Assembly: GCA_036496285.1 (NCBI GenBank)
Contig: DASXLI010000024.1
Span: 37,125-101,124 of the forward strand
Direction: 5' to 3'
From: Candidatus Binatia bacterium
Lineage (GTDB): Bacteria; Desulfobacterota; Binatia; UTPRO1
Length of the DNA: 64,000 nt
Below are positions 1-64,000 of the stretch, one piece after another. How positions within the stretch are numbered: the stretch's first letter is position 1; the number at the start of each line of letters is the position of its first letter. The position numbers and the translations under genes were made by a program. The notes under the pieces were generated by a model. The model made no database searches. It worked only from the letters and a program-made list of their open reading frames with translations, and was not told the DNA's origin.

Positions 1-592
1 GAGCGACTGCGGCGCCTCGACGAACAACGCGTCTGCCCCCGCCTCGCGATACGCGCGCGCCCGTGCGATCGCCTCTTCGAGCCCGATCGCCTGTCGCGCA
101 TCGGTCCGCGCCACGATGAAGCAGTCCGCGTCCGCCCGCGCCCGCACGGCGGCCCGGATCTTCTGCACCTGCTCCTCGACCGGAATCACCCGCTTCCCGC
201 GCATGTGCCCGCAACGCTTCGGCCACACCTGATCCTCGAGAAAGACCCCCGCCGCCCCCGCGTGCACCACCTCTTCCACCGTGCGCATGACGTTCAGCGC
301 GTTCCCATACCCGGTATCCACGTCCACGATCACCGGACACGCGACCCCTCGACAGATCCGCCGCGCCGCCTCCACGATGTCGGTCTGCGTCAGCACCCCG
401 AAGTCCGGCTCCCCGAGATACGTCGCGCTCACGCTGTACCCCGACACGAACAACACCTCGAACCCCGCCCGAGCCGCCACCCGCGCCGACAACGCATCGA
501 ACACCCCCGGCATCACCAGGGGCGCCCCACCCTGCAACCGCGAACGAAGCTCATCAGCCCGATTCGAATTGGCGATCATGCCAACTCGATAA
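1..592 (-). CDS. PEP mutase / isocitrate lyase superfamily protein (methylisocitrate lyase- or carboxyvinyl-carboxyphosphonate phosphorylmutase-like). Partial: the C-terminus runs off the window start.
   Basis: Reverse-strand translation from the ATG at 592 gives MIANSNRADELRSRLQGGAPLVMPGVFDALSARVAARAGFEVLFVSGYSVSATYLGEPDFGVLTQTDIVEAARRI...VIVDVDTGYGNALNVMRTVEEVVHAGAAGVFLEDQVWPKRCGHMRGKRVIP, the typical ICL/PEPM fold signature. The ORF track does not list it because it lacks a stop codon inside the window. Confidence 0.7.
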
Positions 593-819
593 CCCAGGCC
601 ACGCCCACCACACAACCGAGCGAGCGCAGCCGAAACGAGCGCAGCGAGCAAGGCAACCGGAGACGCGCCCGTCACCTCGACCGACGCATCATCCGTGGCC
701 GCGCCAGACGGCGCGAGCGCAGCGAGCGACGAACCGGAGCCGGCGGGATTCACTCCCGCCGGCGACGCCCACCGGAGCACGGTGCGGGCGAAGCCCGCGC
801 CGCGCGCACGGGGGCTACA

Positions 820-2607
820 TCAGAACTGATAGCTAAAGCGGAGGCCGGTCTCCGAGCGACCGCGGTTGAGACCACCAAGACCCCACGGCTCGAAATTGAC
901 CTCCTTCGTCGGATTGATGATGAACCGCTGCGCAATGTTCACCGCGAAGTTCGGTGTCATGAACCAGTCGACGCCCCACACGACCTCCTGGCTGTAGCTG
1001 TTCACCGGATCGAGCAGGTACACCATCGAGGGCACGAGGCTGCCGCCGCGATAGAAGCCGAGGATCGCGAACGTCGCCAGGGCTTCCCAGTCGTGGACGG
1101 TGTCGCGGTACGCGACCGCCGGAACCTGGCCGACCGGCCGCGTGGTCGTCGGCAGATCGAGCCCGCCGACCAAGTTCTTATTCTTGTTGGGGATGTAGTT
1201 GTAGAAAAACTGGCCGGTGAGAAAGAAGGTCGTCTTCTTGTTGAGCGGCCGGATCCAGGTCGGGCGATCGAAGGCGATGAGACCAGAATAGATATCCTGT
1301 TTGCGGACCCCGGGCAGGAAGGGCGCGTAGGTCGTCTGGCGATCGCAATTCGCCCCAGCCGCATTGGGATGGGCATTACACGAGTAGAACGGGATCCCGA
1401 AATCGTATGCTTGCTCGGACCGCCACACGATCTTCGTCCATTCGTCGAAGTAGTTGCCGGCGAGACCGATCGTCGGGATGTACGGCGCCGAGTACTCGAC
1501 GGGAAGCGTGCCTTTGGCGATCAGGTCGTTGGTACGCGAGATGCCGGCCTGCGTCGGCTTGATACCACGGGCGACCGCCGCCTCGGTGCTGGCACCGCCG
1601 CTGCCGGTGAACCGCTGGTAGATGAAGCCCGTTTGTAGCTGCATGCCCTCGGGCAGGATCGGCGTATCCATGCCGGTCACGCCGTTGAAGCGGATGCCGA
1701 ACTGGCTGTTGTCCATCGGATTGCGACTGTAGTCGCCCTGACGGAACAGCTTCGTGCCGTTCATCAGCCGCTCCGCTTTGAAGGGATGATTGAACGCACC
1801 GCTTTGCGGATTCGTCAGGGGATTGCCGATCTTCACGCCCCACGGATTGGGCAGGAAGGTCACCTTGGTGGGAGACCAGTCGCCCGGATTCCAGTAGGCC
1901 TCGGCAAAGACATTGCTCCACGAGCCCACGCTACCGAAGTCATACAGGCCCTTGATCATCCAGAAGGGCATGCGCAAATCGTCGAAACCGAAGGCGGGCG
2001 GCGGCAGCTCCTGCTGGAAGTGCCACGACAGGTCGAGACTGTTGGCGCGGTCGAGCAGGCGGAAACCGTCGGACTCACCCCAGATGATCTGCTGGCGGCC
2101 GGCGCGGAGGCTGAAGTTGTGGAGAAACCCGCGGAACTTGACGTCGACGTACGCCTCGCGCAGCACGTTCTCGAACTTGAGCGCGTCGCGCGCGCCCTTG
2201 TCGTAGTCGTCGATGCTGTTGAAGCGCTTGTCCGTCTTCTCGCCGGTGAAGTTCCGCCGGTTCTTCGTATCGGGGAGGGCGTCGTACGCGCTGTCGTACA
2301 CGCCGCGATACAGCAGGAAGAGGTGCGAGCTCTCGATGAGGTCGGAGAGGTCGATGCGGTCGAGCCACTTGCCGTGCTGTACCCAGTCCCAGTCGACCCG
2401 CGCGCGGAACGTGTTGCGCTGCTGGATGAACTGGTACGTGCTCGCGTCCGGCGTGCGGATGAGTTGCTGCGATTGCACGTTGCCGGAGAGCTCGAGAGGA
2501 CCGTACTTCTGTGTCGCCGACGCCGTGGTCGCGAGGCCGGCGATTGCCAGCGCCGTCACGAAGATCGCCAGGCTGCGCTGGGTTCGCCGCATGCTGCCCA
2601 TCAACAT
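820..2607 (-). CDS. Outer-membrane beta-barrel protein, DUF1302-like
   Basis: A signal peptide (MRRTQRSLAIFVTALAIAGLATTASA) follows the MLMGS start at 2607, which lies 7 nt after the GGAGGAGG RBS at 2613-2620. It has a GRQQIIWGES motif, Gly/Tyr/aromatic-rich amphipathic strands, and a C-terminal ...RFSYQF ending in Phe. The upstream 261 nt of the track ORF (820..2868) are Arg/Pro-rich junk. Confidence 0.6.
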   Translation of the reverse strand: MLMGSMRRTQRSLAIFVTALAIAGLATTASATQKYGPLELSGNVQSQQLIRTPDASTYQFIQQRNTFRARVDWDWVQHGKWLDRIDLSDLIESSHLFLLYRGVYDSAYDALPDTKNRRNFTGEKTDKRFNSIDDYDKGARDALKFENVLREAYVDVKFRGFLHNFSLRAGRQQIIWGESDGFRLLDRANSLDLSWHFQQELPPPAFGFDDLRMPFWMIKGLYDFGSVGSWSNVFAEAYWNPGDWSPTKVTFLPNPWGVKIGNPLTNPQSGAFNHPFKAERLMNGTKLFRQGDYSRNPMDNSQFGIRFNGVTGMDTPILPEGMQLQTGFIYQRFTGSGGASTEAAVARGIKPTQAGISRTNDLIAKGTLPVEYSAPYIPTIGLAGNYFDEWTKIVWRSEQAYDFGIPFYSCNAHPNAAGANCDRQTTYAPFLPGVRKQDIYSGLIAFDRPTWIRPLNKKTTFFLTGQFFYNYIPNKNKNLVGGLDLPTTTRPVGQVPAVAYRDTVHDWEALATFAILGFYRGGSLVPSMVYLLDPVNSYSQEVVWGVDWFMTPNFAVNIAQRFIINPTKEVNFEPWGLGGLNRGRSETGLRFSYQF

Positions 2608-2752
2608 GAAACCTCCTCCGCGTTCGGATCGCGTGTGATCTAAGGCTGCGTGCGGCCCGGGGGGGGCAGCCGGCACAGCGAGCGCTCTACCGCAGGTGAC
2701 CGTGTACACGCAACAGTCCCGCTGCCCTGGCCGCCGGGGACGCGGCGCGCGC

Positions 2753-5155
2753 TCAGGCCGACAGCGCCGTCGGGAGGGGGAGCGGCAGCGGCGCTCGCCG
2801 CACCGCATCGGAAACGGGGAAACGCAGGACGAACGACGACCCCCTGCCGGGCTCGCTCTCGACCGCAATCGTTCCGCCGAGCGTCAGGGTCAGCCGACGC
2901 ACGATGTAGAGGCCGAGGCCGACGCCGTCGTGGCGGCGGCGGTCGCTGCCGTCGACCTGGCGGAACATGTCGAAGATGATCGCCTGGTTCTCGGCCGTGA
3001 TGCCGATGCCGGTGTCCGTGACCGTGATCTGCAGGACACCGCCGTCGTCGGTCAGGCCGGCCGCGACCGATACCGAACCCGATTCGGTGAACTTGAGCGC
3101 GTTGTGGACCAGGTTGCGGACGATCATCTTCAGCTTGTTGTGATCGCTTTGCAGGGTCGGCAGGTCCGGCTCGGCCGCCATGACGAGACGCACGCCCGGC
3201 TTCACCCACGAGCTCGGGACCTGGCCGGCGAGCTCATCGAGCAATTTCGCAACATCGACCGGTCCAAGGTTGACCGGCAGGGCGCCCGACTCCATCCGGC
3301 TGACGTCGAGCGTCGCCTGGATAAGCTCCAGCAGTTGACGCGAGTAGTCGAGCACCTTGAGGCAGATCTCGCGCTGGTTCTCGCTGATCGGCCCGAAGTC
3401 GCCGTCGCGGAGCAGCTCGCTGTAGCCGATGATCGCGTTGAGCGGCGTTCGAAGCTCGTGGGACATGGTGCCGATGAACTCCGACTTGAGGCTGTTCGCG
3501 GCACGCAGGTTGCGGAGCAGCCGTCCGTTCTCGATCGCGGCCACGGTCTGGTAAGCGATGCCGGTCAGGAGCCGCCGGGTCTTTGAGCTGCACGCGGTCG
3601 CGCGCTCGTGCGAGCCGGCCGTGAGCGCGCCGATGGCCTCGCCGCGCAAGGTGAGCGGCACGACGACGAGCGACTTCAGCATCCAGCGCCGCCACCATTC
3701 GCCCGGCACCGGGATCTCGCCGTCGGCCTCGCGGCACTCGGCGAAGCCCTGGCGGGCCGCCTGCTCGAGGATGGGGAAGTCGCGCATCTCGAGGTCGAGG
3801 TGGCGTGCCTCCTCGAGGATGTGGGCGCGACTCGCGTCGCTGCCCGCGGCGATGTGACAGGTGCCGCGCTCGTGGTCGTAGAGGACGATGTTGACGAAAT
3901 CGTCGTCGACGAGGGTCCGGGTCAACGCGCAGAGCCGGTCGAGGCGGTCCTCGGCGTCGAAGGTCGCGTCGAGGAGCGCAGCGACTTGCAGGAGCGCCCC
4001 GGAGATCTCCGCCTCCTCGCGTTGCGCCGCGTGCAGGCTCGCGTTCTCGATCGCCACCGCGGCGTGCGTCGCGATGCCGCCCGCGAGCTTCCGCTGGAAG
4101 GGCGCGAACGGGCCTTTGGTGGCGCGGTAGCCGGTCGCGAAGAGCCCGAGCGTCCGGTTGCCGCACCGCATGGCCGCGAACATCGCCGAGCCGATGCGCC
4201 AGTCGTGCAACGCGCGCGCACCGGCGCCGCTGGTCGCGTCGGTGAGCTCGACCAGGCCTTCAGCGGCGACCAGCGCGCCGAAGTCCCAGAAGCCCTCGCC
4301 GATCGGCGTCTCCGACGGCGCGCCGAGACCGCGACTCGCCATGAGGCGATAGCCCGACGGCGCCGCGGCGTCGACCAGGATGGTCGCGCACCAGTCGGTC
4401 CGCAGGCGCTCGATCGCCACCGTCTGCAGGCGATCCATGACGACCCGGAGATCGAGCGAGGTGCCAAGCGCGCGGCTCACCTCGAGAAGGCCGAGGGCGC
4501 TCTCGGCCGTGACGCTGAGCTCGGCGTTCGCCTCCGCGAGGCGCTCGCCCGTGGACGCGAGGTTGCGGTTCTTGTCGCGCAGATGCTGCTTGTAGAAGAA
4601 GCTCTGGTTTCCGACCAGGCAGAACACGAAGATCGACGCCGCGAACATCACCCACGGGTTCGCGTGGGCGAGCACGGCCATGTCGCTCAGGTGGAAGAGG
4701 CACGCCGAGCACGCCGCGGCGAACGCGGTGATGACGATACCGCAGACGCCCGACACCATCGTCGCGGGCACGATCGTCATCAGGAAGAAGTTCGAGAAGA
4801 GGAGGCGGTTGGGGCCGAGCACCGCCAGTCCGGCCGCGATCGACGTCGTATCGACGATGAGCTGCAGGTAGACGAGCGCGTGGGCGTGCCCGCGCGTCGC
4901 CATCACGCGGTAGAGCGGATTGAGCGCGGCGGTCGCGCCGCAGATGGCGACGATCGAGAGCCACGGCAATCCGAGGTGGCCGACGCTGCTGATGATCGGC
5001 ACCCAGACGGTCACGGCCGCGACCGTCCAGAGACGCGTCAGCATCAGCCAGTCGTTGATCGCGGCGACGTCCGACTGCTCGAGCTGCGCGACGGACGCGA
5101 GGTCGCGCGGCTTGGCACCGATGGGTGCGGGCGAGGGCGGACGGCGGACTGCCAC
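2753..5155 (-). CDS. Membrane sensor histidine kinase with tandem GAF domains, HisKA and HATPase_c
   Basis: An N-terminal multi-TM region is followed by two GAF-like segments and an H-box (SHELRTPLNAIIGYSELL). The N, G1 and G2 boxes are present (HNALKFT...DTGIGI...GVGLGLYIV). Confidence 0.8.
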   Translation of the reverse strand: MAVRRPPSPAPIGAKPRDLASVAQLEQSDVAAINDWLMLTRLWTVAAVTVWVPIISSVGHLGLPWLSIVAICGATAALNPLYRVMATRGHAHALVYLQLIVDTTSIAAGLAVLGPNRLLFSNFFLMTIVPATMVSGVCGIVITAFAAACSACLFHLSDMAVLAHANPWVMFAASIFVFCLVGNQSFFYKQHLRDKNRNLASTGERLAEANAELSVTAESALGLLEVSRALGTSLDLRVVMDRLQTVAIERLRTDWCATILVDAAAPSGYRLMASRGLGAPSETPIGEGFWDFGALVAAEGLVELTDATSGAGARALHDWRIGSAMFAAMRCGNRTLGLFATGYRATKGPFAPFQRKLAGGIATHAAVAIENASLHAAQREEAEISGALLQVAALLDATFDAEDRLDRLCALTRTLVDDDFVNIVLYDHERGTCHIAAGSDASRAHILEEARHLDLEMRDFPILEQAARQGFAECREADGEIPVPGEWWRRWMLKSLVVVPLTLRGEAIGALTAGSHERATACSSKTRRLLTGIAYQTVAAIENGRLLRNLRAANSLKSEFIGTMSHELRTPLNAIIGYSELLRDGDFGPISENQREICLKVLDYSRQLLELIQATLDVSRMESGALPVNLGPVDVAKLLDELAGQVPSSWVKPGVRLVMAAEPDLPTLQSDHNKLKMIVRNLVHNALKFTESGSVSVAAGLTDDGGVLQITVTDTGIGITAENQAIIFDMFRQVDGSDRRRHDGVGLGLYIVRRLTLTLGGTIAVESEPGRGSSFVLRFPVSDAVRRAPLPLPLPTALSA

Positions 5156-5283
5156 GCTCCGGAGCGGAGCAAAGCCTATGCCACGGTATCTGGCACCCCG
5201 CCCGGAAAACGGGCCCGAAACGGCCCGCCGCGCGACCGCTCAGGCGCCGCGCGCGCTAGCAGCAACGCCCGCGTGCCACTCCG

Positions 5284-5459
5284 TCATTCCCGTGACGCCG
5301 CGCCCCGGGATGCGCCGCTCGCGAGCCTCGCGCGCAGCTCCTCGAGCTCGCGGGTGGTGGCGCGGTGCTTGCGCCCAAGGCGGATCAGGAAGAGCGCGAG
5401 CAGCGTCCAGATCGCCGCGTAGGCGCTGAATAGGAACCAGAAGCGATCGGGGTTGCTCA
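5284..5459 (-). CDS. ccmD: Heme exporter protein CcmD
   Basis: A 58-aa single-TM protein (MSNPDRFWFLFSAYAAIWTLLALFLIRLGRKHR...). Its ATG overlaps the ccmC stop, and it is the last gene of the ccm operon. Confidence 0.6.
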
Positions 5460-6194
5460 TCGTGCGGCCCGAGCCGCGGATGCGTCGAGCGCCCCGATCT
5501 CGTCCTCCAGCGCGTGCAGCTCGTCGCGCAGCCGCAGGTCCTCGTAGCGCCGCCAGAGGAGCCACAGGAAGAGCAGCAGGAAGGCGACGAAGGCGACGAT
5601 CAACGTCGCGATCATGCGGCTGTCCTGGATGCCGGCGCCCGTCCCCGACGGCGCCGTGATGACCGACGGGTGCATGCCGCGCCACAAGCGCACCGACACC
5701 ATGATCAGCGGCACGTCCAGCACGCCGACGATCGCGAGCACCGCCGCGTAGCGCGCGATCTGCGGATCGTCCTGCGCCATCGCCCGCAGCACGAGGTACA
5801 CGGCGTAGATCGTCCAGAGGATCAGGGTCATCGTGAGCCGCGGGTCCCAGGTCCACCACGTGCCCCAGATGGGACGTGCCCAGATCGGGCCGCTCACCAG
5901 CACCATGGTGCAGAAGAGCATGCCCACCTCGACGGCGGCGTGCGCCAAGCGGTCGAACTCGGCACGGCCACGCCAGAGGAAGAGGCAGCTCGCCGCGGCG
6001 GCGACGCCGAAGCCCGCGAACGCCTCCCAGGCGGCGTTCACGTGAAAGTAGAAGATGCGCTGCACCGGCCCCTGCATGCGCTCGTTCGGCACCCAGAGGA
6101 AGACGCACGCGAGCGCAATGAACATCGCGACCGTCGCGGCGACGGGCAGGACGCCGTCGGCGAGCGGGGCGAGACGTCGGCGGATCATCATGAG
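5457..6194 (-). CDS. ccmC: Heme exporter protein CcmC (WWD domain)
   Basis: It has the WGTWWTWDPRLT tryptophan-rich WWD motif, conserved His residues and six TM helices. The start is MMIRRR at 6194. Confidence 0.85.
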   Translation of the reverse strand, partial: LMMIRRRLAPLADGVLPVAATVAMFIALACVFLWVPNERMQGPVQRIFYFHVNAAWEAFAGFGVAAAASCLFLWRGRAEFDRLAHAAVEVGMLFCTMVLVSGPIWARPIWGTWWTWDPRLTMTLILWTIYAVYLVLRAMAQDDPQIARYAAVLAIVGVLDVPLIMVSVRLWRGMHPSVITAPSGTGAGIQDSRMIATLIVAFVAFLLLFLWLLWRRYEDLRLRDELHALEDEIGALDASAARAAR

Positions 6195-6201
6195 TCGCTC
6201 C

Positions 6202-6864
6202 TCACTCGAGCACGAGCTGCTCGAACAGCATCCAGCCGGCCACGGTGACAATCACGTCGAACGTCGCCAGCACGCGGAGCCACACCCCCGCGCTCGCCGC
6301 CGGGCCGCCGGACAGGACGATGCGGCTTGCCTCGACGGCGCAGATGACGACCGGCACGAGGAGCGGCAACACGAGAAGCGGCAGCAGCAGCTCGCGCGCG
6401 CGCAAGCGCACTGAGATCGCGGCGAACAGCGTCGCGAGCGCCGAGAAGCCGATCAGCCCGAGCCCGTTCACGAGCAGGAGCTCGACCGGCGACGCGGCCA
6501 CCGGCACGCCGAGCACGAGCCCGAGCAGCAGGATAAGCACGACGTCGGCGATGGCGAGGACCACCAGGTTCGCGACGAGCTTGGCCGCGAAGATCGCGCC
6601 GCGGTCGACGGGCGCGAGCAGGAGCCCGTACCACGCGCCGCTCTCGCGCTCCACGAGGAACGTGCGCTGCACGCCGAGCAGGCCGGCGAAGATCAGCGTG
6701 ACCCACAGGACCGCGGGCGCGGCGCCGCGTGCGCCGTCGGGATCGAGCGCGAAGGTGAAGGTCAGCAGGATCAGGACGACCAGCATGACGAGGCTCGCGA
6801 GCGCCTCCCGCGTGCGCATCTCGAGCAGCAAGTCCTTGCGCAGGATGGGCCAGAGGGAGCGCAT
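6202..6864 (-). CDS. ccmB: Heme exporter permease CcmB
   Basis: A 220-aa polytopic membrane protein (MRSLWPILRKDLLLEMRTREALASL...) typical of CcmB. Its start lies 3 nt after the ccmA stop. Confidence 0.8.
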   Translation of the reverse strand: MRSLWPILRKDLLLEMRTREALASLVMLVVLILLTFTFALDPDGARGAAPAVLWVTLIFAGLLGVQRTFLVERESGAWYGLLLAPVDRGAIFAAKLVANLVVLAIADVVLILLLGLVLGVPVAASPVELLLVNGLGLIGFSALATLFAAISVRLRARELLLPLLVLPLLVPVVICAVEASRIVLSGGPAASAGVWLRVLATFDVIVTVAGWMLFEQLVLE

Positions 6865-6866
6865 GC

Positions 6867-7574
6867 CTAGGCCGCCACCGCGCCGGTGATGCGGCGGTAC
6901 GCCTCGTGGAACGCGCCGAGCTCGCCCGCCGTGCGAGTCGCCTGCCAGGCCACACGACCATCGTGCAGGATCATGGCCCGGTCGGCAATCGCGAGGCCGC
7001 GCTCGAAATCGTGGGTCGCGACGATCACCGTGCGGCCGTCCGCATGCGACGTGACGAGGAGGTCCGAAAGCAGATCGGCCGCCGCGGCGTCGAGCGCGCT
7101 CCACGGCTCGTCGAGCAGGAGGAGGTCGGGTGCGTGCAACAGCGCACGGGCGAGCGCCAGGCGCTGTTCCATGCCGCGCGAGAAGGCGCGCACCGGCCGC
7201 GTGCCCGTGCCGGCGAGGCCCACACGCGTGAGCCATTCCGCCGCGATCCGCTCGGGCTCGGGCAACGCATACAGTCGGGCGTAGAACGCGAGATTCTCAC
7301 TCGCGCTGAGATCCGGGTAGAGGAAGCTCTGGTGCGATACGACGCCGATGCGGCGCCGCGTGCTCGCCTCGCGCTCGAGCGAGCCGAAGAGGCGGAGCGA
7401 GCCGGCCGTCGGCGCGTAGATGGTCGCGCAGAGGCGCAGCAAGGTGCTCTTCCCCGCCCCATTCGGGCCGAAGAGGACGAGCGTCTCCCCGGCGTCGACC
7501 CGCAGCGTGACGTCGCGCAGCACACGCGTGCGGCCGAACGCCTTGCCGAGCGACTCGGCCTCGACGACGCTCAT
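6867..7574 (-). CDS. ccmA: Cytochrome c biogenesis ABC ATPase CcmA
   Basis: It has Walker A (GPNGAGKST), the signature FSRGMEQR, Walker B (LLLLDEP) and an H-loop (ATHD). Confidence 0.8.
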   Translation of the reverse strand: MSVVEAESLGKAFGRTRVLRDVTLRVDAGETLVLFGPNGAGKSTLLRLCATIYAPTAGSLRLFGSLEREASTRRRIGVVSHQSFLYPDLSASENLAFYARLYALPEPERIAAEWLTRVGLAGTGTRPVRAFSRGMEQRLALARALLHAPDLLLLDEPWSALDAAAADLLSDLLVTSHADGRTVIVATHDFERGLAIADRAMILHDGRVAWQATRTAGELGAFHEAYRRITGAVAA

Positions 7575-7668
7575 GCGTCGGAAATACCGAACGCTGTTCG
7601 AGAAGGGAAGGCGCGATCCATCAGATCCATCGCGGCGCGAGGCGTGAGCCGCGGCCGTGAAGCGGCCG

Positions 7669-7947
7669 CTAGCGCCGGTCCAGCGCCGCGAGGGCGGCGA
7701 GCGCTCGATCCTCGTAGGTGCGGCGCAGGGTCGCATAGTCCTCGTCGGAGAGCTTGCCCATCTGCAGGTCGAACTCCGCCTCTTTGATCGCGGCGTAGGC
7801 GAGGTCGCGCTCCTTCTCGAGCCGGTAGCGCTCGGGGTCGCCGGACGGGGACGGCGGCACGATGGCGCCGCGCAGGAGCGGCGCGGCGACGGCCCACGCG
7901 ACCGAGGCGACGATCGCAAGCCCGGCGGCGTACCAGTACGACGTCAC
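7669..7947 (-). CDS. Small single-TM protein of unknown function inside the ccm operon, with a GTG start
   Basis: A GTG lies 1 nt after the ccmH stop. The product is VTSYWYAAGLAIVASVAWAVAAPLL (TM) followed by a charged helical tail (ERYRLEKERDLAYAAIKEAEFDLQMGKLSDEDYATLRRTYEDRA). It has no Cys and no TPR. The track ORF (7669..7989) starts at an ATG inside ccmH. Confidence 0.35.
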   Translation of the reverse strand: MTSYWYAAGLAIVASVAWAVAAPLLRGAIVPPSPSGDPERYRLEKERDLAYAAIKEAEFDLQMGKLSDEDYATLRRTYEDRALAALAALDRR

Positions 7948-7948
7948 G

Positions 7949-8347
7949 TCACGCGTCCCAGCGGTCGAGCTCGGCCTCGAGACGGGCACGGAGCTTCGGG
8001 TCGTCGGCGGCAGGCGCCGGGGGCTTGACCGTGTCCTGCTGCCGCCGCCAGCGCCGCGTCAGGATCACGATCAGCATCGTCGAGAGCAGGACCACGGCGA
8101 ACGGCGTCACCCAGGCGACGATGTTGAAGCCGCTCGTCGTCGGCGCCGAGAGGATCTTCTCGCCGTACTTGCCGGAGAAGTACGAGAGGACCTCCTCGCC
8201 CGTCTTCCCGAGCGCGAGCTGCGACGCGATCTCCTGCTTCAGTGGGATGCCGGAGGGGCACTGCAGATGGTTGCAGGCGTGCACCGTCAGGCCACAGCCG
8301 CACTGACACGTGAGCGCCTCCTCGAGATCGGTCTGCGACGCGTTCAC
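7949..8347 (-). CDS. ccmH: Cytochrome c-type biogenesis protein CcmH/CycL
   Basis: It has an LTCQCGCGLTVHACNHLQCP (LRCxxC-type) motif followed by a TM segment. The GTG start overlaps the ccmF TGA stop (GTGA). Confidence 0.75.
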   Translation of the reverse strand: MNASQTDLEEALTCQCGCGLTVHACNHLQCPSGIPLKQEIASQLALGKTGEEVLSYFSGKYGEKILSAPTTSGFNIVAWVTPFAVVLLSTMLIVILTRRWRRQQDTVKPPAPAADDPKLRARLEAELDRWDA

Positions 8348-10332
8348 GCGAACGCGCGTCCCTCGACGGCGAGCGCCGCGGCGAGCGCGCGCTGCTCCGC
8401 GGCGGTCGGCATCATGACGATCATCGTGCCGAGCACCATCGTGATGCCGCCGAGCCACAGCCAGACGACCAGCGGGTTGATGAACACCTGCAGCGTCATG
8501 AGCCCGGACTGGTCGTCGTAGCTGCCGAGCACGAGATAGAGGTCCTCCCACAGCGTCGTGCGCAGCGCGATCTCCGTCGTCGGCTGCTGCTGGCGCTTGT
8601 AGAAGCGCTTCTCCGGATACATCGTCGTGAGGACCTTGCCGCCGCGCGCGACCGTGATCTCTGCCAGCATCGACGCCGTATGCGGCGTGTCCTCGTTGCG
8701 GATGCCCTGGTACGTGAGGGTGTAGCCGCCGACCTCGACGGAATCGCCGGGGTGCATCGAGTGCTGCTCCTCGATGCGGAACGCCGCCGACGCCGCGATG
8801 CCGACGAACGCCATCACCACCCCGATGTGGACAATGTAGCCGCCGTACCGCCTGCGGTTCTTGTTGACGAGGTGCGCGAGCGCGGTGACGGGCGGCTCGC
8901 CCATCAGCGCCTGGCGCGCCCGGGTGCCGCGGTAGAACTCGAGCACGATCGTCGTGAGCACGAAGCCGGCGAGCGAGAAGCAGACGAGCGCGTAGTAGTG
9001 GCGCACGCCGGCGGCGAAGAGGCCGAGGCCTGCAGCGAAGCCGATCGCGAGCGGCATGATGAACGCGCGGCGCAGGTTGCGGGCGCTGGCGCGCCGCCAG
9101 GCGATCACCGGCCCGACCCCGGTCATGAAGAGCAGCGCAAGGCCGAGCGGGGCGTTCACCTTGTTGAAGAACGGCGGCCCGACCGTGATCTTGATGCCAC
9201 GCACCGCCTCCGAGATGACCGGGAAGATGGTGCCCCAGAAGGTGGCGAACGCGATGCCCACCAGCAGCAGGTTGTTGAAGAGGAACGCCGCCTCGCGCGA
9301 CAGGAACGAGTCGATCTCGTTGGCGCTGCGCAGGAGCGGCCGGCGGATGACCACGAGGGTGAGCGAGACTGCGATCACCGTGGTGAGGAAGCCGATGAAG
9401 TACGGCCCGAGCCCGGACTGCGTGAACGAGTGCACCGAGGAGACGACGCCGCTCCGGGTGAGGAAGGTGCCGAAGATGGTCAAGGTGAAGGTGAGCAGCA
9501 CCAGCACCATGTTCCACATCTTCAGCATGTTGCGTTTCTCCTGGATCATCACCGAGTGGAGGAACGCGGTGCACGCGAGCCACGGCATGAACGCAGCGTT
9601 CTCGACCGGATCCCACGCCCAGTAGCCGCCCCAGCCCAGCACCTCGTAGGCCCAGCGGCCGCCGAGCATGTTGCCGACGGAGAGGAAGAACCAGGCGAAG
9701 AGCGTCCAGCGCCGGGTCGTCCGGATCCACACGTCGCCGAGGCGGCCACTCGCGAGCGCGGCGATCGCGAACGCGAACGGCACCGAGCAGCCGACGTACC
9801 CGAGGTAGAGCGACGGCGGGTGGATCATCATCCAGTAGTTCTGCAGGAGCGGGTTGAGATCGGCCCCTTCGCGCGCCGGCACCGGCAGCCGCTGGAACGG
9901 GTCGGTGATGAAGACGAGGAGCCCGAGGAAGAACACCGCCGTCGTCATCATCGTGGCGGTGACGTACGGCATGAGCGCCTCGTTGCGGTCGCGGTTCTGC
10001 AGGTGCACCAGCGACGACATGCTGGTGAGGATCAGCGTCCAGAACAGCAGTGAGCCCTGCTGTCCGCCCCAGAGCGCCGCGACGGTGTAGTAGGTCGGCA
10101 GCGTCGACGACGAGTACGCGGCGACGTACTCGAGCGAGAAATCGTGCTGCAGGAGCGCGCGCAGCAGCACCGCGGCGGCGAGCACGACGAGGCCGTGCAC
10201 GATGTACGCCGCGGCACGCCCCGAGGCGACCAGGTCGGCACGCCGGCGGCGCGCGCCGAACACGGAGACCACCGTCGCATACACCGCAGCGAAGAGGGCC
10301 AGCCGCAGCCCGAGAACGCCGAGCTCGATCAT
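8344..10332 (-). CDS. ccmF: Cytochrome c-type biogenesis heme lyase CcmF
   Basis: A 662-aa polytopic protein with the WWD motif (WGGYWAWDPVEN) and the conserved His residues of the CcmF/NrfE family. Confidence 0.9.
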   Translation of the reverse strand: MIELGVLGLRLALFAAVYATVVSVFGARRRRADLVASGRAAAYIVHGLVVLAAAVLLRALLQHDFSLEYVAAYSSSTLPTYYTVAALWGGQQGSLLFWTLILTSMSSLVHLQNRDRNEALMPYVTATMMTTAVFFLGLLVFITDPFQRLPVPAREGADLNPLLQNYWMMIHPPSLYLGYVGCSVPFAFAIAALASGRLGDVWIRTTRRWTLFAWFFLSVGNMLGGRWAYEVLGWGGYWAWDPVENAAFMPWLACTAFLHSVMIQEKRNMLKMWNMVLVLLTFTLTIFGTFLTRSGVVSSVHSFTQSGLGPYFIGFLTTVIAVSLTLVVIRRPLLRSANEIDSFLSREAAFLFNNLLLVGIAFATFWGTIFPVISEAVRGIKITVGPPFFNKVNAPLGLALLFMTGVGPVIAWRRASARNLRRAFIMPLAIGFAAGLGLFAAGVRHYYALVCFSLAGFVLTTIVLEFYRGTRARQALMGEPPVTALAHLVNKNRRRYGGYIVHIGVVMAFVGIAASAAFRIEEQHSMHPGDSVEVGGYTLTYQGIRNEDTPHTASMLAEITVARGGKVLTTMYPEKRFYKRQQQPTTEIALRTTLWEDLYLVLGSYDDQSGLMTLQVFINPLVVWLWLGGITMVLGTMIVMMPTAAEQRALAAALAVEGRAFA

Positions 10333-10360
10333 CCGCGTGCGCCCGCGGTGCGGAGCGCCG

Positions 10361-10801
10361 TCACGACTTCGGTGCCTCGGCTGGACGCGGGGCCTCCGCC
10401 TCGTGCGGCACCTCGGCCTCGTACTTCGACGGGCAGCTGGTCATGAGGGTCTTCGCGTGGAACACGCCCTCGCGGGCGTATGTGCCCTCGACGATGACGT
10501 CGCGGCCCTCGGCGAACATGTCGGGCAGGACGCCGTTGTACTGCACGTCGACACCGTCGGTGTTGTCGAAGTTGGCGAGACGAAAGCCGAGATCGAGCGT
10601 GCCGGCATTCCACCGCATGCTGTCGGCGGCGACGCGTCCCGCGACCCGCACGCCCTCGCCGGCGACGGCCGAGCGCTTCGACAGGAACTCGTCGATCGTG
10701 AGGTAGTAGACCGACGTCTCGCGGATGCCGGTGTAGACGAGGTAGGAGACGGCCGCCACGATGATGGCGGCGCCAATGATGAAGCGGCGGTTCTTGCGCA
10801 T
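10361..10801 (-). CDS. ccmE: Heme chaperone CcmE, variant with a CxxxY heme-binding motif
   Basis: It has an N-terminal TM anchor and an OB-fold body. Its C-terminal ...FHAKTLMTSCPSKYEAEV aligns with E. coli ...LAKHDENYTPPEV, with Cys replacing the heme-binding His. Confidence 0.85.
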   Translation of the reverse strand: MRKNRRFIIGAAIIVAAVSYLVYTGIRETSVYYLTIDEFLSKRSAVAGEGVRVAGRVAADSMRWNAGTLDLGFRLANFDNTDGVDVQYNGVLPDMFAEGRDVIVEGTYAREGVFHAKTLMTSCPSKYEAEVPHEAEAPRPAEAPKS

Positions 10802-10821
10802 AGGGGGCTCGGGGCCGGGCT

Positions 10822-11652
10822 TCAGGACTCGTCCGGGGACCCGTCCCCACTAGTACTCGCGCCCGGACGGCCTTTCAACTCGCCGCGCGGCGCGACGCAC
10901 ACTCCGCGGGTGGAGGCGCGGACGAACGCCACGAGATGACGCACATCGTCGGTCAGGGGCGCGCTCTCGAGCTGGTCGAGCGCCCGACCGAGATGCACCG
11001 GGCGGCCGAAGAGGGCCGCCACGGCCCGGCGGACATGGGTGATGCGCTCGGAGCTGAATCCGGCGCGCCGCAGCCCGACGACGTTCACCCCGCGCACCGT
11101 ATGCGTCCCGTCGATCACGCAGAACGGCGGGATGTCGCGGCTCGTGCGCGAAAGCCCACGCATGAGCGCAAGCGTGCCGATGCGCACATGCTGATGCACG
11201 ACGCAGTTGCCCGAGACGAACGCACGGTCGGCGAGCTCCACGTGCCCCGCGAGGAGCGCCCCGCCTGCGACGATGGCCTGATTGCCGATGTGGCAGTTGT
11301 GGGCGACGTGCGCGTTCTGCATGAAATAGTTGCCGTTCCCGATGATCGTGGTGCTGCCGGGCAGCGTGCCGCGATGCACCTGCGCGTGCTCGCGGAAGAC
11401 GTTGTCGTCGCCGATCGTGAGGAACGTCTCGCCGCCGCGGAACGCGAGGTCCTGCGGCTCGCCGCCGAGCACGACGCCGGGATGGACGACGTTGCCCGCA
11501 CCCAGGACGGTCGCGCCGCGGATCACGGCGTGCGTCATGAGTCGGGTGCCCGGGCCGATCCGCGCCGGCCCCTCGATCACGACGTAGGGGCCGATCTCCG
11601 CGGTCGGATCGACGACCGCGTCGGGGGCGACGATCGCGGTCGGATGGATCAT
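10822..11652 (-). CDS. lpxA: UDP-N-acetylglucosamine O-acyltransferase LpxA (left-handed beta-helix)
   Basis: It begins [38 protein letters not shown] and carries hexapeptide repeats. It is about 276 aa. The upstream part of the track ORF is junk. Confidence 0.85.
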
Positions 11653-11855
11653 TTCTCGCCGCTCTCGTCCGGGCCCGACTCGTCGTCGCTGTCGCCGAGC
11701 TCGTCCCCCGCGACCCGGTAGCGCTCGGTGGCCCAGGCGCCCAGGTCGATCAGCCGGCAGCGCTCGCCGCAGAAGGGCCGGGAGGGGTTGTCCGCCCAGG
11801 CGACGGGCTGGTGGCAGGTCGGACAGCGCGGCGCGAACGTCACTACGCCGAGCAT
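11649..11855 (-). CDS. yacG: DNA gyrase inhibitor YacG (zinc ribbon)
   Basis: It reads [44 protein letters not shown] with an acidic tail. Its stop overlaps the lpxA start (ATGA). Confidence 0.75.
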
Positions 11856-11940
11856 AGGACAGGCCCGTCCGGGGTCGCAACGGCCGGCGCGCCGCACGCC
11901 GCGATCACGCGAGCGCGTCGGCCTGGCCGGCAGCCGTGGC

Positions 11941-12378
11941 TCAGTAGCCGAGGCTGCGCTTGCGGGCGCGCAGGTTGCGGCGGCTGCCTTTGTTGCGCGC
12001 CGGACGTGCGCTGGCGCCGAACGAGTCACCCCCGAACGGGTCGCCGGCACCGAACATGTCGCGCGGCGCGGAGAAGATCTGCGGCCCGGGCGCGGGACGG
12101 GGAGCGCCTCCCCCTCCGCTGCGCGCGGGGGGGCGATCGTCGGCGTCGTTCACACGCAGGCGGCGGCCACCGAGATCGTAGCCGTCGTAGCGGCGGATCG
12201 CGTCGGCGGCTTCCGCGTCGGTGCCGTACTCGACGAAGGCGAAGCCGCGTGACCGACCTGTCTCACGGTCGGTGCCGATGTGGACGCGAACGACGCGTCC
12301 TGCTTCCGAGAGAACCTGCGAGAGCTCCTGTTCAGTGGTGGTGAAGCTCAGATTGCCGACGAAAATCTTGTTCGAAAT
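11941..12378 (-). CDS. RRM-domain RNA-binding protein with a Gly/Arg-rich tail; the start codon is non-canonical or uncertain
   Basis: It has RNP-2 (IFVGNL) and RNP-1 (RGFAFVEY). The reading frame opens ...AAGGAG CGCGTC ATT TCG AAC AAG ATT TTC GTC GGC AAT CTG, giving [12 protein letters not shown]..., with no ATG, GTG or TTG upstream. The track shows only the C-terminal 70 aa. Confidence 0.6.
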
Positions 12379-12518
12379 GACGCGCTCCTTTGTGTGATGG
12401 GTTTGTGAATCCCGGGGCTACTCTGCCTCTGCAGCGTGCCCCGTATACCGGATGGCCGTTTCGTATGCCAATACGCGTTCGGCGGAGGGAAAACCGCGGG
12501 CGGCGTCCGGAAGGGCCC

Positions 12519-14873
12519 TCAGCGGTCGGTCGGGGGATCAACCGGTGCGCCGCTCGGGGCCTCCGAGGAGTGCTCGGACCCTGCCGGGGCCTCGGCGGCG
12601 TCGAGCCGGGTCTCGCTGCGGCCATAGTCGGCCCCAGGGGGCCCGGCCTCGCCGGTGGCGTGGCCGTTGTCTCCGGCCGCGGCTTCCGCCCGACGACCAC
12701 CGCGACGGCCGCGACCGCCGCGCTTCCCGCCACGACGGCGGCGCCGGCGTGCCGGCACGGCTGCCTCGCCGAGCGGGCTCTCAGCGGGGGTGCCCTCGGA
12801 ATCCTCTTCCTGCGACTCGGCCTCGAGGGTCTCGGCGTGGCCTGCCTCGTCCTCGTAGGGCACGCCATTCCCCGGGGACACCACCGCGGTCTCCGCCCGG
12901 GGAACCGGTGCGGGGAGCGCCGCCGACCAGGGATCGTCGTCGACGACAGCGGCAGCGGCCGGCTGCCAGGGTGACGGCGCCTCGGTGGCGATCTCGTGGG
13001 CTGCCTCGGGCGGCTCGGCGACAGGCTCGGACAGCCGGTCCGGCCGGCCCAGCTCGTCGGTCACGTCCACCGGCGGGCCGCCTTCGGCCATCATGTCGGC
13101 CGCGGCCGACTGCTCCTGCACCGCTTGCTCCTCGCCGGCGCGACGGCCGCGCCCGCCCCTGCGGCGGCGGCGACGCCCGCGCTCGCCCTCGGCGCGCTCC
13201 TCACCCGCCGCGCGTGTCGACGGCGAGCGGCGTGACGGCGCCTCCGCGACCGGCGCCGCTGCCGCGGCGCGCATGGCGGCCGAGCGCGCGGCGCCGGCGG
13301 CGCTCCGCGACGTGCCGTTGGCCGGCAGGCCTTCCTCGGATGCCGCCACCTCGCCCGGACGGACGACCGGCGTGGGCCGCTCGCTCGCGTCGCGCGTGCG
13401 GGTCTCGATCTCGGACTGGTGCGACATCAGCTTGTCGCTCAGCACGATCGTGATCGTGGCGGCGTAGCGGCGCTCGAGCAGCGCCAGATCCTCGCGCTTC
13501 TGGTTGAGGAGATAGATCGCGACCTCGCGCGGCAGGCTGACGCGCATCTGCGCGACGTCGCCCTCGGCGATGCGGTTGTGAATCTTGCGCAACGCGACCA
13601 GCGCCGCCGACTCCGGCGTTCGGATCGCGCCGTGGCCTTCGCACATCGGGCACGCGGTGTACGAGCTCGCCGTCGCCGCCGGCCGCAGGCGCTGGCGCGA
13701 CACCTCGAGCAATCCGAGCCGTGAGATGCGGCCGATGTCGTGGCGCGCCTTGTCGGGCTTCATCGCCTCGCGCAGCGCGCGCTCGACGTCGTTGATGTGG
13801 CTCTGCTGGCGCATGTCGATGAAGTCGATGACGACGATGCCGCCGAGGTCGCGCAGGCGCAGCTGGCGGCCGATCTCCGCCGCCGCCTCGAGATTCGTCT
13901 TGTGTGCCGTATCCTCCTGGTTGCCGCCGCGCATGGAGCCGCCCGAGTTGACGTCGATCGCGGTGAGCGCCTCGGTGCCGTCGATCACGATCGAGCCGCC
14001 CGAGCGGAGCTGGACGCGCCGCTTGTAGATCGACTCGATCTGGGCCTCGAGCCCGAAGCGCGAGAAGATCGGCTGATCGCCCTGATAGAGGTGGAGGAGC
14101 CGCTCCTTCCCCGGCATGACGTTCAGCAGGAAGTCCTTGGCGCGCTCGTAGACCTCCTCGTTGTCGATGAAGATCTCGCTGATGTCGGGCGTGAAGTAGT
14201 CGCGGATGTTGCGCAGCACGAGGTCGTGCTCGCGATAGATCAGTGCAGGGGCGCGCTTGGTCTCGGCGTGCTTGCGGATGTTCTCCCAGAGACGCTGCAG
14301 GTAGTGCAGGTCGCGCTCGAGCTCGCCGGACTCCTCGTCGAATCCGGCCGCGGTGCGCACGATGATGCCGCAGCCCGCCGGCGGCTGGAGACGCTCGATC
14401 ATCTCGCGGACGCGCGCACGCTCCTCGCCTTCGATCTTGCGCGAGATACCCGCGTCCTCGGAGCCCGGCAGCAGCACGAGGTAGCGGCCGGGCAGCGAGT
14501 AGAACGTCGAGAGCGTCGGCGGCTTGTTGGTGAACTGCTCCTTGATGATCTGGACCAGGACCTCGTCGCCGGACTTCAGGACCTCCTTGATGCGCCGGCG
14601 ACCCTTCTCGGCGGACGCGCCGTTGCGGCCCGACGGCAGGTTGCGGAAGCAAATCTCGTCCAGGGGCAGGAATGCGTCGCGCTCGGCGCCGATATCCACG
14701 AACGCGGCCTCGATGGCCGGGTGGATGCGCCGAACTGTACCCTTGTAGATGTTGCCCTTCAGGTGTTCGCGGCTGAAGGACTCGATCTCGAACGACTCGA
14801 GCTGGCCGTTCTCAACGATCCCGACGCGGCTTTCCTCCGCGTGGGTGACGTTGATCAGCATTACCTTCGACAT
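12519..14873 (-). CDS. rne: Ribonuclease E (S1 and catalytic domain plus an Arg-rich scaffold C-terminus)
   Basis: It starts MSKVMLINVTHAEESRVGIVENG with an S1 domain. It has a DNase I-like region and a Zn-link (CPMCEGHG). The C-terminal half is low-complexity and Arg/Glu-rich. Confidence 0.9.
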   Translation of the reverse strand: MSKVMLINVTHAEESRVGIVENGQLESFEIESFSREHLKGNIYKGTVRRIHPAIEAAFVDIGAERDAFLPLDEICFRNLPSGRNGASAEKGRRRIKEVLKSGDEVLVQIIKEQFTNKPPTLSTFYSLPGRYLVLLPGSEDAGISRKIEGEERARVREMIERLQPPAGCGIIVRTAAGFDEESGELERDLHYLQRLWENIRKHAETKRAPALIYREHDLVLRNIRDYFTPDISEIFIDNEEVYERAKDFLLNVMPGKERLLHLYQGDQPIFSRFGLEAQIESIYKRRVQLRSGGSIVIDGTEALTAIDVNSGGSMRGGNQEDTAHKTNLEAAAEIGRQLRLRDLGGIVVIDFIDMRQQSHINDVERALREAMKPDKARHDIGRISRLGLLEVSRQRLRPAATASSYTACPMCEGHGAIRTPESAALVALRKIHNRIAEGDVAQMRVSLPREVAIYLLNQKREDLALLERRYAATITIVLSDKLMSHQSEIETRTRDASERPTPVVRPGEVAASEEGLPANGTSRSAAGAARSAAMRAAAAAPVAEAPSRRSPSTRAAGEERAEGERGRRRRRRGGRGRRAGEEQAVQEQSAAADMMAEGGPPVDVTDELGRPDRLSEPVAEPPEAAHEIATEAPSPWQPAAAAVVDDDPWSAALPAPVPRAETAVVSPGNGVPYEDEAGHAETLEAESQEEDSEGTPAESPLGEAAVPARRRRRRGGKRGGRGRRGGRRAEAAAGDNGHATGEAGPPGADYGRSETRLDAAEAPAGSEHSSEAPSGAPVDPPTDR

Positions 14874-15047
14874 GTGGGCTCCGCCCCTCCCCGCCTCGCG
14901 TCGCTGACATTCCTATCATGCCGTGCCCTTAGGGGGCCAGGAGCGGCCGCGACAAGAATTTCGGGGCGCAGCCGCCTGCGCGGACGCTCGGTTTGGCCGG
15001 GTCGGCCATAGGCCGGCGAGCGGGACCGTCGCCGTCGGCATCGTCCG

Positions 15048-15761
15048 TCAGCTGCCGCGCGCGGCGCCCCACAGGAGGACGTGCAGACGGGTGCCGAGGC
15101 GGAAGCCCAGCGCCTGGCAGCGCTCCGCCAACCAGCGAGAGCGGGCCGCGAGCGTCGCGGCGTCGGTTCCCTCGGGCATCAGCGTCACCCGCTCGGCCGG
15201 AATGCGATAGGATACGGTGAGCGCCGCTACCTCGTCGACGTCCGCAGGCTCGACGACGACGAACTTGAAATGGGCGTCGGGCCAGGCGGCGAACCAGGCC
15301 AGCGCCTCGGGTTGCTGACGCGCCTCCGGCGCGTTGCCCGACGTGGCGAGCTTCGGCGAGACGTTCCACTGATCGACGCTCCCGGCGAGCGCGTCGGCCG
15401 GGACGATTGTCGCGTTCGTCTCGACCTCGATGCGCAGGCCCGCGCCGCGCAGGCGCCCCGCCAGATCGGCGAGCTCGCGCTGCTGCAGGAGCGGCTCGCC
15501 CCCGGTGAGGACGACGTTCCGCGGGCCGCCCGCGGCGAGCGCCAGCACCCGGCGCGCGACGTCGTCGGTCGGCAGGCTGATCGTCTCCGCGGCGCGGTCG
15601 AAGTGCGCCCAGTCCCACGTGTACTTGGTGTCGCAGAAGCCACACGAAAGATTGCACAGCGAGAGGCGCACGAAGACGCTGGGAAGCCCGCACGTGATCC
15701 CCTCGCCCTGAACGGACGCGAACAGCTCGGGCTCACCGCTGGCAAGACGGCTCAACAGCAC
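15048..15761 (-). CDS. queE: 7-carboxy-7-deazaguanine synthase QueE (radical SAM)
   Basis: It has the CNLSCGFCDT radical-SAM cluster motif and QueE-like length and sequence. It begins with GTG at 15761, or with TTG 6 nt downstream. Confidence 0.85.
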   Translation of the reverse strand: MLLSRLASGEPELFASVQGEGITCGLPSVFVRLSLCNLSCGFCDTKYTWDWAHFDRAAETISLPTDDVARRVLALAAGGPRNVVLTGGEPLLQQRELADLAGRLRGAGLRIEVETNATIVPADALAGSVDQWNVSPKLATSGNAPEARQQPEALAWFAAWPDAHFKFVVVEPADVDEVAALTVSYRIPAERVTLMPEGTDAATLAARSRWLAERCQALGFRLGTRLHVLLWGAARGS

Positions 15762-15848
15762 CTCCTCGCTCTACGGCGACGACGGCCGCCCCGCAAACCA
15801 CGAATCCGTCTTGACGTTGATAGGTTGGTCTGCTAACCAATTTACTCG

Positions 15849-16538
15849 ATGGGACGACCGAGTCTCGCCGAGCCGCGCCGCCGGCAGATCGTCGACGGCC
15901 TGCGCACCGCGATCGTGAAGCACGGCCTCGCCGACGCCTCGGTGCAGCGCATCGCCGGCTACGCCGGCCTGCCCGCCGGCCTGGTCCATCACTACTTCGA
16001 CTCGAAGGAAGATCTACTGATCGCCACGGTCGATCAGGTCGTCGAGGACGCGCGCGAGCCCATCAAGGCCGAGCTCGACGTCCTCGATCCCGAGCGCGCC
16101 CTCGAGCGCGCGCTCGACTTCCTCTTCCTCGAGGTGCCAGCCGACCGCGACCGCAGCATCCTCTTCGAGGAGATCGCCGTCGCCGCGCTCCGGCGCCCGC
16201 AGCTGCGCCGGCGCCTGGCGGATCTGTCCGCCTACATGACGAACGAGGTCACGGCGCTGCTCGATCGCCTGCCCGATCGCGCGCGCCAACACGACGCCAA
16301 CATCGATCTCGCCACCATGGTGCTGTGCCTGCTCTACGGAGCCGACGCGCAGCTCCTTTCCGATCCCCACGCCATCCACCCGCGACGTCTCCGCCGGTTC
16401 GCCGGCGAGCTGGTCGCTCGTTTTCGAGGAGTGTCCAATGGAAAGGCTGATGCCCGGGCAACGCCGCATGATCGAGAAGTTCGAAGTGATCGAGCACGTC
16501 GACGAGGGACAAATCGCCGCGCTACGCGAGCGCACTAA
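15849..16538 (+). CDS. TetR family transcriptional regulator
   Basis: It has an N-terminal HTH (QIVDGLRTAIVKHGLADASVQRIAGYAGLPAGLVHHYFDSKEDLL). Its odd C-terminal 35 aa overlap the next gene. Confidence 0.75.
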   Translation: MGRPSLAEPRRRQIVDGLRTAIVKHGLADASVQRIAGYAGLPAGLVHHYFDSKEDLLIATVDQVVEDAREPIKAELDVLDPERALERALDFLFLEVPADRDRSILFEEIAVAALRRPQLRRRLADLSAYMTNEVTALLDRLPDRARQHDANIDLATMVLCLLYGADAQLLSDPHAIHPRRLRRFAGELVARFRGVSNGKADARATPHDREVRSDRARRRGTNRRATRAH

Positions 16539-17511
16539 CGTCGCGGTCCCGCTGGCGCTGCAGTGGACCTGGGAGTACGGCTCCGAGGTCGAGGAGCTGC
16601 GGCAGCTCTACGAGCGCGGCAAGCGCTCGCAGTGGGACGCCGAGACCGATCTCGACTGGTCGATCCCGTTTCCGCGCGAGGAGTGGTTCCTGCCGAAGGA
16701 GGGCTCGTCGCTGCTCGCGGGCGTGCTCGCCACCATCGGCGCCGACGACGCCACCTGCCGCGAGGCCGCGTGGGACGAGTTCGCGCATACGATGTCGCAG
16801 CTCCTGCACGGCGAGCAGGCGGCGCTCCAGCTCTGCGGGCAGCTCACCAACGCCTGCCCGACCATGGACCAGAAGTGGTACGCCGGCTCGCAGGTGATCG
16901 ACGAGGTCCGTCACGTCGAGGTGATCTCGAAGTTCCTGGCGCGCAAGATGGGCACGCTCTACCCGGTGAGCCCGACCATCAAGTTCCTGCTCGACAAGCT
17001 CCTCGAGGCGCCCACCTGGAAGCTCAAGACGCTCGGCATGCAGTGCCTGTTCGAGGGCGTCGCGGTCGGCATCTTCGACATCATCAAGACGATGACGACC
17101 AACCCGCTGCTGAAGGAGATGCTGCGCAAGGTCGAGCTCGACGAGTCGCGCCACGCGGCCTTCGGCATCCTCACCATGCGCCGCCTGGTCGAGGACGCGA
17201 CCCCCGAGGAGATGATCCAGTTCGAGGACTTCGCGTTCGAGGTGCTCGAGGCGCTGAACGCCAACCAGCAGCTCGACATGCTGCACGACCTCGCGCCCAA
17301 GTACGGCGTCGACCCCGAGGCCTGCGTGCGCGTCATGCACAGCCTGCCGAACTGGCACGACCTGAACGCCGAGGTCTACATGCACACGGTGATGCCGAAC
17401 CTCTGCCGGCTCGGCCTCGTCACCGAGCGCACCGAGGAGAAGTACCGCAAGCTCGGCATCCTCTCCGACACGCGCACCGCGCCCCGGAGCGAGCTGCCGC
17501 TGTCTGCCTGA
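16438..17511 (+). CDS. Ferritin-like diiron-carboxylate protein (putative oxygenase or desaturase-like)
   Basis: Repeated E...ExxH motifs are present (HGEQAALQL, DEVRHVEV, ELDESRHAAFG). A strong RBS (GAGGAG) lies 6 nt before the ATG at 16438. Confidence 0.6.
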   Translation: MERLMPGQRRMIEKFEVIEHVDEGQIAALRERTNVAVPLALQWTWEYGSEVEELRQLYERGKRSQWDAETDLDWSIPFPREEWFLPKEGSSLLAGVLATIGADDATCREAAWDEFAHTMSQLLHGEQAALQLCGQLTNACPTMDQKWYAGSQVIDEVRHVEVISKFLARKMGTLYPVSPTIKFLLDKLLEAPTWKLKTLGMQCLFEGVAVGIFDIIKTMTTNPLLKEMLRKVELDESRHAAFGILTMRRLVEDATPEEMIQFEDFAFEVLEALNANQQLDMLHDLAPKYGVDPEACVRVMHSLPNWHDLNAEVYMHTVMPNLCRLGLVTERTEEKYRKLGILSDTRTAPRSELPLSA

Positions 17512-17633
17512 GGCGTTTCCTCAATCCCTGAACGCGAGATCACGCGCGCAGCCGGTAACGGAAGAAGTGCGCGTGGATCTCGCGTCGGGAGAGCTTCCGC
17601 TCCCGCGCGATCCTCCGGCGGCCCGTCACCTGC

Positions 17634-20492
17634 TCACGAGCAACTGAGGCGCTGGGCGCTCCCCCGACAGCGCGGCCGCGCCGCGCTCGACGCGCCCCAG
17701 TGGGCCGTGGCGCACTCGTCCACCGCGCCGAAGCGGATCGCCAGATCGACCGGTCCCGCGACCGGAAGCAGCGGGGCGCCGGCGAAGCGCAGATCGAACG
17801 TCAGCCGTCCGGCAACCTGCGACGACTGATCGACGATCGTGAGCCGTCGCAACCCGCCGAGCGCGGCGCTCGGGTCGTCGAAGCGCCAGCGTTTGCCCGA
17901 GACGTTCGTCGTCCACCCGGCGCCGCCCGGCACCGTGACGTCGAGGACCCCGTCGATGACGATGCGGATGCCGTTGCCCGGCGGATCGACGCCGATCCAG
18001 GGCCGCGGGATGAGCGCCCGCCCGACGACATGCATGCTGCCGCCCGCACCGACCCGTAGGCGCGCGCGCTCGATCGAGAAGCCGCTCGCGCACGTACCGC
18101 CGTCGCCCGGCGTGGCGCTCGCGCTCGGCACGGGCGCGGTCGGCGTGGCACCGCCGGCTGGCGAGGTGGGCGTGGCCGTCCGCGTGGCCGCCGGGGTCGG
18201 CGTTCGCGTCGCCATGGGCGTGACGGTGCGCGTGGCGACCGGCGTCGGGGTCTTCGTCGCGACCGGGGTGGCGGTGCGTGTCGCGACGGGGGTCGCGGTG
18301 CGGGTCGCACCGGCCCCGGGCGTCGCCGTCGGAGCGCCGCTCTGCTGCTGCTTCCACTGCGCCAGGAGGCCGTGCAGCGCCTCCGGCTCGTTGGTCGGCG
18401 GCGGGGCACCGGTCTGGCTGAGCGTGTTGATGCCGTGGCAGCTCGCGCAGACGCGGATCTCCCCCGCCTGCATGCTGAGCCAATTGCGCTCGCGGACGAC
18501 CGGCCCGCCCGCGGCGTCGGTGAGCTGCCACGACAGCGCGCGGCGCGCCGGCACGAGCGCCGCGAACGAGCCGTCCGACGCGATCGTCACCGCACCGAGG
18601 GGGCCGCCTGCCGCATGCGAGACGTTCGGCTCGTGCATCGGCCGCGCGAGCAGGCGGCGGCCGGGCTGCGGGCTCACCGGGTTGCCGTAGCCGCGTACGG
18701 CGTCGCCCTGGAAGATCTGCAGATACGAGACGTCATAGGCGGTGCCGCCCGTCGCGATCGACGCGACCCCCCCCGGCACACGCAGATTGAAGGGCTGCGA
18801 GCGATCGGCACGGTCGCGCTGCGTGACGTTGCGGCTCACGATCAGCGCGAGGCCGTTGTTGCGGAGATAGTCCTGGAACGCCGCGACGTCGACGGCCTCC
18901 TGCGCGAAGACTGACGCCTCGATCGACGGCAGGGACTCCTGGCGCGGCGCCGGCACGGAACGGGCGACGACCTCGACCGGGTCGAGCTCCCAGAGCATGC
19001 CGTTGTACGAGGCGAGCGTGTCGGGCGTCCACCAGCTGACGCTCTTCTGGATGCCGGCCGTGAGGCTCGCGAGCGGCGCGTAGAAGGCACCCTGCTTGCT
19101 GAGGATCTTCAGGCGGTACTGATACGACCAGTTCGGCGCGGCGGTGCTGCCGACGTTCTGCAGCTGCCCGGTCGCTGTCGTGTGCGCGGCCAGCAGGGTG
19201 CCGTCCGTCATCGGCAGCGGGTTGCGGAAGTAGCCGGTCTGCTGCGGCACCTGCGCGTCGTTGCCGGTCGGCGTGACCGCGGTGAGCGTCATGTCCTCGG
19301 CGTTGATCGACGGCGCGCCCGTGAGGCGCATCAAGGTGCCGCCGGCGCCGGTGCCGAACTCGGGCGCGTCGGTCGCGAGGAAGTCGCCCGGCACCCGCGG
19401 GTCCTCCCGCAGCTGCAGGAGGCCGCCGTCGCCGCGGATGTCGAGCTGGTTCGCGTGCAGGCTCGGGTCGACGTAGTAGGTCAGGTTCGGGTCGGCGACG
19501 AAGCTGCCGTCGGTGTAGGAGCCGCCGAGCTCGTGCCGCCCGACGTGGTTCAGGGTCTCCTCGGCGGTACCGTCCTCGTTCAGCTCCCACGGGAAGAAGT
19601 GATTGAAGGTATGCAGCGAGACCGCGGGCGAGTACGCGGGATCCCCCTGCGAGCGCGGCTCGGGAAAGATCTCGGCGCCGGCGAGCGTCGTCGTCGTCGC
19701 GGCGTTGGCCGCCTCGCTCGCCCACGTGAAGGACTGGTAGTTGGCGACGACATCCGGCGCGTCGCCCTGCTGGTCGCGCTGCAGATGGTCCCACTTGGTG
19801 AAGACGACGCGGCCGAAGGAGTCGATCGACGGCGTGAAGCTGCCACTCGGCGAGTGCTCGAGCAGCTCGAGGTCGCCCGTCGCCTCGTCGAGCGCGTAGA
19901 TCCCGGCGACCGTGTAGGCGGACTCGTACTCGTCGCGCTGCGGGTAGAGCTGCGGAGCGCCGCTCGGCGGCCGGTCGGACGTGAAGAGGATGCGCCCGTC
20001 GGTCGCGTAGATCGGCGAGACGTTGTTGAAGCTCGCCGGCTGGTTGGCGATCCGACGGATCGTCGCAGTCGCGCCCTGCGCGAGGCCGGTCACCTCGTAG
20101 ATCTGCCAGTGGTACGTGGCAACCTGGTACTGCTGCGTCGGAGCGCCTACGACCATCGCGAAGAGCGCCTTCGTGCCGCTCCAGTGCACGCACGGCTCGC
20201 GCACCGCGATCGCGTTCGCGCCCTGCATGCCGGCGTTGCCGAATCCCCCCTCCTGCGTGAGGAAGCGGAGCGACCCGTCGGGATAGCGAATCACGAGATC
20301 GCCACCGCGCGGCGCGGACTCCATCGTCGCGAGGTGATTGCCGAACGTGCTCGTCAGCGCACCGAACCCGCCGACCGGCATCTGGGTGACGAAGAGTACA
20401 GGGTTGGACGGCGCGACCTGCGCCGGTGCCGTGCACGGGTGCGCGACCACCACGGCTGCCACAAAGCATAGTACCAGGGTCCGGCGTCGCAT
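17634..20492 (-). CDS. Large secreted protein (~953 aa): beta-propeller-like N-terminal region, a single CxxCH heme c motif, a Thr/Pro/Ala linker and a C-terminal beta-rich domain
   Basis: The true start MRRRTLVLCFVAAVVVAHPCTAPAQVA at 20492 (GAGGAG RBS) is followed by a signal peptide. RVCASCHGIN is at about residue 770. The linker is ...TATPVATRTATPVATKTPTPVATRTVTPMATRTPTPAATRT... The track ORF is over-extended at its 5' end. Confidence 0.7.
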   Translation of the reverse strand: MRRRTLVLCFVAAVVVAHPCTAPAQVAPSNPVLFVTQMPVGGFGALTSTFGNHLATMESAPRGGDLVIRYPDGSLRFLTQEGGFGNAGMQGANAIAVREPCVHWSGTKALFAMVVGAPTQQYQVATYHWQIYEVTGLAQGATATIRRIANQPASFNNVSPIYATDGRILFTSDRPPSGAPQLYPQRDEYESAYTVAGIYALDEATGDLELLEHSPSGSFTPSIDSFGRVVFTKWDHLQRDQQGDAPDVVANYQSFTWASEAANAATTTTLAGAEIFPEPRSQGDPAYSPAVSLHTFNHFFPWELNEDGTAEETLNHVGRHELGGSYTDGSFVADPNLTYYVDPSLHANQLDIRGDGGLLQLREDPRVPGDFLATDAPEFGTGAGGTLMRLTGAPSINAEDMTLTAVTPTGNDAQVPQQTGYFRNPLPMTDGTLLAAHTTATGQLQNVGSTAAPNWSYQYRLKILSKQGAFYAPLASLTAGIQKSVSWWTPDTLASYNGMLWELDPVEVVARSVPAPRQESLPSIEASVFAQEAVDVAAFQDYLRNNGLALIVSRNVTQRDRADRSQPFNLRVPGGVASIATGGTAYDVSYLQIFQGDAVRGYGNPVSPQPGRRLLARPMHEPNVSHAAGGPLGAVTIASDGSFAALVPARRALSWQLTDAAGGPVVRERNWLSMQAGEIRVCASCHGINTLSQTGAPPPTNEPEALHGLLAQWKQQQSGAPTATPGAGATRTATPVATRTATPVATKTPTPVATRTVTPMATRTPTPAATRTATPTSPAGGATPTAPVPSASATPGDGGTCASGFSIERARLRVGAGGSMHVVGRALIPRPWIGVDPPGNGIRIVIDGVLDVTVPGGAGWTTNVSGKRWRFDDPSAALGGLRRLTIVDQSSQVAGRLTFDLRFAGAPLLPVAGPVDLAIRFGAVDECATAHWGASSAARPRCRGSAQRLSCS
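18130..18340. repeat. Short tandem-repetitive DNA encoding the TATPVATR linker of the upstream large protein
   Basis: There are repeated gtcgcgac/ggggtcg/gcggtgcg units. On the opposite strand they appear as GVAVRVATGV repeats. Confidence 0.6.
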
Positions 20493-20680
20493 CGCGTCTC
20501 TCCTCGCGCGTTTCCGCGGAATCTGCCGGCAGAGCGCAAAGGCTTGCGCGCCGGCCGCGCAGGAAAAGTGCAAAGAGCGTTCCGGAGCGGCTGCTGGCGC
20601 GCGAATGCTCACACGCCGTGTCGAGTAGTTGTCCACGACGCGCCACTCGACTAAGCGTCGCGCTGAAGGAGGTTCGCGCG

Positions 20681-21586
20681 ATGAATTCTCGATGGCCGAT
20701 CGCTGTCGTCGCCATGATCCTTCTCGCGGTCGCCTCGCCGGCGAGCTCCCAGCAGACGACGGAGACGAGCGAGACGACGGACGTCTCACACTCCACCGCC
20801 CAGCACCTCGAAGCCTTCCTGACGCGATGGGAGATCAGCCTCGGCGGCCAGATCGGCGCGCCGAAGGGATTCGTCAAGGTCGGCGAGTTCGACCGCTCCG
20901 GCGACAAGCTTCGCCTCAACAACGACCTCAAGATCGACACGTTCGAGGTCGCGAGCCTCGGTGCCGGCTTCCACATCACCGACCGCGACGTCATCCGCGC
21001 CCGCTTCGACTACACCTTCCTCTACGGCACGACGACCCGCGGCGACGAGACGGCGTTCAACGGTGCGCTGCTGGCGGCCGGCGAGGCCATCCGCACCCGG
21101 CCGGTCTTCACCCGCATCACCGGCCTCTACGAGCACGAGTTCATCCACGAGCCGAGCGGCGCACTCCTTGCCGCCGGCGGTGGCGTCACGTTCGTCTACC
21201 TGCACTTCAAGCTGCATGGGACGCTCGCGCCCGACACCGTGGGCCACGAGACCCAGGAGGACTTCTACGCGCAGGAGCTGCCGGTCTGGTTGCTGGCGTT
21301 GCACGGCGAGTATCCGATCAGCGAGCGCGTCCACCTGCTCGGCGCCGTCGACGGCGGCTTCCTGCCGAAGGTCGACAGCCTGCGGTCCGAAGGCGGCACG
21401 GTGAAGCTCTCGCAGGGCCACGCCGACGTCTTCGCCGGCGTGCGCGTCGCCGTCACCCCCCAGATCTTCGCCGATGCCGGCTATACCTACACGTACTTCT
21501 CGCAGCATGAGACGAGCCACGAGGACGACAACAAGTTCCTCTTCCTCGGCCACGCCTTCGGCTTCGGCATGACCTACCGCTTCTGA
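20681..21586 (+). CDS. Outer-membrane beta-barrel protein (301 aa) of unknown family
   Basis: An RBS (GAAGGAGG) lies 7 nt before the ATG. It has a signal peptide (MNSRWPIAVVAMILLAVASPASSQQ), alternating amphipathic strands, and a C-terminal ...FGFGMTYRF ending in Phe. Confidence 0.7.
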   Translation: MNSRWPIAVVAMILLAVASPASSQQTTETSETTDVSHSTAQHLEAFLTRWEISLGGQIGAPKGFVKVGEFDRSGDKLRLNNDLKIDTFEVASLGAGFHITDRDVIRARFDYTFLYGTTTRGDETAFNGALLAAGEAIRTRPVFTRITGLYEHEFIHEPSGALLAAGGGVTFVYLHFKLHGTLAPDTVGHETQEDFYAQELPVWLLALHGEYPISERVHLLGAVDGGFLPKVDSLRSEGGTVKLSQGHADVFAGVRVAVTPQIFADAGYTYTYFSQHETSHEDDNKFLFLGHAFGFGMTYRF

Positions 21587-21867
21587 GCCCCTTCCCCGCC
21601 TCGCCGATCGGTCGGCATGGCGCACATACCGGGAGGCGTGCCGCGCCGCGCCAACATTTTCTGGGGTGCTTTCGAGAAGACAGGACGTACTTGCCTACGA
21701 AAGGGCACACTCCTACACAATCATACCAGTCAGCGTTTCCCGTACCGGAAAGCGTGCGAACCACGTAATGACTTGCTGGCACGACAGAGGAACGGAAGAG
21801 CGCCCGTCAACCCCTTTCCTCGGGCGAGAATCAACGCACCGCAGTCAACCACTGGAGGAAGGGTCAT

Positions 21868-24800
21868 GGCATCCAGCTCGAAGCGCGCCGTCGTCGGCGC
21901 CGCCGCGCTCACCGCATTTCTGACGTTCGCAACGATCGCGCTCGCCGCAGCGCCCAACAGGTGCCTGAGCGGCCAGACACGCTGCGCGAGCCAGAAGGCG
22001 CAGGGTCTGCTGCAGTGCCACATCACGGCGGAGAGGGACGGCACTGCCGTCGATCCCGCGTGCACCGGGCGCGTGATGACGCGCTTCAGCGGCACTGCCG
22101 ACCAGCCGAGCTGCTTCGAGATGATCGGGGCGGGAGAAGATCGCAATTCCCAGGCGATCTGCGCCACGCACGACGACACGAACGCGATCGAGCAGAAGGT
22201 CGACGCGTTCGTGGAGGACGTCGTGTCGGGTATCGATCCCGACTTCCAACATGCTTCCCCGCCGAACTCGTGCACCTCGGGCAAGAAGAAGTGCGTCGCG
22301 GACAAGCTGAAGGACATCCTGCGATGCCACGAGCAGGCGATCCGAAGCGGCCACCACGTCGATCGTGACTGCGTCGCGAGGGCCCGCGCGAAGTTCGACG
22401 GCAACCGAGGCTGCTTCGCCAGGCTCGAGGCGAGGGAGAACCCGAGTAGCCCCTCGACCATCTGCAAGAGTCACGGTGACACCGCGGCCGTCGAGCAGAA
22501 GGTCGATGCCTTCATCACCGACCTGCTCTGCGAGCTCGGGTCGCCGACGGTGACGTGCGGAACGCCGACGCCGCCGCCCGTCCCGACGCGAACCAAGACA
22601 CCGACGCCGACCCGCACGCCGACGCCGACACGGACCGCGACGCCGGCAGCCACCGCGACCCCCACGCGAACCGCCACCGCCGCGCTGACCGCCACCAGGA
22701 CCGCAACTCCCGCGCCGACCGCGACGCCGACGAGGACCGCGACACCCGCGGCCACCGCGACGCCGACCAGGACAGCGACGCCGGTGAGCACCGCCACCTC
22801 GACGGCAACGACGGTGCCCACGACGACGGCGACGAGAACCGCCACGCCGCTACCGACCGCCACGCCGACGGTCACTTCCACGCCCGCGCAGACGGCAACC
22901 AGGACGGCGACGCCGGCGAGTACCGCGACCTCCACCGCGACCGCGACCGCGGTGCCCACGACGACCGCCACCGCGACGGCGACGGCGACCGCAACCACGG
23001 CCGCCACGGCAACCGCGACCAGAACCGCCACCCCGCTGCCGACCGCGACGCCGACGGTCACCTCGACACCCGCGCAAACAGCGACGAGAACGGCGACGCC
23101 GGCGACCACCGCCACGTCCACAGCGACGGCGACAGCAGCCGCAACGGCAACCGCAACGAGAACCGCCACCCCGCTGCCGACCGCGACACCGACCGTCACC
23201 GCGACGCCCGCGCTGACGGCGACTGCGACGAGAACCGCGACACCGACCGTCACCGCGACACCCGCACTGACGGCGACTGCGACGCGGACCGCCACGCCGA
23301 CCGTCACCTCGACACCGACTGTCACGGCCACCGCCGTGTTGACGGCGACCGCCACCCGGACCGCCACGCCGACCGTCACCGCAACGCCAGTGCTGACGGC
23401 GACGGCCACGAGAACGGCGACTCCGACGGTCACTGCAACGCCCGTCCTGACCGCGACGGCGACGGTGACCGCGTCGCCGACCCGCACCGCCACGCCCACG
23501 GTCACCGCGACGCCGGTGCTCACGGCCACCGCAACACGCACCGCGACGCCGACCGCCACCCTCACGCGCACCGCGACTCCGACGCCGACCGCCACCTCGA
23601 CGCCGGTCTCGCTCTGCGGCAATGGCGTCCTCGATGCGGGCGAGGACTGCGATGCCAGCGCCGGCGCCAGCGGCACGTGCGCTGCGCACTCGAACACGGA
23701 CCCCGCGTTCACCTGCACCGCTACGTGTCAGTGCGCCTGCCCGACGTTCGTCGAGTTCACTGGCATCCCGCGCTCCGCATGCGATGTCGGCACCAACGAA
23801 GGCCGCCTGTGCACCACGAACGCCGATTGCCCCGGCGGTAGCTGCGTGCCGCATCTCGAGGGCGCGCTCGATACCGGCTGGACCGGCAACGGCCACGACT
23901 CGACGATCGTGAGCGACGGCAAGATCACGGTCGGCGTATCGGGTTGCGCCGGCTCGAGCCGTCCGTGCGGAACTTGCTCGCTGGTCGGTCCGGTCGACAA
24001 CCTGAACGCGGCGACGTACCCGAGCGCGGTAGGCCCGAGCAAGGACCTGAACGATCACCGCTGCAGCAACAACACGTCGGTCCCGTGCAGCAACAACACG
24101 CCGTGCTTCCAGCAGTGCCTCGGTGGTACCAACGACGGCAATGCCTGCACGGCCGCATCGGCCTGCCCCGGTGGTGTCTGCCCCGCGGCGGGCACGTGCG
24201 AATACGCGTTCGGCACCTACCTGCCGCTCGCGGCCGGCGGCGTGTCGACCTGCGTCGGCAACCAGATCAACGGCAACATCACCGGCACGGCCAACATCGA
24301 GAGCGGCGCGTCGGCGACCACTGCCAAGCTGACGTCGCGCGTGTACAACGGCATCACGCTTTCGAACCCGTGTCCGCAGTGCAACGGCGACACCAATACC
24401 AACGACGGCGCCCGCGGCGGCACCTGCTCGGGCGGCCAGCGCGCAGGCAAGGCCTGCGACGTCAATGGCTCATCGCCGAACGCCTCCTTCGGGAAGACGA
24501 GCCTCGATTGCCCGCCGCTCACCGGCGCGCTCATCGCGACGCTCGGGATCGACCTGAGTAACACGACGGGCTCCAAGGTGCGGACGCTCTCCACGGCCAA
24601 CCCGCTCTGCCGCGCCCCAGGGTGGACCACGCAGCGCTGCCAGTGCGATACGTGCGCTGACCTCGCCGCCGAGGCCTGTTCGACGAATGCCGATTGCCCC
24701 GCAGGCCACCCCTGCGGCGTCAAGCGCTGCACCGGCGGTACCAACGGCGGCGCGCCGTGCACCTTGGCGAGCGAGTGCCCGGGCAGTGCATGCAGCACGC

Positions 24801-25204
24801 CGGGTGTTCAGACGGCGGGCAATCAGTGCGACGGCGCGTCGGGCGATTGCGTTGCTGATGCCGGGACGCCGAGCCCCAATGACCGCATCTGCTCCTCCGG
24901 TCCGCTCGAGAGCTTCTGCGGCCCGGTCGAGACGTTCCGTGGTTGTACGGGCGACAGCGACTGCACGTTCGCGGGCGACACCTGCAGTGTGACGCGCTTC
25001 CGCGATTGCTTCGACAACGGCATCCCCGGCGAGCTGATCACCGCGACCGGCTTGCAGAGCGCGCCGGTGAACGACCAGTCCGATCCGACGCTCGCCGCGC
25101 TCTTCTGCGTCGGGCCGACGAGCTCCGGGTCGATCAACTCGGCCGCGGGTCTCCCAGGTCCGGGACGCCTCGAGCTACCGGGTCACGCCCACGGGCTGCC
25201 GTAA
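21868..25204 (+). CDS. Giant secreted Cys-rich repeat protein (~1112 aa): duplicated N-terminal Cys module, ~350-aa Thr/Ala/Pro low-complexity region, and a C-terminal region with Myxococcus-type cysteine-rich repeats
   Basis: An RBS (GGAGGAAGGG) precedes the signal peptide. Two homologous ~110-aa modules are present ([20 protein letters not shown]... and [20 protein letters not shown]...). [14 protein letters not shown] and many CPGG/CxxC motifs follow after residue ~590. Confidence 0.8.
22560..23615. repeat. About 1 kb of imperfect tandem repeats (ACC/ACG/GCC/GCG/CCG codons) encoding (T/A)(A/T)TP(T/V)... low-complexity sequence
   Basis: The repeated units gcgacgccgaccgtcacc, cgcaccgccacgcc and acggcgacg recur dozens of times. 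The region is in frame within the giant CDS and has no spacer-and-repeat architecture. Confidence 0.85.
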
Positions 25205-25225
25205 CCACTGAAACCCGAACCCGAA

Positions 25226-25255
25226 GAGGAGCGGACCGCGAACGGTCCGCTCCTC
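25226..25255. terminator. Bidirectional Rho-independent terminator hairpin between convergent genes
   Basis: GAGGAGCGGACCG-cgaa-CGGTCCGCTCCTC forms a perfect 13-bp stem with a tetraloop. T-rich or pyrimidine tracts flank it on both strands. It lies between the giant CDS stop (25204) and the glpX stop (25273). Confidence 0.7.
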
Positions 25256-25272
25256 TCGTTCGCAGACGCGGA

Positions 25273-26250
25273 TCAGAACTCGACGACGACGTCCGGCGTG
25301 CCGTCGAGGCGCACGCTGTCGACGAAGCGAATCATGTGGTCGTTCAGCGACATGAGGAGCGAGCTCGTCCGGCAGCCGTGGCCGAAGTAGCGCACGCCGC
25401 GCATGAAGCTCCCGTCGGTGACGCCGGTCGCCGCGAACATGATCTCGGGACCGGGCGCGAGGTCGCGCTCGGTGAAGATGCGCTTGGGGTCGGTGATCCC
25501 CATCTCCTTCATGCGCTCCTCCTGCCCGTCCTTCGTGGGCACGAGACGGCCCTGCATGCCGCCGTTCAAGCAGCGGATCGCCGCCGCGGCGAGCACGCCC
25601 TCGGGCGCGCCGCCGATGCCCATCACGGCGTGGACGTTGGTGCGGCGCACCGCGGCGGCGATGCCGGCCGACAGGTCGCCGTCGGAGATGAGACGGATGC
25701 GCGCGCCCGCGGTCCGGATGTCCTCGATGAGCTTTTCGTGGCGCGGGCGATCGAGGACGATCACGACGAGATCCTTGACGCCGCGGTTCAGACGCTTCGC
25801 GATCGCCGTGAGGTTCTCCTTGGGCGTGGCGTCGAGGTGCACGACGCCCTTCGCCGACGGCCCGACGATGATCTTCTCCATGTAGCAGTCGGGCGCATGC
25901 AGCAGGCCGCCCTTGTTGGAGGCCGCCAGCACCGCGATCGAGTTGGGCTCGCCGGTGGCGCAGAGGTTGGTGCCCTCGAGCGGATCGACGGCGATGTCGA
26001 CCTCGGGATCCTCGGCGTGCTGGCGCCCGACCTTCTCGCCGATGAAGAGCATCGGCGCCTCGTCGCGCTCGCCCTCGCCGATCACGACGGTGCCGCGCAT
26101 CGGCAGCGTATCCATCGACTTCCGCATCGCCTCGACGGCGCAGTGGTCGGCGTACTTGCGGTCGCCCTGGCCCATCGTGCGCGACGCGGAGATCGCCGCC
26201 TCCTCGACGACGCGCAAGAACTCGCGCGACAGATCCTGCTCGATGCCCAT
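25273..26250 (-). CDS. glpX: Fructose-1,6-bisphosphatase class II (GlpX)
   Basis: It begins [24 protein letters not shown] and contains ...DPLEGT... Its length is GlpX-like, and a GAGGAGG RBS is present. The upstream part of the track ORF is junk. Confidence 0.85.
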
Positions 26251-26397
26251 GCTCGACTCCTCCTCGGAACGACGATTCGACGTGGATAGGCGCGGTGCGC
26301 GGCGCCCGCCGGCGCGCCGGCTGCGGCGCGCAGTCTGACACAAAACCCGGCGGCAGCGGAAGCGGCAAACGCCGCCGGGCCGCGCCGCCGCGATCGC

Positions 26398-27210
26398 TCA
26401 GCGGCCGCGGAAGCGCGGCGGCCGCTTCTCGAAGAACGCGCTCACGGCCTCGCCGAGATCCTCGCTCGCGACGAACGCCGCGTTCCAGGCCGCCACGTAG
26501 GCGAGCCCGTCCTCGACACTCTTGCCGGCGCAGTACTCGAGCACGTGCTTCGTGCCGGCGACCGCAAGCGGTGAGTTCGCGGCCATGCGCGCCGCCATGG
26601 CGAGCGCCGCATCGACGACCGCTTGCTGATCGGCGTGGATGCTGTTCACGAGGCCGATCGCGCGGGCGCGTTCGGCGTCGAAGTCGTCGCCGGTGAACGC
26701 GAGCTCGGCGACCTGCCCTTTGCCGATGATGCCCGGCAGGCGCTGCAAGGTGCCGACGTCGGCGACCATGGCCATGCGCGTCTCGCGGATGCTGAAGGTC
26801 GCGGCGGCGGCCGCGAGCCGCACGTCGCAGGCGGTGATCAGATCTATGCCACCCCCCAGGCAGTAGCCGTGGATCGCCGCGATGACCGGCTTCGCGCAGC
26901 GCGCGACCGCGGTGATCGATCCCTGCAGACGGGCGATCGTGTCGAGGAGGCGCCGCCGTCCTGCTACACCCCCGCCGCCCTCGGCGATGCCACCACCCAT
27001 CGACTTGAGGTCGAGGCCGACGGTGAAGTGCGGGCCGCGCGCGGCGAGGACGACGGCGCGCACCGCATCGTCGGCCTGCAGCTCGGCGATCGCCCGCGGC
27101 AGCTCGTCCCAGAATGCCGGGCCCATGGCGTTCCGCCGTTCGGGGCTCGCCATCCAGAGGGTTCCGACGTGCTCGTGCCGATCGATCGCGAAGACTTCGT
27201 AGGCGGCCAT
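26398..27210 (-). CDS. Enoyl-CoA hydratase/isomerase (crotonase) family protein
   Basis: It begins MAAYEVFAIDRHEHVGTLWMASPERRNAM and has an oxyanion-hole region (GYCLGGGIDLITACD). Confidence 0.8.
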   Translation of the reverse strand: MAAYEVFAIDRHEHVGTLWMASPERRNAMGPAFWDELPRAIAELQADDAVRAVVLAARGPHFTVGLDLKSMGGGIAEGGGGVAGRRRLLDTIARLQGSITAVARCAKPVIAAIHGYCLGGGIDLITACDVRLAAAAATFSIRETRMAMVADVGTLQRLPGIIGKGQVAELAFTGDDFDAERARAIGLVNSIHADQQAVVDAALAMAARMAANSPLAVAGTKHVLEYCAGKSVEDGLAYVAAWNAAFVASEDLGEAVSAFFEKRPPRFRGR

Positions 27211-27297
27211 GGCGCCGCCATATGCCAGCCCCGCCGCCCCGGCAAGCGCGGCGGCCGCAGGTTGGACAGGCGCCACCCGCCCCGCTAGGAACGGGGC

Positions 27298-27495
27298 GTG
27301 TCGGTCAACACGGCGCACAAGATCCTGATCGCCACCGCCATCGGCTTCTTCCTCATGTACGCCCTCTGGGAGCTGGCCGACTACACCCAGTCCGGCGAGG
27401 CGACCGCGCTCGTCTGGAGCCTCGCGGCCGGCACCGGTGCGATCGGGCTCGGCCTCTACCTGCGGCGCTTCATCCGCTCGCTCGGAACTCCGTGA
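27298..27495 (+). CDS. Small 2-TM membrane protein (65 aa), hypothetical
   Basis: It has a GTG start with an AGGAA upstream and two hydrophobic helices. Its TGA stop overlaps the GTG start of the next gene (GTGA). Confidence 0.4.
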   Translation: MSVNTAHKILIATAIGFFLMYALWELADYTQSGEATALVWSLAAGTGAIGLGLYLRRFIRSLGTP

Positions 27496-28175
27496 CCGCG
27501 ATCGTCCACGACATCGACCCGTCGCGCGTCCAGGCAGCGGTTTTCGACCTTGGCGGCGTCTTCCTCGCCGGCGGCGTCGAGTCGGTGCGGGGCTTCGGCG
27601 CGCGTCACGGCCTGTCGCCGGAGACGTGGGATGCGATCCGCCTCGAGCTCTTCCACGAGGCGGGCATCTGGTCGGCGTGCGAGCGCGGCGAGGTGACGCT
27701 CGAGCGTTTCGTCGCCCGCCTGCGCGAGCTGGTGAACGAGGCCGGCGGCTACGTGTCGCGCGGCGATGCCGAGAACTTCATGGGTGCGATGAGCGATCAG
27801 GAGGCCGGGCAGCGCCTGCGCCGCGAGATCGTCGACGCCGCGGGTCGCGTGCACGCCGTCATGCCGACGGCCCTCCTCACCAACAACATCCTGGAGTGGC
27901 GCCAGGGCTGGCGCGGACTGCTCGATCTCGCGACGCTCTTCGACGTCGTGATCGACTCGTCCGAGGTCGGCATCCGCAAGCCCGAGCCCGCGATCTACGA
28001 GCTCACCCGCACCAAGCTCGACCTGCCGCACGAGGCGATCTTCTTCCTCGACGATCTCGGCGTGAACCTGAAGCCGGCGCGCGCGCTCGGCTGGCAGACC
28101 CTACGCTACGACGACACGGAGCGCGTCCTCGCCGTGCTCGAGGCGCTCGTCGCGAGCCGTCCACCCCGCCCCTAG
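27492..28175 (+). CDS. HAD-superfamily hydrolase
   Basis: It has motif I (FDLGGVF), motif II (LLTNN) and motif IV (FFLDDLGVN). It is 227 aa. Confidence 0.7.
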   Translation: MTAIVHDIDPSRVQAAVFDLGGVFLAGGVESVRGFGARHGLSPETWDAIRLELFHEAGIWSACERGEVTLERFVARLRELVNEAGGYVSRGDAENFMGAMSDQEAGQRLRREIVDAAGRVHAVMPTALLTNNILEWRQGWRGLLDLATLFDVVIDSSEVGIRKPEPAIYELTRTKLDLPHEAIFFLDDLGVNLKPARALGWQTLRYDDTERVLAVLEALVASRPPRP

Positions 28176-28191
28176 CGCCGCGCCGCCCCGT

Positions 28192-29541
28192 TCAGGGCCG
28201 GTGCGCGGCGACGAAGGCGGCGATGAACTCGGCGCCCTTCGGGCTCGGGTGGTAGTGGTCCGTGAAGAAGTAGCTCGCCTTGTCCGGCAGCGACTCGAAC
28301 GCGGCCGCCAGATCGATCAGCGCGACGCCCTGCTCCGTCGCGAGCGCGCGCAGCAGCTCGTTGTTGTGGTCGAGCAACACCTTCCGGCGGCCGTCCATGT
28401 CGTGCATGAAGGTGACGATCACGGGCGTCACGCCCTTCGAGCGGCTGATCAGGCAGAGCGTCCGCACGTTCTCGGCGTAGGCGTCGCCGATCGTCGCGAG
28501 CAGCTGCCGCAGCTCGTCGCCGGGGTGGGCCTCCGGCGTCCACGTCGCGGCGGTCTCCTCGACCGGCGGCGGCCGCATCACCGCCGCGAGCGGCGGGACG
28601 TACTGCTGTACGACGTAGAAGAGGAGGCTCCGCGCGTACGCATTCTGTCCGCGCGTCGCCGACGCCCAGAACTCCGCCACGGAGCCGCTGAACAGGATGT
28701 CGTCGGAGATCAGCAAGCGGTCGCGTCCGGTACCGAACAGGTCGTTCGGGCCGAGGTAGAGGACGACCATCGTCGGCTTGTGCGGCAGCACGCGCACGTA
28801 GAAGCGGATCAAGGTCTGGAGCGAGGTGTAGCCGTTGTTGCCCGCGTTCACGACGTCGAGGGCCGGGTCGGGTCGTTGCGCCCGCAGCTTCTCCTCGAGG
28901 AGGTGCGGCCACGTCTGGTCGTCGTTCAGGCCGTAGCCGAAGACGGACGACTCGCCGAGCGTGAAGATGCGCGGGCCGGCGTCGTCCTCCCACCGCCCGC
29001 GCAGATGCGTACGGAAGCCGAAACCGTCGGTCGTGTACGTCGCGCCGGCGTTCGTCCAGGTGTTGCTCGGCTTCGCCTCGAACCCGAGGAGGATCGAGCG
29101 CTCGTGTCCCCACGCGGCGTACTCGGCGAACGCGTCCTGCGTCCGCAGGCGTTGCGTCAGCACCGTTTCGGCCAGCACGGCGGCGATGACGAGACCGCCG
29201 AGCGAGAGAAGAAACGCGGCGGCGGGACCGGCGCCCCCGGCCCGCCGGCACGCCCACGCGACGACCAGGGGCACGAACAGCAAGCTCGCGCCGCAGACCA
29301 GCAGGAAGCGCGCGTAGCGCGCGCTGTACGTCAACACCGCGGCATCGGGCGAGCGGTGGAAGACGAGGGGCAGGAGCAGCAGCCCGAGCGGCACGGCACA
29401 CAGCAGGTATCCCCGGGCGAACGGCCGCATGAGTGATGCGGTCAGGGAGCCGAGCGCGGGACGCAGTTCGCCGTAATAGGCATGAGGACGCCATACGGAA
29501 GCCCAGGGGGTCTCGGCAAGGACCGGTAGGACATGCGACAT
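28192..29541 (-). CDS. Membrane-anchored SGNH/GDSL hydrolase (putative polysaccharide or lipid O-acyl esterase or transferase)
   Basis: An N-terminal multi-TM region is followed by block I (FTLGESSVFGYG), block III (NAGNNGYTS) and block V (DHYHPSPKGAEFIA). The start is MSHVLPV at 29541. Confidence 0.7.
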   Translation of the reverse strand: MSHVLPVLAETPWASVWRPHAYYGELRPALGSLTASLMRPFARGYLLCAVPLGLLLLPLVFHRSPDAAVLTYSARYARFLLVCGASLLFVPLVVAWACRRAGGAGPAAAFLLSLGGLVIAAVLAETVLTQRLRTQDAFAEYAAWGHERSILLGFEAKPSNTWTNAGATYTTDGFGFRTHLRGRWEDDAGPRIFTLGESSVFGYGLNDDQTWPHLLEEKLRAQRPDPALDVVNAGNNGYTSLQTLIRFYVRVLPHKPTMVVLYLGPNDLFGTGRDRLLISDDILFSGSVAEFWASATRGQNAYARSLLFYVVQQYVPPLAAVMRPPPVEETAATWTPEAHPGDELRQLLATIGDAYAENVRTLCLISRSKGVTPVIVTFMHDMDGRRKVLLDHNNELLRALATEQGVALIDLAAAFESLPDKASYFFTDHYHPSPKGAEFIAAFVAAHRP

Positions 29542-29596
29542 TGACGCCCCCACCCCGTTTCCTTCATCATCGTCACCTGCCGTAGCGCGCCGGACC

Positions 29597-30628
29597 ATGT
29601 CGACCGAACAGCCCCTGCGAATCGCGGTGATAGGTGCAGGACGCTGGGGCCCGAATCACGTTCGAAACTTCCACGAGATCGGCGCAACCGTCGTCGGGGT
29701 CGCCGACCTCGAGCAGTCGCGCCTGGCCGCATTGCGTCAACGGTATCCGGGCCTCGTCGTCAGCACGGACTACCGCGACTTCCTCGCGCGCGACGACGTC
29801 GACGCGGTCGTCGTCGCGACGCCCGTCACCACGCATGCGCGGATCGTCGCCGACGCCCTCGCCGCCGGCAAGGACGTACTCGCCGAGAAGCCGCTCGCCG
29901 CGACGACCGCTGAGTGCGTCGAGCTCGCGGACGTCGCCCGCGCACACGGCCGCCTGCTCATGACCGGACATGTGTTTCTCTTCAACTCCGGCATTTTGAA
30001 GCTGAAGGAGCTTCTGCAGTACGGCGAGCTCGGCGACGTCTACTATTTTCACATCACCCGCACGAACCTCGGCCCCATCCGCCAAGACACCAACGCCGTC
30101 GGTGATCTGGCGAGCCACGACATCGCGACGCTCAACTTCCTGATCGGCGCGAGCCCGACGCACGTGAGCGGCACCGGGATGAGCTACCTGCAGGAAGGGC
30201 GCGAGGACGTGGCCTTCGTCACGCTGTTCTACCCGAACCGGACGATTGCCAGCCTCCACATCAGCTGGCTCGATCCCATGAAGGTGCGCCGCATCACCGC
30301 CGTGGGATCCAAGAAGATGGCGATCTGGGACGATCTCTCGCAACAGGGCCCTGTCGCCATCTACTCGAAGCGAATCGTACGTGAGCCGGTCGATCCCAGC
30401 ATGCCCGACTACGGGGACTTCCAGCTTCTCGTGCGCGAGGGGGAGATCAACATTCCCCTCGTCCATCAGATCGAGCCCCTCCGGGCGCAGGCGCAGTACT
30501 TCATCCAGGCTGTTCGGCAGCGGGCGCTGCGGGTCTGCGATGCGCCCTTCGCCACCGAGGTCGTGCGCATCGTCGAATGCATCAACGAGTCGATCGTTCA
30601 GGGGGGGAGCCGCGTCGCCGTTTCGTGA
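29597..30628 (+). CDS. Gfo/Idh/MocA family NAD-dependent oxidoreductase (WbpB/WlbA-like sugar 3-dehydrogenase)
   Basis: It has an N-terminal Rossmann fold (LRIAVIGAGRWGPNHVRN) and the EKP motif (AEKPLA). Confidence 0.8.
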   Translation: MSTEQPLRIAVIGAGRWGPNHVRNFHEIGATVVGVADLEQSRLAALRQRYPGLVVSTDYRDFLARDDVDAVVVATPVTTHARIVADALAAGKDVLAEKPLAATTAECVELADVARAHGRLLMTGHVFLFNSGILKLKELLQYGELGDVYYFHITRTNLGPIRQDTNAVGDLASHDIATLNFLIGASPTHVSGTGMSYLQEGREDVAFVTLFYPNRTIASLHISWLDPMKVRRITAVGSKKMAIWDDLSQQGPVAIYSKRIVREPVDPSMPDYGDFQLLVREGEINIPLVHQIEPLRAQAQYFIQAVRQRALRVCDAPFATEVVRIVECINESIVQGGSRVAVS

Positions 30629-30649
30629 GCGACCGGCGGAGCAGCCGAC

Positions 30650-31639
30650 ATGACGCCGCTCCGGCTCCTCGTCACCAGCGCTGGCTCCGCTCCCGCCGTC
30701 GCGGTGATCAAGGCACTTCGACAGCAGTCCCGCTATTCCGTGGAGATTGGCACCGTCGACGCACAGGAGCGCTCCGTGGGGAAGCTGCTCGCCGACCGGT
30801 TCGATCTGGTCCCCCACGCGGCCGACCCGACCTTCGTCCCGCACCTGATGGATCTCTGCGTCACTCACGGCGTGCAATACGTCTTCCCGATCATCGACGA
30901 GGAATTGCCCGTGTGGGCCGCCGCCCGGGACCGCTTCGCCGCTGCCGGAGTCACCGTCTTCGCCAATCCGGTCCAGTGTGTCGAGCTCGCCAACGACAAG
31001 CTGAGCACGGCGAGCCACTGCCTCGCCCACGGCATACCCCACCCGCGCTGCTACGACTCCGCGGAAGCACGCGCACTCTCGTTCGAGGCGTTTCCGCTGT
31101 TCGCCAAGCCACGCTTCGGACGCGGAAGCGTGGGTGCGAAGCGCATCGAGAATCCGGGCGAGCTAAACGATTTTCTCCGGCGCCACCCGGACGGGCTGGT
31201 GCAGGAGCTGCTCGCTGGTGTCGAGTTGACCGTCGACGTGCTCGTGAGCGCGGAGGGTGAGCTGCTCGCCGCGGTGCCGAAGGAGCGCCTCGAGGTGAAG
31301 GCGGGCATGGCCACGAAGAGCATTACACGCCCGGGTGCGGAGGTGCTGCCGTTGGTCCGCAAGGTGGTCGCGGACTTCGGGATCCGCGGCGCCGCGAACG
31401 TCCAACTCATGGGGACCGGTGGACGCTGGAGCCTCATCGAGGTCAATCCGAAGTTCGCCGCGAGCCTGCCGCTCACCGTGGCCGCGGGCGTCAACTTGCC
31501 CTTGCATCTCCTCGAGCTGGCACGCGCCGAGTTCGCGCACCCGACACCGCTGCCGTTCACGCAGGATCTGTTGATGCTGCGCCGCTGGGAGGAGCACTTC
31601 GTGCGCGAGGGGCCCCGCTCGTCGGCGGGCGCCGTATGA
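30650..31639 (+). CDS. ATP-grasp domain protein (putative carboxylate-amine ligase acting on a sugar intermediate)
   Basis: It is CPSase-L/PylC-like, with FAKPRFGRGSVGAKRIEN, ELTVDVLV and LIEVNPKFAAS motifs. Confidence 0.7.
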   Translation: MTPLRLLVTSAGSAPAVAVIKALRQQSRYSVEIGTVDAQERSVGKLLADRFDLVPHAADPTFVPHLMDLCVTHGVQYVFPIIDEELPVWAAARDRFAAAGVTVFANPVQCVELANDKLSTASHCLAHGIPHPRCYDSAEARALSFEAFPLFAKPRFGRGSVGAKRIENPGELNDFLRRHPDGLVQELLAGVELTVDVLVSAEGELLAAVPKERLEVKAGMATKSITRPGAEVLPLVRKVVADFGIRGAANVQLMGTGGRWSLIEVNPKFAASLPLTVAAGVNLPLHLLELARAEFAHPTPLPFTQDLLMLRRWEEHFVREGPRSSAGAV

Positions 31640-32634
31640 CCGACCGTCGCATATTGGTGACGGGCGGAGCCGGCTTCATCGGCTCACACATCGTCGAAGA
31701 CCTCCTCTTGCACGGGTACGATGTCACCGTCCTCGACAACCTGAGCAGCGGCCGGCGGGAGAACCTCGCCGCCGTCTCCCGCGACGTACGGTTCGTCGAA
31801 GGCGACCTCGCGGACGGAAACCTCCTTGCCCGTGCGATGCGCGGCCAGCGCTTCGTTTCGCACATGGCGGCGCAGCTCGAGATCATCCGCTGCAGCAAGG
31901 ATCCTCTCGCCGACCTCGACGCCAACACGGTCGCGACCCTGCGCGTCCTGAACGCCGCGGTGGAAGCGGGACTCGACAAGATGGTCAACGCGTCGTCGGC
32001 ATGCGTCTATGGTCAGGCGGTGCACGTACCCGCCTCCGAGGACGGACATCCGAAAAATCCGAACTGGGCGTACGGGGTGAGCAAGCTCGCAGCCGAGCAC
32101 TACTGCCGGCTGTTCCACGAGAGCGGCCGCCTCGCCACGACGAGTCTGCGCTTCGCGATCGTCTACGGACAGCGCGAATGGTGCGGACGCGTGATCACGA
32201 TGATGCTTCGGCGCGCCCTCCGCGGCTTGCCGCCCGTCGTCTTCGGCGCCGGAGACCAGTCACGTGATTTCATCCATGTCGACGACGTGGTCCGCTGTCA
32301 CCGGCTCGCGCTGGAATCGGACGCGGCGAACGGCCTCCCCTTCAACGTCTCGACCGGCATCGGCACCGACGTCTCCACGCTGGCAGGCTTGTGCGCGGAA
32401 GTGACCGGACTCGGGCAGCCTCCGATCTTCGAGGACACGGCGCAAGGCGAGACGTCGCAGGCGATGCCCGACCGAGTTCGCCTGCCACAGGAGCTGCACA
32501 CCATGATCCTGGATCCCACCCGGGCGAATCAGCTGCTCGGCTTCCGAGCGGAGACGCTGCTCCGGACCGGCCTTGCTCGCGAATGGGCGTGGATCCGGAA
32601 ACAACCCGACCGTTGGAACTCGCTCTCGATCTGA
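31636..32634 (+). CDS. NAD-dependent epimerase/dehydratase (extended SDR, UDP-sugar epimerase-like)
   Basis: It has the GGAGFIGSH Rossmann motif and the YGVSK catalytic YxxxK. The ATGA overlap with the upstream gene is present. Confidence 0.85.
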   Translation: MTDRRILVTGGAGFIGSHIVEDLLLHGYDVTVLDNLSSGRRENLAAVSRDVRFVEGDLADGNLLARAMRGQRFVSHMAAQLEIIRCSKDPLADLDANTVATLRVLNAAVEAGLDKMVNASSACVYGQAVHVPASEDGHPKNPNWAYGVSKLAAEHYCRLFHESGRLATTSLRFAIVYGQREWCGRVITMMLRRALRGLPPVVFGAGDQSRDFIHVDDVVRCHRLALESDAANGLPFNVSTGIGTDVSTLAGLCAEVTGLGQPPIFEDTAQGETSQAMPDRVRLPQELHTMILDPTRANQLLGFRAETLLRTGLAREWAWIRKQPDRWNSLSI

Positions 32635-32645
32635 GTGGCGTGCCG

Positions 32646-33428
32646 ATGACCAGCGTACCCCGACCATCCGGGAGCGAGGGCGCGGCACAGCGTGGCGCCG
32701 GGACCTGGACGAACGCACAGCGCGACTACTTCGAGCGGAACCTCGAGGAATACGATCGCGAACGGGCGTTGCGGGCGCGAGCGTACGCGCGAAAGGCGCG
32801 TATGCTCCGCCGTGAGCTCGAGAAGTCGGACGTACACGACGTCCTCGAAGTCGGCGCGGGGAGTGGTCTCGTGACGACGTTCCTGGCCCCCGCGCTGCCG
32901 CGCGTCCGTTATGTCGCCCTCGACTTCGCGACCGCGATGCTCGCGGCTGCACGGAGCCGGGCGGCCACGCCGCGCGTGCACCTGATCGCAACCGATGCCG
33001 GCGCGGCGGGGCTCGCCAGCGACTCCTTCGACGCGATCGTCGGCGTCGACATCGTGCACCACCTGGAGTCTCCGGTGCAGGCAATGCGCGAATGGTGGCG
33101 GCTGGCGCGCCCGGGCGCGCGGCTGGCCGTGCTCGAGACCAACCCGTATCACCCGGTGAATCTCCGCTTCGTCGGCGTCGCACACGAGCTCCGTCTCTTC
33201 CTGAACAGCCCGGCGAACCTCGTCGCCTGGGCGCGCGAGGCCGGGTGGCAGGAGGTCGCCCTCGACGCGACACCGACCTTCACGCCCTCGGGTCCTCCCT
33301 GGCTGGCCCGCGCGCTCGACGCCGTGGATCATCTCGCGGTACGAATGCCGGGCGCACGCTGGCTGGCCGCACTCTGGTTGCTGACCGGACGCAAGCCTCT
33401 CGGGACGGGAACGGCGGGAGCGCCCTGA
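32646..33428 (+). CDS. Class I SAM-dependent methyltransferase
   Basis: Motif I (VLEVGAGSG) and motif II/III (DAIVGVDIVHH) are present. Confidence 0.7.
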   Translation: MTSVPRPSGSEGAAQRGAGTWTNAQRDYFERNLEEYDRERALRARAYARKARMLRRELEKSDVHDVLEVGAGSGLVTTFLAPALPRVRYVALDFATAMLAAARSRAATPRVHLIATDAGAAGLASDSFDAIVGVDIVHHLESPVQAMREWWRLARPGARLAVLETNPYHPVNLRFVGVAHELRLFLNSPANLVAWAREAGWQEVALDATPTFTPSGPPWLARALDAVDHLAVRMPGARWLAALWLLTGRKPLGTGTAGAP

Positions 33429-33432
33429 CGGC

Positions 33433-34152
33433 ATGACGACCAACCGCGACCTCGACCAGATTGCGTCGGAGTATGACTCGCTGAGCGACTTCGACCACCA
33501 CGCGATCGCCCACGAGGCCGATCTGTTCCTCGCAGACTACGTGGATGGGGCTGTGCTCGAGCTCGGCTGCGCTCGAGGCGGGATGACGCGCAAGCTCGCA
33601 CCCATCGTCGATCGCCTGGTCGTCGTCGACGGCTCCGAAACGTACCTTACAGAGCTGCGTCGGGATCTCGGACAGCAGGCGGAGTTCGTCTCGAGTCGAT
33701 TCGAGGACTACGACCCCGCGTCGACGTTCCGCCACGTGCTCGCGGCGCGCATCCTCGAGCACCTGCAGGAGCCCGTCGCCTTCCTGAAGCGCCTGCGCGG
33801 CTGGCTCGAGCCCCACGGGATGCTCCACGTCATCGTCCCCAACGCACGCTCGTTTCACCGCCTGCTCGGTCTGGAGATGGGTTTGATCAAGGACCTCCAC
33901 GAGCTCGGCGAGCGCGACCGCCGGGTCGGCCACGTCCGGGTCTACGATTCGGACATGCTCATGCGCGACCTCGAGAGCGCAGGCTTCCGCGTGACATGGC
34001 GGAGGGACGTGATGTTGAAGCCCCTGTCGAACGCCCAAATGGAGACGTGGGAGCCCGCCATCATCGACGCACTCTTCCGCATGGCGCGCCACTTCCCCGA
34101 TCACGGCAACGAGCTCTACTTCCGATGCGAAGCGGCCAGGGTGCGGCCCTGA
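33433..34152 (+). CDS. Class I SAM-dependent methyltransferase (second copy)
   Basis: It has VLELGCARGGMT and LHVIVPN motifs. It is 239 aa. Confidence 0.7.
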   Translation: MTTNRDLDQIASEYDSLSDFDHHAIAHEADLFLADYVDGAVLELGCARGGMTRKLAPIVDRLVVVDGSETYLTELRRDLGQQAEFVSSRFEDYDPASTFRHVLAARILEHLQEPVAFLKRLRGWLEPHGMLHVIVPNARSFHRLLGLEMGLIKDLHELGERDRRVGHVRVYDSDMLMRDLESAGFRVTWRRDVMLKPLSNAQMETWEPAIIDALFRMARHFPDHGNELYFRCEAARVRP

Positions 34153-34153
34153 C

Positions 34154-34882
34154 GTGGCGGCACCCTCGCCCCCGCTTCTCGTCGTCACGTTTTGCTACAA
34201 TGAGCGCATCAAGATTGCTTCGACGCTCGAGCGATTCTGCGGCCACCCGCAGTGGGACGTGTGGGTCATGGATGACGGCTCGACCGACGGCTCAACCGAC
34301 ACGCTCGAGCAGACGCACGGCGTGCGCATTATCCGACACGACCGCAACCGCGGCGCCGGCGCAGCTGTGCGGACCGTCTTCGAGGAGTTCGTGCGCTCCC
34401 CCTATCAGGTGGTCGTCCTCGTCGCCGGCAACGACAAGGACCGGCCAGAAGACGTCATGCGCGCCGCAACGCCGGTCCTCACCGGAGAACGCGACGTCGT
34501 GCAGGGCTCGCGTTACCTTCCCGGAGGCGAGATCGCCAACATTCCCGTCTATCGCCAACTCGCGACGCGCTACGTTCACCCGATGATCTTCAACGTCGTC
34601 TCCGGACTCCGCATGACCGACACGACGAACGGGTTTCGCGCGATTCATCGCCGTGTGCTGGAAGATCCCCGCCTCGACCTCTCGTCTCCGAGGCTCGATC
34701 AGTACGACCTCGAGCCCTTCTTCCTCCTGAAGACCGCCCGCCTCGGCTATCGCCTCGCCGAGGTCCCGGTGCGAAAGATCTATCCGAGGGGTAATCTCAG
34801 CTATACGAAGATGGCTCCGGTAACTGGCTGGTGGAGCATTCTGAGGCCGCTCATCTATTGCGGCCTGGGCATCTGGAAATGA
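34154..34882 (+). CDS. GT2 family glycosyltransferase, DPM1/ArnC/CsbB-like polyprenyl-phosphate sugar synthase
   Basis: It has VVTFCYNE, VWVMDDGSTDGS and GSRY motifs, a C-terminal hydrophobic segment, and a GTG start. Confidence 0.8.
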   Translation: MAAPSPPLLVVTFCYNERIKIASTLERFCGHPQWDVWVMDDGSTDGSTDTLEQTHGVRIIRHDRNRGAGAAVRTVFEEFVRSPYQVVVLVAGNDKDRPEDVMRAATPVLTGERDVVQGSRYLPGGEIANIPVYRQLATRYVHPMIFNVVSGLRMTDTTNGFRAIHRRVLEDPRLDLSSPRLDQYDLEPFFLLKTARLGYRLAEVPVRKIYPRGNLSYTKMAPVTGWWSILRPLIYCGLGIWK

Positions 34883-35997
34883 ACGACACCGGCTACATTC
34901 CGCTCGTCGATCTCACGCGTCAGTATCGCGAGCATCGGACTGAGCTCGATGCCGCACTGACGGGCGTCCTCGAAGCCGCCACCTTCATCAACGGACCCGA
35001 CGTCACGGCGTTCGAGGCTGAGTTCGCCACCTTCTGCCAGGCACGCCATTGCGTCGGCGTATCGTCGGGGCTCGAGGCACTGCGTCTCATTCTCGCCGCA
35101 CTGAGCATCGGACAGGGCGACGAGGTCATCCTTCCGGCCAATACGTTCGTTGCGACGGCCCTGGCAGTAAGCGCAGTCGGCGCAACCCCCGTCCTCGTGG
35201 ACTGCGACCCCGTGACGGCCAACCTCACCGCGGAGCTCGTGGCCGAGGCGATCACGCCTCGGACGAAGGCGATCATCCCCGTGCATCTCTACGGCCAACC
35301 GGTCGACCTCGATCCTCTGCACGCCCTCGCCCGGGCTCACGGCATTCCCTTGATCGAGGATGCGGCGCAGGCGCACGGGGCGGCATATCGTGGACGGCGC
35401 TGTGGCAGTCTCGGCCTCGCAGCGGGCTTCAGCTTCTACCCCACGAAGAACCTCGGCGCGTTCGGGGACGGAGGGGCCGTCGTCACCAGCGACGACCGGA
35501 TCGCAGACTTCGTTCGCCAGGCGCGCGACTATGGGCAGCAGCGCAAGTACGAGCATGTCGTCAAGGGAGGCAACGCTCGGCTCGACAGCATGCAAGCCGC
35601 GATACTGCGGGTGAAGCTACGTCATCTCGACGGCTGGAACGCCGCGCGGCGGCGGGCCGCGGCCGCGTACGAAGCGCACCTGGCCGGTCTCCCAGGCGTC
35701 CACCTGCCCACGATGCGACCGGACGTCGAACCCGTCTGGCACCTCTACGTGATCCAGGTGAAGGATCGTGACGCCCTCGTCTCGACGTTACATGCCGCGG
35801 GCGTTGGCGCGGGTATCCACTATCCTGTTCCGATCCATCTCCAACCCGCCTACGCGGACCTTGGTCATTCGGCGGGCGATTTCCCGCACGCCGAGGAGCG
35901 CGCCAAGAGAATCGCGAGCCTGCCTCTGTTCCCCGAGATCCGCGAAGACGAGATCGAGCGTGTCTCGGCCGTTGTCCGACGCTTCGTCGCCGGCTGA
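34879..35997 (+). CDS. DegT/DnrJ/EryC1/StrS family PLP-dependent sugar aminotransferase (WbpE/ArnB-like)
   Basis: It begins MNDTGYIPLVDLTRQYREH and has the PLP Lys region (SFYPTKNLGAFGDGG). The ATGA overlap is present. Confidence 0.85.
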   Translation: MNDTGYIPLVDLTRQYREHRTELDAALTGVLEAATFINGPDVTAFEAEFATFCQARHCVGVSSGLEALRLILAALSIGQGDEVILPANTFVATALAVSAVGATPVLVDCDPVTANLTAELVAEAITPRTKAIIPVHLYGQPVDLDPLHALARAHGIPLIEDAAQAHGAAYRGRRCGSLGLAAGFSFYPTKNLGAFGDGGAVVTSDDRIADFVRQARDYGQQRKYEHVVKGGNARLDSMQAAILRVKLRHLDGWNAARRRAAAAYEAHLAGLPGVHLPTMRPDVEPVWHLYVIQVKDRDALVSTLHAAGVGAGIHYPVPIHLQPAYADLGHSAGDFPHAEERAKRIASLPLFPEIREDEIERVSAVVRRFVAG

Positions 35998-36010
35998 TCG
36001 GCATCTGCTG

Positions 36011-38353
36011 GTGACTTCTGATCGCAGGCGAGCGCGGCCGCCCGGAATCAACTGGGCTTCACTCGCCCTCGCATGTTGCGTCTTCCTCGCGGCTGCGCTC
36101 GTGATGTTCGGCGACGTCCTCCTGGCCGGCAACTCCCGAATCCTCTCGATCCCGAACGAGGACATCACGCGTCCGCTCTTCTACTCCCTGCCGTTCGGAT
36201 TCGGGGAGCTCAGAAAAGGACACCTCGTCCTCTGGAATCCCTACAACTACGCCGGGCTGCCGTTCCTCGGAGCCTTCGGCCACGCACTCCTCTATCCACC
36301 GCATTGGCTGCACATGTTCCTCGCTCCCGCGCTCGGCATCGACGTCGAGATTGCGCTGCATCTGTTCCTGGCGGGCGTCTTCGTCTACCTCTGGACCTCG
36401 CACCGTCGCCTGCATCCCGCGGCGTGCATCCTGGCGGGGCTGGTCTTCATGTTCTCGGGCGCGGTGTTTCTCCAGATCTACCGCGGCCATCTGCACTGCA
36501 TCATCTCGCTGACGTGGGCCCCGCTCATCATGCTGGCCATCGACGGAGTGCTCGACGGTACGCCCCGGCCGTCCCCCCGCGTGTGGACGATGATCGGCAT
36601 GGTGGCCGTCGCCATGCAGATACTCTCCGGACACGTTCAGTACACGTTTTACACAGCCATCATCGCCGGCATCTATGCGCTGCTCCGCTGGCTGACGGCG
36701 AGCCGACGGCTGCGTGACGTCCTATGCCTGGCGATGATCTATGCAGGAGGCGCGAGCCTGGCGGCCGTGCAGCTCTTCACCGGACTGCAGGCGGCCTCGG
36801 AAGGCTATCGCACGAGCATCAGCTACGACGTTGCTGCGTCGTTCGCCTTCCCACCCGAAAACGTCCTCACCCTGATCTTTCCCGGCTTCTTCGGCGACAT
36901 GGTCTCCACGCCCTATTGGGGTCGATGGACGCTCACGGAGATGTCGCTGTTCATGGGCGTCTGCCCGTTCGTGATCGCTGTATGCGCGCTCGTACACGGC
37001 GCCAAGGGCGTGCGGCGCTTCAGCCTCCTCATGGCGGTGATCGTTCTCGTTCTCGCCTTCGGCGACTACACCCCGCTCTTCCGCCTCTTGTACGATCACG
37101 TCCCGGGCTTTCAGAACTTCCGCGGGACGACGAAGTTCACGTTCCTCGCGCTCTTGTTCCTCTCGATGCTCGTAGCGGTGGGGTTCGACTACCTGCTGCG
37201 GTCGCGCGTTCCCCGGTGGCTCGCCGTGAGCGCGTTCCTCACTAGCGCCTTGTTGACCGCGGGTGGCCTGGCGCTGGCGTCCGATTGCCGGTCGGGAGGA
37301 CGCGACATCTGGACTCCGACCCTTTCGAGGATGTCCTTCCTCGCGGAGGCCTACCAAAGCTTCATCGTCGAGCGTGCCACCGGGTCGCTCGCGGCGTGTC
37401 AGAACGCTTCGCGATCGTTGTGGATCACCGCCGGAACGTTGGCCGTGTTCGGCGCGCTGTCAGTGGCGGCACGTCGTTGGCACCGCCTCGTCTACGTCAT
37501 CGGGTTGGTCGGTGTCATCGAGCTCATGGCGTATGCCCGATATACGCGGCCGACATTCGATCCGACACCGCTCGCCGAACGCAGTGTGACCTTGCGCCGG
37601 CTACTCGATGAGCGGGATGCCGGCGACGCGCGAATCCTGAGCTACGACCCGTACTCGTACATCGCGATGGGCGCGCGCGCATACGATCTGTGGGGGGCCG
37701 AACCCGCCCTGCTCGGTCGCTACGCGCGCTTCGTCGCCCTCACGCAGCGATGGCCGACGGATGCGATCCTCGTGACCTCGGGCATGCGCACGCCTACCCC
37801 GCTGCTCGGAATGTTGCGTCTTCGATACTTGCTCCGGATGAACGCCGAGCAGATGACGCTGCTACCGACCAACCTGCCGCAGCTTCCGCGGGCCGCCCTC
37901 ATCTCCAATTGGAACGTGCTGCCGGATTCCGATCACGTCCTCGCGGCTCTTCAGGACACGACTTTCGATCCAACGCGGATCGCTCTCCTGGAACACGATC
38001 CGGGACTCACTCCGAGCGGATCCGAAGAGCCTGGACAGATCTCCATCCATGACCTCTCGACGGAGGAGATCGACATTACGGTCGACGCGCCACAACCGTC
38101 GATCCTGGTCATCAGCGACAACTACAGTGCAAGCTGGAAGGCTGCGCCTCTCGACCCGGGAGACACGCGCTCATACGTCGTCGAGCCCGCGGACTATCTG
38201 CTACGCGCGATTCCCTTGCCGGCCGGACATCATCACATCCGTCTCGAATACCGACCGTCGGCGCTGATCCTCGGGACGTGGGTAACGGTCTCGACGATCG
38301 CGGCGTGCCTGGTGGTTCTGGCGTTGGAATGGCGGCGCGTGCGCAAGCGGTGA
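36011..38353 (+). CDS. GT-C fold polytopic membrane glycosyltransferase, YfhO family-like (~780 aa)
   Basis: It has at least 12 TM helices, an LVLWNPYNYAGLPFLG motif in the first periplasmic loop, a large C-terminal soluble domain and a final TM. The probable GTG start is 14 nt after the aminotransferase stop. Confidence 0.7.
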   Translation: MTSDRRRARPPGINWASLALACCVFLAAALVMFGDVLLAGNSRILSIPNEDITRPLFYSLPFGFGELRKGHLVLWNPYNYAGLPFLGAFGHALLYPPHWLHMFLAPALGIDVEIALHLFLAGVFVYLWTSHRRLHPAACILAGLVFMFSGAVFLQIYRGHLHCIISLTWAPLIMLAIDGVLDGTPRPSPRVWTMIGMVAVAMQILSGHVQYTFYTAIIAGIYALLRWLTASRRLRDVLCLAMIYAGGASLAAVQLFTGLQAASEGYRTSISYDVAASFAFPPENVLTLIFPGFFGDMVSTPYWGRWTLTEMSLFMGVCPFVIAVCALVHGAKGVRRFSLLMAVIVLVLAFGDYTPLFRLLYDHVPGFQNFRGTTKFTFLALLFLSMLVAVGFDYLLRSRVPRWLAVSAFLTSALLTAGGLALASDCRSGGRDIWTPTLSRMSFLAEAYQSFIVERATGSLAACQNASRSLWITAGTLAVFGALSVAARRWHRLVYVIGLVGVIELMAYARYTRPTFDPTPLAERSVTLRRLLDERDAGDARILSYDPYSYIAMGARAYDLWGAEPALLGRYARFVALTQRWPTDAILVTSGMRTPTPLLGMLRLRYLLRMNAEQMTLLPTNLPQLPRAALISNWNVLPDSDHVLAALQDTTFDPTRIALLEHDPGLTPSGSEEPGQISIHDLSTEEIDITVDAPQPSILVISDNYSASWKAAPLDPGDTRSYVVEPADYLLRAIPLPAGHHHIRLEYRPSALILGTWVTVSTIAACLVVLALEWRRVRKR

Positions 38354-38378
38354 ACACGCCCCGCGAGTCTTGGGAAGA

Positions 38379-38921
38379 TCAGGCGCGCTCGCCCGAAAGG
38401 GCGGCGACCGACGTGAGGAACGCCCCCATTCCGGCTGCGATCCTGTACCATTGCCAGGCGCTCCATCGGACGAGCTCGGCAGGCACCTGGGCGACGTCGA
38501 TCGTCCCGGCAGCAAATCGCGCGTTCACCTCGCGGAAGTACGCCGGGTACAGCGCCAACACCGCGACTGCCAACAACATGGAGCACGCGAGCCAACCGAT
38601 CCCGGCGCGTCGCCGCAGCGCGTGCAGCAGGGTCGCCAGCACGGCGAGCGTCATGGCAGCGATTTCGAGCGGACCGTAGAACGCGACGAGCCGCGGCTCG
38701 TTCTCAGCGAACCAGCGCAGGAAGTCCGCCGGCGGCAGCGACCGCCAGTACGGCACGAGCACCATCTGCTCGGCGAGCATCGCGCCGGCGGAGATGCCGA
38801 GCACGGCCGTCGCGACGGCCGTCAATTGATTTCGCCCCCGCGCGGCTGGCGCCGCGCGATGGGCGTCGCCACCCGGAGTGAATCCGGGTGGCTCCCAACT
38901 CACCACGGGCCCCTCGTCCAT
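38379..38921 (-). CDS. Small 4-TM membrane protein, DUF1772-like, hypothetical
   Basis: It begins MDEGPVVSWEPP..., has four hydrophobic helices and is about 180 aa. It lies downstream of the ACAD pair. Confidence 0.45.
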   Translation of the reverse strand: MDEGPVVSWEPPGFTPGGDAHRAAPAARGRNQLTAVATAVLGISAGAMLAEQMVLVPYWRSLPPADFLRWFAENEPRLVAFYGPLEIAAMTLAVLATLLHALRRRAGIGWLACSMLLAVAVLALYPAYFREVNARFAAGTIDVAQVPAELVRWSAWQWYRIAAGMGAFLTSVAALSGERA

Positions 38922-38937
38922 CGAGGGCGCGTGGGCG

Positions 38938-39988
38938 TCACCAGCCGGCGGCGGCGAGGGCTTTCTCGAGCTGCGCCTCGGTCGAGCCGTAGAACTGCTC
39001 GAGCGTCTTGGCGCGCTTGAAGTAGAAGTGCAGGTCGAGCTCCCAGGTGAAGCCGATGCCGCCGTGCATCTGGATGGCCTCGCCGCACACGTAGCGCGCG
39101 GCGTCGCCGGCATAGGCCTTGGCGGTGGCGCACGCGAGCTTGGTGTCCTTGTCGCCGGTATCGAGGCACCACGCGGCGCGATAGACAGCCGAGCGCGTCG
39201 ACTCGGTCTTGAGCAGCATGTCGGCCATGCGGTGCTGCAGCGCCTGGAAGGCGCCGATCGGCCGCTTGAAGGCCTGGCGCGTCTGCACATAGCCGAGGGT
39301 GATCTCGAGCGAGCGGCTCATGAGGCCGAGCATCATCGCGCTCGCGCCGACGGCGCCGAGCAGATCGACCTTCTCCAGCAGCTCCGGGCCGCCGATCAGC
39401 GTGCCCTCGTTGTCGAGCTTCACCTCGGCGAAGCGCTGCCCGAGGTCGATCGTCTCGAGCGGCACGACGTCATAGGGGGCGCGGACGAGGACGATGCCTT
39501 GCGGCGTCGTGACCAGGAGCGCGTCGGTACGCGCCGCGAAGGGCACGAAGTACTTCGTGCCGCGCACCCGGCCGTTCTCGAAACGTGCCGGCTGCACGTG
39601 GTTGCCGCTGAACGGTGAGTCCTGCCGCGCGATCGTGACGAGGCTCTTGCCGTGGACGACGTCGGCGAGGAGCGCCGCCTCCTTGCCGGACGCCGCGAGG
39701 AGCGACGCCGCGAGCACGACGTCGAGGAACGGTCCGGGCGCGCACACCCGCCCCATCTCCTCGAGCACGATCGCGAGCTCGATCGTGCCGAGGCCCTGGC
39801 CATTGGCCGTCGCGGGCAGGGTGAGGCCGATGTAGCCCATGTCGGCAAGGCTCCGCCATTGCGCCGCCTCGTAGCCGTCGGGTTGGTGCTCCATGACGTT
39901 GCGCGTCTTCTCGAGCGGCAGCTCGCTGCCGAGGAAGTCGCGAGTGGAGCTCTGCAGCAGCGCCTGCTCCTCGGACAGATCGAACTTC
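38938..39988 (-). CDS. Acyl-CoA dehydrogenase family protein
   Basis: It begins MKFDLSEEQALLQSSTRDFL and has a C-terminal ACAD helical domain (YAGDAARYVCGEAIQMHGGIGFTWE). The ATGA overlap with the upstream ACAD is present, together with an AGGAGG RBS. Confidence 0.8.
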
Positions 39989-41165
39989 ATCGCCCCTCCT
40001 GCGGCAGGTTCAGCACCCGCTTGGAGATGATGTTGCGCTGCACCTCGGACGAGCCCGAGTAGATCGTGCCGGCGCGCGACCAGAGGAACTCGCGCGACCA
40101 GTCGACGTCGGGACGCGCCTCGGGGCTGGTGCGCAGCAACTGGCCGCCCGGGCCGAGGATGTCGAGCGCCGTCTCGCGGAAGCGCTTGTCGAACTCGCTC
40201 CAGAAGATCTTCTCGATCGACGACTCGGGGCCGGGCACCTTGCCGTCGGCGAGGTTGGCGAGCATGCGGAGGCCGTTGGCGCGCAGCACCTCGTTCTCGA
40301 CGAGGAGGCGCGCGAGCTTCTCGCGTACGGCGCCGCCCTCGCGGCCGAGCTCCTTGCAGGTCTGGGCCAGGAGCCGGAGGTCGCGGCCGTAGCGCTCCGA
40401 GGCCGCCAGGCCCATCGCGCCGCGCTCGAAGGCGAGCACGGTCATGGCGATCCGCCAGCCCTCGCCGATCTGGCCGACGAGATTCTCGCGCGGCACGCGC
40501 GCGTCCTCGAAGAAGACCTCGCCGAACTCGCTCTCGCCGGTGATCTGCCGCAGACGCCGGACGGTCACGCCGGGCGTGTCGAGCTTGCAGAGGATGAAGG
40601 AGATGCCGCCGTAGCGGTCCTTCGAGTCGGTGCGCGCGAGCACGAAGATCCAGTCGGCCCACGGGCCGAACGTCGTCCAGATCTTCTGGCCGTTCAGCAC
40701 GAAGTGGTCGCCGTCGATCGCGGCGCTGGTGCGGAGTGACGCGAGGTCGCTGCCGGCGCCGGGCTCGCTGAAGCCCTGGCACCAGATCTCGTCGCCGGAG
40801 AGCATCGGCGGGATGAAGCGGCGGCGCTGCGCCTCGCTGCCGTGATGGATGAGCGCGGGGCCGAGGAGGCCGATGCCGAGGGAGTTGAGGATCGGCGGCG
40901 CGTCGGCGCTCGACATCTCCGCCTCGAAGATCGACTTCTCCACCTCGGTCGCGCCGCGGCCGCCCCACTCGGCCGGCCAGTCCATGCCGAGGTAGCCGCC
41001 CTCGTAGAGCTTGCGCTGCCAGCCGCGGCGCAGCTCCATCAGGCTGTCCTCGTTGGCCTTCGGGTCGCGCAGCTCCTCGCGCCAGGGCCGGCCCATGTTG
41101 GCCTTGAGCCAGGCGCGGAGCTCATCGCGGAACTTGACGTGCGTGTCCGATAGCTGGAGGTCCAT
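39987..41165 (-). CDS. Acyl-CoA dehydrogenase
   Basis: It has ...IWCQGFSEPGAGSDLASLRTSA...GQKIWTT... and a C-terminal ...IYSGSSEVQRNIIS. Confidence 0.85.
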   Translation of the reverse strand: MDLQLSDTHVKFRDELRAWLKANMGRPWREELRDPKANEDSLMELRRGWQRKLYEGGYLGMDWPAEWGGRGATEVEKSIFEAEMSSADAPPILNSLGIGLLGPALIHHGSEAQRRRFIPPMLSGDEIWCQGFSEPGAGSDLASLRTSAAIDGDHFVLNGQKIWTTFGPWADWIFVLARTDSKDRYGGISFILCKLDTPGVTVRRLRQITGESEFGEVFFEDARVPRENLVGQIGEGWRIAMTVLAFERGAMGLAASERYGRDLRLLAQTCKELGREGGAVREKLARLLVENEVLRANGLRMLANLADGKVPGPESSIEKIFWSEFDKRFRETALDILGPGGQLLRTSPEARPDVDWSREFLWSRAGTIYSGSSEVQRNIISKRVLNLPQEGR

Positions 41166-41289
41166 CGTTCGTCCTTCGTGGTTGTGGGGAGTGCGCGAAC
41201 GGCCGCCGCTCGGCGGCGTGCCGAACCCGCTACAGAAGCCTCGCTGGAACGATCAAGTCAATAGCGCGTGGGGCGTCCGCCGATCGCGC

Positions 41290-42069
41290 TCAGGCCAGCT
41301 CGACGGAGAAGCGGATGTTGCGCTTGCTGATGCCGTCGAGGACGATCTGCACGCCGCCGCTGCGGAGCATCCACTCGACCCGGTGGTCGCGGTACTCGCG
41401 CACGAACTGGCCCGACTCGACGAGCTGCGGCAGCATCTCGAAGCCCGCCATCGACTCCGCGGCGGACGTCAGCACCTTCTGCACGCTCGGACGCTGGCGC
41501 ATGCGGTCGAGCCAGCGCTCGAGCGCCGACCCCGCCTGCGGCGGAAAGCCGCTGAGCGCCGCCGCGTTCACCGCGGGCAGGACCGAGATGTCGCCCCAGC
41601 CGACCGCGCTGCCGTTGAAGTACTCGCGCCCGCCGAGCTCGCGCTCGAGGCGCGTGTTCACGCCCGCGATCTGCTCGCCGGCGCGCGCCATGAGCGTGTC
41701 GGCGAGCGCACCGGTCGCGCGCTTGAAGAAACGGATCTCGTAGAGCGCCCAGTTGATCGCCTCGTAGTACGTGTCGCAAATCTCCTCGATCATGCGGACG
41801 CGCGCGCGCTCGGCCGGCGTCGACGGTAGCATCGGGGGCTGCGGCCACTTGTCCTCGAGGTACTCGAGGATGATCGTCGAGTCGAAGATCTTGACGTCGC
41901 CGTCGACGAGTGCGGGAATCTCGAGGCGCGGATTGGCCGCGGCGAACTCGGCCCCGCCGCCGGCGAAGATGTCCGGCACCGCCGTCTCGAACGGCAGGTT
42001 CTTCTCGAGCAGCGCGAGCTTCACCTTCTGGACATAGGGCGAGAGCGGGTGTTCGAAGAGCTTCAGCAT
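41290..42069 (-). CDS. Glutathione S-transferase
   Basis: The N-terminal thioredoxin-like region is MLKLFEHPLSPYVQKVKLALLEKNLPFE...IPALVDGDVKIFDSTIILEYL. Confidence 0.8.
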   Translation of the reverse strand: MLKLFEHPLSPYVQKVKLALLEKNLPFETAVPDIFAGGGAEFAAANPRLEIPALVDGDVKIFDSTIILEYLEDKWPQPPMLPSTPAERARVRMIEEICDTYYEAINWALYEIRFFKRATGALADTLMARAGEQIAGVNTRLERELGGREYFNGSAVGWGDISVLPAVNAAALSGFPPQAGSALERWLDRMRQRPSVQKVLTSAAESMAGFEMLPQLVESGQFVREYRDHRVEWMLRSGGVQIVLDGISKRNIRFSVELA

Positions 42070-42175
42070 GGCGGCGTCCTCCGTGACTGGCGGGATGAGC
42101 CGTCGTCATGGCACGTCGGGTGTGGTGATCCAAGGCCATTGACATATTTGGTCGAGTGACCTAACAGGTCCGTGC

Positions 42176-42811
42176 ATGATGTTGGACGGACGCCCAACCG
42201 TCGGACGTGACAGCGGCAACGGCTCGTCGGGGACGCACTCCGCGTCGCCGGGCCTCTCGCGACGCGGCTTCCTCAGGGCGGGCGTCCTCACGACCGGCGC
42301 GCTCGCCTTCGGCGCTACGATCGCGGGCTGCTTGCGCGACACTCGCGCGGTCGAGGGTGAGGAGCCCGAGGTGCTCTCCCGCGGAGAGCTTGCGACGCTC
42401 GCCGCGGTCGCCGACCGGGTGATCGCCGCGGGCGAGGGCACGCCGACGGCGCGCGAGGCGCGCACGGCCCGCCGCATCGACCGCGAGCTCACCTTCAACG
42501 AGGGACAGCTCGTCGGCGACGTACGGGCGGCGCTCGCCATGATCGAGTACGGCCCCTACCTCGATCTCCACCTGCGGCCGTTCACCCGTCTCGACCCGGC
42601 GGCGCAGGACGCCTACCTCCAGGCCTGCGCCGGGTCGTCGTGGACCTTGCGCCGCAACGCGTTCAGCGGCCTGCGCTTCCTCTGCCTCTTCTTCTACTAC
42701 ACCGACGATCGTACCTGGCGCTCGATCGGCTACGGCGGCACGATGGTCGACCGCAAGCTGCCCGAGGCCGCCAACGCCCGCGAGGTGCTCGACCAGAGGG
42801 CGCGCGCATGA
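42176..42811 (+). CDS. Tat-signal small subunit of a GMC-type dehydrogenase (gluconate 2-dehydrogenase subunit 3-like)
   Basis: It has the twin-arginine motif SRRGFLRAGVLTTGALA. It is co-transcribed by ATGA overlap with the downstream GMC flavoprotein. Confidence 0.65.
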   Translation: MMLDGRPTVGRDSGNGSSGTHSASPGLSRRGFLRAGVLTTGALAFGATIAGCLRDTRAVEGEEPEVLSRGELATLAAVADRVIAAGEGTPTAREARTARRIDRELTFNEGQLVGDVRAALAMIEYGPYLDLHLRPFTRLDPAAQDAYLQACAGSSWTLRRNAFSGLRFLCLFFYYTDDRTWRSIGYGGTMVDRKLPEAANAREVLDQRARA

Positions 42812-44352
42812 TCGTCGAGTACGGCGAGGTCACCGGCGACCGCCGCGAGCAGGTGGACGTGATCGTCATCGGCTCGGGCTGCGGCGGCGCGACCGTCGCG
42901 AAGGAGCTGGCGGCCGCGGGCCACTCGGTCCTGATCCTCGAGCGCGGCGGCTACTACACGACCGCGCGCGGCGACTTCGACCAGCGTGCCGACGACATGC
43001 TGGCACGGATCGACGGCGGCCGCGGCCTCGACACCACGACCAACGGCCAGATCGGGCTGCTGTACGGCAACTGCGTCGGCGGCGCGAGCGTCCACTACTG
43101 GGCCGACAGCTGGCGCATCCCCGCCGATCGCTGCGACCGCTACGCCGAGCTCGGCGTCGAGGGCCACGCCGACGCGGATCTCGCTCCACACTACGCCCGC
43201 ATCGAGCACGACCTGAACATCCACCCCGCGCCGCGCGAGTACTACAACCGGATGAACGAGCTCTTCGACGTGGGCGCGCGACGCCTCGGCTGGCAGGTCG
43301 AGGCCGTGCCGCAGGCGCGGAAGGGCTGCATCAAGAGCGGCCACTGCTACCAGGGCTGCGCCTTCGACGCGAAGCAGTCACAGCTCGTCACCCACATCCC
43401 GGCGGCGATCGCCGCGGGCGCGCGCCTCTTCGCCGACTGCCGGGTCGAGGCGATCACGACCGACGCGCGCGGGCGGGCGAACGGGGTGCAGGCGTCGTTC
43501 ATCGACCGGCGAACCGGGAAGCCGATGGGCCATACGCTCACCGCGACCGCGCGCTGCGTGGTCCTGGCGGCCGGCGGCTACGGCTCCCCGGTCGTCTGGC
43601 TGCGGTCGAAGCTGCCGAACTCCTCGGGCCAGGTCGGGCGAAACCTCTACTGCAATCCGACGCCCTACCTGCACGCGATCTTCCCCGAGAAGGTCGAGCA
43701 GTGGTGGAGCATCCCCACGGCGACCGGCACGATGGACTTCCGCCTGCCGCGCTACGAGGGCAGGCGCTACGTCGAGGGCGGCTACCTGCTCCACCCGAAC
43801 CAGCTCCAGCCCGAGCTTCTGGCGGTGACCCTGCCCGGGTTCGGCATCGAACATCGCCGGGTGATGGACATCCTCCCCCGGCTCGGCGGCGCGGTCTCGT
43901 GGATCGACGACGAGGTCCCGGGCGAGATCACCCTCGACCGCCGCGGCCGGCCCGTCTACCGCTACGAGATCCGCGGCGTCGACGTCCTGAAGATCCGCGA
44001 CGCGATGAAGAAGCAGGCCCTCCTTCTGCTCGCGGCCGGCGCGACCGAGGTCATCGCGCCCGACCCGACGGGCACCCGCATCCGTGACGAGAAGGAGATC
44101 AGCATCCTCGACACCCTGGACATCGCGAGCGGGGCGATCCTCTTCGGCGCCCCCCACCCCGCCGGCACGCTGCGCATGGGCGCCGATCGCCGCACCTCCG
44201 TCGTGAGCTCGAGCCACGAGGCGCACGAAGTGCCGGGCCTCTTCGTCGCCGATCCGAGCGCCTTCCCGCTGCCGCCGAGCGTCGATCCCTCGCTCGGCAT
44301 CATGGCGTGGTCGTACGTCGCGGCGGACGCCGTCCGCCGGCACCTCGCATGA
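42808..44352 (+). CDS. GMC family FAD-dependent oxidoreductase
   Basis: It has DVIVIGSGCGGATVAKELA and a C-terminal GMC motif region (GTLRMG). Confidence 0.85.
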   Translation: MIVEYGEVTGDRREQVDVIVIGSGCGGATVAKELAAAGHSVLILERGGYYTTARGDFDQRADDMLARIDGGRGLDTTTNGQIGLLYGNCVGGASVHYWADSWRIPADRCDRYAELGVEGHADADLAPHYARIEHDLNIHPAPREYYNRMNELFDVGARRLGWQVEAVPQARKGCIKSGHCYQGCAFDAKQSQLVTHIPAAIAAGARLFADCRVEAITTDARGRANGVQASFIDRRTGKPMGHTLTATARCVVLAAGGYGSPVVWLRSKLPNSSGQVGRNLYCNPTPYLHAIFPEKVEQWWSIPTATGTMDFRLPRYEGRRYVEGGYLLHPNQLQPELLAVTLPGFGIEHRRVMDILPRLGGAVSWIDDEVPGEITLDRRGRPVYRYEIRGVDVLKIRDAMKKQALLLLAAGATEVIAPDPTGTRIRDEKEISILDTLDIASGAILFGAPHPAGTLRMGADRRTSVVSSSHEAHEVPGLFVADPSAFPLPPSVDPSLGIMAWSYVAADAVRRHLA

Positions 44353-45008
44353 GCGCACCGTCGCCGCAGGCCGGGCCCGCACCGCAGCGTCCCGCGCGCC
44401 ACCGACCGGGCACCGCCGTCCTGCCGAAGGGCCGCGAGCGCCGCGACACCATCCTCGACGCCGCGACCGCGATCCTCGTGCACGAGGGCTACGCGCCCCT
44501 CTCCACGCGCAAGATCGCGGCGCGCGCCGGCATGCGACCCGGCAATCTCCAGTACTACTACCGCACCAAGGAGGACGTCGTGCGCGCCGTCCTCGAGCGC
44601 TACCTCGACCGCGCCTTCCAGGCGCTGGAGGCGCGTCTCGCGGAGGCCGACGGCGGCCCCGCCGCGCGCCTGCACTCGGCCCTCGACGCAGCGCTCGCCG
44701 ACCAGCGCTCCGCCGAGAGCTGCCGTTTCTTCTTCGAGCTCTGGGCGCTCGCCGCCCACGATCACTCGGTCGCCGAGGCCATGCGCGACTTCTATGCCCG
44801 CTACTGGCGCCGCGTCGTGGCCCTGATCCTCGACGTCAATCCGGCGCTCGGCCGCCCGCGTGCCGAGCGGCGGGCCGCGCTCCTCATCGCCACGCTCGAG
44901 GGGCTGCAGCTCTTCCGCTCGCGCACGCCGCCGCACGAGCTGCCGCTGCCGGCGCTCGAGCGCGAGCTGCGGCAGGTCGTCGATCACCTCGTGCTGGAGG
45001 GCGCATGA
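44349..45008 (+). CDS. TetR family transcriptional regulator
   Basis: The HTH reads RRDTILDAATAILVHEGYAPLSTRKIAARAGMRPGNLQYYYRTKEDVV. Confidence 0.8.
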   Translation: MSAPSPQAGPAPQRPARHRPGTAVLPKGRERRDTILDAATAILVHEGYAPLSTRKIAARAGMRPGNLQYYYRTKEDVVRAVLERYLDRAFQALEARLAEADGGPAARLHSALDAALADQRSAESCRFFFELWALAAHDHSVAEAMRDFYARYWRRVVALILDVNPALGRPRAERRAALLIATLEGLQLFRSRTPPHELPLPALERELRQVVDHLVLEGA

Positions 45009-45496
45009 TTCCGTCCGCCGAGCTGCCGCGCTTCCTCCGGGCCCGGCGTGTCGCCGTGCTCGCGATCCCGCGCGACGGGCGCTCGCCGCTCACGACGCCG
45101 ATCTGGTACGACTACGACGGCGAACGCTTCCGCATCCAAGTCGAGGCGACGAGCGCCAAGGCCAAGCTGCTCGGCCGCCGCGACGTGACGCCGGTCTCGC
45201 TCGTCGTGCAGAGCGAGGTGCCGCCCTATCGCTACGCCATCGTGTACGGCAGCGCGCTCCTCCGCGCGGACGCCGATCCGGCGCTCCGCCGCCGCGTCGC
45301 GCGCCGCTACTTCGGCCGCATCGCAGGCGACCAGTACATCGCGCAGGAGGACGCCGCCGGCCGCGGCGTCGACGCGCAGCGCATCATCGAGATCACACCG
45401 GAGCGGCTGGTGAGCCACGACTTCCGTCCGGAGGCGGGCTGGTTCGGCCGGCTCTACTTCGGTATCTATCGCTGGTTCCGGCCGGTGCCGGCGTAG
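45005..45496 (+). CDS. Pyridoxamine 5'-phosphate oxidase-like FMN/F420-binding split-barrel protein
   Basis: It has a PNPOx-like fold signature (VAVLAIPRDGRSPLTTPIWYDYDGERFRI). It is 163 aa. Confidence 0.65.
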   Translation: MIPSAELPRFLRARRVAVLAIPRDGRSPLTTPIWYDYDGERFRIQVEATSAKAKLLGRRDVTPVSLVVQSEVPPYRYAIVYGSALLRADADPALRRRVARRYFGRIAGDQYIAQEDAAGRGVDAQRIIEITPERLVSHDFRPEAGWFGRLYFGIYRWFRPVPA

Positions 45497-45507
45497 GAGG
45501 TAGGCCC

Positions 45508-46137
45508 ATGCTCGTCGTCCATCACCTCAACGACTCGCGCTCGGACCGCATCCTCTGGCTGCTCGAGGAGCTCGGCCTTCCCTATGAGATCCGCACCTAT
45601 CAGCGGAACGCCACGACCCGGTTCGCGCCGCCGGAGTTGAAGGCGATCCATCCGCTCGGCAAATCGCCGGTCATCACCGACGGCGATCGCACGATCGCGG
45701 AGTCGGGCGCGATCATCGACTACGTCATCCGCCGCCATGGCGGCGGCCGGCTGCAGCCGAATCCCACGTCGCCGCTCTACGACGAGTACGTACAGTGGCT
45801 GCACTACGCCGAGGGCTCGGCGACCTTGCCGCTCCTCGTGCTGTTGTTCACGACCTGGATGGGCGGCGGCGCCGCCGAGCCGCTCCAGCGCCGCATCGAC
45901 GAGGAGATCGCCAACCACCTCGGGTACGTCGAGCGCGCGCTCGCCGGGCGGGAGTTCCTGGTCGGTACCGAGCTGACCGGCGCCGACGTACAGATGACGT
46001 TCGTCGCCGAGATGGCGAAGCTCCTGGGACGGCTCGGCGACTATCCGAACCTGAGCGCCTACGTCGCGCGCATGCACGCGCGGCCGGCGTACCGCCGCGC
46101 CATCGAGCGCGGCGGCCCGTCCATGCTCGACGTCTGA
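45508..46137 (+). CDS. Glutathione S-transferase
   Basis: It begins MLVVHHLNDSRSDRILWLLEELGLPYEI...HPLGKSPVITDGDRTIAESGAIIDYV and has a GGAGG RBS. Confidence 0.8.
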   Translation: MLVVHHLNDSRSDRILWLLEELGLPYEIRTYQRNATTRFAPPELKAIHPLGKSPVITDGDRTIAESGAIIDYVIRRHGGGRLQPNPTSPLYDEYVQWLHYAEGSATLPLLVLLFTTWMGGGAAEPLQRRIDEEIANHLGYVERALAGREFLVGTELTGADVQMTFVAEMAKLLGRLGDYPNLSAYVARMHARPAYRRAIERGGPSMLDV

Positions 46138-46155
46138 GCCGCGGCGCGCTCGCGC

Positions 46156-47079
46156 CTACGACGCCGCGAGCTTGATCAGCAGCGCGCGGGTGCGCGCCGT
46201 CGCCTCGTCGTCGCCGGGGACGCGGAACGGGGCGGCGAGAAAGTCGGTCGCGCCCGAGTCGGCGAGACGCCGCAGCGCCTCGCCGACGGCGCTCTCGTCG
46301 CCGACGATCGCGACGTCGGCGGGGCCGGCCGCGCCCTCGCGGTCGAGCATCGCGCGGTACGAGGGCAGCGTGCCGTAGATCTCGAACTGCTGCGCCGCGA
46401 CCTGGCGCGCCGCGGCCGTCTCCTTGGTCACCGCGATCGGCAGCCCGACGACGACGCGCGGCGCGGGGCGGCCCGCCGCCGCCGCGGCCTCGCGGATGCG
46501 GGGCACGGTGTGCTCCCGGATGGTGCGGAGCCCAGTCATCCAGGTGATCGTTCCGTCGGCCTCCGCGCCGGTGAGCGCCAGCATCTTCGGCGCGAGCGCG
46601 GCGACCAGGATCGGACACGGGGTCGCGCCGGGGACATTGACGCTCGCCGACACGCGGTACTCCGCGCCCTGATGGCCGACGCTGCCGTTCCGGATGAGCG
46701 GCCCCAGCACGGCGAGGTACTCCTTCATGTGGCTGTACGGCTTGGCGAACGAGAGGCCGAACATCATCTCGATCACGACCTGGTGCGAGAGGCCGATGCC
46801 GAGCGCGAACCGGCCGCCGGCGGCGGCCTGCGCGGAGAGGGCCTGCTGCGCCATCGCGACGGGATGGCGCGGGTACGTCGGCACGACGGCGGTGCCGAGC
46901 TCGATGCGGCTCGTTTCGCGGGCGCAGAGGGCGGCGGCCATGATCGCGTCCATGCCGAAGATGTTCGCGAACCAGCCGGTCGCGAAGCCGTCGGCCTCGG
47001 CGCGCTTCGCCTGGGTGATGAGCCCGTCGACGGTGGCGGGCGCGCCCGCGATGTCCCCGATGCCGATCCCGATCCTCAT
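46156..47079 (-). CDS. Luciferase-like monooxygenase (LLM) family flavin/F420-dependent oxidoreductase
   Basis: The TIM-barrel LLM signature runs through the whole protein (GIGIGDIAG...GFATGWF...). Confidence 0.75.
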   Translation of the reverse strand: MRIGIGIGDIAGAPATVDGLITQAKRAEADGFATGWFANIFGMDAIMAAALCARETSRIELGTAVVPTYPRHPVAMAQQALSAQAAAGGRFALGIGLSHQVVIEMMFGLSFAKPYSHMKEYLAVLGPLIRNGSVGHQGAEYRVSASVNVPGATPCPILVAALAPKMLALTGAEADGTITWMTGLRTIREHTVPRIREAAAAAGRPAPRVVVGLPIAVTKETAAARQVAAQQFEIYGTLPSYRAMLDREGAAGPADVAIVGDESAVGEALRRLADSGATDFLAAPFRVPGDDEATARTRALLIKLAAS

Positions 47080-47104
47080 TGGCGGTCCTCCCGGCTCGCG
47101 CGCC

Positions 47105-48238
47105 TCATCGCCCCGGCTGTCCGGGAGCGAGGGCGCGGAAGCGGTAGATGTAGTGCGGGCCGAGCTTGGCGATCTCCCGGCTCGAATGGAAGAGCACCCG
47201 GTTCAACTGGCTGTCGGTCACGTAGATCCAGCCGTCCGGTCCGAAGCTCATGCCGTCGGGCCACACCAGGCGCGGATCGCGGACCATGGTCGCCTGGCGG
47301 GCCGTGTCGTCGCCGGCCGCGGGCGGACGGAGCACGGTGACGGCGCGGTCCTCGATCGCGGTCAGGTAGATGTTGGCGTCGCGATCGATGGTGATGCCGT
47401 CACTGATCGGCTTCGGGCCATAGTCCTCGACGGCCGCGGCGAGCCCGTCCGGGGAGAGCGTCGCGTCGCGCAGCGCCGCCGTCCGCACGCGATACATGCG
47501 GTGGCCGGAGAGCGGCCCGAAGTAGAGGTACTCGTTCGGCAGGTCGAGCACGATCGAGTCGACCGCGACCCGGATCGGAATGAACGCGAGCTTGATCGTG
47601 TGCCCCTCGACCGCCATGTCGATCGATTCCGCCTGGACGGACTTGTGGCCCTGCAGCAGGCGCCGGGCGCGGCGCGCGCCGACATCGTACACGACCAGCG
47701 CCGGGCGCATGCGGTAGGAGCTCGTGTCGGCGACGTAGATCACATCGTGGTCGGCATCGATCGCGAGGTCGTTCAGGTAGGAGCCCCAGCCGACGCCCTC
47801 CGCCGAGCCGAAGTCGTACTCGTGGACGAGCTGCCCGCTCGCGATGTCGAACCCGTAGAGCGCCGGCTTGCCGAAGCCGTTCTTGCCGTGGTCGAGGACC
47901 CAGAGCCGGCCCTTGGCATCGAGCTTGATGCCCTGCGGGGTCTCGAAGCGCTCCTGCCAGGCGTCGTCGGGATACGGACGCGACACGTTGCCGGCGGAGA
48001 TCTCGGCGACCTTCACCTGCGGCGACGCCGCCGGATGGTAGGTGATGAAGATGCGCCCGGTCGGCGAGACGGCGACGTTGCCGACCACCGACCCGAGCTG
48101 TGCCACCACCTCGAGGTCGTCGGGTCCACGGAGCGGCGTATCGGAGTAGGTGCGCGGCGGCACCCGGTCCGGGTGGCAGGCCGCGGCGAGAAGCCCCACG
48201 AGGAGGACGGCGGCGCACAGTGCTCGCGGCGGACGCAT
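47105..48238 (-). CDS. Major royal jelly protein / yellow family beta-propeller lipoprotein
   Basis: It has a lipoprotein signal (MRPPRALCAAVLLVGLLAAAC), and MRJP-like propeller blades run through it (LWVLDHG, VIYVADTSSYR, YLYFGPLSGHRMYRV). Confidence 0.65.
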   Translation of the reverse strand: MRPPRALCAAVLLVGLLAAACHPDRVPPRTYSDTPLRGPDDLEVVAQLGSVVGNVAVSPTGRIFITYHPAASPQVKVAEISAGNVSRPYPDDAWQERFETPQGIKLDAKGRLWVLDHGKNGFGKPALYGFDIASGQLVHEYDFGSAEGVGWGSYLNDLAIDADHDVIYVADTSSYRMRPALVVYDVGARRARRLLQGHKSVQAESIDMAVEGHTIKLAFIPIRVAVDSIVLDLPNEYLYFGPLSGHRMYRVRTAALRDATLSPDGLAAAVEDYGPKPISDGITIDRDANIYLTAIEDRAVTVLRPPAAGDDTARQATMVRDPRLVWPDGMSFGPDGWIYVTDSQLNRVLFHSSREIAKLGPHYIYRFRALAPGQPGR

Positions 48239-48246
48239 GGGGCGCG

Positions 48247-48576
48247 TCAGCGGCGGCGGACGGTGACCGCCGTCCCGTAGGCCGCGACCTCGCTCATGAG
48301 ATTCGCGATCTCGTTGCAGTCGAAACGCATCGCGAGCACGGCGTTGCCGCCCTTGGCCTGCGCAGCCTTGCGCATGCGCTCGATCGCCTGGTTGCGGCTG
48401 TCGGTCAGCAAGGTGGTGTAGCCGCGCGCCTCGCCGCCGAACACGGTCCGGAAACTCGCGCCGATGTTCGAGAACACGTTCCGTGCCCGGACGACGAGCC
48501 CGCATACCTCGCCGTGCACCGCCACCACCTCGTAGCCGGGGAGGTCGTTCATGGTGCTGACGATCATCTCGTCCAT
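48247..48576 (-). CDS. YbjQ/UPF0145 family protein
   Basis: It begins MDEMIVSTMNDLPGYEVVAVHGEVCGLVVRARNVFSNIGASFRTVFGGEARGYT. Confidence 0.75.
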   Translation of the reverse strand: MDEMIVSTMNDLPGYEVVAVHGEVCGLVVRARNVFSNIGASFRTVFGGEARGYTTLLTDSRNQAIERMRKAAQAKGGNAVLAMRFDCNEIANLMSEVAAYGTAVTVRRR

Positions 48577-48586
48577 CGGCGCGGTT

Positions 48587-49384
48587 CTAGTCGCGCGCGC
48601 CGCCCTCCTGCAAGGACATGGGTGAGGGCGCGGCAGGCGACGGGGATGCAGCATCGGGACAGCAGGAGCAATGGACCGGCTCCCGGCGGGTCGGGGATGC
48701 GCCCCACGCGTCGCCAAGAAGGCCACTGTTCACCCAACGCAGCAATTCCGACATGACCTCGCGGCTCGCGTCCCGGGAGTGCCACCAATCGTCGGGCGAA
48801 AAGGTATCGTACGGGCCGCTGCGGACGGCCACACGCACCGCGGGGGGCAGACGTCGGCGGAGCAGCCATCGCACCCGGGCCGTGTGGGTGCGGGGCGCCA
48901 GAAAGAGCACGCTCCGCACCGATGCGTTGGCGCGCACGTAGGCCACGGTCGCGGCGACCTCGTCCTCGGTACCTTCCGCCCGGCCGGGCATGACGAGGAT
49001 CGCCGCCGCCGGAACCCCGCTGCGCTCGAGGATCGCCCGCGCCAGGTCGGTGGGGTCGAGCAACGGAATGCCGAGACAGTGGATCTCGGCGCTCACCGGA
49101 TCGACGTACCACTCGGCGATCGCAATCCGGGCGCTGATCTTCTGGTCATAGAGCCGCGCGGCCTCGAGCGCGTCGGCGCGTGTCGCCGCGTTCGACACGA
49201 CGAGAAGATCGGCGGGGCCAAGCGCGTCCTCGGCAACCAACGCATGACCCACGCCCACGAGAATGGGCCGCCGCCCGACCCAGAGCGCCGCCAGGAGCGC
49301 CGCTGCTCCCAGGAGGACGAGCCGTCCGCGCCGCACGCGTCCCGACTTCCGCCCGGTCCCGGACACCATTCCGATGCCACCCAT
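48587..49384 (-). CDS. DUF218 (ElyC/SanA/YdcF-like) domain membrane-anchored protein
   Basis: It has an N-terminal TM and a DUF218-like core (LLVVSN...[10 protein letters not shown]...GTEDEV). Its start is uncertain (M11 or M16 of the track ORF). Confidence 0.55.
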
Positions 49385-49452
49385 CCGTCGGAAAATGCTC
49401 GCACAGGCGGCCATCTATTGATACACAGCGAATTCGGCGGAGGGGGGTTGTG

Positions 49453-50970
49453 ATGGACTCGAGCATCACGCTGAGCGGGATCGGCTTCGCGGCGGGACTG
49501 GGCACCGGTCTGGCCCTCGCCTGGGCGGCGTGGACGGCGGCGCGCCAGGCATGCTCGGACGAGGTCGCGGAGGCGGCGCAGCGCGCTGCCGACCTCGCGG
49601 CGCGGCTGGAGGAGCGTACCCGGCGCCTCGCCGTCGTCGAAGGTCAGCTCACCGCCGCAGGCGCGGCCGAAGACCGGCTGCGGGCCGATCTCGGCGGCGC
49701 ACTCGAGACGCAGGCGCGGCAGTCGGCCGAGCTCGAGGGGGAGCGCGCGGCGTCGCGCGACAAGCTGGCGCTCCTCGAGCGCGCCGAGCGCCAGCTCCGG
49801 GAGGCCTTCCAGACGCTCTCGGCCGAGGCGCTGCGCTCGAACAACCAGTCCTTCCTCGATCTCGCGCGCACCGCGCTCGGCGAGTTCCAGCGGAGCGCCC
49901 TCACCGATCTCGAGGGCCGCCAGCGCGCCATCGACGAGGTGCTGCGTCCGATCCGCGAGTCGCTCGCCAAGGTCGATGCCACCCTGCAGCAGGTCGAGAC
50001 GCAGCGGGTCGGCGCATACGCGCAGCTGAGCGAGCAGGTCCGTTCGCTCGCGGTCACCCAGCAGCAGCTGCAGGGCGAAACCTCGAACCTCGTGCGCGCG
50101 CTGCGCACCCCGCACGTCCGCGGGCGCTGGGGCGAGATCCAGCTCAAGCGGGTCGTCGAGCTGGCCGGCATGATCGATCACTGCGATTTCACCGAGCAGC
50201 GCACGTTCACCGGCGAGGACGGCCGTCTCCGTCCCGATCTCGTCGTCCACCTGCCCGGCGGCAAGTTCGTGGTGGTCGACGCCAAGGCGCCGCTCGCCGC
50301 CTACCTCGACGCCCTCGAGACCGACGACGACGAGCAGCGCACCGCCCGCCTGCGTGAGCACGCCCGCCAGGTGCGGACGCACATGACGAAGCTCGGCGCC
50401 AAGGCGTACTGGGAGCAGTTCCAGCCGACGCCGGAGTTCGTCCTGATGTTCCTCCCGGGCGAGACCTTCTTCAGCGCCGCCCTGCAGCACGATCCGTCGC
50501 TCATCGAGTACGGCGCCGGCGAGCGCGTCGTGCCCGCCAGCCCGACCACGCTGATCGCGCTCCTGCGGGCGATCGCCTACGGCTGGCAGCAGGAGCGCGT
50601 CGCGGCCCACGCGGAGGAGATCAGCCTCCTCGGCCGCCAGCTCTACGACCGCATCCGCGTGATGGCCGGCCACTTCGACGGCGTGCGCCGCGGCCTCGAC
50701 GGCGCGACCGACGCCTACAACCGCGCCGTCGCCTCGCTCGAGACCCGCGTCCTCGTCACCGCCCGCCGCTTCCGCGAGCTCGGCACGGGCGGCCGCGAGG
50801 AGATCCCCCCGCTCGGCGTCATCGAGCGCGCCGCCCGCGGCCTGCAGTTCCCGGAGAGCGAGCTTCCCCTCGTCGGCGACGACGCCGGCGACCCGGCGGA
50901 AACCGGACAGCTGCCCTTCGACGACGCTGCGGAGGACGCGCCGCCCCCGCTCGCGGTCGCCCGCCGCTGA
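49453..50970 (+). CDS. rmuC: DNA recombination protein RmuC
   Basis: It has an N-terminal TM, a long coiled coil, and a C-terminal RmuC nuclease-like domain ([13 protein letters not shown]...FVLMFLPGE). Confidence 0.8.
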
Positions 50971-50977
50971 GAGCGCG

Positions 50978-52171
50978 TCACACGATGCCGCGCTCCGCAA
51001 GGCCGGCGAGCGCGGCGTCATCGATCCCGAGTGCGCCGTAGATTTCCCGGTTGTGCTCGCCGAGCTCGGGCGCCAGGGCGCGCGTCCGCGGCGAGGCGCC
51101 GTCGAAGCGCACGGCGTTGCCGTGCAGGAGGATCTGGCCGAGGCCGGGATGCGGGTGGCGCTCGATCATCCCGCGGGCGACGAGCTGCGGATCGTCGATC
51201 AGCTCGTCGGGGCGGGCGACGCGCGCGCAAGGCACATCGGCCCCCGAGGGCCCGAATGCCGCGAGCACCTCGTCGCAGGTCCGCACCCGGACCCACTCGC
51301 CGACGATGCCGTTCAGCTCCTTGCGCCGGGCGGCCCGTCCCCGATGGTGCTTGAAGCGCTCGTCGGAGGCGAGCGCGGGCGTGCCCATCGCCGTGCAGAT
51401 GCGGCGGAAGAGCCGGTTGCTGGCGGAACCGACGACGACCCAGCCGTCGCGCGCCTCGAACGCATCGTACGGGGCGCTGAACGAGTGCTGGTTGCCGACC
51501 CGCTCGGCCGGGATGCCGAGGCCGGCGGAGATCGTTGCCCAGGAGTCGGTGATGGCGAAGATCGCGTCCTGGTTGGAGAGATCGAGCACCCGGGCGCGGC
51601 CGGTCCGCTCGCGCTCCAGAAGCCCCGCGACCACCCCGAAGGCGAGGAAGAGCCCGCCGACGAAGTCGGCGAGCGCGCCGCCGCCCCGGACGGGCGGGCC
51701 ATCGGGAAACCCGGTCATGGCAAGGAGGCCGCCCGCCGCCTGGGCGACGATGTCGTACGACACCTGGCCGGCGCGCGGCCCGGTCGCGCCGAAGCCGGAC
51801 AACGCGCCGACGACGAGCCGCGGGTTGCGCGCCTGGAGGACCCCGGGGCCGAGACCCTTGGACGCCATCCAGCCGGAGCGGAAGTTCTCGACGACCGCGT
51901 CGGCGCCGTCGACCAAACGCAGAAAGATCTCGCGCCCTTCCGGCTGGCCGACGTCCAGCGTGATCGAGCGCTTGCCACGGTTCACGTTTTCGAAGGCGAG
52001 CGAGGTGTGCCCTTCCGGCGCAGGTCCGTAGCGGTAGTCGTCGCCCGTACGCGGGCGCTCGACCTTGATCACGTCGGCGCCGAGATCGGCGAGCATCGCC
52101 GTCGCGAACGGTCCTGCGACCACGCGCGTGAGATCGAGGATGCGCAGCCCTTCGAGAACGCGCCCGGACAC
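50978..52171 (-). CDS. CoA-transferase family III (CaiB/BaiF) protein
   Basis: It begins [35 protein letters not shown] and contains an Asp nucleophile region. Confidence 0.85.
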
Positions 52172-52249
52172 GGCGGCATGCTAGCAGCCCGAGGCGAATT
52201 CACCAGCGCGACCTTGACGGTTTCGGGCGTGCGGCGCATTCTGACCACG

Positions 52250-52345
52250 CACGCTGGGGGAGTCGCGGCAGGCGCGACTGAGAGGGCAAGCCGGCCGCTT
52301 GCCGACCCCTCGAACCTGACCCGGATCATGCCGGCGGAGGGAAGC
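52250..52345 (+). promoter_or_regulatory. TPP (THI-box) riboswitch in the thiC leader
   Basis: CUGGGGGAGUCGCGG...CUGAGAGGG...ACCCCUCGAACCUGACCCGGAUCAUGCCGGCGGAGGGA matches the conserved CUGAGA, ACCC and GAACCUGAUC..GG.U.AU.CCGGCG.AGGGA cores. The RBS-like GGAGGG is embedded in its 3' arm. Confidence 0.85.
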
Positions 52346-52348
52346 GAG

Positions 52349-54040
52349 ATGACGACGGACCTGACGCAACTCGAAGCCGCGCGCCGCGGAATCGTCACCG
52401 ACCAGATGGCGCGCGTCGCCGAACGCGAGAACGCTGCGCCCGAGCTGATCCGCTCCGAGGTCGCGCGCGGCCGGCTCGTCATCCCCGCCAACGTCCGGCA
52501 TCTCGCCGGCAGCGGTGGGCAGCCCGTTCCAACCGGCGCCGACGCGTCGGCAATCCACGCGGCCGACGCCGCGGCGAGCGGACATCCGGGCGCGGCGGCC
52601 GAGGCGCGCTACTGGGTGAACCAGACCGTCGCGCAACGCTGGAGCGAGATCACCGACGACGCCGCGCTACGCGGCGTGCACGCGCCGAAGCGGCTCGATC
52701 CTACCGGCATCGGCCGCATGGTCACGACCAAGATCAACGCCAACATCGGTGCGTCGCCGGTCTCGAGCGGCACGGCGGCCGAGGTCGAGAAGCTGCGCTG
52801 GGCGCAGAAGTACGGCGCCGACACGTTGATGGATCTCTCGACCGGCGGCGATCTCGCCGCCTGCCGGCAGGCGATCATCGATCACGCGACGATCCCGATC
52901 GGGACGGTGCCGATCTACTCGATGATCCTCGGACGCGCGATCGAGGACCTCACGTACGACGTCATCCTGCGCGAGATCGAGCACCAGGCGCAGCAAGGCG
53001 TCGACTACTTCACGATCCACGCCGGGGTGCTGCGCGAGCATCTGCCGCTGATCGGCTCACGTGTCACCGGGATCGTCTCGCGTGGCGGCTCGCTCCTCGC
53101 GAAATGGATGATCGTGCACGGCAAGCAGAACCCGATGTACGAGCTCTTCGACGAAATCAGCGCGATCATGCGCGCTTACGACGTCACGTACTCGCTCGGC
53201 GACGGCCTCCGGCCCGGCTGCCTCGCCGACGCCTCGGACGCCGCGCAGCTCGCCGAGCTGCGCACGCTCGGCGAGCTCGTCCACCGCGCCCGCGAAACCG
53301 GGGTGCAGGCGATGGTCGAGGGTCCGGGACACGTCCCCCTCGACCAGATCGAGCGTAACATGCGGTTGCAGCAAGAGGTGTGCGACGATGCGCCCTTCTA
53401 CGTGTTGGGACCTCTCGTCACTGATGTGTTCCCCGGCTATGACCACATCACCAGCGCGATCGGCGCGACCGAGGCTGCTCGTCATGGCGCTGCCATGCTG
53501 TGCTACGTGACCCCCAAGGAACACGTCGGACTCCCCCGGGCCCAGGACGTGATGGCCGGGTGCGTGGCCTACAAGATCGCCGCCCACGCGGGCGACATCG
53601 CGCGCGGCATCCCCGGTGCGCGCCGCTGGGACGACGACCTCTCACGCGCGCGCGCCGCCCTCAACTGGCCGAAACAGTTCGAGCTCGCGTTCGACGGCGA
53701 CACCGCGCGCGCGCTGCACGACGAGGATCTCGAGGTCGATACCGACTTCTGCGCGATGTGCGGACACGACTGGTGCAGCATGCGTATCTCGAAGGAGATC
53801 CAGGAGTTCGCGAGCGGCAAGGACGCGGCGTTTCAGCCCGAGCGGCGCGCCGTACGGAGTCCCGGCGTGAGCGAGGACGGCCAGGCGCTCCTCGCGCGCC
53901 GCGGCACACTGCCCGTGAGCGAAGGTCGCCACGCCTGCCACAGCGAGCTCGTACCGGACGCCGAGTCTGCGCGGCGCGTCCAACGCGACGCCGCAGACGA
54001 CACAGCGGACCCGACGGCAGATCGTACAGCGACGCCATAG
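52349..54040 (+). CDS. thiC: Phosphomethylpyrimidine synthase ThiC
   Basis: It has the radical-SAM ThiC C-terminal [10 protein letters not shown] cluster motif and is ThiC-like throughout ([15 protein letters not shown]). Confidence 0.9.
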
Positions 54041-54799
54041 CGGAAGCACTGCGCAACCCGCATCAAACCGGATCGTTTCACCGTCTCGAGAAGCGCATGA
54101 GATCACGTCTGCGAATTGACACTCCGATTTGGACGCGGTACTCCGCGCTTCTCGGGCAGGTGTGGAGTGGAGTGGGGCGGCCCTCTGGCCCGCACGATCG
54201 GTTCGTGAACGGCCACTGTGGAATGTCGCCCGAGTGCCTGCTCTCCCCCCAGTCCAGAAGGGTGATTTTCCCTCCCGTCTTTGCGGGGTTTCGAACCGCG
54301 CACCCGGGAGACACCACTGGCACTGCAGTGCCGCAAACGTCACGGCGTGCGTCACTCGCCGCACCGTGGCACACGATGCCCGAAACTGGTGCACTGCTAT
54401 GGGTTTTGGCGGAGCGATCCGACACGAGCGCAATCGCCGCCCAACAATGCACGATCGCAACGAATTGCGCGCCGGAAGGGAAATCAAGGACTTGTATTTC
54501 GCGCTGTCGGATGCCGCTTGGAACGATTCTTGATGCCCTGCGTGATCACTCTCTGGCGGCACGATGAGCGCGATTTTCAAAGCGGGGTCGATGATTCGCG
54601 CAAGTCCGACATCGCCGGCGAAGACGCGCGACCAAAGGCATGTACATTCGCACTCACGGCTCCCCGGCATCCAATGGCGCACAGCTTGCACACGACTTCA
54701 CGTGCCTCGGCCTCGCGCCGCGACCCGGTCATGCCGATACCTGCGTATGGACTCACAGCGAACGCCATCCCCTTCCGCCGCCGTCGCCCCGAGGCTCGC

Positions 54800-55507
54800 A
54801 TGACGCCCCGAAGCGCGATGCGCGCGACGCTCCCCCTCCTGGCCGTGCTCTGCACGCTGGCGGCCTGCAGCTACCCGAAGGCGCCCTACGATCCGCCGCT
54901 GCCGACCCTGGCCCACCCAGCGACGGGTGCGCCGGGCGCCTACACGATGCTCGTCGGGGATGCGCTCTCGATCAAGTTCTACAAGAACCCCGAGCTGAAC
55001 GAGGACGTCGTAGTGCGCTCCGACGGCATGATCAGCTTGCAGCTCGTCGGCGACGTGCCGGCGGCGGGGCGGACGCCGATGGAGCTCGGCACCGATCTGA
55101 AGCAGCGCTTCTCGTCCGAGCTCCAGGATCCGTCGATCAGCGTGATCGTGCGGAAGCCGGTCGCCGACCGCGTCTACGTCGGCGGCGAGGTGGGCAAGCA
55201 GGGGTTCATCGATCTGACGGGCGGGCTCACGGTCTTCCAGGCCATCCAGGCGTCCGGCGGCTTCGCGAAGACGGCGCACCGCGCCCAGGTGATCCTGATT
55301 CGTCGCACGCCGGACGGCAAGGCGACGGGTCGCAGCATCGACGTACGTCCGGTCCAGGAGGGCATCCATCCGGAGGACGACGTGGTGGTAGTGGCCAACG
55401 ACGTCGTGTTCGTACCGCGCTCCAAGATCGCCAACGTCGACAACTTCGTGGACATGTACATCCGACAGGTACTGCCGATATCGACTTTCCCGCTACCCAC
55501 CTTCTGA
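54800..55507 (+). CDS. Polysaccharide export outer-membrane lipoprotein (Wza/GumB-like; Poly_export plus SLBB)
   Basis: It has a lipobox (LAACS), a PES-like motif (YTMLVGDALSIKFYKNPELNEDVVVRSDGMISLQLVGDVPAAGRT) and an SLBB domain. Confidence 0.8.
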   Translation: MTPRSAMRATLPLLAVLCTLAACSYPKAPYDPPLPTLAHPATGAPGAYTMLVGDALSIKFYKNPELNEDVVVRSDGMISLQLVGDVPAAGRTPMELGTDLKQRFSSELQDPSISVIVRKPVADRVYVGGEVGKQGFIDLTGGLTVFQAIQASGGFAKTAHRAQVILIRRTPDGKATGRSIDVRPVQEGIHPEDDVVVVANDVVFVPRSKIANVDNFVDMYIRQVLPISTFPLPTF

Positions 55508-55514
55508 GGACTGC

Positions 55515-57032
55515 ATGACGGAGCGAGAGTTCCCATGGCGTGAGATGGTCGCCGTACTGCACCGGCGGCGGCTGCTCATCGCCCAGGTGTTCATCGCCGG
55601 CGTCGCGACCGTCACCGTCGGGCTCTGGATCAAGGGGCCCACGTACCGGGCGACCGCGACCATGATGGTCACTGCCGATCGTGCGAAGAGCATCGTCACG
55701 TCCGACGCGAACACGCACGCCGTCGTGGACCAGGTTCGGGAGGGCGATCTCAACTCCGAGGCAACGCTGCTCCGTAGCGACGCGCTCATTCGCGAGGTCT
55801 TGAGTCCGTACTGGGAGAACCGTCAACCTCGCAAGCCGGGCAGCATCTTCGGCCGCGCGGTGTCGGGGGTGGTCCGCATCGTCACGCTTCCGTTGCGCAT
55901 ACCGGGCCACGTCTATCGCCTCGTGCACAACATCCCGCCGCCGACGGAGTTCGACGGCTGGGTCGCCGAGACGGAGAGCCATCTCACCATCAGCCCCATC
56001 CTGCACTCGAACCTCATCGAGGTGTCGGTTGACGACACGGATCCGAAATGGGCGGCGGATCTCGTCAACAAGGTGATCGCCCAACACATCGAGCGCCACG
56101 CGCGGCTGAATCAGCAGGCGGAGGCGCGGCAGTTCTATGAGAAGCAGCGCGAGCTGCTCGCGCAGAAGTCCGCCGATGCCGAGCAGTCATTGCAGCACTT
56201 CTACCAGCGGGAGCACGTCGATCCGGGCGCGGAGCAGCGCAGCGCAATGCGCGCACGGCTCGGGGAGTTGCAGACGAACCTCGCGAACTCGGAAACCGAG
56301 CTCGCCGAGGGCACCGCGCGCGTCGAGTTTCTCACGACCGAGATCAAGAACTACTCGCGCAACATCCCGACGTCGGCGCGCGTGGCGGAAAGCCCAACCG
56401 CCCAGCTCATCAAGCCGAAGATCATCGAGCTCGAGATGCAGCGCAGCCAGCTGCTCTCCACCTACGCACCGACGAGCGTGAAGGTGAAGGATCTCGACCG
56501 CCAGATCGCCGAGGCCAAGCGTCTGATGAACGAGTCGAAGGACACTACGAGCGACACCACGACCGCGGTGAATCCGACCTACCAGACGATCGAGGCGGAT
56601 CTCGCGTCCACCAAGGCGCAGATGGCGGCCGTGCGTGCGCGCGTCGAGACGCTGCGCACGCAGATCGCCGATTCGCGCGCGAAGGTCGACCATCTCGACG
56701 AGATCGGCGCCGAGCAGGAGCATCTCGAGCAACAGCTCGCCGCGGCCAAGGAAGCGTACGGTACCTACGCCAAGAAGGAAGAGGAGGCGCGCTTCAGCAG
56801 CGCCCTCGACGAATCGAGCATCGTCAACCTGGCGATCGCGGAGCCCGCAGAGCCGCCGGCGACGCCGGAGAAGACCAAGAACATCCTCGTCTTCTGCATC
56901 GGAATGCTTCTCAGCCTGTTCGTCGGCGTCGGCCTTGCGTTCATCCGTGACCGTCTCGATCCCGCCGTGAAGAGCGCCGCGGAGGCGCACGGCGTCACCG
57001 GCCTGCCGATCCTCGCGGAGGTGTCGTCGTAG
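55515..57032 (+). CDS. Polysaccharide chain-length determinant (Wzz/GumC-like PCP) protein
   Basis: An N-terminal TM is followed by a long periplasmic coiled coil. It has a Pro-rich segment and a TM at the C-terminus (ILVFCIGMLLSLFVGVGLAFI). Confidence 0.8.
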   Translation: MTEREFPWREMVAVLHRRRLLIAQVFIAGVATVTVGLWIKGPTYRATATMMVTADRAKSIVTSDANTHAVVDQVREGDLNSEATLLRSDALIREVLSPYWENRQPRKPGSIFGRAVSGVVRIVTLPLRIPGHVYRLVHNIPPPTEFDGWVAETESHLTISPILHSNLIEVSVDDTDPKWAADLVNKVIAQHIERHARLNQQAEARQFYEKQRELLAQKSADAEQSLQHFYQREHVDPGAEQRSAMRARLGELQTNLANSETELAEGTARVEFLTTEIKNYSRNIPTSARVAESPTAQLIKPKIIELEMQRSQLLSTYAPTSVKVKDLDRQIAEAKRLMNESKDTTSDTTTAVNPTYQTIEADLASTKAQMAAVRARVETLRTQIADSRAKVDHLDEIGAEQEHLEQQLAAAKEAYGTYAKKEEEARFSSALDESSIVNLAIAEPAEPPATPEKTKNILVFCIGMLLSLFVGVGLAFIRDRLDPAVKSAAEAHGVTGLPILAEVSS

Positions 57033-57066
57033 CCGGAGCATTGTCCGACACACGTTCCCCATCGCC

Positions 57067-58422
57067 ATGTACACGGGTCACTTCCACCTACGTTCCGAAG
57101 CCTTCTCCCTCACGCCCGATCCGGCGTTCCTGTATCTGAGCCCGGGCCACGCCGAGGCCCTCGCGGGCCTCAAGGTCGGCCTCGAAGGCCGCCGCGGCTT
57201 GATGGTGGTCGTGGGCGAGGTCGGGATGGGGAAGACGACGGTGCTCTACTCGCTCCTCACCGAGCTCGGCGAGGGCATCAAGACCGCCTACATCTCCAAC
57301 ACCAAGCTGCCGTTCGACGACATCCTGCGCCAGGCGCTCTCCGACTTCGGCGTGCCGTGCGCGAGCCGCGACCGGGTGGAGCTGCTGTCCGCCCTGAACG
57401 GCTTCCTGCGCGAGTGCGCCTCCGACGGCACGACCGCCGCCCTCGTCATCGACGAAGCCCAGAACCTCGAGAGCGACGTCTTCGAAAACCTCCGGCTGCT
57501 GTCGAACTACGAGACCTACACCGAGAAGCTCTTGCAGATCGTGCTGGTCGGCCAGCCCGAGCTGGAGATGAAGCTGCGCCACCCGAGCCTCCGCCAGGTG
57601 GTGGAGCGCGTCGCGGTGCGCTGCAACATCAATCCGCTGAGCCGCGCCGAGAGCATGCGCTACGTCGAGCACCGCCTGCAGCGCGCCGGCGGCTCGGCGT
57701 CGGCCATCTTCACGACGCCGGCGCTCGAGTTCTTGCTGGTGAAGGCGCGTGGCATCCCGCGCCGTATCAACATCCTCTGTCACACGGCCATGCTCTTCGC
57801 GTACGGCCGCGGCGAGCAGCTCGTGACCTTTTCCATGGCACGGGCCGCCGCGCGCGAGAAGGAAGGCCGCGGCCTGATCACGCTGCGCCGCGGGCTGCTG
57901 CCGAGCGCCGCGCCGGCGGCCGAGGCGCAGACCACGCCGCGTTTCCGTCCCGCGTGGGCGGGCGTGGGCTTCGTCGCCGGCATCGTGGTCATGGTCGGGC
58001 TGGGCGTTCTCGACGGCCGGACCGCGCCGCGCGACGCCGTGAGCGCGCCGGCCGCGCAGCCGCTCCTCGACGAAAGCGCCGAGGCGTTGCAGCGCGAGCG
58101 CGCCGACAAGCGCCTGAACGAGGCGATCGAGACGCTCACCGCGGCCATCGCGGCCCAACAGAAGGCGAACGCCGAAGCTCCCGCGGTGGTGACACCGAAC
58201 GCGGAAGAGCTTCCGGCGCCGACGCTCGAGCCGCAGTCGTACAAGGAGATCCGCGTGCGCCGGGGCACGACGCTCCGCGCGCTCGTAAAGGAGGTCTACG
58301 GCCAGGACAAGCCGGACCTGATCGACCGTATCAAGACCGCCAACCCGCAGATCGTGAATGCCGACCGCATCATCGCCGGCGATATGTTGCGTTTCCCGGA
58401 CTCGGCCACGGTACGCGAATGA
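57067..58422 (+). CDS. GspA/ExeA-like AAA ATPase of the exopolysaccharide-locus (PEP-CTERM-associated) type
   Basis: It has Walker A (GEVGMGKTT), Walker B (LVIDEAQNL), a central TM, and a C-terminal LysM-like segment (YKEIRVRRGTTLRALVKEVYGQDKPDLIDRIKTANP). Confidence 0.8.
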   Translation: MYTGHFHLRSEAFSLTPDPAFLYLSPGHAEALAGLKVGLEGRRGLMVVVGEVGMGKTTVLYSLLTELGEGIKTAYISNTKLPFDDILRQALSDFGVPCASRDRVELLSALNGFLRECASDGTTAALVIDEAQNLESDVFENLRLLSNYETYTEKLLQIVLVGQPELEMKLRHPSLRQVVERVAVRCNINPLSRAESMRYVEHRLQRAGGSASAIFTTPALEFLLVKARGIPRRINILCHTAMLFAYGRGEQLVTFSMARAAAREKEGRGLITLRRGLLPSAAPAAEAQTTPRFRPAWAGVGFVAGIVVMVGLGVLDGRTAPRDAVSAPAAQPLLDESAEALQRERADKRLNEAIETLTAAIAAQQKANAEAPAVVTPNAEELPAPTLEPQSYKEIRVRRGTTLRALVKEVYGQDKPDLIDRIKTANPQIVNADRIIAGDMLRFPDSATVRE

Positions 58423-59285
58423 GCAACTACTTCCAGGTACTGAAGCGCATCGAGAAGGACCGCGCCGGCAAGGTCGCGGCACTCCCCGCCGCCGAGGCCG
58501 CGCCGGCTCCGTCCGTTGCGCCGCGCGAGCCCGCGCCGGCACCGCCGGTCGTCGAGGAGCGTGTCGCGCGCGAGGTGCAGCCGATCATCCGTGCCGTGCC
58601 GCCGCCGCGCCCGTCGGTCACGACGTTGCAGCCGATGGCTCCCGCGGCGCCGCGCACGCCGGCACCGCGTCCCGCGCCGTTCGTCCCACCTCCGGTCCGT
58701 CCGCGCTCGTCGGCGCCGCTCTCGCACGAGCGCCAGCGCGGCATCGCGACGCTCCTCGACAAGATGCGCGCGCTCGGCAGCGGTCAGTCGTCGCGCACCT
58801 TCGTCTTCGCCGGTGCGGCGCCGTCCGACAGCGTCCACAGCGTGAGCGACGGCCTGGCCCGCCACGCCGAAGGCTTCGGGATGCACGTGTTGATCGCGCA
58901 GCTCTTCGTACACGGGGGCGGCCACAAGCTGGTCGCCGTCGGCCCGATCGAGAACGACGCCGACCGCACGGCAACGATCGACCTGCACGGCCCGGCCGCG
59001 CCCGACGAGCTGAACGCGTGGGTCGACCGCGTCGCCTCGACGCACGACCTCGTCGTGCTCGAGGGCCCACCGCTCTCGGAATCGATCGACGCGGCGCTGC
59101 TCGCCTGCGCCTGCGACGGCCTCGTGATCGTCGCGGACGCCGAGGTCACGCCGCGCGCGGCGCTGCAGACCGCGGCGGAGCGTGCGCATACCGCGGGCTG
59201 CCGCACGCTCGGCGTCGTGATGAGCGGCACCAAGGAACGTCTCCCGGGCTGGGTTCGCCGGCTCGGCATCGGCGGGAACGGCTGA
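58419..59285 (+). CDS. Pro-rich N-terminus plus a degenerate ParA/BY-kinase-like P-loop domain (Walker A Lys/Ser absent)
   Basis: The N-terminal 110 aa are rich in Pro, Ala and Arg. The C-terminal region has FVFAGAAPSDSVHSVSDGLA in place of GxxxxGK[ST], and a Walker-B-like DLVVLEGPP. It is ATGA-coupled to both neighbours. Confidence 0.55.
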   Translation: MSNYFQVLKRIEKDRAGKVAALPAAEAAPAPSVAPREPAPAPPVVEERVAREVQPIIRAVPPPRPSVTTLQPMAPAAPRTPAPRPAPFVPPPVRPRSSAPLSHERQRGIATLLDKMRALGSGQSSRTFVFAGAAPSDSVHSVSDGLARHAEGFGMHVLIAQLFVHGGGHKLVAVGPIENDADRTATIDLHGPAAPDELNAWVDRVASTHDLVVLEGPPLSESIDAALLACACDGLVIVADAEVTPRAALQTAAERAHTAGCRTLGVVMSGTKERLPGWVRRLGIGGNG

Positions 59286-60694
59286 TGGCCCCGCGACGCA
59301 AAGCGCTGATCACGGTCCTCAAGCTGACCGACCTCGCCGTCGTGACGGCGGCGCTGGTCGCCGCCGTGGCCATCACGACCGACGGCGCGAGGATCCTCGA
59401 TTGGCCCGCGATCCTCGAGCTGCGCCTGTCGATCGGCAACGTCCTGGTGTTCGCGATGTACATCGTCGCCTGGCACTTCATCCTGAAGGTGCGCGGCCTG
59501 TACAAGTCGTACCGGCTGTCGCCCGCGTCGCGCGAGCTGCGCGACATCGCCATCGCGGTGCTGATCGGCGCCGCGCCGATCGCCCTCGCCGTCCTCCTCG
59601 GCGCGATGAGCGAGCGGTTCCTGGTCGCGTTCTCGCTGGGGAGCTTCCTCGGCCTCGCCGTCGAGCGCCGTTGCCTGCGCGCCGTCGCGCGCCGCGTCCG
59701 CGGCTTCGGCCGCAATCTCCTCGACGTCGTGATCGTCGGCGACGAGACGTGCGCGCTCGACGCTGCCGTGCGGCTCGTGCAGCGCGAGGGGCTCGGCTAC
59801 CGGGTCATCGAGATCGTCGGCGTGGGGCCGTTCGACGCTGATCCGCAGACGCACAAGGACGTCCTCGCGACGGTCGAGCAGATCCTCGAGCGCCAGCCGA
59901 TCGACGAGGTGTTCCTCGCGATCCCGCTCGACCGCACCCAGCCACTCCTCCAACCCCTCATTACGATGTGCGAGGAGCAGGGCACCACGCTCCGCCTGGT
60001 GGCGAGCCTCGCCGTCCTCGATTGGTCGCGTGCCGCGGTCGACTCACTCGCAGGACAGCCGGTGCTCACCATCTCGTCCGGACCGCCCGACTCGCTGCGC
60101 CTGGTCGTGAAGCGCTCCATCGATCTCGCCGCCTCGGCAGTGGGCCTGGTCCTCTTCCTGCCGCTTTTCACCGCCATCGCGATCGCCATCAAGCTCGACT
60201 CGCAGGGCCCGGTGCTCTTCGCCCAGGACCGCGTCGGCCTGAACCGTCGCCGCTTCAGAGCGCTCAAGTTCCGCACGATGATCCAGGGCGCCGACCTCAT
60301 GCAGCCGGACCTCGAGTCGCTGAACGAGGCCGAGGGCCCTGTCTTCAAGATCCAGGACGATCCGCGCATCACCCGGCTCGGGCGTGCGCTCCGCCGCTTG
60401 AGTCTCGACGAGCTTCCCCAGCTCTTCAACGTCCTGGTCGGCGACATGAGCCTCGTCGGCCCGCGTCCGCTGCCGGTGCGCGACGTGAGCCGCATCGACG
60501 TGCGCTGGCACAAGCGCCGCTTCAGCGTGAAACCCGGCATCACCTGCCTGTGGCAGATCAACAGTCGCGAGCCGAAGTTCGAGGAATGGATCCGCTCCGA
60601 CATGGAATACATCGACAACTGGTCCCTCGCGCTCGACATGAAGATCCTTGCCAAGACTCTGCCCGCCGTCATCTCGGGGCAGGGCGCTCACTGA
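59285..60694 (+). CDS. Undecaprenyl-phosphate sugar phosphotransferase (WbaP/EpsB-type priming glycosyltransferase)
   Basis: It has four or five N-terminal TM helices, a Rossmann-like CoA-binding-type domain, and a C-terminal catalytic domain (KRSIDLAASAVGLVLFLPLF...KFRTM...LDELPQLFNVLVGDMSLVGPRP). Confidence 0.85.
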   Translation: MAPRRKALITVLKLTDLAVVTAALVAAVAITTDGARILDWPAILELRLSIGNVLVFAMYIVAWHFILKVRGLYKSYRLSPASRELRDIAIAVLIGAAPIALAVLLGAMSERFLVAFSLGSFLGLAVERRCLRAVARRVRGFGRNLLDVVIVGDETCALDAAVRLVQREGLGYRVIEIVGVGPFDADPQTHKDVLATVEQILERQPIDEVFLAIPLDRTQPLLQPLITMCEEQGTTLRLVASLAVLDWSRAAVDSLAGQPVLTISSGPPDSLRLVVKRSIDLAASAVGLVLFLPLFTAIAIAIKLDSQGPVLFAQDRVGLNRRRFRALKFRTMIQGADLMQPDLESLNEAEGPVFKIQDDPRITRLGRALRRLSLDELPQLFNVLVGDMSLVGPRPLPVRDVSRIDVRWHKRRFSVKPGITCLWQINSREPKFEEWIRSDMEYIDNWSLALDMKILAKTLPAVISGQGAH

Positions 60695-60721
60695 CGCGTA
60701 CTCTTCCAGGAGACCCATACC

Positions 60722-61480
60722 TTGCGCACCGACAGCGCGCCCGTCACCGTCATAGTTCCCTGCTACAACGAGGAGGACGGCCTTCCCGCCTTGCTCACGC
60801 GACTGCGCAAAATGCGCACGAACGGGGCGAGCGATTGGCACTTCCTTTTCGTCGACGACGGCTCGACCGACAACACGTTCGGCCGCTTGCTGCGCGCGGC
60901 GCGCAGCGAGTCGTGGATCGAGGTCGTGCGCCATCACGAGAATCTCGGCCTGGGAGCCGCGCTGCGTACGGGCTTCGCCCACACGCGCTCGCCGATCGTC
61001 TGCACCATCGATAGCGACTGTACCTATCCGCCCGAAAAGCTTCCCGAGCTTGCCGAGCTCGTCTCGAGCGGCTCCGAGATCGTCACCGCCTCCGCGTGGC
61101 ATCCCGAGAGCGCAAGCGCCGAGGGAAGCCGCATCCGCATCCAGCTGAGCCGCATGGTCTCGGCGCTCTACAAGCTTCTCATCGGGCAAGACGTCTACAC
61201 GTTCACCTGTCTGTTCCGCGCGTATCGGCGCGATTCGATTCAAAGCATCCACTTCCGCTCCAACGGCTTCGCGGCGGTGGCGGAGATGATGCTGCGCGCG
61301 ATGTTGGCCGGCTATCGCGTCGCAGAGGTCCCGATGCGACTCGAAAGCCGGCGTTTCGGTGAATCGAAGCTCAAGGTCAGTGACGCTATCGTCGCCCACT
61401 GTCGCCTGCTCCTGATGACGGCGCTGATGGTCAGCACCCGGCAAGCGCGTGGTTTACGCAGAGAGAAGCTCGCCAACTGA
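60722..61480 (+). CDS. GT2 family glycosyltransferase (DPM1-like)
   Basis: It has VTVIVPCYNEE and FLFVDDGSTDNT motifs, a probable TTG start, and a C-terminal hydrophobic segment. Confidence 0.75.
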   Translation: MRTDSAPVTVIVPCYNEEDGLPALLTRLRKMRTNGASDWHFLFVDDGSTDNTFGRLLRAARSESWIEVVRHHENLGLGAALRTGFAHTRSPIVCTIDSDCTYPPEKLPELAELVSSGSEIVTASAWHPESASAEGSRIRIQLSRMVSALYKLLIGQDVYTFTCLFRAYRRDSIQSIHFRSNGFAAVAEMMLRAMLAGYRVAEVPMRLESRRFGESKLKVSDAIVAHCRLLLMTALMVSTRQARGLRREKLAN

Positions 61481-61502
61481 GGCGGGCGAAAGGACCCCCC
61501 AC

Positions 61503-62549
61503 ATGCGATTCGGTCTCATCGGTCTCGGCCGCGCTGGCGGCGTGCATTTCGATTCGTTCAAGCACGTCGAGGGCTCGGACGTGACGGCTGTCTGTGATCC
61601 CTCGCCCGTCGCACGCAAGCGGGCGCGTGATCTCGGCATACGCACCTACACCAACCCCGACGTCATGCTGGAGGCAGGCGAGCTCGACGCGGTCGTGATC
61701 GCGGCGCCGCCGGCGGACCACACCGAGCTGGCGATCAAGTGTCTCGAGGCGGGGCTGCACGTGCTGTGCGAGAAGCCGCTCTCGCTCACCACGTGGGACG
61801 CCATGAAAATGCTGCAGACGGCACAGCGCCGCCGGCGCACGCTCCTCCTGGCAACCAAGTTCCGCCACGTCCCCGAGCTGGCGCAGGCGCGCGAGCTCAT
61901 GGCCGCGGGCAAGATCGGTGATCCGGTCGCGTTCGAGGTGAGCTTCTGCAGCCCGGTCGACATGTCGAAGCGCTGGAACTGCCAGCGCTCGCGCGCCGGC
62001 GGCGGCGTCATCATCGACAACGGCTGCCACGCGTTCGACATCGTCTCCTATCTCTTCGGGACGGTGACGTGGGTGCAGGCCAACCTGCACAAGTCCGGGC
62101 AGCGCCTCGCGGTGGAGGACAGCGCCTCCATCCAGGTGCGCGCGCTCGACGGGGTCATCGGCCGCGTCGACGTGAGCTGGAGCCTCTCCACGGGCCGCGA
62201 CAGCTACGTCACGATCTACGGCTCGAAGGGCACGATCGAGGTGGGCTGGCGCAACACCCGCATGAAGATCGGCAACGCCGATTGGGAGGGCTTCGGCGCC
62301 AACTACGACAAGATCGACGCCCACCGGCGCATGCTCACTTGCTTTGTCGAGGCATGCTCCGGCAACGCCGCGCCCTGGATCAGCACGGTGGAGTGCTTGC
62401 GGACGGTCGCAGCGGTCGAGGCGGCGTATCGCTCGATTCACACCGGGGGTTGGGAACGGGTCGACATGAAGGGCATGCGCGAGCGCCGCGGCGTGGCGCG
62501 GGCCCGGGCGACGACGCGCAAGCGCGCGGCGACGTCCATCGGCGCATGA
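61503..62549 (+). CDS. Gfo/Idh/MocA oxidoreductase (WbpB-like)
   Basis: It begins MRFGLIGLGRAGGVHFDSF and has the EKP motif (CEKPLSL). Confidence 0.8.
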   Translation: MRFGLIGLGRAGGVHFDSFKHVEGSDVTAVCDPSPVARKRARDLGIRTYTNPDVMLEAGELDAVVIAAPPADHTELAIKCLEAGLHVLCEKPLSLTTWDAMKMLQTAQRRRRTLLLATKFRHVPELAQARELMAAGKIGDPVAFEVSFCSPVDMSKRWNCQRSRAGGGVIIDNGCHAFDIVSYLFGTVTWVQANLHKSGQRLAVEDSASIQVRALDGVIGRVDVSWSLSTGRDSYVTIYGSKGTIEVGWRNTRMKIGNADWEGFGANYDKIDAHRRMLTCFVEACSGNAAPWISTVECLRTVAAVEAAYRSIHTGGWERVDMKGMRERRGVARARATTRKRAATSIGA

Positions 62550-63166
62550 GCGCCGAGACACCTCCCTCCTCCCCCGCTCCCCGCATCCATCCGACAGCCC
62601 TCATCGAGCCCCGGGTCGAACTCGGCCCGGGGACCTCGGTGTGGGACAACGTCCACATCCGTGGTCCCGCGTGGATCGGGGCGGACTGCATTATAGGGGA
62701 GAAGACGTACATTGCGTATGGCGTGCACATAGGGAGTTGCGTCAAAATCAATGCGCAAGTCTATGTGTGTACCGCCGTCACCATCGAGGATCGCGTCATG
62801 ATCTCCGCGGGCGTGATCTTCACGAACGACCGGTATCCGCGCGCCTTCGGCATCGACGGCGACGGCCTGGCGTCGTCCGACCCGAACGAGGACACCCTGG
62901 AGACGGTCGTACGCGAGGGCGTTACGATCGGCGCCGGCGCGATCATCGGTCCGGGCCTCGAGCTCGGCGCCTACTCGATGATCGGCATGGGATCGGTGGT
63001 CACCGCCAACGTGCCGCCGCACGCGCTCGTCTACGGCAACCCGGCGCGCGTCCGCGGCTGGGTGTGCGTCTGCGGCGAGCCGCTGCCGTCGCCCGAGCGC
63101 CAGGCCGATGCCTCGGCCGCGTGCAAGCGCTGCGGGCGAGCGCGGCCGGTCACGGGACTGCAATGA
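62546..63166 (+). CDS. Hexapeptide-repeat (LbH) acetyltransferase, WbpD-like sugar N-acetyltransferase
   Basis: It has left-handed beta-helix hexapeptide repeats (IHPTALIEPRVELGPGTSVWDNVHIRG...) and a C-terminal Cys-containing tail. The ATGA overlap with the upstream oxidoreductase is present. Confidence 0.8.
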   Translation: MSAETPPSSPAPRIHPTALIEPRVELGPGTSVWDNVHIRGPAWIGADCIIGEKTYIAYGVHIGSCVKINAQVYVCTAVTIEDRVMISAGVIFTNDRYPRAFGIDGDGLASSDPNEDTLETVVREGVTIGAGAIIGPGLELGAYSMIGMGSVVTANVPPHALVYGNPARVRGWVCVCGEPLPSPERQADASAACKRCGRARPVTGLQ

Positions 63167-64000
63167 TCCGCCTCGTCGCACGCGACGCCGAGTCCGCTTT
63201 CGGCGTGCAGGCCATCCTCGACACCGAGAAGGTGCCATACGGGACGGCTGCGTGCGGCGACGACACTCCGCTCGTCGCGGGGCGTGGCGCCACGAGCGCC
63301 GACCTCGCTGCGCTCGCCGGGCGGCGCGGCCTGATCCTCCACGGCGGGGCGGACGTCGCCCGCCGCCTGCTCGGCGCGTCGAACGCGAAGGACGCCGAAC
63401 GCACGGTCGTGCTGCCGATCACCGAGACGCTGTGGCGCCCCGCGACCGTCGCGCGCGCGCACGCCCTCGGCGTCAGTACGCTCACCCTGCCCGCGACGCC
63501 GCTCTGCTCCATCGCCGACGTCACGCAGGGCCGCGTCGTCGCGCGCATGACCGACGGCACGCCGGCCGTCGCCGAGCGCGACGGCACCACGTGGTGCGCG
63601 ATCGATGTCGGCGCCGCGTTCACGCGCCTCCTCACCGAGCACGCGGTGCCGGTGCACGCCGAGGCGTCCACGCCCTCGGCATGGCGGCTCGCGGCTCGCC
63701 GGCTCGCGGAGCACGCATACTATGCCGCGCCCGAGGCGCTGCGGCAGAAGGTGCAGCGCCGGTTCTACGCGAGCCTCGAGGCTCGCCTCGCGACGCTCGG
63801 CGGCGCCGCGTCGTCGTACCCGGTCGACCCGAGCGGCTGGCTCGTCGCCGAGCTGCTCCTCGGCCTCGTGCGCCGCCTCGGCGCACCGCTCGTACGGATC
63901 GCGCGCTGGCCGGCGCCATTCACCGCAGCCGCGACCCTCACGCACGACATCGAGCCGCGGCGCTTCGCGTACACGCGCGGCCTCACCGCGCTTCTCGGCG
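63163..64000 (+). CDS. Hypothetical protein, partial at the 3' end (possibly polysaccharide-modifying, deacetylase-like)
   Basis: The ATG at 63163 overlaps the upstream TGA (ATGA). The reading frame stays open to the window end with high GC3 codon bias, giving MIRLVARDAESAFGVQAILDTEKVPYGTAACGDD...ATLTHDIEPRRFAY. It is not in the ORF track because it has no stop codon. Confidence 0.45.
   Translation, partial: MIRLVARDAESAFGVQAILDTEKVPYGTAACGDDTPLVAGRGATSADLAALAGRRGLILHGGADVARRLLGASNAKDAERTVVLPITETLWRPATVARAHALGVSTLTLPATPLCSIADVTQGRVVARMTDGTPAVAERDGTTWCAIDVGAAFTRLLTEHAVPVHAEASTPSAWRLAARRLAEHAYYAAPEALRQKVQRRFYASLEARLATLGGAASSYPVDPSGWLVAELLLGLVRRLGAPLVRIARWPAPFTAAATLTHDIEPRRFAYTRGLTALLG

Follow-up and report, generated by a model that had tools for sequence, protein, structure and literature searches.

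We assign positions 5284–11855 of the window (the whole 64 kb stretch of DNA analysed, from a Candidatus Binatia bacterium) to a locus for cytochrome c maturation by System I*, an already described variant, with a probability of about 85%. This form of the Ccm system occurs in archaea and in bacteria including Desulfovibrio (Allen et al. 2006 and Goddard et al. 2010, via PMC3601427 and PMC9084895) and is defined by a CcmE cysteine in a CXXXY motif, in the majority of cases CPSKY, in place of the histidine; the same papers list CcmG as lacking or undetected and report that CcmH is retained in about one-third of the bacteria with this system (PMC3601427, PMC9084895). According to the ORF coordinates and the sequence, ten co-directional genes on the minus strand occupy exactly this interval, and all of them except a small ORF matched the expected Pfam or NCBIfam family. 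The features, together with the sensor kinase beyond the last ccm gene, are as follows.

11649–11855, minus strand: yacG, 68 aa, zinc-finger DNA gyrase inhibitor family (Pfam PF03884, 1.3e-22)
10822–11652, minus strand: lpxA, 276 aa, acyl-ACP--UDP-GlcNAc O-acyltransferase (2.2e-84, above the equivalog cut-off)
10361–10801, minus strand: ccmE, 146 aa, OB-fold heme chaperone of System I* type (PF03100, 8.5e-26)
8344–10332, minus strand: ccmF, 662 aa, heme lyase (PF16327, CcmF_C, 1.8e-73; PF01578, 1.7e-40)
7949–8347, minus strand: ccmH variant, 132 aa, GTG start (PF03918, 2.4e-16)
7669–7947, minus strand: small ORF, 92 aa, CcmI-N-terminal-like by family kinship (same gene call on an independent contig)
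7575–7668, minus strand: 94-nt spacer between the E-F-H-x module (x being the small ORF) and the A-B-C-D module, from the sequence
6867–7574, minus strand: ccmA, 235 aa, ABC ATPase (TIGR01189, 131.8 bits, cut-off 131.6; PF00005, 1.6e-31)
6202–6864, minus strand: ccmB, 220 aa (PF03379, 5.1e-31)
5457–6191, minus strand: ccmC, 244 aa (PF01578, 2.5e-32; TIGR01191, 7.6e-38)
5284–5460, minus strand: ccmD, 58 aa (TIGR04391, CcmD_alt_fam, 1.6e-9, 37.6 bits, cut-off 24)
2753–5155, minus strand: GAF/HisKA/HATPase_c sensor kinase (Pfam families of the identical gene on the independent contig L001)

The C-terminal motif of CcmE is LMTSC123PSKY127, and alignment to the E. coli protein placed Cys123 at His130 and Tyr127 at Tyr134, from which Cys123 is predicted to be the heme ligand. 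The closest PDB match of CcmE was 2KCT, the System I* CcmE of Desulfovibrio vulgaris, and CPSKY was present in the CcmE of 54/54 related loci. This cysteine, the key System I* feature, had gone unremarked in the first-pass annotation. The cluster further resembles System I* in having ccmABCD and ccmF and in containing no ccmG. It differs in that it keeps a CcmH, like the reported minority of System I* bacteria, that this CcmH carries five cysteines without a CXXC, that a CcmI-N-like mini-protein replaces full-length CcmI, and that its host belongs to Binatia, a phylum not named in PMC3601427 or PMC9084895.

The remaining core components are homologous to those of the canonical E. coli ccmABCDEFGH operon (NC_000913, 2291358–2297644), with which the cluster shares CcmA, B, C, D, E and F and the helical and membrane part of CcmH. 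Alignment to the E. coli proteins showed that CcmF and CcmC retained the WWD motifs and catalytic histidines: His171, His259, His301 and His502 of CcmF (PDB match 6ZMQ, 7.8e-125) align with His173, His261, His303 and His491, all four conserved positions, and CcmC has WGTWWTWDPR with both flanking histidines, His50 and His174 aligning with His60 and His184. With an ABC ATPase, CcmB, this two-histidine WWD CcmC and CcmD, the complete CcmABCD heme-loading complex is represented. Unlike the E. coli system, CcmE has a cysteine for His130, CcmG is missing from the cluster, the CcmH motif is altered with no TPR domain fused to the protein, and the E-F-H-x genes precede A-B-C-D.

The gene set and order, yacG, lpxA and ccmE-F-H-small ORF-A-B-C-D, agree in coordinates and family matches with the first-pass annotation, whose reading of the cluster as System I (Ccm) and whose gene assignments hold. 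Its view of the flagged features as anomalies does not, as these belong to the expected System I* signature: since the locus is this described variant, an odd gene order and a missing ccmG are normal for the lineage. The order had also been called inverted relative to the canonical one; it is instead a swap of two modules, E-F-H-x and A-B-C-D, each internally canonical. Start/stop overlaps, ascribed earlier to all eight ccm genes, occur within the ccm set just at ccmF/ccmH, as the GTGA already noted, and at ccmC/ccmD, where the ccmD ATG lies over the ccmC stop (ATGA); the other ccm junctions are gaps of 28, 1, 94, 2 and 10 nt, and yacG/lpxA is the third overlapping junction of the ten-gene run. 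The 94-nt spacer (7575–7668) gave no sigma-70-like promoter or terminator in a simple scan that is uninformative in 70% G+C DNA, and its predicted fold was not more stable than those of shuffles (z −0.91); in two relatives the inter-module spacer measures 4–28 nt.

Comparison with about 80 related Binatia species genomes, with fewer informative loci for some counts, showed that ccmE-ccmF-ccmH-small ORF was contiguous in 80/80 loci. ccmABC(D) followed directly in 50/70 informative loci, lay upstream, inverted or elsewhere in the locus in seven, and was absent within 10 kb in 13. As the first block is always contiguous and the position of the second varies, we regard them as two movable modules rather than the product of a local inversion, and E-F-H-x before A-B-C-D is the common arrangement in the lineage. 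Seven loci were added through more distant homologues, several on contigs of 45–61% G+C and one from Thermodesulfobacteriota (NCBI); ccmF-ccmH was followed by the small gene in all seven, and ccmE came first in the six with upstream sequence.

Upstream, the yacG stop overlaps the lpxA start (ATGA), and the previously reported 20-nt gap between lpxA and ccmE was reproduced from the sequence. LpxA scored 282.7 bits against NF003657 (cut-off 226) and 271.2 against TIGR01852 (cut-off 231), and in relatives lpxA encodes 273–275 aa and abuts or overlaps ccmE. yacG(-lpxA) stood ahead of ccmE in 23/66 informative loci. The linkage of lpxA and yacG to the cluster is genuine and some of the relatives share it, with no evidence of a functional tie to cytochrome maturation; it represents conserved synteny, possibly with co-transcription. 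The GAF/HisKA kinase downstream of ccmD, placed earlier at 130 bp, begins after 128 nt and recurs in 16 related loci; it is a conserved neighbour, which does not imply membership of System I*.

Three readings of the whole cluster compete with System I*. The locus comes from a metagenome-assembled contig, and a chimeric junction at lpxA/ccmE, where the first-pass annotation had allowed for misassembly, or between the two ccm modules would account for its layout; an independent JGI contig even shows a 13-bp indel in lpxA relative to it. Apart from this indel, however, the two contigs run collinear through both junctions, with 99.87% identity over 11.6 kb, and yacG-lpxA-ccmE was found in a further 17 species genomes, megabase-scale contigs among them, so that an artefact is practically inconceivable. 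Misassembly at lpxA-ccmE is ruled out likewise by the 23 loci with yacG(-lpxA) ahead of ccmE, and the arrangement, maintained in about 80 species genomes of Binatia, is therefore lineage-typical and neither a misassembly nor the local anomaly it had seemed. That conservation, of motifs as well as of gene order, also speaks against a canonical System I operon rearranged in this genome with its ccmG lost or mis-annotated. All the canonical Ccm families bar CcmG are indeed present in an order unlike E. coli ccmABCDEFGH, but CcmE has cysteine, not histidine, at the heme-binding position, and we consider this explanation extremely unlikely. The absence of CcmG from the cluster, as claimed before, was borne out by tblastn with E. 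coli CcmG (no match at E ≤ 0.01), and re-analysis revealed no thioredoxin-like ORF concealed among the genes. With E. coli CcmG and DsbD as queries, tblastn found no CcmG-like or DsbD/CcdA-like sequence in the whole 64 kb, and no thioredoxin-like match lay within 10 kb in 80/82 related loci, two having one.

It is very unlikely, too, that the genes form a dedicated NrfEFG-type heme lyase set serving a special heme motif instead of general maturation. CcmF also scores on NrfE models, and CcmH weakly on NrfF, yet these scores fall far under the curated cut-offs (467.7 compared with 927.3, and 21.6 compared with 159.2), ccmE and ccmABCD are part of the cluster itself, and none of the adjoining genes is nrfA-like and multiheme; just two CXXCH-containing ORFs turned up when the whole window was roughly scanned.

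Within the System I* locus, CcmH departs from the canonical protein in its cysteines. In place of LRCxxC it has L-T-C14-Q-C16-G-C18-x6-C25-x4-C30, with no CXXC anywhere in the sequence. Compared with the P. aeruginosa CcmH periplasmic domain (2HL7; PF03918), the first cysteine of LRCxxC is kept; the second aligns with Gly17, flanked by two cysteines, and two more invariant cysteines follow. The motif C-x-C-G-C-x6-C-x3-5-C was invariant in 81/81 related loci and in 101/101 further top homologues. The protein nevertheless scored 59.7 bits against PF03918 (cut-off 25), and hhalign matched it to residues 61–132 of E. coli CcmH with a probability of 95.6%, helices 2–3 and the membrane anchor being aligned. 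It retains the canonical architecture of a helical domain followed by one membrane helix, after which comes RRWRR. An AF2 model of moderate confidence (pLDDT 74.8) gave 2HL7 as its sole Foldseek match, a weak one (E 0.4). Unlike canonical CcmH, the protein in the clade of the window has no signal peptide, as the start lies 13 residues before the motif and the in-frame upstream sequence is not hydrophobic; homologues outside this clade bear leaders of 30–60 aa. Judging from these homologues and from the charge distribution, the cysteine domain is probably periplasmic.

The small ORF directly follows ccmH in every locus examined, and its product is named 'hypothetical protein' by NCBI. The protein has a membrane helix at residues 2–25 and a helical hairpin at 38–62/68–91, ending at residue 92 (AF2 pLDDT 90.9); no second membrane helix, TPR domain (family search) or zinc ribbon was found. 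A profile built on it matched 3084 representative clusters, always at the N-terminus, and the family typically combines one membrane helix and a helical hairpin with a C-terminal zinc ribbon. TIGR03142, the model of the CcmI N-terminal domain, matched 41 of 74 diverse family members at E ≤ 0.01 (best 4.1e-9), and one member, P0248, exceeded the curated cut-off (29.7 compared with 29.3). As the matches span about 85–100 of the 118 model positions at E-values down to 4e-9, they are more than a single hydrophobic helix could explain. The protein of the window gave no match to TIGR03142 at E ≤ 10, so that it is linked to CcmI transitively, by way of the other members of its family, via which it resembles the CcmI N-terminal domain.

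CcmI/CycH of Rhodobacter and Pseudomonas, as described in PMC3884852, likewise begins with a membrane helix, after which comes a helical segment in the cytoplasm, and has a gene adjoining ccmH, and it is on the model of its N-terminal domain that the small-ORF family members score. In contrast, the small protein has just 92 aa, with neither the second membrane helix nor the periplasmic TPR domain that binds apocytochrome, and most of its relatives outside the clade of the window have in addition a zinc ribbon in the cytoplasm, a feature not described for CcmI. This ribbon, the blank hhalign comparison with E. coli CcmH (the C-terminal half of which is CcmI-like) and the lack of any direct Pfam or NCBIfam match would suit an unrelated single-pass membrane protein travelling with ccmH, for example a regulator or a ribbon-less form of an anti-sigma-like zinc-ribbon protein. 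We think this unlikely in view of the extent of the TIGR03142 matches and the constant position after ccmH. The first-pass annotation had noted an unknown ORF at the place expected for CcmG or CcmI; kinship with the N-terminal membrane/cytoplasmic domain of CcmI is upheld through the family, and CcmG is not.

Taken together, the System I* reading suggests the following mechanism. Heme would be loaded onto CcmE by the ccmABCD module, consisting of the ABC-type release complex, the WWD protein CcmC and CcmD. In the ligation module ccmE-ccmF-ccmH-x, CcmE would hold the heme via Cys123 of CPSKY, not a histidine, and CcmF, with its four conserved histidines, would serve as the WWD heme lyase. The five-cysteine periplasmic cluster C-x-C-G-C-x6-C-x4-C of membrane-anchored CcmH, standing in for the CXXC, may handle the CXXCH thiols of the apocytochrome, and the 92-residue protein may dock to CcmF/CcmH in the membrane by its single membrane helix and cytoplasmic helical hairpin. 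In Rhodobacter, the N-terminal part of CcmI reportedly docks to CcmF/CcmH in this way.

A 2011 review stated that 'compensatory features' for System I* had not been found by bioinformatics, and neither the five-cysteine CcmH nor the CcmI-N-like small protein was found described in the searchable literature. We raise as a speculative idea, of rather low probability, that ccmE (CPSKY)-ccmF-ccmH (C-x-C-G-C-x6-C-x3-5-C)-ccmI-N-like, with or without the zinc ribbon, constitutes a distinct and widespread System I* subtype in which these two proteins are such features. If so, the five-cysteine CcmH and the mini-CcmI would take over apocytochrome thiol handling and lyase assembly from CcmG and full-length CcmI. 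For System I*, a gene order of this kind and a cluster without ccmG are ordinary, and a false lead is averted by recognizing this. The locus documents a maturation system for c-type cytochromes in the uncultured phylum Binatota, and its CcmH and CcmI-N-like protein are testable candidates for how System I* copes without CcmG and full-length CcmI.

The genes of the cluster, all on the minus strand, are listed below in order of transcription, with the junction to the following gene.

11855..11649, minus strand: yacG (Pfam/NCBIfam), ATGA overlap with lpxA
11652..10822, minus strand: lpxA (Pfam/NCBIfam, passing equivalog cut-offs), 20-nt gap to ccmE
10801..10361, minus strand: ccmE (Pfam/NCBIfam), 28-nt gap to ccmF
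10332..8344, minus strand: ccmF (Pfam/NCBIfam), GTGA overlap with the ccmH-like gene
8347..7949, minus strand: ccmH-like gene (Pfam/NCBIfam), GTG start, 1-nt gap to the small ORF
7947..7669, minus strand: small ORF, GTG start, without Pfam/NCBIfam assignment, 94-nt gap to ccmA
7574..6867, minus strand: ccmA (Pfam/NCBIfam), 2-nt gap to ccmB
6864..6202, minus strand: ccmB (Pfam/NCBIfam), 10-nt gap to ccmC
6191..5457, minus strand: ccmC (Pfam/NCBIfam), ATGA overlap with ccmD
5460..5284, minus strand: ccmD ('alternative' CcmD family TIGR04391), 128 nt to the kinase gene
5155..2753, minus strand: GAF/HisKA sensor kinase, downstream of ccmD

The sequence bore out the cluster coordinates, the ccmF/ccmH (GTGA) and ccmC/ccmD overlaps and the 20-nt lpxA–ccmE gap of the first-pass annotation, but its statement that all eight genes overlap was wrong, as gaps of 28, 1, 94, 2 and 10 nt separate the genes at the remaining ccm junctions. 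A scan of positions 5000–12600 for sigma-70 promoters and intrinsic terminators was uninformative, giving 0 promoters and only intragenic terminator-like matches. A structured element in the 94-nt spacer before ccmA was also considered and dropped, since the predicted fold was no more stable than that of shuffled sequences (z −0.91).

Misassembly, which had been raised as a possibility for the lpxA–ccmE junction, was excluded. An independent JGI metagenome contig (L001) was collinear with the window at 99.87% identity across 11.6 kb, and two related genomes carried the same neighbourhood on contigs of 7.0 and 1.8 Mb, in the shared order RNase E/G, RRM protein, yacG, lpxA, ccmE, F, H, small ORF, A, B, C, D, GAF kinase and DUF1302. 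The sole structural difference between L001 and the window was 13 bp missing from L001 at 11005–11017, inside lpxA (GGCCCTCTTCGGC on the minus strand); its loss shifts the reading frame and leaves 228 aa, and the window holds the intact copy. The indel reflects either variation between strains or an error in the assembly of L001. In a related MAG (loci L002/L012, 7590–9595, on the 7.0-Mb contig), ccmF was split into three ORFs of 261, 131 and 203 aa, likely through assembly frameshift errors or as a pseudogene. Around the cluster, the kinase (2753–5155) followed ccmD in 16 related loci, and in the closest relatives a DUF1302 protein and then a PEP-mutase/isocitrate-lyase-family gene lay with it downstream of ccmD (820–2868 in the window). 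On the other side, relatives had a small RRM-domain gene between the RNase E/G gene and yacG. Over the part of the RNase E/G gene (14873..12519) that encodes its Arg/Pro/Ala-rich C-terminal tail, G+C content peaked at 78% (12519–13500). Elsewhere, approximately 1 kb of imperfect tandem repeats (22560–23605; periods of 18, 36, 54 and 126 nt), with units such as ACCGCGACGCCGACCGTC (T-A-T-P-T-V on the plus strand) and long open ORFs on both strands, probably encodes a Thr/Ala/Pro-rich repetitive protein.

The feature that identifies the system lies in CcmE and had been overlooked in the first-pass annotation. The window CcmE ends in ...LMTSCPSKYEAE, and alignments to E. coli CcmE placed Cys123 on the haem-binding His130 and Tyr127 on Tyr134; the closest solved homologue was Desulfovibrio vulgaris CcmE (2KCT). 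A cysteine at this position defines System I*, the published Ccm variant, and CPSKY is the motif of most variant CcmEs (PMC3601427). The cysteine of the CXXXY motif has been shown experimentally to be needed in an archaeon (PMC9084895). CPSKY was present in all 54 readable CcmEs of related loci. The remaining Ccm machinery looks functional by its conserved residues, with all four histidines kept in CcmF, and WGTWWTWDPR and both histidines kept in CcmC. The reported lack of ccmG from the cluster was confirmed and extended, as neither CcmG-like nor DsbD/CcdA-like sequence occurred anywhere in the 64-kb window. In System I*, CcmG is absent or not detected, the Desulfovibrio operon produces holocytochrome c without CcmH and CcmG, CcmH is nevertheless present in approximately one-third of the bacteria, and CcmI is helpful but not required (PMC3601427). 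The cluster is an example, from the phylum Binatota, of the already known System I*.

We then compared gene order in 80 loci returned by a scan with an alignment of 36 closer sequences (one genome per species), nearly all labelled as Binatia or as generic or mislabelled MAGs. ccmE-ccmF-ccmH-small ORF was contiguous in all 80. The locus also stands on complete Binatia chromosomes, among them OZ220487.1, OY729511.1 and OX638322.1. ccmABC(D) followed directly in 50 of the 70 informative loci, was elsewhere in the locus, either upstream or inverted, in seven, and did not occur within 10 kb in 13. The ccm locus therefore consists of two mobile modules, each canonical in its internal order. The order described earlier as non-canonical is therefore so only in that E-F-H-small ORF precedes A-B-C-D, and it is the commonest permutation of its lineage. 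The Desulfovibrio operon order, which we take to be ccmEFABCD, was not used as evidence. The yacG-lpxA genes reported upstream of ccmE proved to be real neighbours, kept in 17 of 66 informative loci, with yacG next to ccmE without lpxA in six more, and some genomes (L072, L073 and L092) had the order ccmABCD-yacG-lpxA-ccmEFH-small ORF. Across Binatia, yacG, with or without lpxA, adjoined ccmE in several permutations (yacG–ccmE in L026, L060, L062, L063, L078, L079 and L083), at times between the ccm modules. In part of the class, the association of yacG(-lpxA) with ccmE is an old one, and no functional reason was found for this recurrent pairing of a gyrase-inhibitor gene with genes for cytochrome maturation.

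The window CcmH was recognized by Pfam, and hhalign placed its residues 35–106 on E. coli CcmH 61–132 (helices 2–3 and the membrane anchor); Foldseek of the model against the PDB gave one weak match (2HL7). Aligned with the E. coli protein by MAFFT, it kept the first cysteine of LRCxxC, while the second fell on Gly17, flanked by Cys16 and Cys18. Five cysteines were invariant (C-x-C-G-C-x6-C-x3-5-C). All 81 CcmHs of related loci carried L-T-C-Q-C-[GS]-C-G-L-T...C-N-H-x-x-C, and the five-Cys pattern also held in distant low-G+C examples and in 101 of the 101 new top matches from a profile search (1813 homologues). The two histidines of the motif were not kept in distant members and are thus unlikely to be essential. 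The cysteine cluster may possibly comprise a redox-active CXC pair with structural disulfides, or a metal site. Most homologues have a 30–60-residue leader, which the window's clade (130–135 aa) lacks; compared with homologues P0145, L085, L087, L088 and L089, this clade has lost the signal peptide. The cysteine domain spans 70 residues, and the ccmH start codon overlaps the ccmF stop. A translational CcmF–CcmH fusion, proposed to account for the missing leader, was rejected because the GTG start and the ~132-aa length were conserved across relatives. The net acidic N-terminal tail and the RRWRR after the membrane helix predict an N-out, C-in topology.

The small ORF is a real gene. Its 92-aa product was identical to a protein that NCBI lists as hypothetical in a Candidatus Binatia MAG, and approximately 250 close homologues of 90–100 aa shared the invariant core E(K/R)E..LAYAAIKEA(E/D)FDxQMGKLSxEDYxxLR..YE.RAL. 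The gene lay directly 3′ of ccmH in 80 of 80 scan loci and in seven loci found through more distant family members or CcmH homologues, some of them on contigs with 45% or 61% G+C and one in a genome that bears the name Thermodesulfobacteriota. The AF2 model (pLDDT 90.9) showed a membrane helix (2–25) and hairpin helices (38–62 and 68–91). At E≤1e-3, a profile matched 3084 representative clusters, in each case at the protein N-terminus; members outside the Binatia clade were mostly 120–240 aa and ended in a zinc ribbon (FCxxCG...FCxxCG), which points to a cytoplasmic location for the part that follows the membrane helix. Pfam/NCBIfam gave no direct match for the window protein, but TIGR03142, which models the N-terminal domain of CcmI in NCBIfam (118 positions), gave weak matches in five of 18 close relatives and, in a diverse set of 74, matched 41 at E≤0.01 (best E-value 4.1e-9, model positions ~2–86/106 covered, one member above the curated cut-off). 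In CcmI, two membrane helices flank a cytoplasmic segment, and a periplasmic TPR domain comes after them (PMC3884852); the small protein would correspond only to helix one and that segment. The first-pass view of an ORF where CcmG or CcmI would be expected is probably right for CcmI, in the form of an N-terminal-like protein without the TPR part. Between the family and E. coli CcmH, hhalign found no meaningful alignment, which is not a refutation, since E. coli CcmH, from which the CcmI N-terminal segment is probably missing, is a poor comparator. A PDB profile search returned generic zinc-ribbon matches only (e.g. bL32 and eL37), and no solved CcmI N-terminus appears to exist there.

Taken together, homology supports a route in which CcmABCD would load haem on to Cys123 of CcmE, and CcmE would pass the haem on to CcmF at its WWD site. 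CcmF may form a complex in the membrane with two partners, the five-Cys CcmH, which would handle the thiols of the apocytochrome, and the CcmI-N-like protein, a putative docking or assembly subunit. Searches of the accessible literature for a CcmH rich in cysteine or a Ccm protein with a zinc ribbon yielded no description of the CcmH motif or the mini-CcmI, and we therefore present both proteins as a lead rather than a discovery. According to a 2011 review, bioinformatics had revealed no compensatory features among the other proteins of System I*; the five-Cys motif of CcmH and the mini-CcmI are both candidates.

Follow-up and report, generated by a model that had tools for sequence, protein, structure and literature searches.

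The window, a stretch of 64,000 nucleotides (64 kb) from a Candidatus Binatia bacterium, contains a compact minus-strand operon for cytochrome c maturation in the order ccmE-ccmF-ccmH'-small ORF-ccmA-ccmB-ccmC-ccmD. The first gene, ccmE, occupies an open reading frame with the exact coordinates 10361..10801 (minus strand, ATG start, 146 aa). Its product is assigned as a Cys-type (System I*) haem chaperone, and the translation ends in ...FHAKTLMTSCPSKYEAEVPHEAEAPRPAEAPKS, also given as ...VFHAKTLMTSCPSKYEAEVPHEAEAPRPAEAPKS, identical to the C-terminal end quoted in a preliminary description of this DNA. The Pfam family CcmE (PF03100) matched the product at 90.7 bits (cut-off 24.6, E 8.5e-26) over profile positions 2-98 of 99, and a phmmer search of all PDB sequences returned only CcmE proteins, led by 2KCT, the CcmE domain of D. 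vulgaris (E 4.7e-12), and followed by the E. coli entries 8ce8_E and 1sr3_A and then Shewanella 1j6q. An AlphaFold model built with 140 homologues as input (mean pLDDT 78.5) comprised a helix at residues 3-29, a beta-barrel at residues 32-121 and then a disordered tail, with pLDDT <50 from residue 130. The helix (10715..10795, minus strand; pLDDT up to 95) contains the hydrophobic segment FIIGAAIIVAAVSYLVYTG preceded by MRKNRR and is assigned as the N-terminal membrane anchor, while the DSSP strands of the barrel (10439..10708, minus strand) form the predicted periplasmic OB-fold domain, for which Foldseek ranked five CcmE structures highest in the PDB (8ce8_E, 1lm0, 1sr3, 1j6q and 2kct). The anchor, OB-fold barrel and flexible C-terminal tail characteristic of the family were all present in the model, and the preliminary identification of the protein as CcmE was borne out by both the Pfam match and the fold.

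The haem-binding motif of this CcmE reads CPSKY (10421..10435, minus strand), with Cys123 encoded by TGC at 10433-10435 and Tyr127 by TAC at 10421-10423. In the phmmer alignments the window segment KTLMTSCPSKY was paired with KEVLAKHDENY of E. coli CcmE (8ce8_E, 1sr3_A), so that Cys123 stands opposite E. coli His130 and Tyr127 opposite Tyr134, and the same placement was obtained independently with MAFFT from an alignment of the window CcmE, E. coli, Shewanella, D. vulgaris and four genomic relatives. The proposal in the preliminary description that a Cys occupies the haem-binding His130 column, together with its suggestion that this be checked by alignment to CcmE family members, was confirmed by these two alignments: the His of the canonical System I HxxxY motif is absent, and the two features of a System I* chaperone are both found, Cys standing where E. 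coli has His130 and Tyr following four residues later. The possibility, also raised there, that a nearby His aligns in place of the Cys was ruled out because H115 and H134 are not conserved, varying even among the Binatia relatives. Cys123 is located two residues past the last beta-strand of the AlphaFold model, and no second CcmE-like motif was found in the 64-kb window.

Conservation at this site is strong. C123 is one of only five invariant columns in an alignment of 140 sequences with identity down to about 30%, P124, K126 and Y127 are conserved at 90% or above in the same alignment, and CPSKY is present in all of the closest database homologues listed (120 of 120). A sequencing error at Cys123, or a ccmE gene that is decaying and non-functional, would be another explanation for the substitution, but the TGC codon is two substitutions away from any His codon, the Cys is unchanged across independent assemblies, and the open reading frame is intact, has a GC3 of 0.92 similar to that of its neighbours, and lies inside a complete operon with overlapping start and stop codons. 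As the Cys is conserved in more than 250 independent sequences, error or decay is considered to be refuted, with a negligible chance of being correct.

The remaining genes of the operon encode the expected partners of a CcmE. The ccmF gene (8344..10332, minus strand) encodes a 662 aa haem lyase with a WWD motif and four conserved His (Pfam Cytochrom_C_asm and CcmF_C), which matched T. thermophilus CcmF (6zmq) at 421 bits with GGYWAWDPVENA, IHPP, FLHS, SVHSF and IVHIG aligned. The ABC ATPase gene ccmA (6867..7574, minus strand) was identified by Pfam ABC_tran and by NCBIfam TIGR01189 (131.8 bits against a cut-off of 131.6), and the ABC membrane subunit gene ccmB (6202..6864, minus strand) by Pfam CcmB PF03379 (107.9 bits). 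The product of ccmC (5457..6191, minus strand; Pfam Cytochrom_C_asm), the haem-handling WWD protein that loads CcmE, matched E. coli CcmC (7f02_C) at 79 bits with FHV (His60), WGTWWTWDPRLT (WWD) and GMHPS (His184) aligned. The ccmD gene (5284..5460, minus strand; 58 aa) matched NCBIfam TIGR04391 CcmD_alt_fam at 37.6 bits (cut-off 24), and its ATG overlaps the ccmC stop codon (ATGA). Association of a CcmE with ccmC, ccmABD and ccmF is thus found within one minus-strand operon, the order of which is kept in related loci. The haem-handling machinery is intact, with CcmC and CcmF retaining all known haem-handling residues. Matches to the NCBIfam models for NrfE and NrfF, below their cut-offs, prompted consideration of a dedicated Nrf lyase (an NrfEFG-like operon), but ccmE and ccmABCD are both part of the operon, and this reading was rejected on that ground. 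No gene for CcmG or CcdA was found in the 64-kb window, nor was there a WCxxC thioredoxin in a real ORF.

Several neighbouring genes were also recorded. Upstream of ccmE, across a gap of 20 nt, lies a gene for an LpxA-like hexapeptide acyltransferase (10822-11640, minus strand), an adjacency that is kept in most Binatia loci (L001-L012 and L014) and in L021, with no functional link evident, and a GAF histidine kinase gene lies downstream of the operon. About 7 kb from ccmE, positions 17634-20489 (minus strand) encode a large secreted protein with a PD40 beta-propeller repeat, a middle HZS_alpha (hydrazine-synthase-alpha) domain containing CASCH, and a C-terminal half of Thr/Pro-rich repeats (TATPVATRTATPVATKTPTPVATRT...). 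The CASCH protein probably serves the Ccm operon as a c-type haem substrate, and its repeats may be the 'Myxococcus-type repeat proteins' referred to in the preliminary description.

Between ccmF and ccmA there are two further genes. The first, ccmH' (7949..8347, minus strand), encodes a 132 aa protein of the CcmH family, and its GTG start overlaps the TGA stop of ccmF (GTGA). Membership of the family is indicated by both the Pfam match (CcmH, PF03918; 59.5 bits against a cut-off of 25) and the fold, as the sole Foldseek match of the predicted model in the PDB was P. aeruginosa CcmH 2hl7 (probability 0.97, TM-score 0.55 normalised by target length), and the model has a transmembrane helix at residues 73-104. 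The LRCxxC redox motif of the family is absent and is replaced by LTCQCGCGLTVHACNHLQC, which has CxC and CxxxC spacings and no CxxC. The surrounding block, LTCQCGCGLTVHACNHLQCPS, contains five Cys and two His, the Binatia form being CxCxC-x6-C-x4-C, and is identical in the 120 homologues listed except at two variable positions (H-x-C, H-x-Q); among the Binatia loci the five-Cys block is essentially unchanged at an overall identity of about 50%. Related five-Cys CcmH proteins are encoded beside Cys-type ccmE genes in at least three unrelated uncultured lineages (L021 LTCQCGCGLTVHRCNHVNC, L023 ILCDCGCHPQAVHACAC and L025 LRCDCGCHPQSVKDCAC). A CcmH-family gene was present beside ccmF in four of the 11 non-Binatia contexts examined, which is in line with the published figure of about one third (PMC3601427). 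In the clade of the window, about 10 residues of CcmH' precede the Cys motif (8335-8360, minus strand) and there is no signal peptide; a hydrophobic segment resembling a signal is found at the N-terminus of the deeper Binatia copies (L010, L012-L014). As a guess, the N-terminal domain of CcmH' might be delivered to the periplasm by N-tail insertion driven by the downstream transmembrane helix and an RRWRR segment.

The second gene is a small ORF (7669..7989, minus strand) of up to 106 aa, the start of which is uncertain, with one transmembrane helix and a coiled-coil segment carrying the motif EFDLQMGKLSDEDY, in the general form (D/E)(F/Y)D.x.GK(L/I)..(E/D)(D/E)Y. The product had no Pfam or NCBIfam family match. 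It appears as a conserved partner gene: syntenic copies are present in the Binatia loci, the motif is found after ccmF/ccmH in L021 and in Kyrpidia tusciae (L018 10872-11297) and, less strictly matched, in L023 and L025, and it occurs directly after ccmF in Fischerbacteria (L019 10417-10686). The small ORF looks like an unnamed Ccm accessory protein. A limited literature search found no description of either the five-Cys CcmH or the small partner, and these partner proteins are the less-charted part of the operon, the CcmE itself being a known variant. Stevens et al. 2011 looked for compensatory features in System I* and found none (PMC3601427). It is conceivable, if rather unlikely, that CcmH' and the small protein are such features, for example by providing a metal-binding or multi-thiol site that would help to break the CcmE-haem thioether or to reduce the apocytochrome without CcmG.

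Binatia (Binatota) is a group that was long filed under Deltaproteobacteria. NCBI places Binatia within Candidatus Binatota, and the search for genomic loci encoding relatives of the window CcmE yielded 16. The fourteen closest, with 50-90% identity, belong to MAGs that bear the names Candidatus Binatia, 'uncultured delta proteobacterium', 'Deltaproteobacteria bacterium' or 'Polyangiaceae bacterium'. The arrangement ccmE-ccmF-ccmH'-small ORF is kept in all Binatia loci long enough to show gene order, and remains an intact block even where ccmABCD has been moved or inverted (L010, L012 and L014); this arrangement is old within the class Binatia. The preliminary description had given the genome a G+C content of ~70%, which agrees with the 69.3% of the window, and had seen in it repeat proteins of Myxococcus type; the genome is not a Myxococcus relative, the closest genomic loci being Candidatus Binatia MAGs. 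The paper describing Binatota reports that SILVA and RDP put the group in Myxococcota, Desulfobacterota or unclassified Deltaproteobacteria (PMC8262859), and these placements probably account for the Myxococcus-type impression.

To the same description the CxxxY motif was unusual and marked the lineage, a reading that would fit, for example, its recent acquisition by a Myxococcus-like genome from archaea or sulfate reducers. The motif is certainly fixed in the Binatia clade, since CPSKY is present in every one of the 14 related Binatia loci and of the 120 nearest homologues listed. However, the operon is syntenic across Binatia and has diverged in step with the remainder of the locus (CcmE identity 50-90%), which argues for old vertical inheritance and against recent import. 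Neither is the motif restricted to this lineage. In a full HMMER scan of 1.84 billion cluster representatives, CcmE-family clusters numbered 3373 at E <= 1e-3, and 970 of them reached E <= 1e-10. Among the best 150 of these 3373 clusters (50%-identity representatives, with 33-84% identity to the query), the His130 column held Cys in 143 and His in one, and CPSKY was the majority motif among the Cys-type CcmEs surveyed. Named carriers of the Cys type included Kyrpidia tusciae and Alicyclobacillaceae in the Bacillota, as well as Chloroflexi/Chloroflexota, Dehalococcoidia (with CPSKF), Candidatus Fischerbacteria, Planctomycetota and Desulfovibrionales; few of the names of distant carriers came from cluster look-ups and more from the profile search. 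The literature, moreover, already names delta-proteobacteria, Chloroflexi and Firmicutes (PMC3601427). Cys-type CcmE is a common variant spread across phyla, fixed in Binatia, and a trait shared by so many phyla cannot mark Binatia; a lineage-defining or recently imported CxxxY is accordingly regarded as highly improbable. The preliminary description had identified the variant correctly, including that it had been described before, with published cases in archaea and Desulfovibrio, and had overstated its rarity and diagnostic value.

Several divergent family members were also noted. In a Dehalococcoidia MAG (L016 8001-8369, plus strand) the CcmE ends in VKCPSKF, with Phe replacing the Tyr ligand, and the gene order is ccmA-B-C-ccmE with no adjoining ccmF. 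A set of CcmE-domain proteins of about 221-225 aa (P0510, P0491, P0492, P0502, P0504 and similar) is represented, for example, in Gordonibacter sp. An230 (Actinomycetota). One of these, P0510, stops right after the OB domain and lacks any C/HxxxY tail, so that its haem-binding residue, if there is one, must lie elsewhere. A protein of 428 aa, P0378, consists of a PHP-like phosphoesterase domain (about 290 aa) followed by a Cys-type CcmE (AKCPSKYE), an arrangement that may be either a gene-calling artefact or a real fusion.

The CcmE with Cys in place of His was reportedly found by Allen et al. 2006, who are said to have named the system System I* and to have defined it at first by the novel CcmE together with the lack of CcmH. 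The second part of this definition does not apply to the window, where a PF03918 gene follows ccmF, and it was given up by Stevens et al. 2011, since CcmH is found in about one third of the bacteria with System I* (PMC3601427). By then many more Cys-type CcmEs had become available, most of them from delta-proteobacteria and others from Chloroflexi and Firmicutes; CPSKY predominated, in 25 of 36 genomes, and the Tyr was replaced by Phe in four (PMC3601427).

The window operon was compared with four named systems. The window CcmE shares with Desulfovibrio CcmE* the OB fold and membrane anchor, the Cys in the His130 column and the Tyr four residues on, and the position of ccmE as first gene of the operon, followed by ccmF and ccmABC(D); the CcmE of a Desulfovibrionaceae locus (L015) reads TKCPSKY. 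Identity to D. vulgaris 2KCT is 45% over the structurally aligned core, and overall CcmE identity is only about 39%. The Desulfovibrionaceae locus differs in having neither a CcmH-family gene nor a small ORF between ccmF and ccmA, both of which are present in the window. In Kyrpidia tusciae DSM 2912, a cultured member of the Bacillota (CP002017), the operon has a similar order, with ccmE (VKCPSKYE), ccmF, a CcmH-family gene and a small transmembrane protein with EYDYQMGKLTYEEY, followed further on by ccmA-B-C-D. However, Kyrpidia CcmH has only two Cys (C-x8-C, aligning to C16 and C25 of the window protein) against five in the window protein, there are additionally a 298-aa gene and, adjacent, one for a thioredoxin-like protein, and CcmE identity is 37%. 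M. acetivorans has a Cys-type haem-binding motif (CxxxY, C120), but its system consists of CcmABCEF only, encoded by dispersed genes and lacking CcmD, CcmH and CcmI, whereas the single operon of the window includes both ccmD and a gene of the CcmH family. The canonical HxxxY proteins of E. coli and Shewanella (1SR3, 1J6Q, 8CE8) have the same fold, anchor, Tyr position and partners (CcmC, CcmABD and CcmF), and differ in having His130 where the window has Cys, at an identity of about 28%.

Overall, this Binatia bacterium very probably has a complete cytochrome c maturation operon of the Cys type (System I*), with the open reading frame encoding its haem chaperone CcmE. The family, fold, residue positions, conservation, operon context and taxonomic placement were computed here, and the covalent attachment of haem to the Cys and the direction in which haem moves are inferred by analogy from the literature. 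Under this model, CcmE would be anchored N-in in the inner membrane by its single N-terminal helix, with the OB domain facing the periplasm, and would be loaded by CcmC, which would present haem by means of its WWD motif and two His ligands. A thioether would then form between Cys123 and a vinyl group of the haem, where canonical CcmE forms a His-vinyl bond, and Tyr127 would ligate the iron. CcmAB(D) would spend ATP to release holo-CcmE, from which CcmF and the CcmH-family protein would take the haem and attach it to CXXCH apocytochromes.

The main alternative to this chemistry is that Cys123 serves only as a non-covalent thiolate ligand to the haem iron, CcmE being a reversible carrier that forms no thioether. 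This would be consistent with the soluble CcmE domain of D. vulgaris (2KCT, the best PDB match), an OB fold that, in the account of Aramini 2012 contained in PMC3884852, binds ferric haem non-covalently in vitro through C127, and with the argument of Stevens et al. that a thioether is hard to break again (PMC3601427). However, the D. vulgaris result was obtained in vitro with a truncated domain lacking CcmC, while full-length D. desulfuricans CcmE*, accompanied by its own Ccm proteins, binds haem covalently via the Cys, and the D. desulfuricans ccm operon yields holocytochrome c in E. coli, according to the relevant passages of PMC3601427 and PMC3884852. In M. acetivorans, C120 is needed both for haem attachment and for CcmE stability: the haem-stained CcmE band depends on C120, and in the C120A and C120H mutants either haem attachment or the protein itself is lost (PMC9084895). 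His and Cys are not interchangeable in either system (PMC3601427; PMC9084895). A purely non-covalent role for Cys123 is therefore considered improbable and covalent attachment is preferred for the window protein, with the qualification that, given the non-covalent binding in D. vulgaris, covalent attachment is not certain for every member.

The window CcmE is a new Binatia member of a kind that has been known for about 20 years, and adds little beyond the indication that uncultured Binatota probably mature c-type cytochromes with a Cys-type System I*, which fits the known picture for the former Deltaproteobacteria. The biochemical question of how the normally stable CcmE-Cys-haem thioether is broken again applies to the variant as a whole and is not specific to this gene; the only lead from the window is the pair of CcmH' and the small ORF, as the five-Cys CcmH and its small partner could offer a handle on thioether cleavage if studied in a tractable carrier. 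The main use of the result is in annotation, this being a clear CcmE member that falls under all NCBIfam CcmE equivalog cut-offs. All eight of the NCBIfam equivalog models for CcmE score the window protein far under their cut-offs (best 78.9 bits against 126), and the Cys-type CcmEs of its clade may for this reason escape naming by model-based annotation; one NCBI relative of the window CcmE carries the label 'hypothetical protein'.

Follow-up and report, generated by a model that had tools for sequence, protein, structure and literature searches.

A predicted secreted mono-heme c protein of the HZS_alpha superfamily in a Binatia bacterium, very distantly related to hydrazine synthase alpha

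Introduction

The closest described system to the protein reported here is the alpha subunit of hydrazine synthase, HzsA (kuste2861; chains A and D of PDB 5C2V, from Kuenenia stuttgartiensis). In HzsA, an N-terminal six-bladed propeller is followed by a middle domain with a CxxCH motif and by a C-terminal class I cytochrome c domain that carries the bis-His heme alpha-II, and the subunit is accompanied by beta and gamma partners (propeller and diheme peroxidase-like). The heme of the middle domain, heme alpha-I, is catalytic and not an electron-transfer group (PMC12607021). It is ligated by Tyr591, four residues past the motif His, and the motif His itself binds zinc together with a Cys of the propeller (PMC12607021, PMC12758564).

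Hagglund et al. argue that heme proteins already present in the periplasm gave rise to hydrazine synthase (PMC12758564). Non-anammox homologs of HzsA have been described, namely those of clades I to IV of Hagglund et al. 2025 (for example, in Syntrophobacter fumaroxidans, Aquisphaera giovannonii, and Opitutus terrae) and, as "hzs-like" genes, those in Phycisphaerae (PMC12758564, PMC10732223); published searches did not turn up any relative whose function is confirmed (PMC12758564). Metagenomic surveys counted genes with an HZS_alpha domain as hzsA, the diagnostic gene of anammox, and reported anammox potential in ten phyla (PMC11828985).

Here, we analyze a gene from a Candidatus Binatia bacterium, located in a 64-kb window (the whole stretch of DNA under study, 64,000 nucleotides). 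An earlier note on this window had pictured its product as a secreted protein of about 950 residues with a lone heme c motif, a Thr/Pro/Ala linker, and an extra C-terminal domain.

Results

Gene, export signal, and domain architecture

The features of the locus are collected in Table 1. The open reading frame codes for 952 residues and begins with a Sec-type signal peptide, in line with the secreted protein of about 950 residues proposed earlier, and the identical 952-residue sequence is already public, from public gene callers, as [quoted passage not shown] Cleavage is predicted after A-P-A and before Q. N-termini with the n-, h-, and c-regions of Sec signals were also found in 197 homologs. 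The MRRR start had led us to consider Tat export, which we ruled out since the RR pair is poorly kept (31 of the 197 homologs). A promoter and terminator scan of the locus returned nothing above chance.

Table 1. Features of the mono-heme protein gene and the nearby ccm cluster (window coordinates)
Feature	Position	Strand	Description	Basis
Complete coding sequence	17634..20492	-	952 aa plus stop codon (17634-17636)	ORF list and translation
Shine-Dalgarno-like GAGGAGAG	20498..20505	-	5 nt upstream of the ATG at 20492	Direct sequence reading
Sec-type signal peptide MRRRTLVLCFVAAVVVAHPCTAPA	20421..20492	-	aa 1-24	Sequence and homolog N-termini
Six-bladed TolB/PD40-like beta-propeller	18963..20405	-	aa ~30-510	AlphaFold model
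Helical hairpin, beta-sandwich "middle domain," and terminal helix	18339..18935	-	aa 520-718	PF18582, Foldseek
Pfam HZS_alpha (PF18582) match	18435..18599	-	aa 632-686	35.7 bits (cutoff 26.6), E 1.3e-8
CASCH, single predicted c-type heme attachment motif	18435..18449	-	C682, C685, H686	Sole CxxCH in the protein
Disordered T/P/A/R-rich linker	18096..18338	-	aa 719-799; T 26%, A 20%, P 16%	pLDDT 29-39
24-nt tandem array (8 aa) in the linker	18169..18314		6.1 copies, 69% matches	TRF
C-terminal beta-sandwich module	17637..18095	-	153 aa; C801, C927, C942, and C951 invariant	pLDDT 91
CcmE, CcmF, CcmA-like ABC protein, CcmB	6202..10801	-	6.8 kb from the 3' end of the gene

The AlphaFold model is confident (pLDDT 84) and, together with the Pfam and Foldseek results, supports the architecture outlined in the earlier note, a propeller scaffold with one CxxCH, a linker, and an additional domain. 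The "about 750 aa" of beta-rich sequence are indeed beta-rich, and the model resolves them into a propeller, a helical hairpin (residues 523 to 545), and a beta-sandwich (548 to 682) followed by a single helix (704 to 717). The propeller carries long conserved loop insertions (residues 236 to 296 and 305 to 354), and the PF18582 match ends at the CxxCH. The tandem nature of the Thr/Pro/Ala linker is borne out at the DNA level by a repeat array. The C-terminal domain is a confidently predicted beta-sandwich, beta-rich as anticipated and somewhat shorter than the ~170 residues first estimated; no Pfam or NCBIfam family was found for it.

A single, invariant heme motif

The protein contains exactly one CxxCH, as read previously, and shuffling its sequence produced such a motif in only 278 of 200,000 shuffles, a chance occurrence of 0.0014. 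The motif is invariant in three alignments and is kept by all 252 relatives whose match covers the site, each of which has exactly one CxxCH; the absence of the motif from homologs, named in the earlier note as the observation that would count against its reading, was thus not encountered. Around the motif, relatives share an extended signature, G-E-[IV]-R-x-C-x-x-C-H-G-[VIL]-N-x-x-[SD]-Q-x-G. The conserved CxxCH, the Sec-type export, and the presence of a Ccm system in the organism mark the protein as a putative c-type cytochrome, and the motif suggests that heme is covalently attached and ligated by the His. The Ccm system looks complete. Its genes lie near the locus (Table 1), at the distance of about 7 kb given by the earlier note, but every cytochrome c encoded in a genome depends on ccm, and the closeness is no evidence of a specific link.

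The two Cys could alternatively form a disulfide, or the Cys pair and the His could bind a metal ion. That the motif His of hydrazine synthase alpha is on zinc and not on the heme iron (PMC12607021) tells us that this motif can act unusually in this fold, but both Cys of hydrazine synthase still hold the heme covalently. We consider a non-heme site very unlikely, given the exact heme-c spacing in 252 of 252 relatives, the export of the protein by the Sec route in an organism with a Ccm system, and the lack of a conserved Cys that could serve as zinc partner: C101, the sole other Cys of the mature core and hence the candidate equivalent, is kept in 32 of 53 relatives.

The segment R-V-C-A-S-C-H-G-x-N-x-x-S-Q and the following helix show a weak alignment (E 0.57) to the N-terminal, heme-binding part of the class I fold in cytochrome c552 (PDB 1CNO). 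The class I model (Pfam PF00034, Cytochrom_C) is, however, failed by the protein, with 13.5 bits against a cutoff of 21.3. Only ~30 residues separate the motif from the end of the core, and since many homologs stop ~5 residues beyond the core helix, the Met-ligand half of the class I fold is missing; the remaining surroundings of the heme must come from the beta-sandwich and the propeller. The view that this is not a standard cytochrome family holds in that respect, but the family itself is already catalogued as PF18582.

Relation to hydrazine synthase alpha

Both comparisons suggested in the earlier note, with hydrazine-synthase-alpha-like and with TolB-like propellers, proved apt. For the former, PF18582 scored above its gathering threshold, and a Foldseek search with the predicted structure returned 5C2V alpha first among PDB entries (E 3.9e-19, full-length alignment of 768 columns); all other matches were at 5e-6 or worse, which makes 5C2V alpha the best match of the modeled fold by 13 orders of magnitude. 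For the latter, the six blades are of the PD40 type (ATDGRILFTSDR), with a Pfam PD40 match near threshold. With TolB (PDB 1C5K), the blade fold alone is shared, at 13% identity: TolB, which serves the Tol-Pal system as a binding protein in the periplasm, has an N-terminal alpha/beta domain and neither heme nor middle domain, and the combination of that alpha/beta domain, a PD40 propeller, and a tol-pal cluster was not found here.

The likeness to HzsA lies in the order of the domains, with the six-bladed propeller at the N-terminus and the CxxCH-bearing middle domain after it; identity is only 13 to 14%, and sequence profiles do not detect the relationship. Unlike HzsA, the protein has a Sec signal and extracellular accessory modules. 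Searches of all PDB sequences, by phmmer with the protein and by hmmsearch with profiles built from 53 close and 79 diverse relatives, gave only noise (a nucleoporin matching the linker, a cold-shock protein, and c552 at E 0.57), and the HzsA sequence of 5C2V was not detected pairwise. Since these sequence searches gave no residue-level alignment to 5C2V, we looked for an equivalent of Tyr591 by counting residues from the motif His. None of 252 relatives has Tyr at H+4 and 2 of 252 have it at H+5, and the Binatia protein reads H686-G-I-N-T-L.

These data bear on whether the gene codes for a genuine hydrazine synthase alpha, or for a cryptic anammox-like enzyme forming an N-N bond from hydroxylamine and ammonium, and so marks anammox potential in Binatia. 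The HZS_alpha match, the top-ranked fold, and the treatment of such genes as hzsA in some surveys (PMC11828985) speak for this possibility, which we nevertheless regard as extremely improbable. The NCBIfam equivalog hydrazine_alpha (NF052339) scored 9.7 bits (E 0.17) against a cutoff of 800, the Tyr591 equivalent is missing, and so are a second CxxCH and the heme alpha-II domain; no beta/gamma diheme partner turned up, either in the 64-kb window or across 83 loci of the family. In addition, carriers of the family include aerobic isolates such as Hydrogenophaga sp. A37, MI9, and RWCD_12 and many non-anammox phyla, and Hagglund et al. rejected an anammox function even for much closer homologs (PMC12758564). 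The protein is a very distant relative of hydrazine synthase alpha and not a hydrazine synthase.

With clades I to IV and the Phycisphaerae genes, the Binatia protein shares the propeller, the HZS_alpha domain, a predicted His-ligated heme c, and the lack of Tyr591 and Ser590; clades II and III are likewise devoid of the heme alpha-II domain (PMC12758564). Those homologs, however, were recovered through their pairwise resemblance to HzsA (bit scores of 80 to 200) and adjoin a fused beta-gamma diheme peroxidase-like homolog. In our case, a pairwise search did not link the protein to the HzsA sequence of 5C2V, and no such neighbor was found in the 83 loci; the protein therefore belongs to a more remote, stand-alone branch.

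Conservation, fusion partners, and gene neighborhood

The family is large, comprising 1,412 representatives when clustered at 50% identity and spanning 586 genomic loci in many phyla, and is present in many soil and water bacteria; no plasmid-borne relative was found. PF18582 was matched by all 47 diverse relatives scanned, and the precomputed label is present on nearly all of the 120 closest homologs. Neither the family, catalogued in Pfam and discussed in the literature (PMC12758564, PMC10732223, PMC11828985), nor the exact protein, which is public as hypothetical, is new; the HzsA-like kind is known but uncharacterized. The copy in the window is an ordinary member.

Around 50 positions are invariant over the ~690-residue core among relatives of only 37 to 63% identity. 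Many of them are charged or polar (E133, D173, E188, D235, D240, E260, H316, E502, E507, R559, D563, R612, R613, D640, E668, R669, E678, and R680), and two long polar loops are very conserved, NHFFPWE.NEDGTAEETLNHVGRHE (residues 296 to 321) and VSRNVTQRDRADRQQPFNL (residues 552 to 570). This conservation is enzyme-like and matters for a non-catalytic role, in which the protein would transfer electrons as a cytochrome, soluble or at the surface, or would be a binding scaffold of the TolB type whose heme is structural or senses redox state or gas. One heme to which neither an electron donor nor an acceptor is linked suits a carrier or a sensor as well as an enzyme, a mono-heme protein lacking a partner domain is typical of electron carriers, and the weak resemblance of the motif region to c552 fits as well. 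We judge such a role distinctly unlikely, because the number of invariant positions is far above the usual need of a carrier or scaffold, no redox partner is conserved nearby, and the Met-loop half of a class I cytochrome is missing.

Extracellular modules are fused at the same position in different lineages and are interchangeable. T9SS sorting tails were found in 7 of 47 diverse members, and other modules among relatives are dockerin, Calx-beta, FG-GAP, fn3, BACON, PKD, CBM5/12, and CBM96/DNRLRE; no second redox domain was found in the 47 diverse members. The Binatia protein has no recognizable sorting signal. The fused modules suggest that members of the family probably end up outside the cell or at its surface.

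All-against-all clustering of the flanking ORFs in the 83 loci revealed no conserved neighbor. The flanking clusters correspond to generic paralogous families (Ser/Thr kinases, histidine kinases, aldo-keto reductases, methyltransferases, and SDRs), none of them in more than 11 loci, and in a Pfam census of 90 same-strand adjacent ORFs no family was present in more than three. No cytochrome or peroxidase gene was found within 10 kb and no other multi-CxxCH ORF in the 64-kb window, where the only other ORFs with a heme motif code for a YacG zinc finger and for a protein of 102 residues. A GH44 glycoside hydrolase gene lies downstream on the same strand in three closely related Holophagaceae genomes, and a multiheme CytoC_RC-like gene lies on the opposite strand in four Thermoanaerobaculia genomes; both adjacencies are too narrow to generalize.

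The modules and the GH44 gene relate to a further possibility, in which catalysis takes place in the propeller and the heme c acts as an internal relay for electrons: a polymer or sugar would be oxidized or cleaved, the electrons would pass to an external acceptor, and substrate binding would fall to the C-terminal module. Fungal PQQ pyranose dehydrogenase and cellobiose dehydrogenase work on this principle, with their catalytic domain, cytochrome, and CBM (PMC6881789). The parallel is an analogy in overall build alone, in that a six-bladed propeller of a secreted protein is combined with a heme domain, a flexible linker, and a module for binding; the fungal enzymes have heme b in a separate cytochrome domain and PQQ or FAD in the catalytic domain. 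A catalytic-looking propeller joined to a heme, a disordered T/P linker, and a binding module does resemble redox enzymes that are secreted and act on carbohydrates, CBM96/DNRLRE, CBM5/12, BACON, dockerin, and fn3 modules occur in relatives, and six-bladed PQQ sugar dehydrogenases are among the weaker fold matches. These dehydrogenases, however, match no better than other six-bladed propellers; no PQQ or other cofactor signature and no sequence relationship to the fungal enzymes were found, the census of 90 adjacent ORFs contained no enrichment of carbohydrate-active enzymes, and the GH44 adjacency is limited to the three Holophagaceae genomes. Moreover, the equivalent heme is the active site in the sole characterized relative (PMC12607021). 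We consider the relay unlikely.

Discussion

The reading that we favor, with about even confidence, is that the gene codes for a Ccm-matured enzyme with one heme c, which would function on its own outside the cytoplasm and belongs to the HZS_alpha domain-containing superfamily. In our working model, the Sec system would export the unfolded protein, and the System I Ccm machinery encoded nearby would join one heme to C682 and C685, with H686 as a normal axial ligand. The heme would be located where the beta-sandwich middle domain ends and would abut the top of the six-bladed TolB-like propeller, whose long conserved polar loops would close the other face of the heme to form a catalytic pocket. 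If so, the ~690-residue core would by itself constitute a heme enzyme, with a substrate outside the cytoplasm. By analogy with heme alpha-I of hydrazine synthase, a catalytic role seems preferable to that of an electron carrier. The linker and the 4-Cys beta-sandwich may be a lineage-specific, interchangeable module for tethering or binding, at the position occupied elsewhere by T9SS tails, dockerins, CBMs, and fn3 or Calx-beta domains.

The significance of these observations is family-wide, with nothing specific to the Binatia copy. The association of an HZS_alpha domain with a six-bladed propeller and a CxxCH is common in organisms without the features of hydrazine synthase, and the domain alone is therefore no marker of anammox. 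As for the stock of periplasmic heme proteins from which hydrazine synthase is proposed to have arisen, this branch is a natural candidate, being very large, stand-alone, and equipped with a single heme. We advance, as a speculative idea that we consider unlikely, that the family represents an unrecognized class of secreted or surface heme-c enzymes in many aerobic and facultative bacteria, acting on an extracellular substrate, and that hydrazine synthase alpha descends from the same stock. Were this the case, the activity might be an oxidative "auxiliary activity" on polymers or the extracellular turnover of hydroxylamine, NO, or peroxide, and the anammox alpha subunit would have been recruited from a widespread stock by a His-to-Tyr ligand swap and the addition of partner subunits. 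With ~1,400 clusters at 50% identity, ~50 invariant residues, extracellular targeting modules, and no known function, the family is a worthwhile target for biochemistry.

Gene, export and heme motif

The earlier note described a secreted protein with a single CxxCH, a tandem linker and an extra C-terminal domain, and this description holds for the minus-strand ORF of 952 codons listed in the table, whose nine cysteines include exactly one CxxCH, C682-A-S-C685-H686. A longer reading would begin at a GTG at 20789. The ATG at 20492 is the better start, since it sits 5 nt past GAGGAGAG, its translation opens with a typical Sec signal peptide, and public gene callers give exactly the same protein (P0001, [quoted passage not shown]). 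G+C is ~70% across the entire window, so the many overlapping ORFs count as shadows. In all homologue N-termini (n = 197), a short basic stretch leads into a hydrophobic core and then an AxA-like site, and a twin Arg, present in 31 of them, is not conserved; export is therefore of the Sec type, which cytochrome c maturation needs.

The CxxCH arises in 278 of 200000 shuffles of the protein and is invariant in alignments of 53 close homologues, 79 diverse representatives and 47 multi-domain relatives. Homologues lacking the motif had been named in advance as evidence against a heme site; among 268 family proteins examined, all 252 with a match extending over the site contain exactly one CxxCH, and the remaining 16 are fragments ending at or before it. 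The extended signature reads G-E-[IV]-R-x-C-x-x-C-H-G-[VIL]-N-x-x-[SD]-Q-x-G. A System I cytochrome c maturation cluster lies inside the window (6202-10801, minus strand), and a Pfam scan of the small ORFs between its genes (e.g., 7944-8309) gave zero matches. Since any cytochrome c needs a ccm cluster, this closeness is no evidence of a special link to the heme protein.

Features of the heme protein and its surroundings (nt, window positions; aa, heme protein residues)
Feature	Position	Strand	Basis
CcmB	nt 6202-7236	minus	
CcmA-like ABC protein (ATPase)	nt 6867-7919	minus	
CcmF	nt 8344-10332	minus	
CcmE	nt 10361-10801	minus	
TetR-family regulator	nt 15849-16538	plus	
AurF-like/R2-like diiron oxygenase	nt 16438-17511	plus	
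Heme protein ORF, 952 codons	nt 17634-20492	minus	ORF list and translation
24-nt tandem array in linker DNA, 6.1 copies	nt 18169-18314		TRF
CxxCH heme motif	nt 18435-18449	minus	sequence
OMP-like beta-barrel protein, 301 aa, signal peptide, ...GMTYRF C-terminal end	nt 20681-21586	plus	PF13505, 27.1 bits, slightly below the cutoff of 28.7
Secreted ~1110-aa protein	nt 21617-25204, likely start near 21866	plus	
Six four-stranded sheets, closed by N-terminal strand	aa ~30-510		DSSP of AlphaFold2 model
Helical hairpin	aa 523-545		DSSP of AlphaFold2 model
Beta-sandwich, last strand leading into CxxCH	aa 548-682		DSSP of AlphaFold2 model
Single helix	aa 704-717		DSSP of AlphaFold2 model
Linker, predicted disordered	aa 719-799		AlphaFold2 model

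Fold of the core and comparison with hydrazine synthase

The AlphaFold2 model, built with 53 homologues and read through its DSSP string, is confident (mean pLDDT 84, pTM 0.74, most of aa 30-718 above 90). Together with Pfam and Foldseek, it bears out the guess of a propeller-like scaffold carrying one heme motif: a six-bladed propeller is followed by a sandwich of the HZS_alpha type (PF18582) with the heme-c motif. About 50 residues, many of them charged, are invariant among relatives at 37-63% identity, and they cluster in the sandwich and in long loops of the propeller. The extent of this conservation makes a plain electron carrier or scaffold the less likely function.

Kinship with hydrazine synthase, for which the evidence is the Pfam domain and the order of the Foldseek matches, is remote, because identity to the alpha subunit (HzsA) is 13-14%, the Foldseek TM-scores are low (0.39/0.48), and family profiles run against PDB sequences did not retrieve 5C2V, the Kuenenia stuttgartiensis enzyme. 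The protein is not a hydrazine synthase: it scores 9.7 bits on the curated NCBIfam equivalog, versus a cutoff of 800 bits. Genuine HzsA uses the motif His as a zinc ligand and Tyr591, four residues on, as the heme ligand (PMC12607021, PMC12758564), whereas H686 is followed by G-I-N-T-L and a Tyr occupies H+4 in none and H+5 in two of the 252 family proteins. C101, the sole propeller Cys, is kept in 32 of 53 relatives. Unlike hydrazine synthase alpha, the protein has no second CxxCH and thus no heme alpha-II domain, and many relatives stop about five residues past the core helix. A beta/gamma partner is also absent, with no cytochrome or peroxidase gene within 10 kb; the only other CxxCH-bearing ORFs in the 64-kb window encode a YacG zinc finger and a 102-aa product. 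Real hydrazine synthesis by this protein is very unlikely.

Accessory modules

The ~690-aa core is a cassette. Many relatives consist of it alone (720-790 aa), and others carry N- or C-terminal modules, reaching 1634 aa. The Pfam domains added in 47 diverse relatives comprise T9SS sorting tails (7), Calx-beta (6), FG-GAP (4), fn3 (4), dockerin (3), BACON (2) and PKD (2), as well as CBM5/12, the chitobiase C-terminal domain and others; right-handed beta-helix, Big_5, TSP3 repeats and CBM96/DNRLRE occur in further relatives. All are of the secreted- or surface-protein type, and none is a second redox domain.

Binatia-type relatives have instead a T/P-rich linker and a ~150-aa beta-sandwich with four invariant Cys (C801, C927, C942 and C951) and a C-[RS] terminus. 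This 4-Cys domain, present in 82 of 172 extension segments, matched no Pfam or NCBIfam family and, across 1.3 Mb of retrieved DNA, always followed the core immediately. Large-database queries with it (17637-18101, minus strand; a single sequence and a 22-sequence profile) returned four to five short fragments and missed known full-length parents, so they are silent on other architectures. The nearby secreted ~1110-aa protein has two N-terminal Cys-containing repeats, a ~330-aa T/A/P/R tandem-repeat linker (many TRF arrays, 22562-23605) similar in style to that of the heme protein, and a Cys-rich stretch over its last ~570 aa; it had no Pfam or NCBIfam match.

Gene neighborhood

The OMP-like gene lies upstream and divergent, and the TetR gene and the diiron gene that it precedes (~100-nt overlap) lie downstream and convergent; both the OMP-like and the diiron gene are outside the heme protein's transcription unit. 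The OMP-like gene is not a conserved neighbor in other genomes, and a second Binatia genome has wholly different genes around its homologue. When the flanking ORFs of 83 loci were clustered, only big generic families were common, each at no more than 11 loci, and among 90 adjacent same-strand ORFs surveyed with Pfam, every family occurred in at most three. By these comparisons, the gene behaves as a unit of its own, without an operon partner.

Two lineages have local arrangements of their own. Holophagaceae MAGs (homologue locus L018, 6316-16732, plus strand; also L013, L012 and L009) place a core-only homologue between two same-strand genes, one for a large protein without a Pfam match and one for a 1541-aa GH44 glycoside hydrolase protein starting ~13-30 nt past the homologue, a hint, confined to this lineage, of a polysaccharide context. 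In four Thermoanaerobaculia MAGs (L036, 12269-13375, minus strand; L041, L051 and L059), the gene for a multiheme protein similar to the cytochrome c subunit of the photosynthetic reaction centre (PF02276) lies near the homologue, on the other strand and at a distance that varies.

Proposed function and significance

From the architecture, the invariant motif and ~50 invariant residues, the lack of partner genes and the extracellular fusions, we infer an extracytoplasmic heme enzyme that works on its own. In it, H686 would act as an ordinary axial ligand of the putative heme, the conserved loops would form a distal pocket, and the C-terminal module would be exchangeable and serve for tethering or binding. 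Hydrazine synthase sets a precedent: its heme alpha-I is catalytic and not an electron carrier (PMC12607021), which by analogy favors catalysis at the heme. The accessory modules favor a substrate that is extracellular or at the surface. The leading rival, suggested by analogy with secreted fungal dehydrogenases, is a catalytic propeller in which the heme would serve as a built-in electron relay.

The protein, itself already in public databases, is an ordinary representative of a superfamily that is catalogued but uncharacterized, and what is new locally comes down to the unannotated 4-Cys module. Searched exhaustively with HMMER, 1.84 billion cluster representatives yielded 1412 family representatives at E ≤ 1e-3, 790 at E ≤ 1e-10 and 385 at E ≤ 1e-30, and scanning one genome for each prokaryotic species confirmed at least 586 loci. 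Those listed come from Binatia, Myxococcota (Polyangiaceae, Kofleriaceae), Acidobacteriota (Holophagaceae, Thermoanaerobaculia, Vicinamibacteria), Pseudomonadota (including the isolates Hydrogenophaga sp. RWCD_12, MI9 and A37), Planctomycetota, Verrucomicrobiota, Bacteroidota/Ignavibacteria, Chloroflexota, Nitrospira and Bdellovibrionota; nearly all copies are annotated "hypothetical protein".

The wide spread and uncharted function of HzsA-like proteins are already in the literature. Hagglund et al. reported >600 structural matches named "HZS_alpha domain-containing protein", without a single confirmed function among them, and the loss of key catalytic residues in closer HzsA homologues (PMC12758564); Suarez et al. 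suggested that the enzyme family is wider and acts on other substrates (PMC10732223); and a cold-seep survey scored such genes as hzsA over ten phyla (PMC11828985). Our literature search found no paper tying Binatia to HzsA-like genes. The importance of the finding lies in the whole family and not in the Binatia copy: the family is a large gap in functional knowledge that also gives rise to false "hzsA" calls.

Follow-up and report, generated by a model that had tools for sequence, protein, structure and literature searches.

A predicted lipid-carrier-type glycosylation locus with an imported amino-sugar module in an uncultured Candidatus Binatia bacterium

Background

The gene cluster described here is a predicted system of the Arn/Gtr/CsbB-YfhO kind. 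The YfhO family has also been noticed in Bacteroidota, where a 2026 preprint predicts that its member functions as an O-glycosylation transferase (O-oligosaccharyltransferase). The initial annotation took the combination of such a sugar cassette with a YfhO-type transferase in a Gram-negative to be undescribed; members of the family had been noticed in Gram-negative bacteria before, and none has been characterized. Streptococcal GT-C systems are described as glycosylating Ser/Thr-rich (disordered) regions. In Neisseria, PglB leads to diNAcBac and PglB2 to the glyceramido sugar GATDH (PMC11130364), and the amidoligase-phosphatase pair Cj1438/Cj1435 of C. jejuni offers a biochemical precedent for the ligase discussed below (PMC11800397).

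We analyzed a window of 64,000 nt (this term denotes the whole stretch of DNA) from an uncultured soil bacterium, Candidatus Binatia (GCA_036496285.1, contig DASXLI010000024.1, positions 37,125-101,124 of the forward strand). The presence of LpxA-like and OMP genes in the window indicates a diderm with lipid A.

Results

Nine intact ORFs were found at the coordinates given below, and the family assignment of each is backed by Pfam. Eight genes on the plus strand (29597-38353) are co-directional and tightly packed, with successive gaps of 21, -4, 11, 4, 1, -4 and 13 nt, and a membrane SGNH gene is divergent upstream, in full agreement with the layout and families originally proposed. The SGNH gene (28192-29430, minus strand; the ORF extends to 29598) encodes a membrane-anchored SGNH/GDSL hydrolase or O-acyl-transferase (Lipase_GDSL_2, 1.1e-19; weak AlgX), with three N-terminal TM helices by hydropathy and a predicted periplasmic location of the catalytic domain. 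A start at the first ATG (29598) would produce an overlap with that of the dehydrogenase gene; the true start is probably M57 (29430), given that the homologs, found in two relatives' GT-C loci in differing arrangements, are 408-412 aa long; the copy in L089 is 49% identical. This start leaves a divergent intergenic region of 166 bp (29431-29596, separating the operon from the SGNH gene) that harbors the sole sigma-70-like site of the interval 27000-39500 (29541-29570, plus strand); with one site found and 1.0 expected by chance, this candidate promoter is suggestive only.

The first gene of the operon (29597-30628, plus strand) encodes a Gfo/Idh/MocA NAD-dependent oxidoreductase (GFO_IDH_MocA with C-terminal domains in Pfam) that is a probable nucleotide-sugar 3-dehydrogenase catalyzing a WbpB/WlbA/GnnA-like step. 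Its top NCBIfam family is the archaeal UDP-GlcNAc 3-dehydrogenase, at a sub-threshold 167 bits (cut-off 450), and it matches GnnA (7bvj) with 55 bits. The DegT-family PLP aminotransferase (34879-35997, plus strand; Pfam DegT, 1.5e-120) appears closest to the C3-aminotransferase clade: it scores 409 bits against DesV, 360 against QdtB and 300 against WbpE, compared with about 210 bits against the 4-aminotransferases perosamine synthase and ArnB. In sister loci, a hexapeptide protein is nearest to 3-N-acetyltransferases, namely, WlbB (157 bits), WxcM-like and QdtC.

The gene between those of the dehydrogenase and the SDR (30650-31639, plus strand) codes for an ATP-grasp carboxylate-amine ligase, with a PylC-like N domain and ATPgrasp_Ter in Pfam, which belongs to a large uncharacterized family and for which we propose the role of an N-acylase of the sugar 3-amino group. 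Neither its PDB match (2pn1, function unknown, 146 bits) nor a Foldseek search with its AF2 model (pLDDT 94.6), which ranks 2pn1 first, biotin carboxylases next and then PurT and RizA, provides a clue to the substrate. Its gene adjoins a Gfo/Idh/MocA gene in all 7 contexts, a HAD phosphatase gene is present in each of the six sister modules examined (L090-L094, L096), and some members of the family are fused to HAD, PHP phosphoesterase, PIG-L sugar de-N-acetylase and SDR domains; from these associations and the Cj1438/Cj1435 precedent, we infer that the ligase acts upon sugar amines or phospho-substrates. Unlike the six sister modules, the cassette in the window lacks the HAD phosphatase, so that a phosphorylated acyl donor would leave the pathway incomplete or reliant on an unlinked enzyme.

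The extended SDR epimerase/dehydratase (31636-32634, plus strand; Pfam Epimerase, 6.6e-59) is most like UDP-hexose 4-epimerases, judging by its top PDB matches, the GalE-type 4-epimerases 4zrm (170 bits), 6wjb and 2p5u. It is an optional component, present in L090, L093, L094 and L096 and absent in L091 and L092. Two class-I SAM methyltransferases follow on the plus strand. The first (32646-33428; Methyltransf_11/25/12) is encoded in an ORF that opens at 32391, overlapping the SDR gene, and likely starts at the ATG at 32646; its orthologs in L090-L092 are 54-64% identical. The second (33433-34152; Methyltransf_23) matches NodS with 27.7 bits (cut-off 24) and the hypothetical protein 2p7h with 94 bits, and has orthologs in L090-L092 with 45-74% identity; PDB searches with both methyltransferases were uninformative with respect to the substrate.

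The short GT2 (242 aa; 34154-34882, plus strand; Glycos_transf_2) is of the DPM1/PpgS/AglJ type, and we propose that it is a polyprenyl-phosphate sugar synthase. Its top three NCBIfam families, all sub-threshold (63 bits against an equivalog cut-off of 325), are AglJ, PpgS and dolichyl-phosphate hexose transferase, its sole PDB match is the Pyrococcus Dol-P-Man synthase 5mlz (44 bits), and its homologs are labeled dolichol-phosphate mannosyltransferase by JGI; hydropathy analysis detected no TM helix. The last gene (36011-38353, plus strand) encodes a polytopic GT-C of 780 aa. An HMM comparison places it in the YfhO family (PF09586, 35.2 bits, cut-off 28.5), mainly on the strength of its C-terminal 80 residues, and it has a GT-C fold rather than that of a non-glycosyltransferase membrane protein. 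In addition to some 12-13 TM helices, the predicted topology includes an extracytoplasmic, beta-rich domain (about 540-748) and, at the end, one more TM helix; the JGI model of 749 aa, starting from the ATG at 36104, would cut TM1. Within the loop at residues 74-87, LWNPYNYAGLPFLG, highlighted in the initial annotation, L74, W75 and N76 of the LWNP motif (74-77) are invariant across 37 homologs; D51, a putative catalytic-loop Asp located where the first external loop begins, is also invariant.

Six close relatives of the GT-C were compared (in L001, L083, L084, L088, L089 and the P0006 contig), along with the six sister modules. The grouping of the genes is not due to chance: where the flank is long enough (L001, L083, L089 and the P0006 contig), genes for the dehydrogenase, GT2 and aminotransferase adjoin the GT-C gene; the L084 flank stops partway through the dehydrogenase gene, and the L088 contig ends just past the GT2 gene, the only one seen there. 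In each of the six, the GT2 and GT-C genes are immediate neighbors, and the full biosynthetic block is found again in three other loci (L090-L092) with 45-74% identity, so the co-conservation in related genomes that the cassette interpretation predicted is indeed observed. The pairing with a YfhO protein, by contrast, is present in the window but is not the rule: elsewhere, the same biosynthetic module is paired with PMT_2-type or other GT-C-like proteins, across three GT-C-like families. Conversely, an adjacent GT2 is missing in 72 of 80 genomes with YfhO-like homologs, and in other diderms most of these homologs lack such sugar-cassette neighbors.

The flank order of the window, ECH-HAD-SGNH ... 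GT-C-small-ACAD-ACAD-GST, is shared by the P0006 contig, and L088 shares the downstream flanks, yet between the SGNH and GT-C genes the P0006 contig has GT2-GFO-DegT-Hexapep where the window has GFO-ATPgrasp-SDR-MT-MT-GT2-DegT. Between L088 and the window, the flank proteins are 91-97% identical, compared with 61% for the GT-C and 45% for the GT2. At the same locus, L088 and the P0006 contig differ from the window in the cassette or the GT2 allele. The cassette of GT2, dehydrogenase, aminotransferase and WlbB-like N-acetyltransferase is found in the P0006 contig and up to four others with close GT-C relatives. The biosynthetic proteins of the window share 60-74% identity with their L090 counterparts but only 42-53% with the copies next to the close GT-C relatives (for the dehydrogenase, 64-74% with L090-L092 and 42-47%, respectively). 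By these comparisons, the seven-gene module is imported, with the ATP-grasp ligase, the epimerase-like SDR and the two methyltransferases replacing the acetyltransferase, and the window combines, through recombination, a GT-C/SGNH locus that was resident with a sugar module that came from elsewhere. The same-locus exchange of a WlbB-like 3-N-acetyltransferase for the ATP-grasp block lends comparative support to the amide-linked substituent suggested by the initial annotation and parallels the PglB/PglB2 pair of Neisseria.

Convergent with the GT-C gene is a gene for a small membrane protein (38379-38900, minus strand) of about 160-170 aa with roughly four hydrophobic helices and no family match. 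Two syntenic contigs have genes for 159-162-aa proteins in this position, and the L088 copy is 62% identical between flanking genes at 91-97%, so the small protein diverges together with the GT-C. No homologs were found beside other GT-C genes; the protein is a possible accessory component of uncertain membership.

Discussion

The reading that we prefer, with a probability of about 0.6, is lipid-carrier-mediated ("three-component"-type) extracytoplasmic glycosylation in a diderm host, encoded in two exchangeable halves. The product would most likely be an unusual acylated and methylated 3-amino sugar. In the cytoplasm, the Gfo/Idh/MocA enzyme would oxidize a common nucleotide hexose (in all probability UDP-GlcNAc) at C3, and DegT would transaminate the 3-keto sugar to the 3-amino sugar, to which the ATP-grasp ligase would join a carboxylic acid, possibly a hydroxy- or amino-acid in phosphorylated form. 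In this step, the ligase would take the role that a WlbB-like N-acetyltransferase using acetyl-CoA has in the sister loci. Either the acyl group or the sugar would then be the target of the two methyltransferases, and the GalE-like SDR would set the C4 configuration. The DPM1/PpgS-like GT2 would transfer the finished sugar to polyprenyl phosphate, a flippase encoded outside the cassette would flip the lipid-linked sugar, and the YfhO-family GT-C would pass it to an acceptor outside the cytoplasm. The most plausible acceptor is a surface glycan, either an exopolysaccharide or the O-antigen or core of LPS, on which the periplasmic SGNH enzyme might add or remove an O-acyl group. The choice of acceptor among lipid A, LPS and T/A/P-rich proteins is pure conjecture. 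The cassette is not self-contained, contrary to the initial annotation, because both a GtrA-type flippase gene and the HAD phosphatase gene are missing from it.

An unlikely alternative is a conventional cytoplasmic route in which the cassette only supplies a nucleotide sugar that the GT2 adds to an Und-PP-linked O-antigen or EPS repeat, for instance, the one of the Wza/Wzc/PGT locus (54-61 kb), with the GT-C in another role such as that of a polymerase, a ligase or an unrelated transferase. Indeed, the window contains a locus for EPS export and priming 16 kb farther downstream, and among L093, L094 and L096, whose ATP-grasp blocks are distantly related and whose adjacent GT2s are all of a generic type of 333-336 aa, the DegT-GFO-ATPgrasp-HAD-GT2-SDR block of L096 is embedded in an ordinary Wzx/Wzy cluster without an adjacent GT-C and that of L094 adjoins Wzx and GT genes, so the sugar pathway is not intrinsically tied to the lipid-phosphate route. 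Nevertheless, the GT2 of the window is short, with only Dol-P/polyprenyl-P sugar synthases among its named relatives, the gene for a GT-C-like protein adjoins that of such a GT2 in close relatives and is linked with it in sister modules, across three GT-C families, and the operon contains no Wzx, Wzy or priming transferase.

It is similarly doubtful that the system serves an Arn-like charge modification of lipid A or core, with a cationic or zwitterionic N-acyl/methyl group (e.g., methylated aminoacyl), akin to ArnT/L-Ara4N, FlmK/GalN and LgmB/GlcN; if true, this would entail resistance to cationic antimicrobials. The presence of extremely divergent alleles between flanks that share 91-97% identity fits antigenic surface glycans better than lipid A modification, and equivalents of the ArnA and ArnD steps are missing, although the architecture of aminotransferase, GT2 and GT-C is shared, the host makes lipid A, the PMT_2 proteins of sister modules belong to a Pfam family that also covers ArnT-like enzymes, and L091 is located beside MBOAT, LPG_synthase_TM and sulfatase/EptA-like genes that are typical of envelope charge remodeling.

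Protein O-glycosylation, by analogy to PMT enzymes and the streptococcal GT-C systems with their Ser/Thr-rich targets, has an equally slim chance. Under this scenario, secreted or membrane proteins would receive the sugar on Ser/Thr, one candidate being the 1195-aa protein (21617-25204) that is encoded 4.4 kb upstream of the cassette and contains about 330 aa of Thr/Ala/Pro repeat, a possibility compatible with the O-oligosaccharyltransferase prediction for Bacteroidota YfhO. However, the structural similarity of the GT-C to AftD, STT3 and PglB is equally high, and no conserved linkage of the repeat protein to the cassette emerged: in the one syntenic contig with upstream sequence, no comparably large ORF precedes the contig end.

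A uronamide model, in which the joint product of the dehydrogenase and aminotransferase is a phosphorylated amino-alcohol that the ATP-grasp ligates to a uronic acid sugar at its C6 carboxylate before a phosphatase acts, as in Cj1437/Cj1438/Cj1435, has an exact biochemical precedent in C. jejuni (PMC11800397) and accounts for the fusions to phosphatases and for the conserved association of ATP-grasp with HAD but is highly improbable, considering the 300-409 bits of DegT to NDP-3-keto-sugar aminotransferases, the canonical dehydrogenase/aminotransferase/3-N-acetyltransferase trio of the same-locus relatives, the lack of a UDP-sugar 6-dehydrogenase in the cassette and the PIG-L fusion, which indicates a sugar amine nucleophile.

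For the preferred reading, lipid-carrier-mediated glycosylation, the core logic of the original interpretation endures, namely, the C3 enzymes, the type of GT2, the GT-C fold and the amide, whereas self-containment and YfhO pairing as a rule do not. The locus is hypervariable, and its sugar-making genes are swapped wholesale between closely related strains.

Results

All nine genes between positions 28192 and 38353 proved to be intact, and Pfam confirmed every family that the initial annotation had read there from the sequence, including that of the divergent membrane SGNH gene. Eight of these genes lie on the plus strand, separated by 21, -4, 11, 4, 1, -4 and 13 nt, and encode, in order, a Gfo/Idh/MocA oxidoreductase (29597-30628), an ATP-grasp protein (30650-31639), an extended SDR (31636-32634), two class-I SAM methyltransferases (32646-33428 and 33433-34152), a 242-aa GT2 protein, namely, a putative polyprenyl-phosphate sugar synthase (34154-34882), a DegT aminotransferase (34879-35997) and a 780-aa polytopic membrane protein of the YfhO family, hereinafter GT-C (36011-38353). 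The ninth gene extends divergently on the minus strand from 28192 and encodes a GDSL/SGNH protein with three N-terminal transmembrane (TM) helices; because its first ATG would overlap the start of the dehydrogenase gene and its homologues are 408-412 aa long, translation more likely begins at M57 (29430), with 166 bp remaining as the divergent region. A promoter and terminator scan found a single site resembling a promoter upstream of the operon and zero terminators after it, neither count exceeding the shuffle expectation. The G+C content is 66% in the cassette and about 69% in the window, a difference that is too small to serve, alone, as a sign of horizontal transfer. The ATP-grasp and GT2 proteins match, at 100% identity, proteins from a Candidatus Binatia MAG. 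The host belongs to the Binatota, a phylum without cultured members, and, given that the window also encodes an LpxA-like UDP-GlcNAc O-acyltransferase (10822-11880, minus strand) and an outer-membrane beta-barrel protein (20426-21586, plus strand), is a diderm that makes lipid A.

Comparison with related loci showed a mosaic organization. On six contigs that encode GT-C relatives 57-67% identical to the protein from the window, the GT2 gene is, in every case, divergent from the GT-C gene and, where the contig is long enough, is followed by genes for a Gfo/Idh/MocA oxidoreductase, a DegT aminotransferase and a hexapeptide acetyltransferase. The contig of one relative (P0006) has the flanking gene order of the window on both sides, and another contig (L088) has the downstream flanks only; the common order is ECH, HAD and SGNH on one side and a small membrane gene, two acyl-CoA dehydrogenases and GST on the other. 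The flank proteins of L088 are 91-97% identical to those of the window, as against 61% for the GT-C, 62% for the small membrane protein and 45% for the GT2. The biosynthetic proteins of the window are 60-74% identical to those of a module that was found via the ATP-grasp protein (L090) and has the order methyltransferase 1, Gfo/Idh/MocA, ATP-grasp, SDR, methyltransferase 2, GT2, HAD and DegT, followed by a PMT_2-type GT-C; variants of this module are present in L092 and in L091, where it lies beside a 751-aa protein with sub-threshold YfhO and PTPS_related matches. The combination of syntenic flanks with the closer match to the L090 module indicates that the window is a recombinant: judging from these sequence similarities, the resident SGNH/GT-C locus has had its four-gene acetamido-sugar operon replaced by a seven-gene module. 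Hence the genes that the initial annotation treated as one cassette indeed recur together, but in two separate lines and not as a fixed nine-gene unit. The neighbourhood of the module in L091 is enriched in envelope-remodelling functions and includes, at 1-8348 and 18564-19583, two genes of the sulfatase/phosphodiesterase family (LtaS/EptA-like), an MBOAT gene, an LPG_synthase_TM (MprF-like) gene and a GDSL gene.

The GT-C protein matched PF09586 (YfhO) with 35.2 bits (gathering cut-off 28.5; E = 6.3e-9), the best stretch being residues 679-759; the match comes mainly from the last 80 residues, and the significant Pfam stretch is C-terminal only. The same family was matched by 31 of the 37 GT-C homologues, with a best E of 2.5e-12, and, in the 751-aa relative from L091, YfhO profile positions 96-228 were matched at a sub-threshold 22.9 bits. 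In the HMM classification that the initial annotation had proposed as a check, YfhO was the only match, with PF13231 and PF02366 absent even at E up to 10. A search of PDB sequences with the GT-C profile retrieved nothing meaningful. An AlphaFold model based on the 37 homologues is confident (pLDDT 91) and predicts a GT-C core fold. In all 37 sequences, D51 is invariant; this residue follows the predicted TM1 (helix 15-42) by nine positions and stands at the beginning of an external helix (52-68), that is, in the first external loop where GT-C enzymes carry the catalytic acid, and we infer a catalytic role for it. The most conserved block of the family is the LWNP loop (residues 74-77), to which the initial annotation had also drawn attention. 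The YfhO score, the modelled fold and the invariant D51 all argue against a membrane protein without glycosyltransferase function.

More distant GT-C homologues (at most 47% identity) are frequent among MAGs from Verrucomicrobiota, Desulfobacterota, Planctomycetota, Myxococcota and further phyla; none of them adjoins this sugar cassette, and any abutting GT2 gene was found in only 8 of 80. The metagenome scan with the GT-C sequence yielded five loci only, gene contexts being taken from exact-protein look-ups. One homologue, P0027 (L095, 2276-6355), has 1359 aa, almost double the normal length; its GT-C part is 48% identical, the additional region matches no family, and neither the fusion nor the context is informative.

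The GT2 protein showed only sub-threshold similarity to the NCBIfam families, the top matches being AglJ (62.6 bits, cut-off 325), PpgS (58.9, cut-off 370) and dolichyl-phosphate hexose transferase (44.9, cut-off 375), with 19 bits for the ArnC family. Its sole PDB match is the Pyrococcus Dol-P-Man synthase 5mlz (44 bits), and its many homologues are labelled dolichol-phosphate mannosyltransferase in JGI. The 242 residues contain no TM segments, and the C-terminal TM helices of the GtrB/ArnC/CsbB subtype are accordingly absent; presumably, this protein resembles the short PpgS/DPM1-like subtype. In the window, as in each of the six close relatives, the GT2 gene adjoins that of the GT-C, so that the partner GT2 is encoded beside the GT-C, as three-component systems require; synthesis of a C55-P-sugar by this enzyme is predicted from homology. 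A GtrA/GtcA flippase is absent from the cassette, which is fully occupied by the genes listed, and the 64-kb window has zero inter-stop ORFs of 90-260 aa with at least three strongly hydrophobic segments. Contrary to what the initial annotation had held, the cassette is therefore not self-contained, and the flippase gene could be located elsewhere in the genome. The gene at 38379-38900 on the minus strand, which is convergent with that of the GT-C, encodes a small membrane protein of four helices with no family match. This is the protein that is 62% identical to its L088 counterpart amid neighbours at 91-97%, so it diverges together with the GT-C; it may be an accessory subunit or else the flippase. 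In L093, which has a distant version of the sugar module, an 89-aa PQ-loop/MtN3 (semiSWEET-like) membrane protein (7643-7912, plus strand) is encoded directly upstream of the dehydrogenase; possibly, this is a small flippase or transporter partner that is absent from the window.

The closest solved relatives of the DegT enzyme are all C3-aminotransferases, namely, DesV (409 bits), QdtB (360) and WbpE (300), compared with about 210 bits for the C4 enzymes perosamine synthase and ArnB; by homology, it is predicted to be a C3-specific aminotransferase. For the dehydrogenase, the best curated family is UDP-GlcNAc 3-dehydrogenase, at 167 bits, below the cut-off of 450, and the PDB scores are 55 bits for GnnA and 38 bits for WlbA (3q2k). 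The SDR is nearest to GalE-type 4-epimerases. The PDB and NCBIfam matches of the methyltransferases are generic and carry no substrate information, with no signal of TylM1/DesVI-type sugar N,N-dimethyltransferases in either database. The cassette contains neither formyltransferase nor deformylase domains. It also lacks the hexapeptide 3-N-acetyltransferase of the sister loci, which in L001 is WlbB-like (157 bits), with WxcM-like proteins and QdtC also among the closest relatives.

The ATP-grasp protein that occupies the place of this acetyltransferase at the same locus belongs to a family of 4,991 clusters at 50% identity (E <= 1e-30). Its gene directly follows the Gfo/Idh/MocA gene in all seven contexts examined (40-100% identity), and a HAD phosphatase gene is present in all six sister contexts. 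The nearest fold is 2pn1, of unassigned function, followed by biotin carboxylases, PurT and RizA, without discrimination of the substrate. Natural fusions link members of the family to a HAD phosphatase (P0425), a PHP phosphoesterase (P0415), a PIG-L sugar de-N-acetylase (P0464) and an SDR epimerase (P0345), which are helpful Rosetta-stone hints for some 5,000 clusters that lack an assigned function; tandem ATP-grasp duplications within the same subfamily were observed as well (P0337, P0387). The PIG-L fusion fits the acylation of a sugar amine by the ATP-grasp, and the fusions to two unrelated phosphatases suggest that its other substrate is phosphorylated, as in the Cj1438/Cj1435 pair of Campylobacter jejuni. 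Besides the ATP-grasp, only the methyltransferases could modify a free 3-amine. By analogy of position, the ATP-grasp would N-acylate the sugar 3-amine in place of the acetyltransferase.

The HAD gene of the sister modules is missing from the window. The flanking HAD gene (27480-28175) was considered for this role and rejected: it has no similarity to the module HADs, forms part of the conserved flank and recurs in the syntenic locus of the acetyltransferase type.

Discussion

Beyond family assignment, fold and comparative genomics, which are observed, we propose the following route. A nucleotide sugar would be oxidized to the 3-keto form and converted to a 3-amino sugar, which the ATP-grasp would N-acylate and the methyltransferases methylate, with or without 4-epimerisation. 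The GT2 would load the finished sugar onto polyprenyl phosphate, an unlinked flippase would flip the product, and the GT-C would then transfer the sugar, with the periplasmic SGNH enzyme perhaps working on the same glycan. A bolder reading is that the Gfo/Idh/MocA, ATP-grasp, phosphatase and DegT block represents an undescribed, phylum-spanning nucleotide-sugar pathway: the ATP-grasp would join a phosphorylated acid, such as phosphoglycerate or phosphoserine, to the amine of a 3-amino sugar, with dephosphorylation and methylation to follow. In Binatia, the product would be delivered via polyprenyl phosphate by an interchangeable GT-C (YfhO-like or PMT_2) to a strain-variable surface structure. 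This is a tentative reading to which we would assign a probability of about 0.3.

As regards the acceptor, the sharp drop of identity inside the conserved flanks resembles antigenic surface-glycan loci, among which the Xanthomonas wxc region 3, with its hypervariable WxcO, is the closest diderm analogue, and distant versions of the sugar block are located in Wzx/Wzy-type clusters. By analogy, these observations make a surface polysaccharide or LPS a likelier acceptor than lipid A or protein. One candidate for the acceptor polymer is the product of an exopolysaccharide-type locus about 16 kb downstream of the cassette (54281-60694, plus strand), with genes for Poly_export/SLBB (Wza-like), GNVR (chain-length-like) and AAA_22 (ATPase) proteins and for a priming phosphoglycosyltransferase of the Bac_transf type that also has a CoA_binding_3 domain. 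Protein O-glycosylation by the GT-C is a less likely alternative, suggested by the structural similarity of the GT-C to Pmt4 and by a 1195-aa ORF (21617-25204, plus strand) that has no Pfam match and that, from its sequence alone, is a possible O-glycosylation target. The product of this ORF has a hydrophobic anchor at its N-terminus, two repeats that contain Cys and a C-terminal region rich in Cys; it also has a tandem Thr/Ala/Pro repeat, about 330 aa long, which causes the peak of AT skew at 22-24 kb. The second 'giant' neighbour to which the initial annotation referred is a 1051-aa protein (17634-20789, minus strand) with a PD40 beta-propeller repeat and a match to HZS_alpha, the hydrazine-synthase alpha middle domain; an ORF for an AurF-like di-iron oxygenase of the p-aminobenzoate N-oxygenase family (16438-17511, plus strand) appears to be unrelated to the cassette.

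The system follows a known design, as the initial annotation had recognized by pointing to Arn and CsbB-YfhO, with Gtr as a further instance. In ArnB/ArnC/ArnT, FlmF2/NaxD/FlmK and LgmA/B/C, the logic is the same: a nucleotide sugar is aminated and N-acylated, loaded onto Und-P by a GT2, flipped and transferred by a GT-C. By contrast with Arn, however, amination in the window is predicted at C3, via a Gfo/Idh/MocA dehydrogenase, and not at C4, via ArnA; the acyl group would come from an ATP-grasp rather than a formyltransferase, no deformylase or deacetylase is present, and the GT-C is from a family different from that of ArnT (PMT_2/PMT). CsbB/GtcA/YfhO glycosylates teichoic acid in B. subtilis, S. 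aureus and Listeria (PMC8035078, PMC5836110). The window shares with it a GT2 predicted to make the C55-P-sugar and a YfhO-family GT-C predicted to transfer the sugar outside the membrane, although the YfhO match is weak and mainly C-terminal, and the two genes adjoin as in B. subtilis csbB-yfhO. The host, unlike these Gram-positives, is a diderm with lipid A, presumably without teichoic acid; the predicted donor is not plain GlcNAc but a tailored 3-amino sugar from dedicated operon genes, the GT2 is devoid of C-terminal TM helices, and there is no GtcA/GtrA flippase gene.

The pair of a putative 3-dehydrogenase and a predicted C3-aminotransferase is shared with WbpB/WbpE/WbpD (WlbA/WlbC/WlbB) and GnnA/GnnB, and the sister loci, not the window, also carry a WlbB-like 3-N-acetyltransferase. 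In the window, an ATP-grasp, methyltransferases and an epimerase stand instead of the acetyltransferase, the equivalog cut-offs are missed, and the proposed destination is a lipid-phosphate carrier and a GT-C, in contrast to an Und-PP repeat unit or lipid A synthesis. An exchange of the same kind is known in Neisseria, where the acetyltransferase PglB leads to diNAcBac and the ATP-grasp PglB2 to the glyceramido sugar GATDH (PMC11130364). There, too, an ATP-grasp replaces a hexapeptide N-acetyltransferase at one locus and the N-acyl group is changed, a likeness of pathway position and not of compared sequences; unlike those of the window, however, the Neisseria domains form part of a fusion with a phosphoglycosyltransferase, modify C4 and supply an O-OTase pathway that is Und-PP-linked. 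A review assigns no function to Neisseria 'ORF8', which is inserted together with pglB2 and was checked for a phosphatase link. In C. jejuni, Cj1438 is an ATP-dependent amidoligase with a phosphorylated partner, and the HAD phosphatase Cj1435 then dephosphorylates the product (PMC11800397), a pair that mirrors the ATP-grasp/HAD linkage and fusions described here; in that case, however, the sugar gives its carboxylate (C6 of GlcA) and the polymer is the site of the reaction, whereas, in the window, the sugar most likely gives the amine and there is no HAD gene of the module.

The Xanthomonas campestris wxc region 3 (wxcK/L/M/N/O) similarly combines, in a Gram-negative bacterium, 3-amino-sugar genes (the aminotransferase WxcK and the acetyltransferase WxcM) with the GT2 WxcL and the membrane proteins WxcN and WxcO. 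It serves O-antigen branching, with a 3-acetamido-sugar side branch, and is likened to the window by description and not by comparison of the WxcL and WxcO sequences; a Gtr-like reading of WxcL and WxcN was reportedly given by Vorhoelter et al. in 2001. Unlike the window, this region has neither an ATP-grasp nor methyltransferases. WxcO is a hypervariable protein, with identities between strains falling to 26%, and a horizontal origin has been suggested for it (PMC13133917).

The characterised YfhO systems are all Gram-positive. A literature search found no relevant description of the present gene combination. A role for YfhO in Bacteroidota had already been predicted, although only predicted, in a July 2026 preprint. 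The novelty lies in the pathway to the donor sugar and in the way this pathway is paired, as a module, with several GT-C families. That one sugar module occurs with GT-C enzymes of three families amounts to a natural experiment on how tolerant these enzymes are of the donor, and could serve glycoengineering. The locus behaves like a serotype island, with flanks 91-97% identical, a transferase 61% identical and the sugar module replaced, and this pattern points to an envelope that, in abundant soil bacteria, is under strong diversifying pressure from phage or predators. If the bolder reading holds, this would be the first diderm envelope in which a YfhO-type system has a defined role. If the proposed pathway is correct, the system would extend surface decoration by lipid carriers and GT-C enzymes, as in Arn, Gtr and CsbB-YfhO, to an uncultured phylum and a new donor sugar, and would give a first function to a large ATP-grasp family the sole solved member of which is functionally unassigned.
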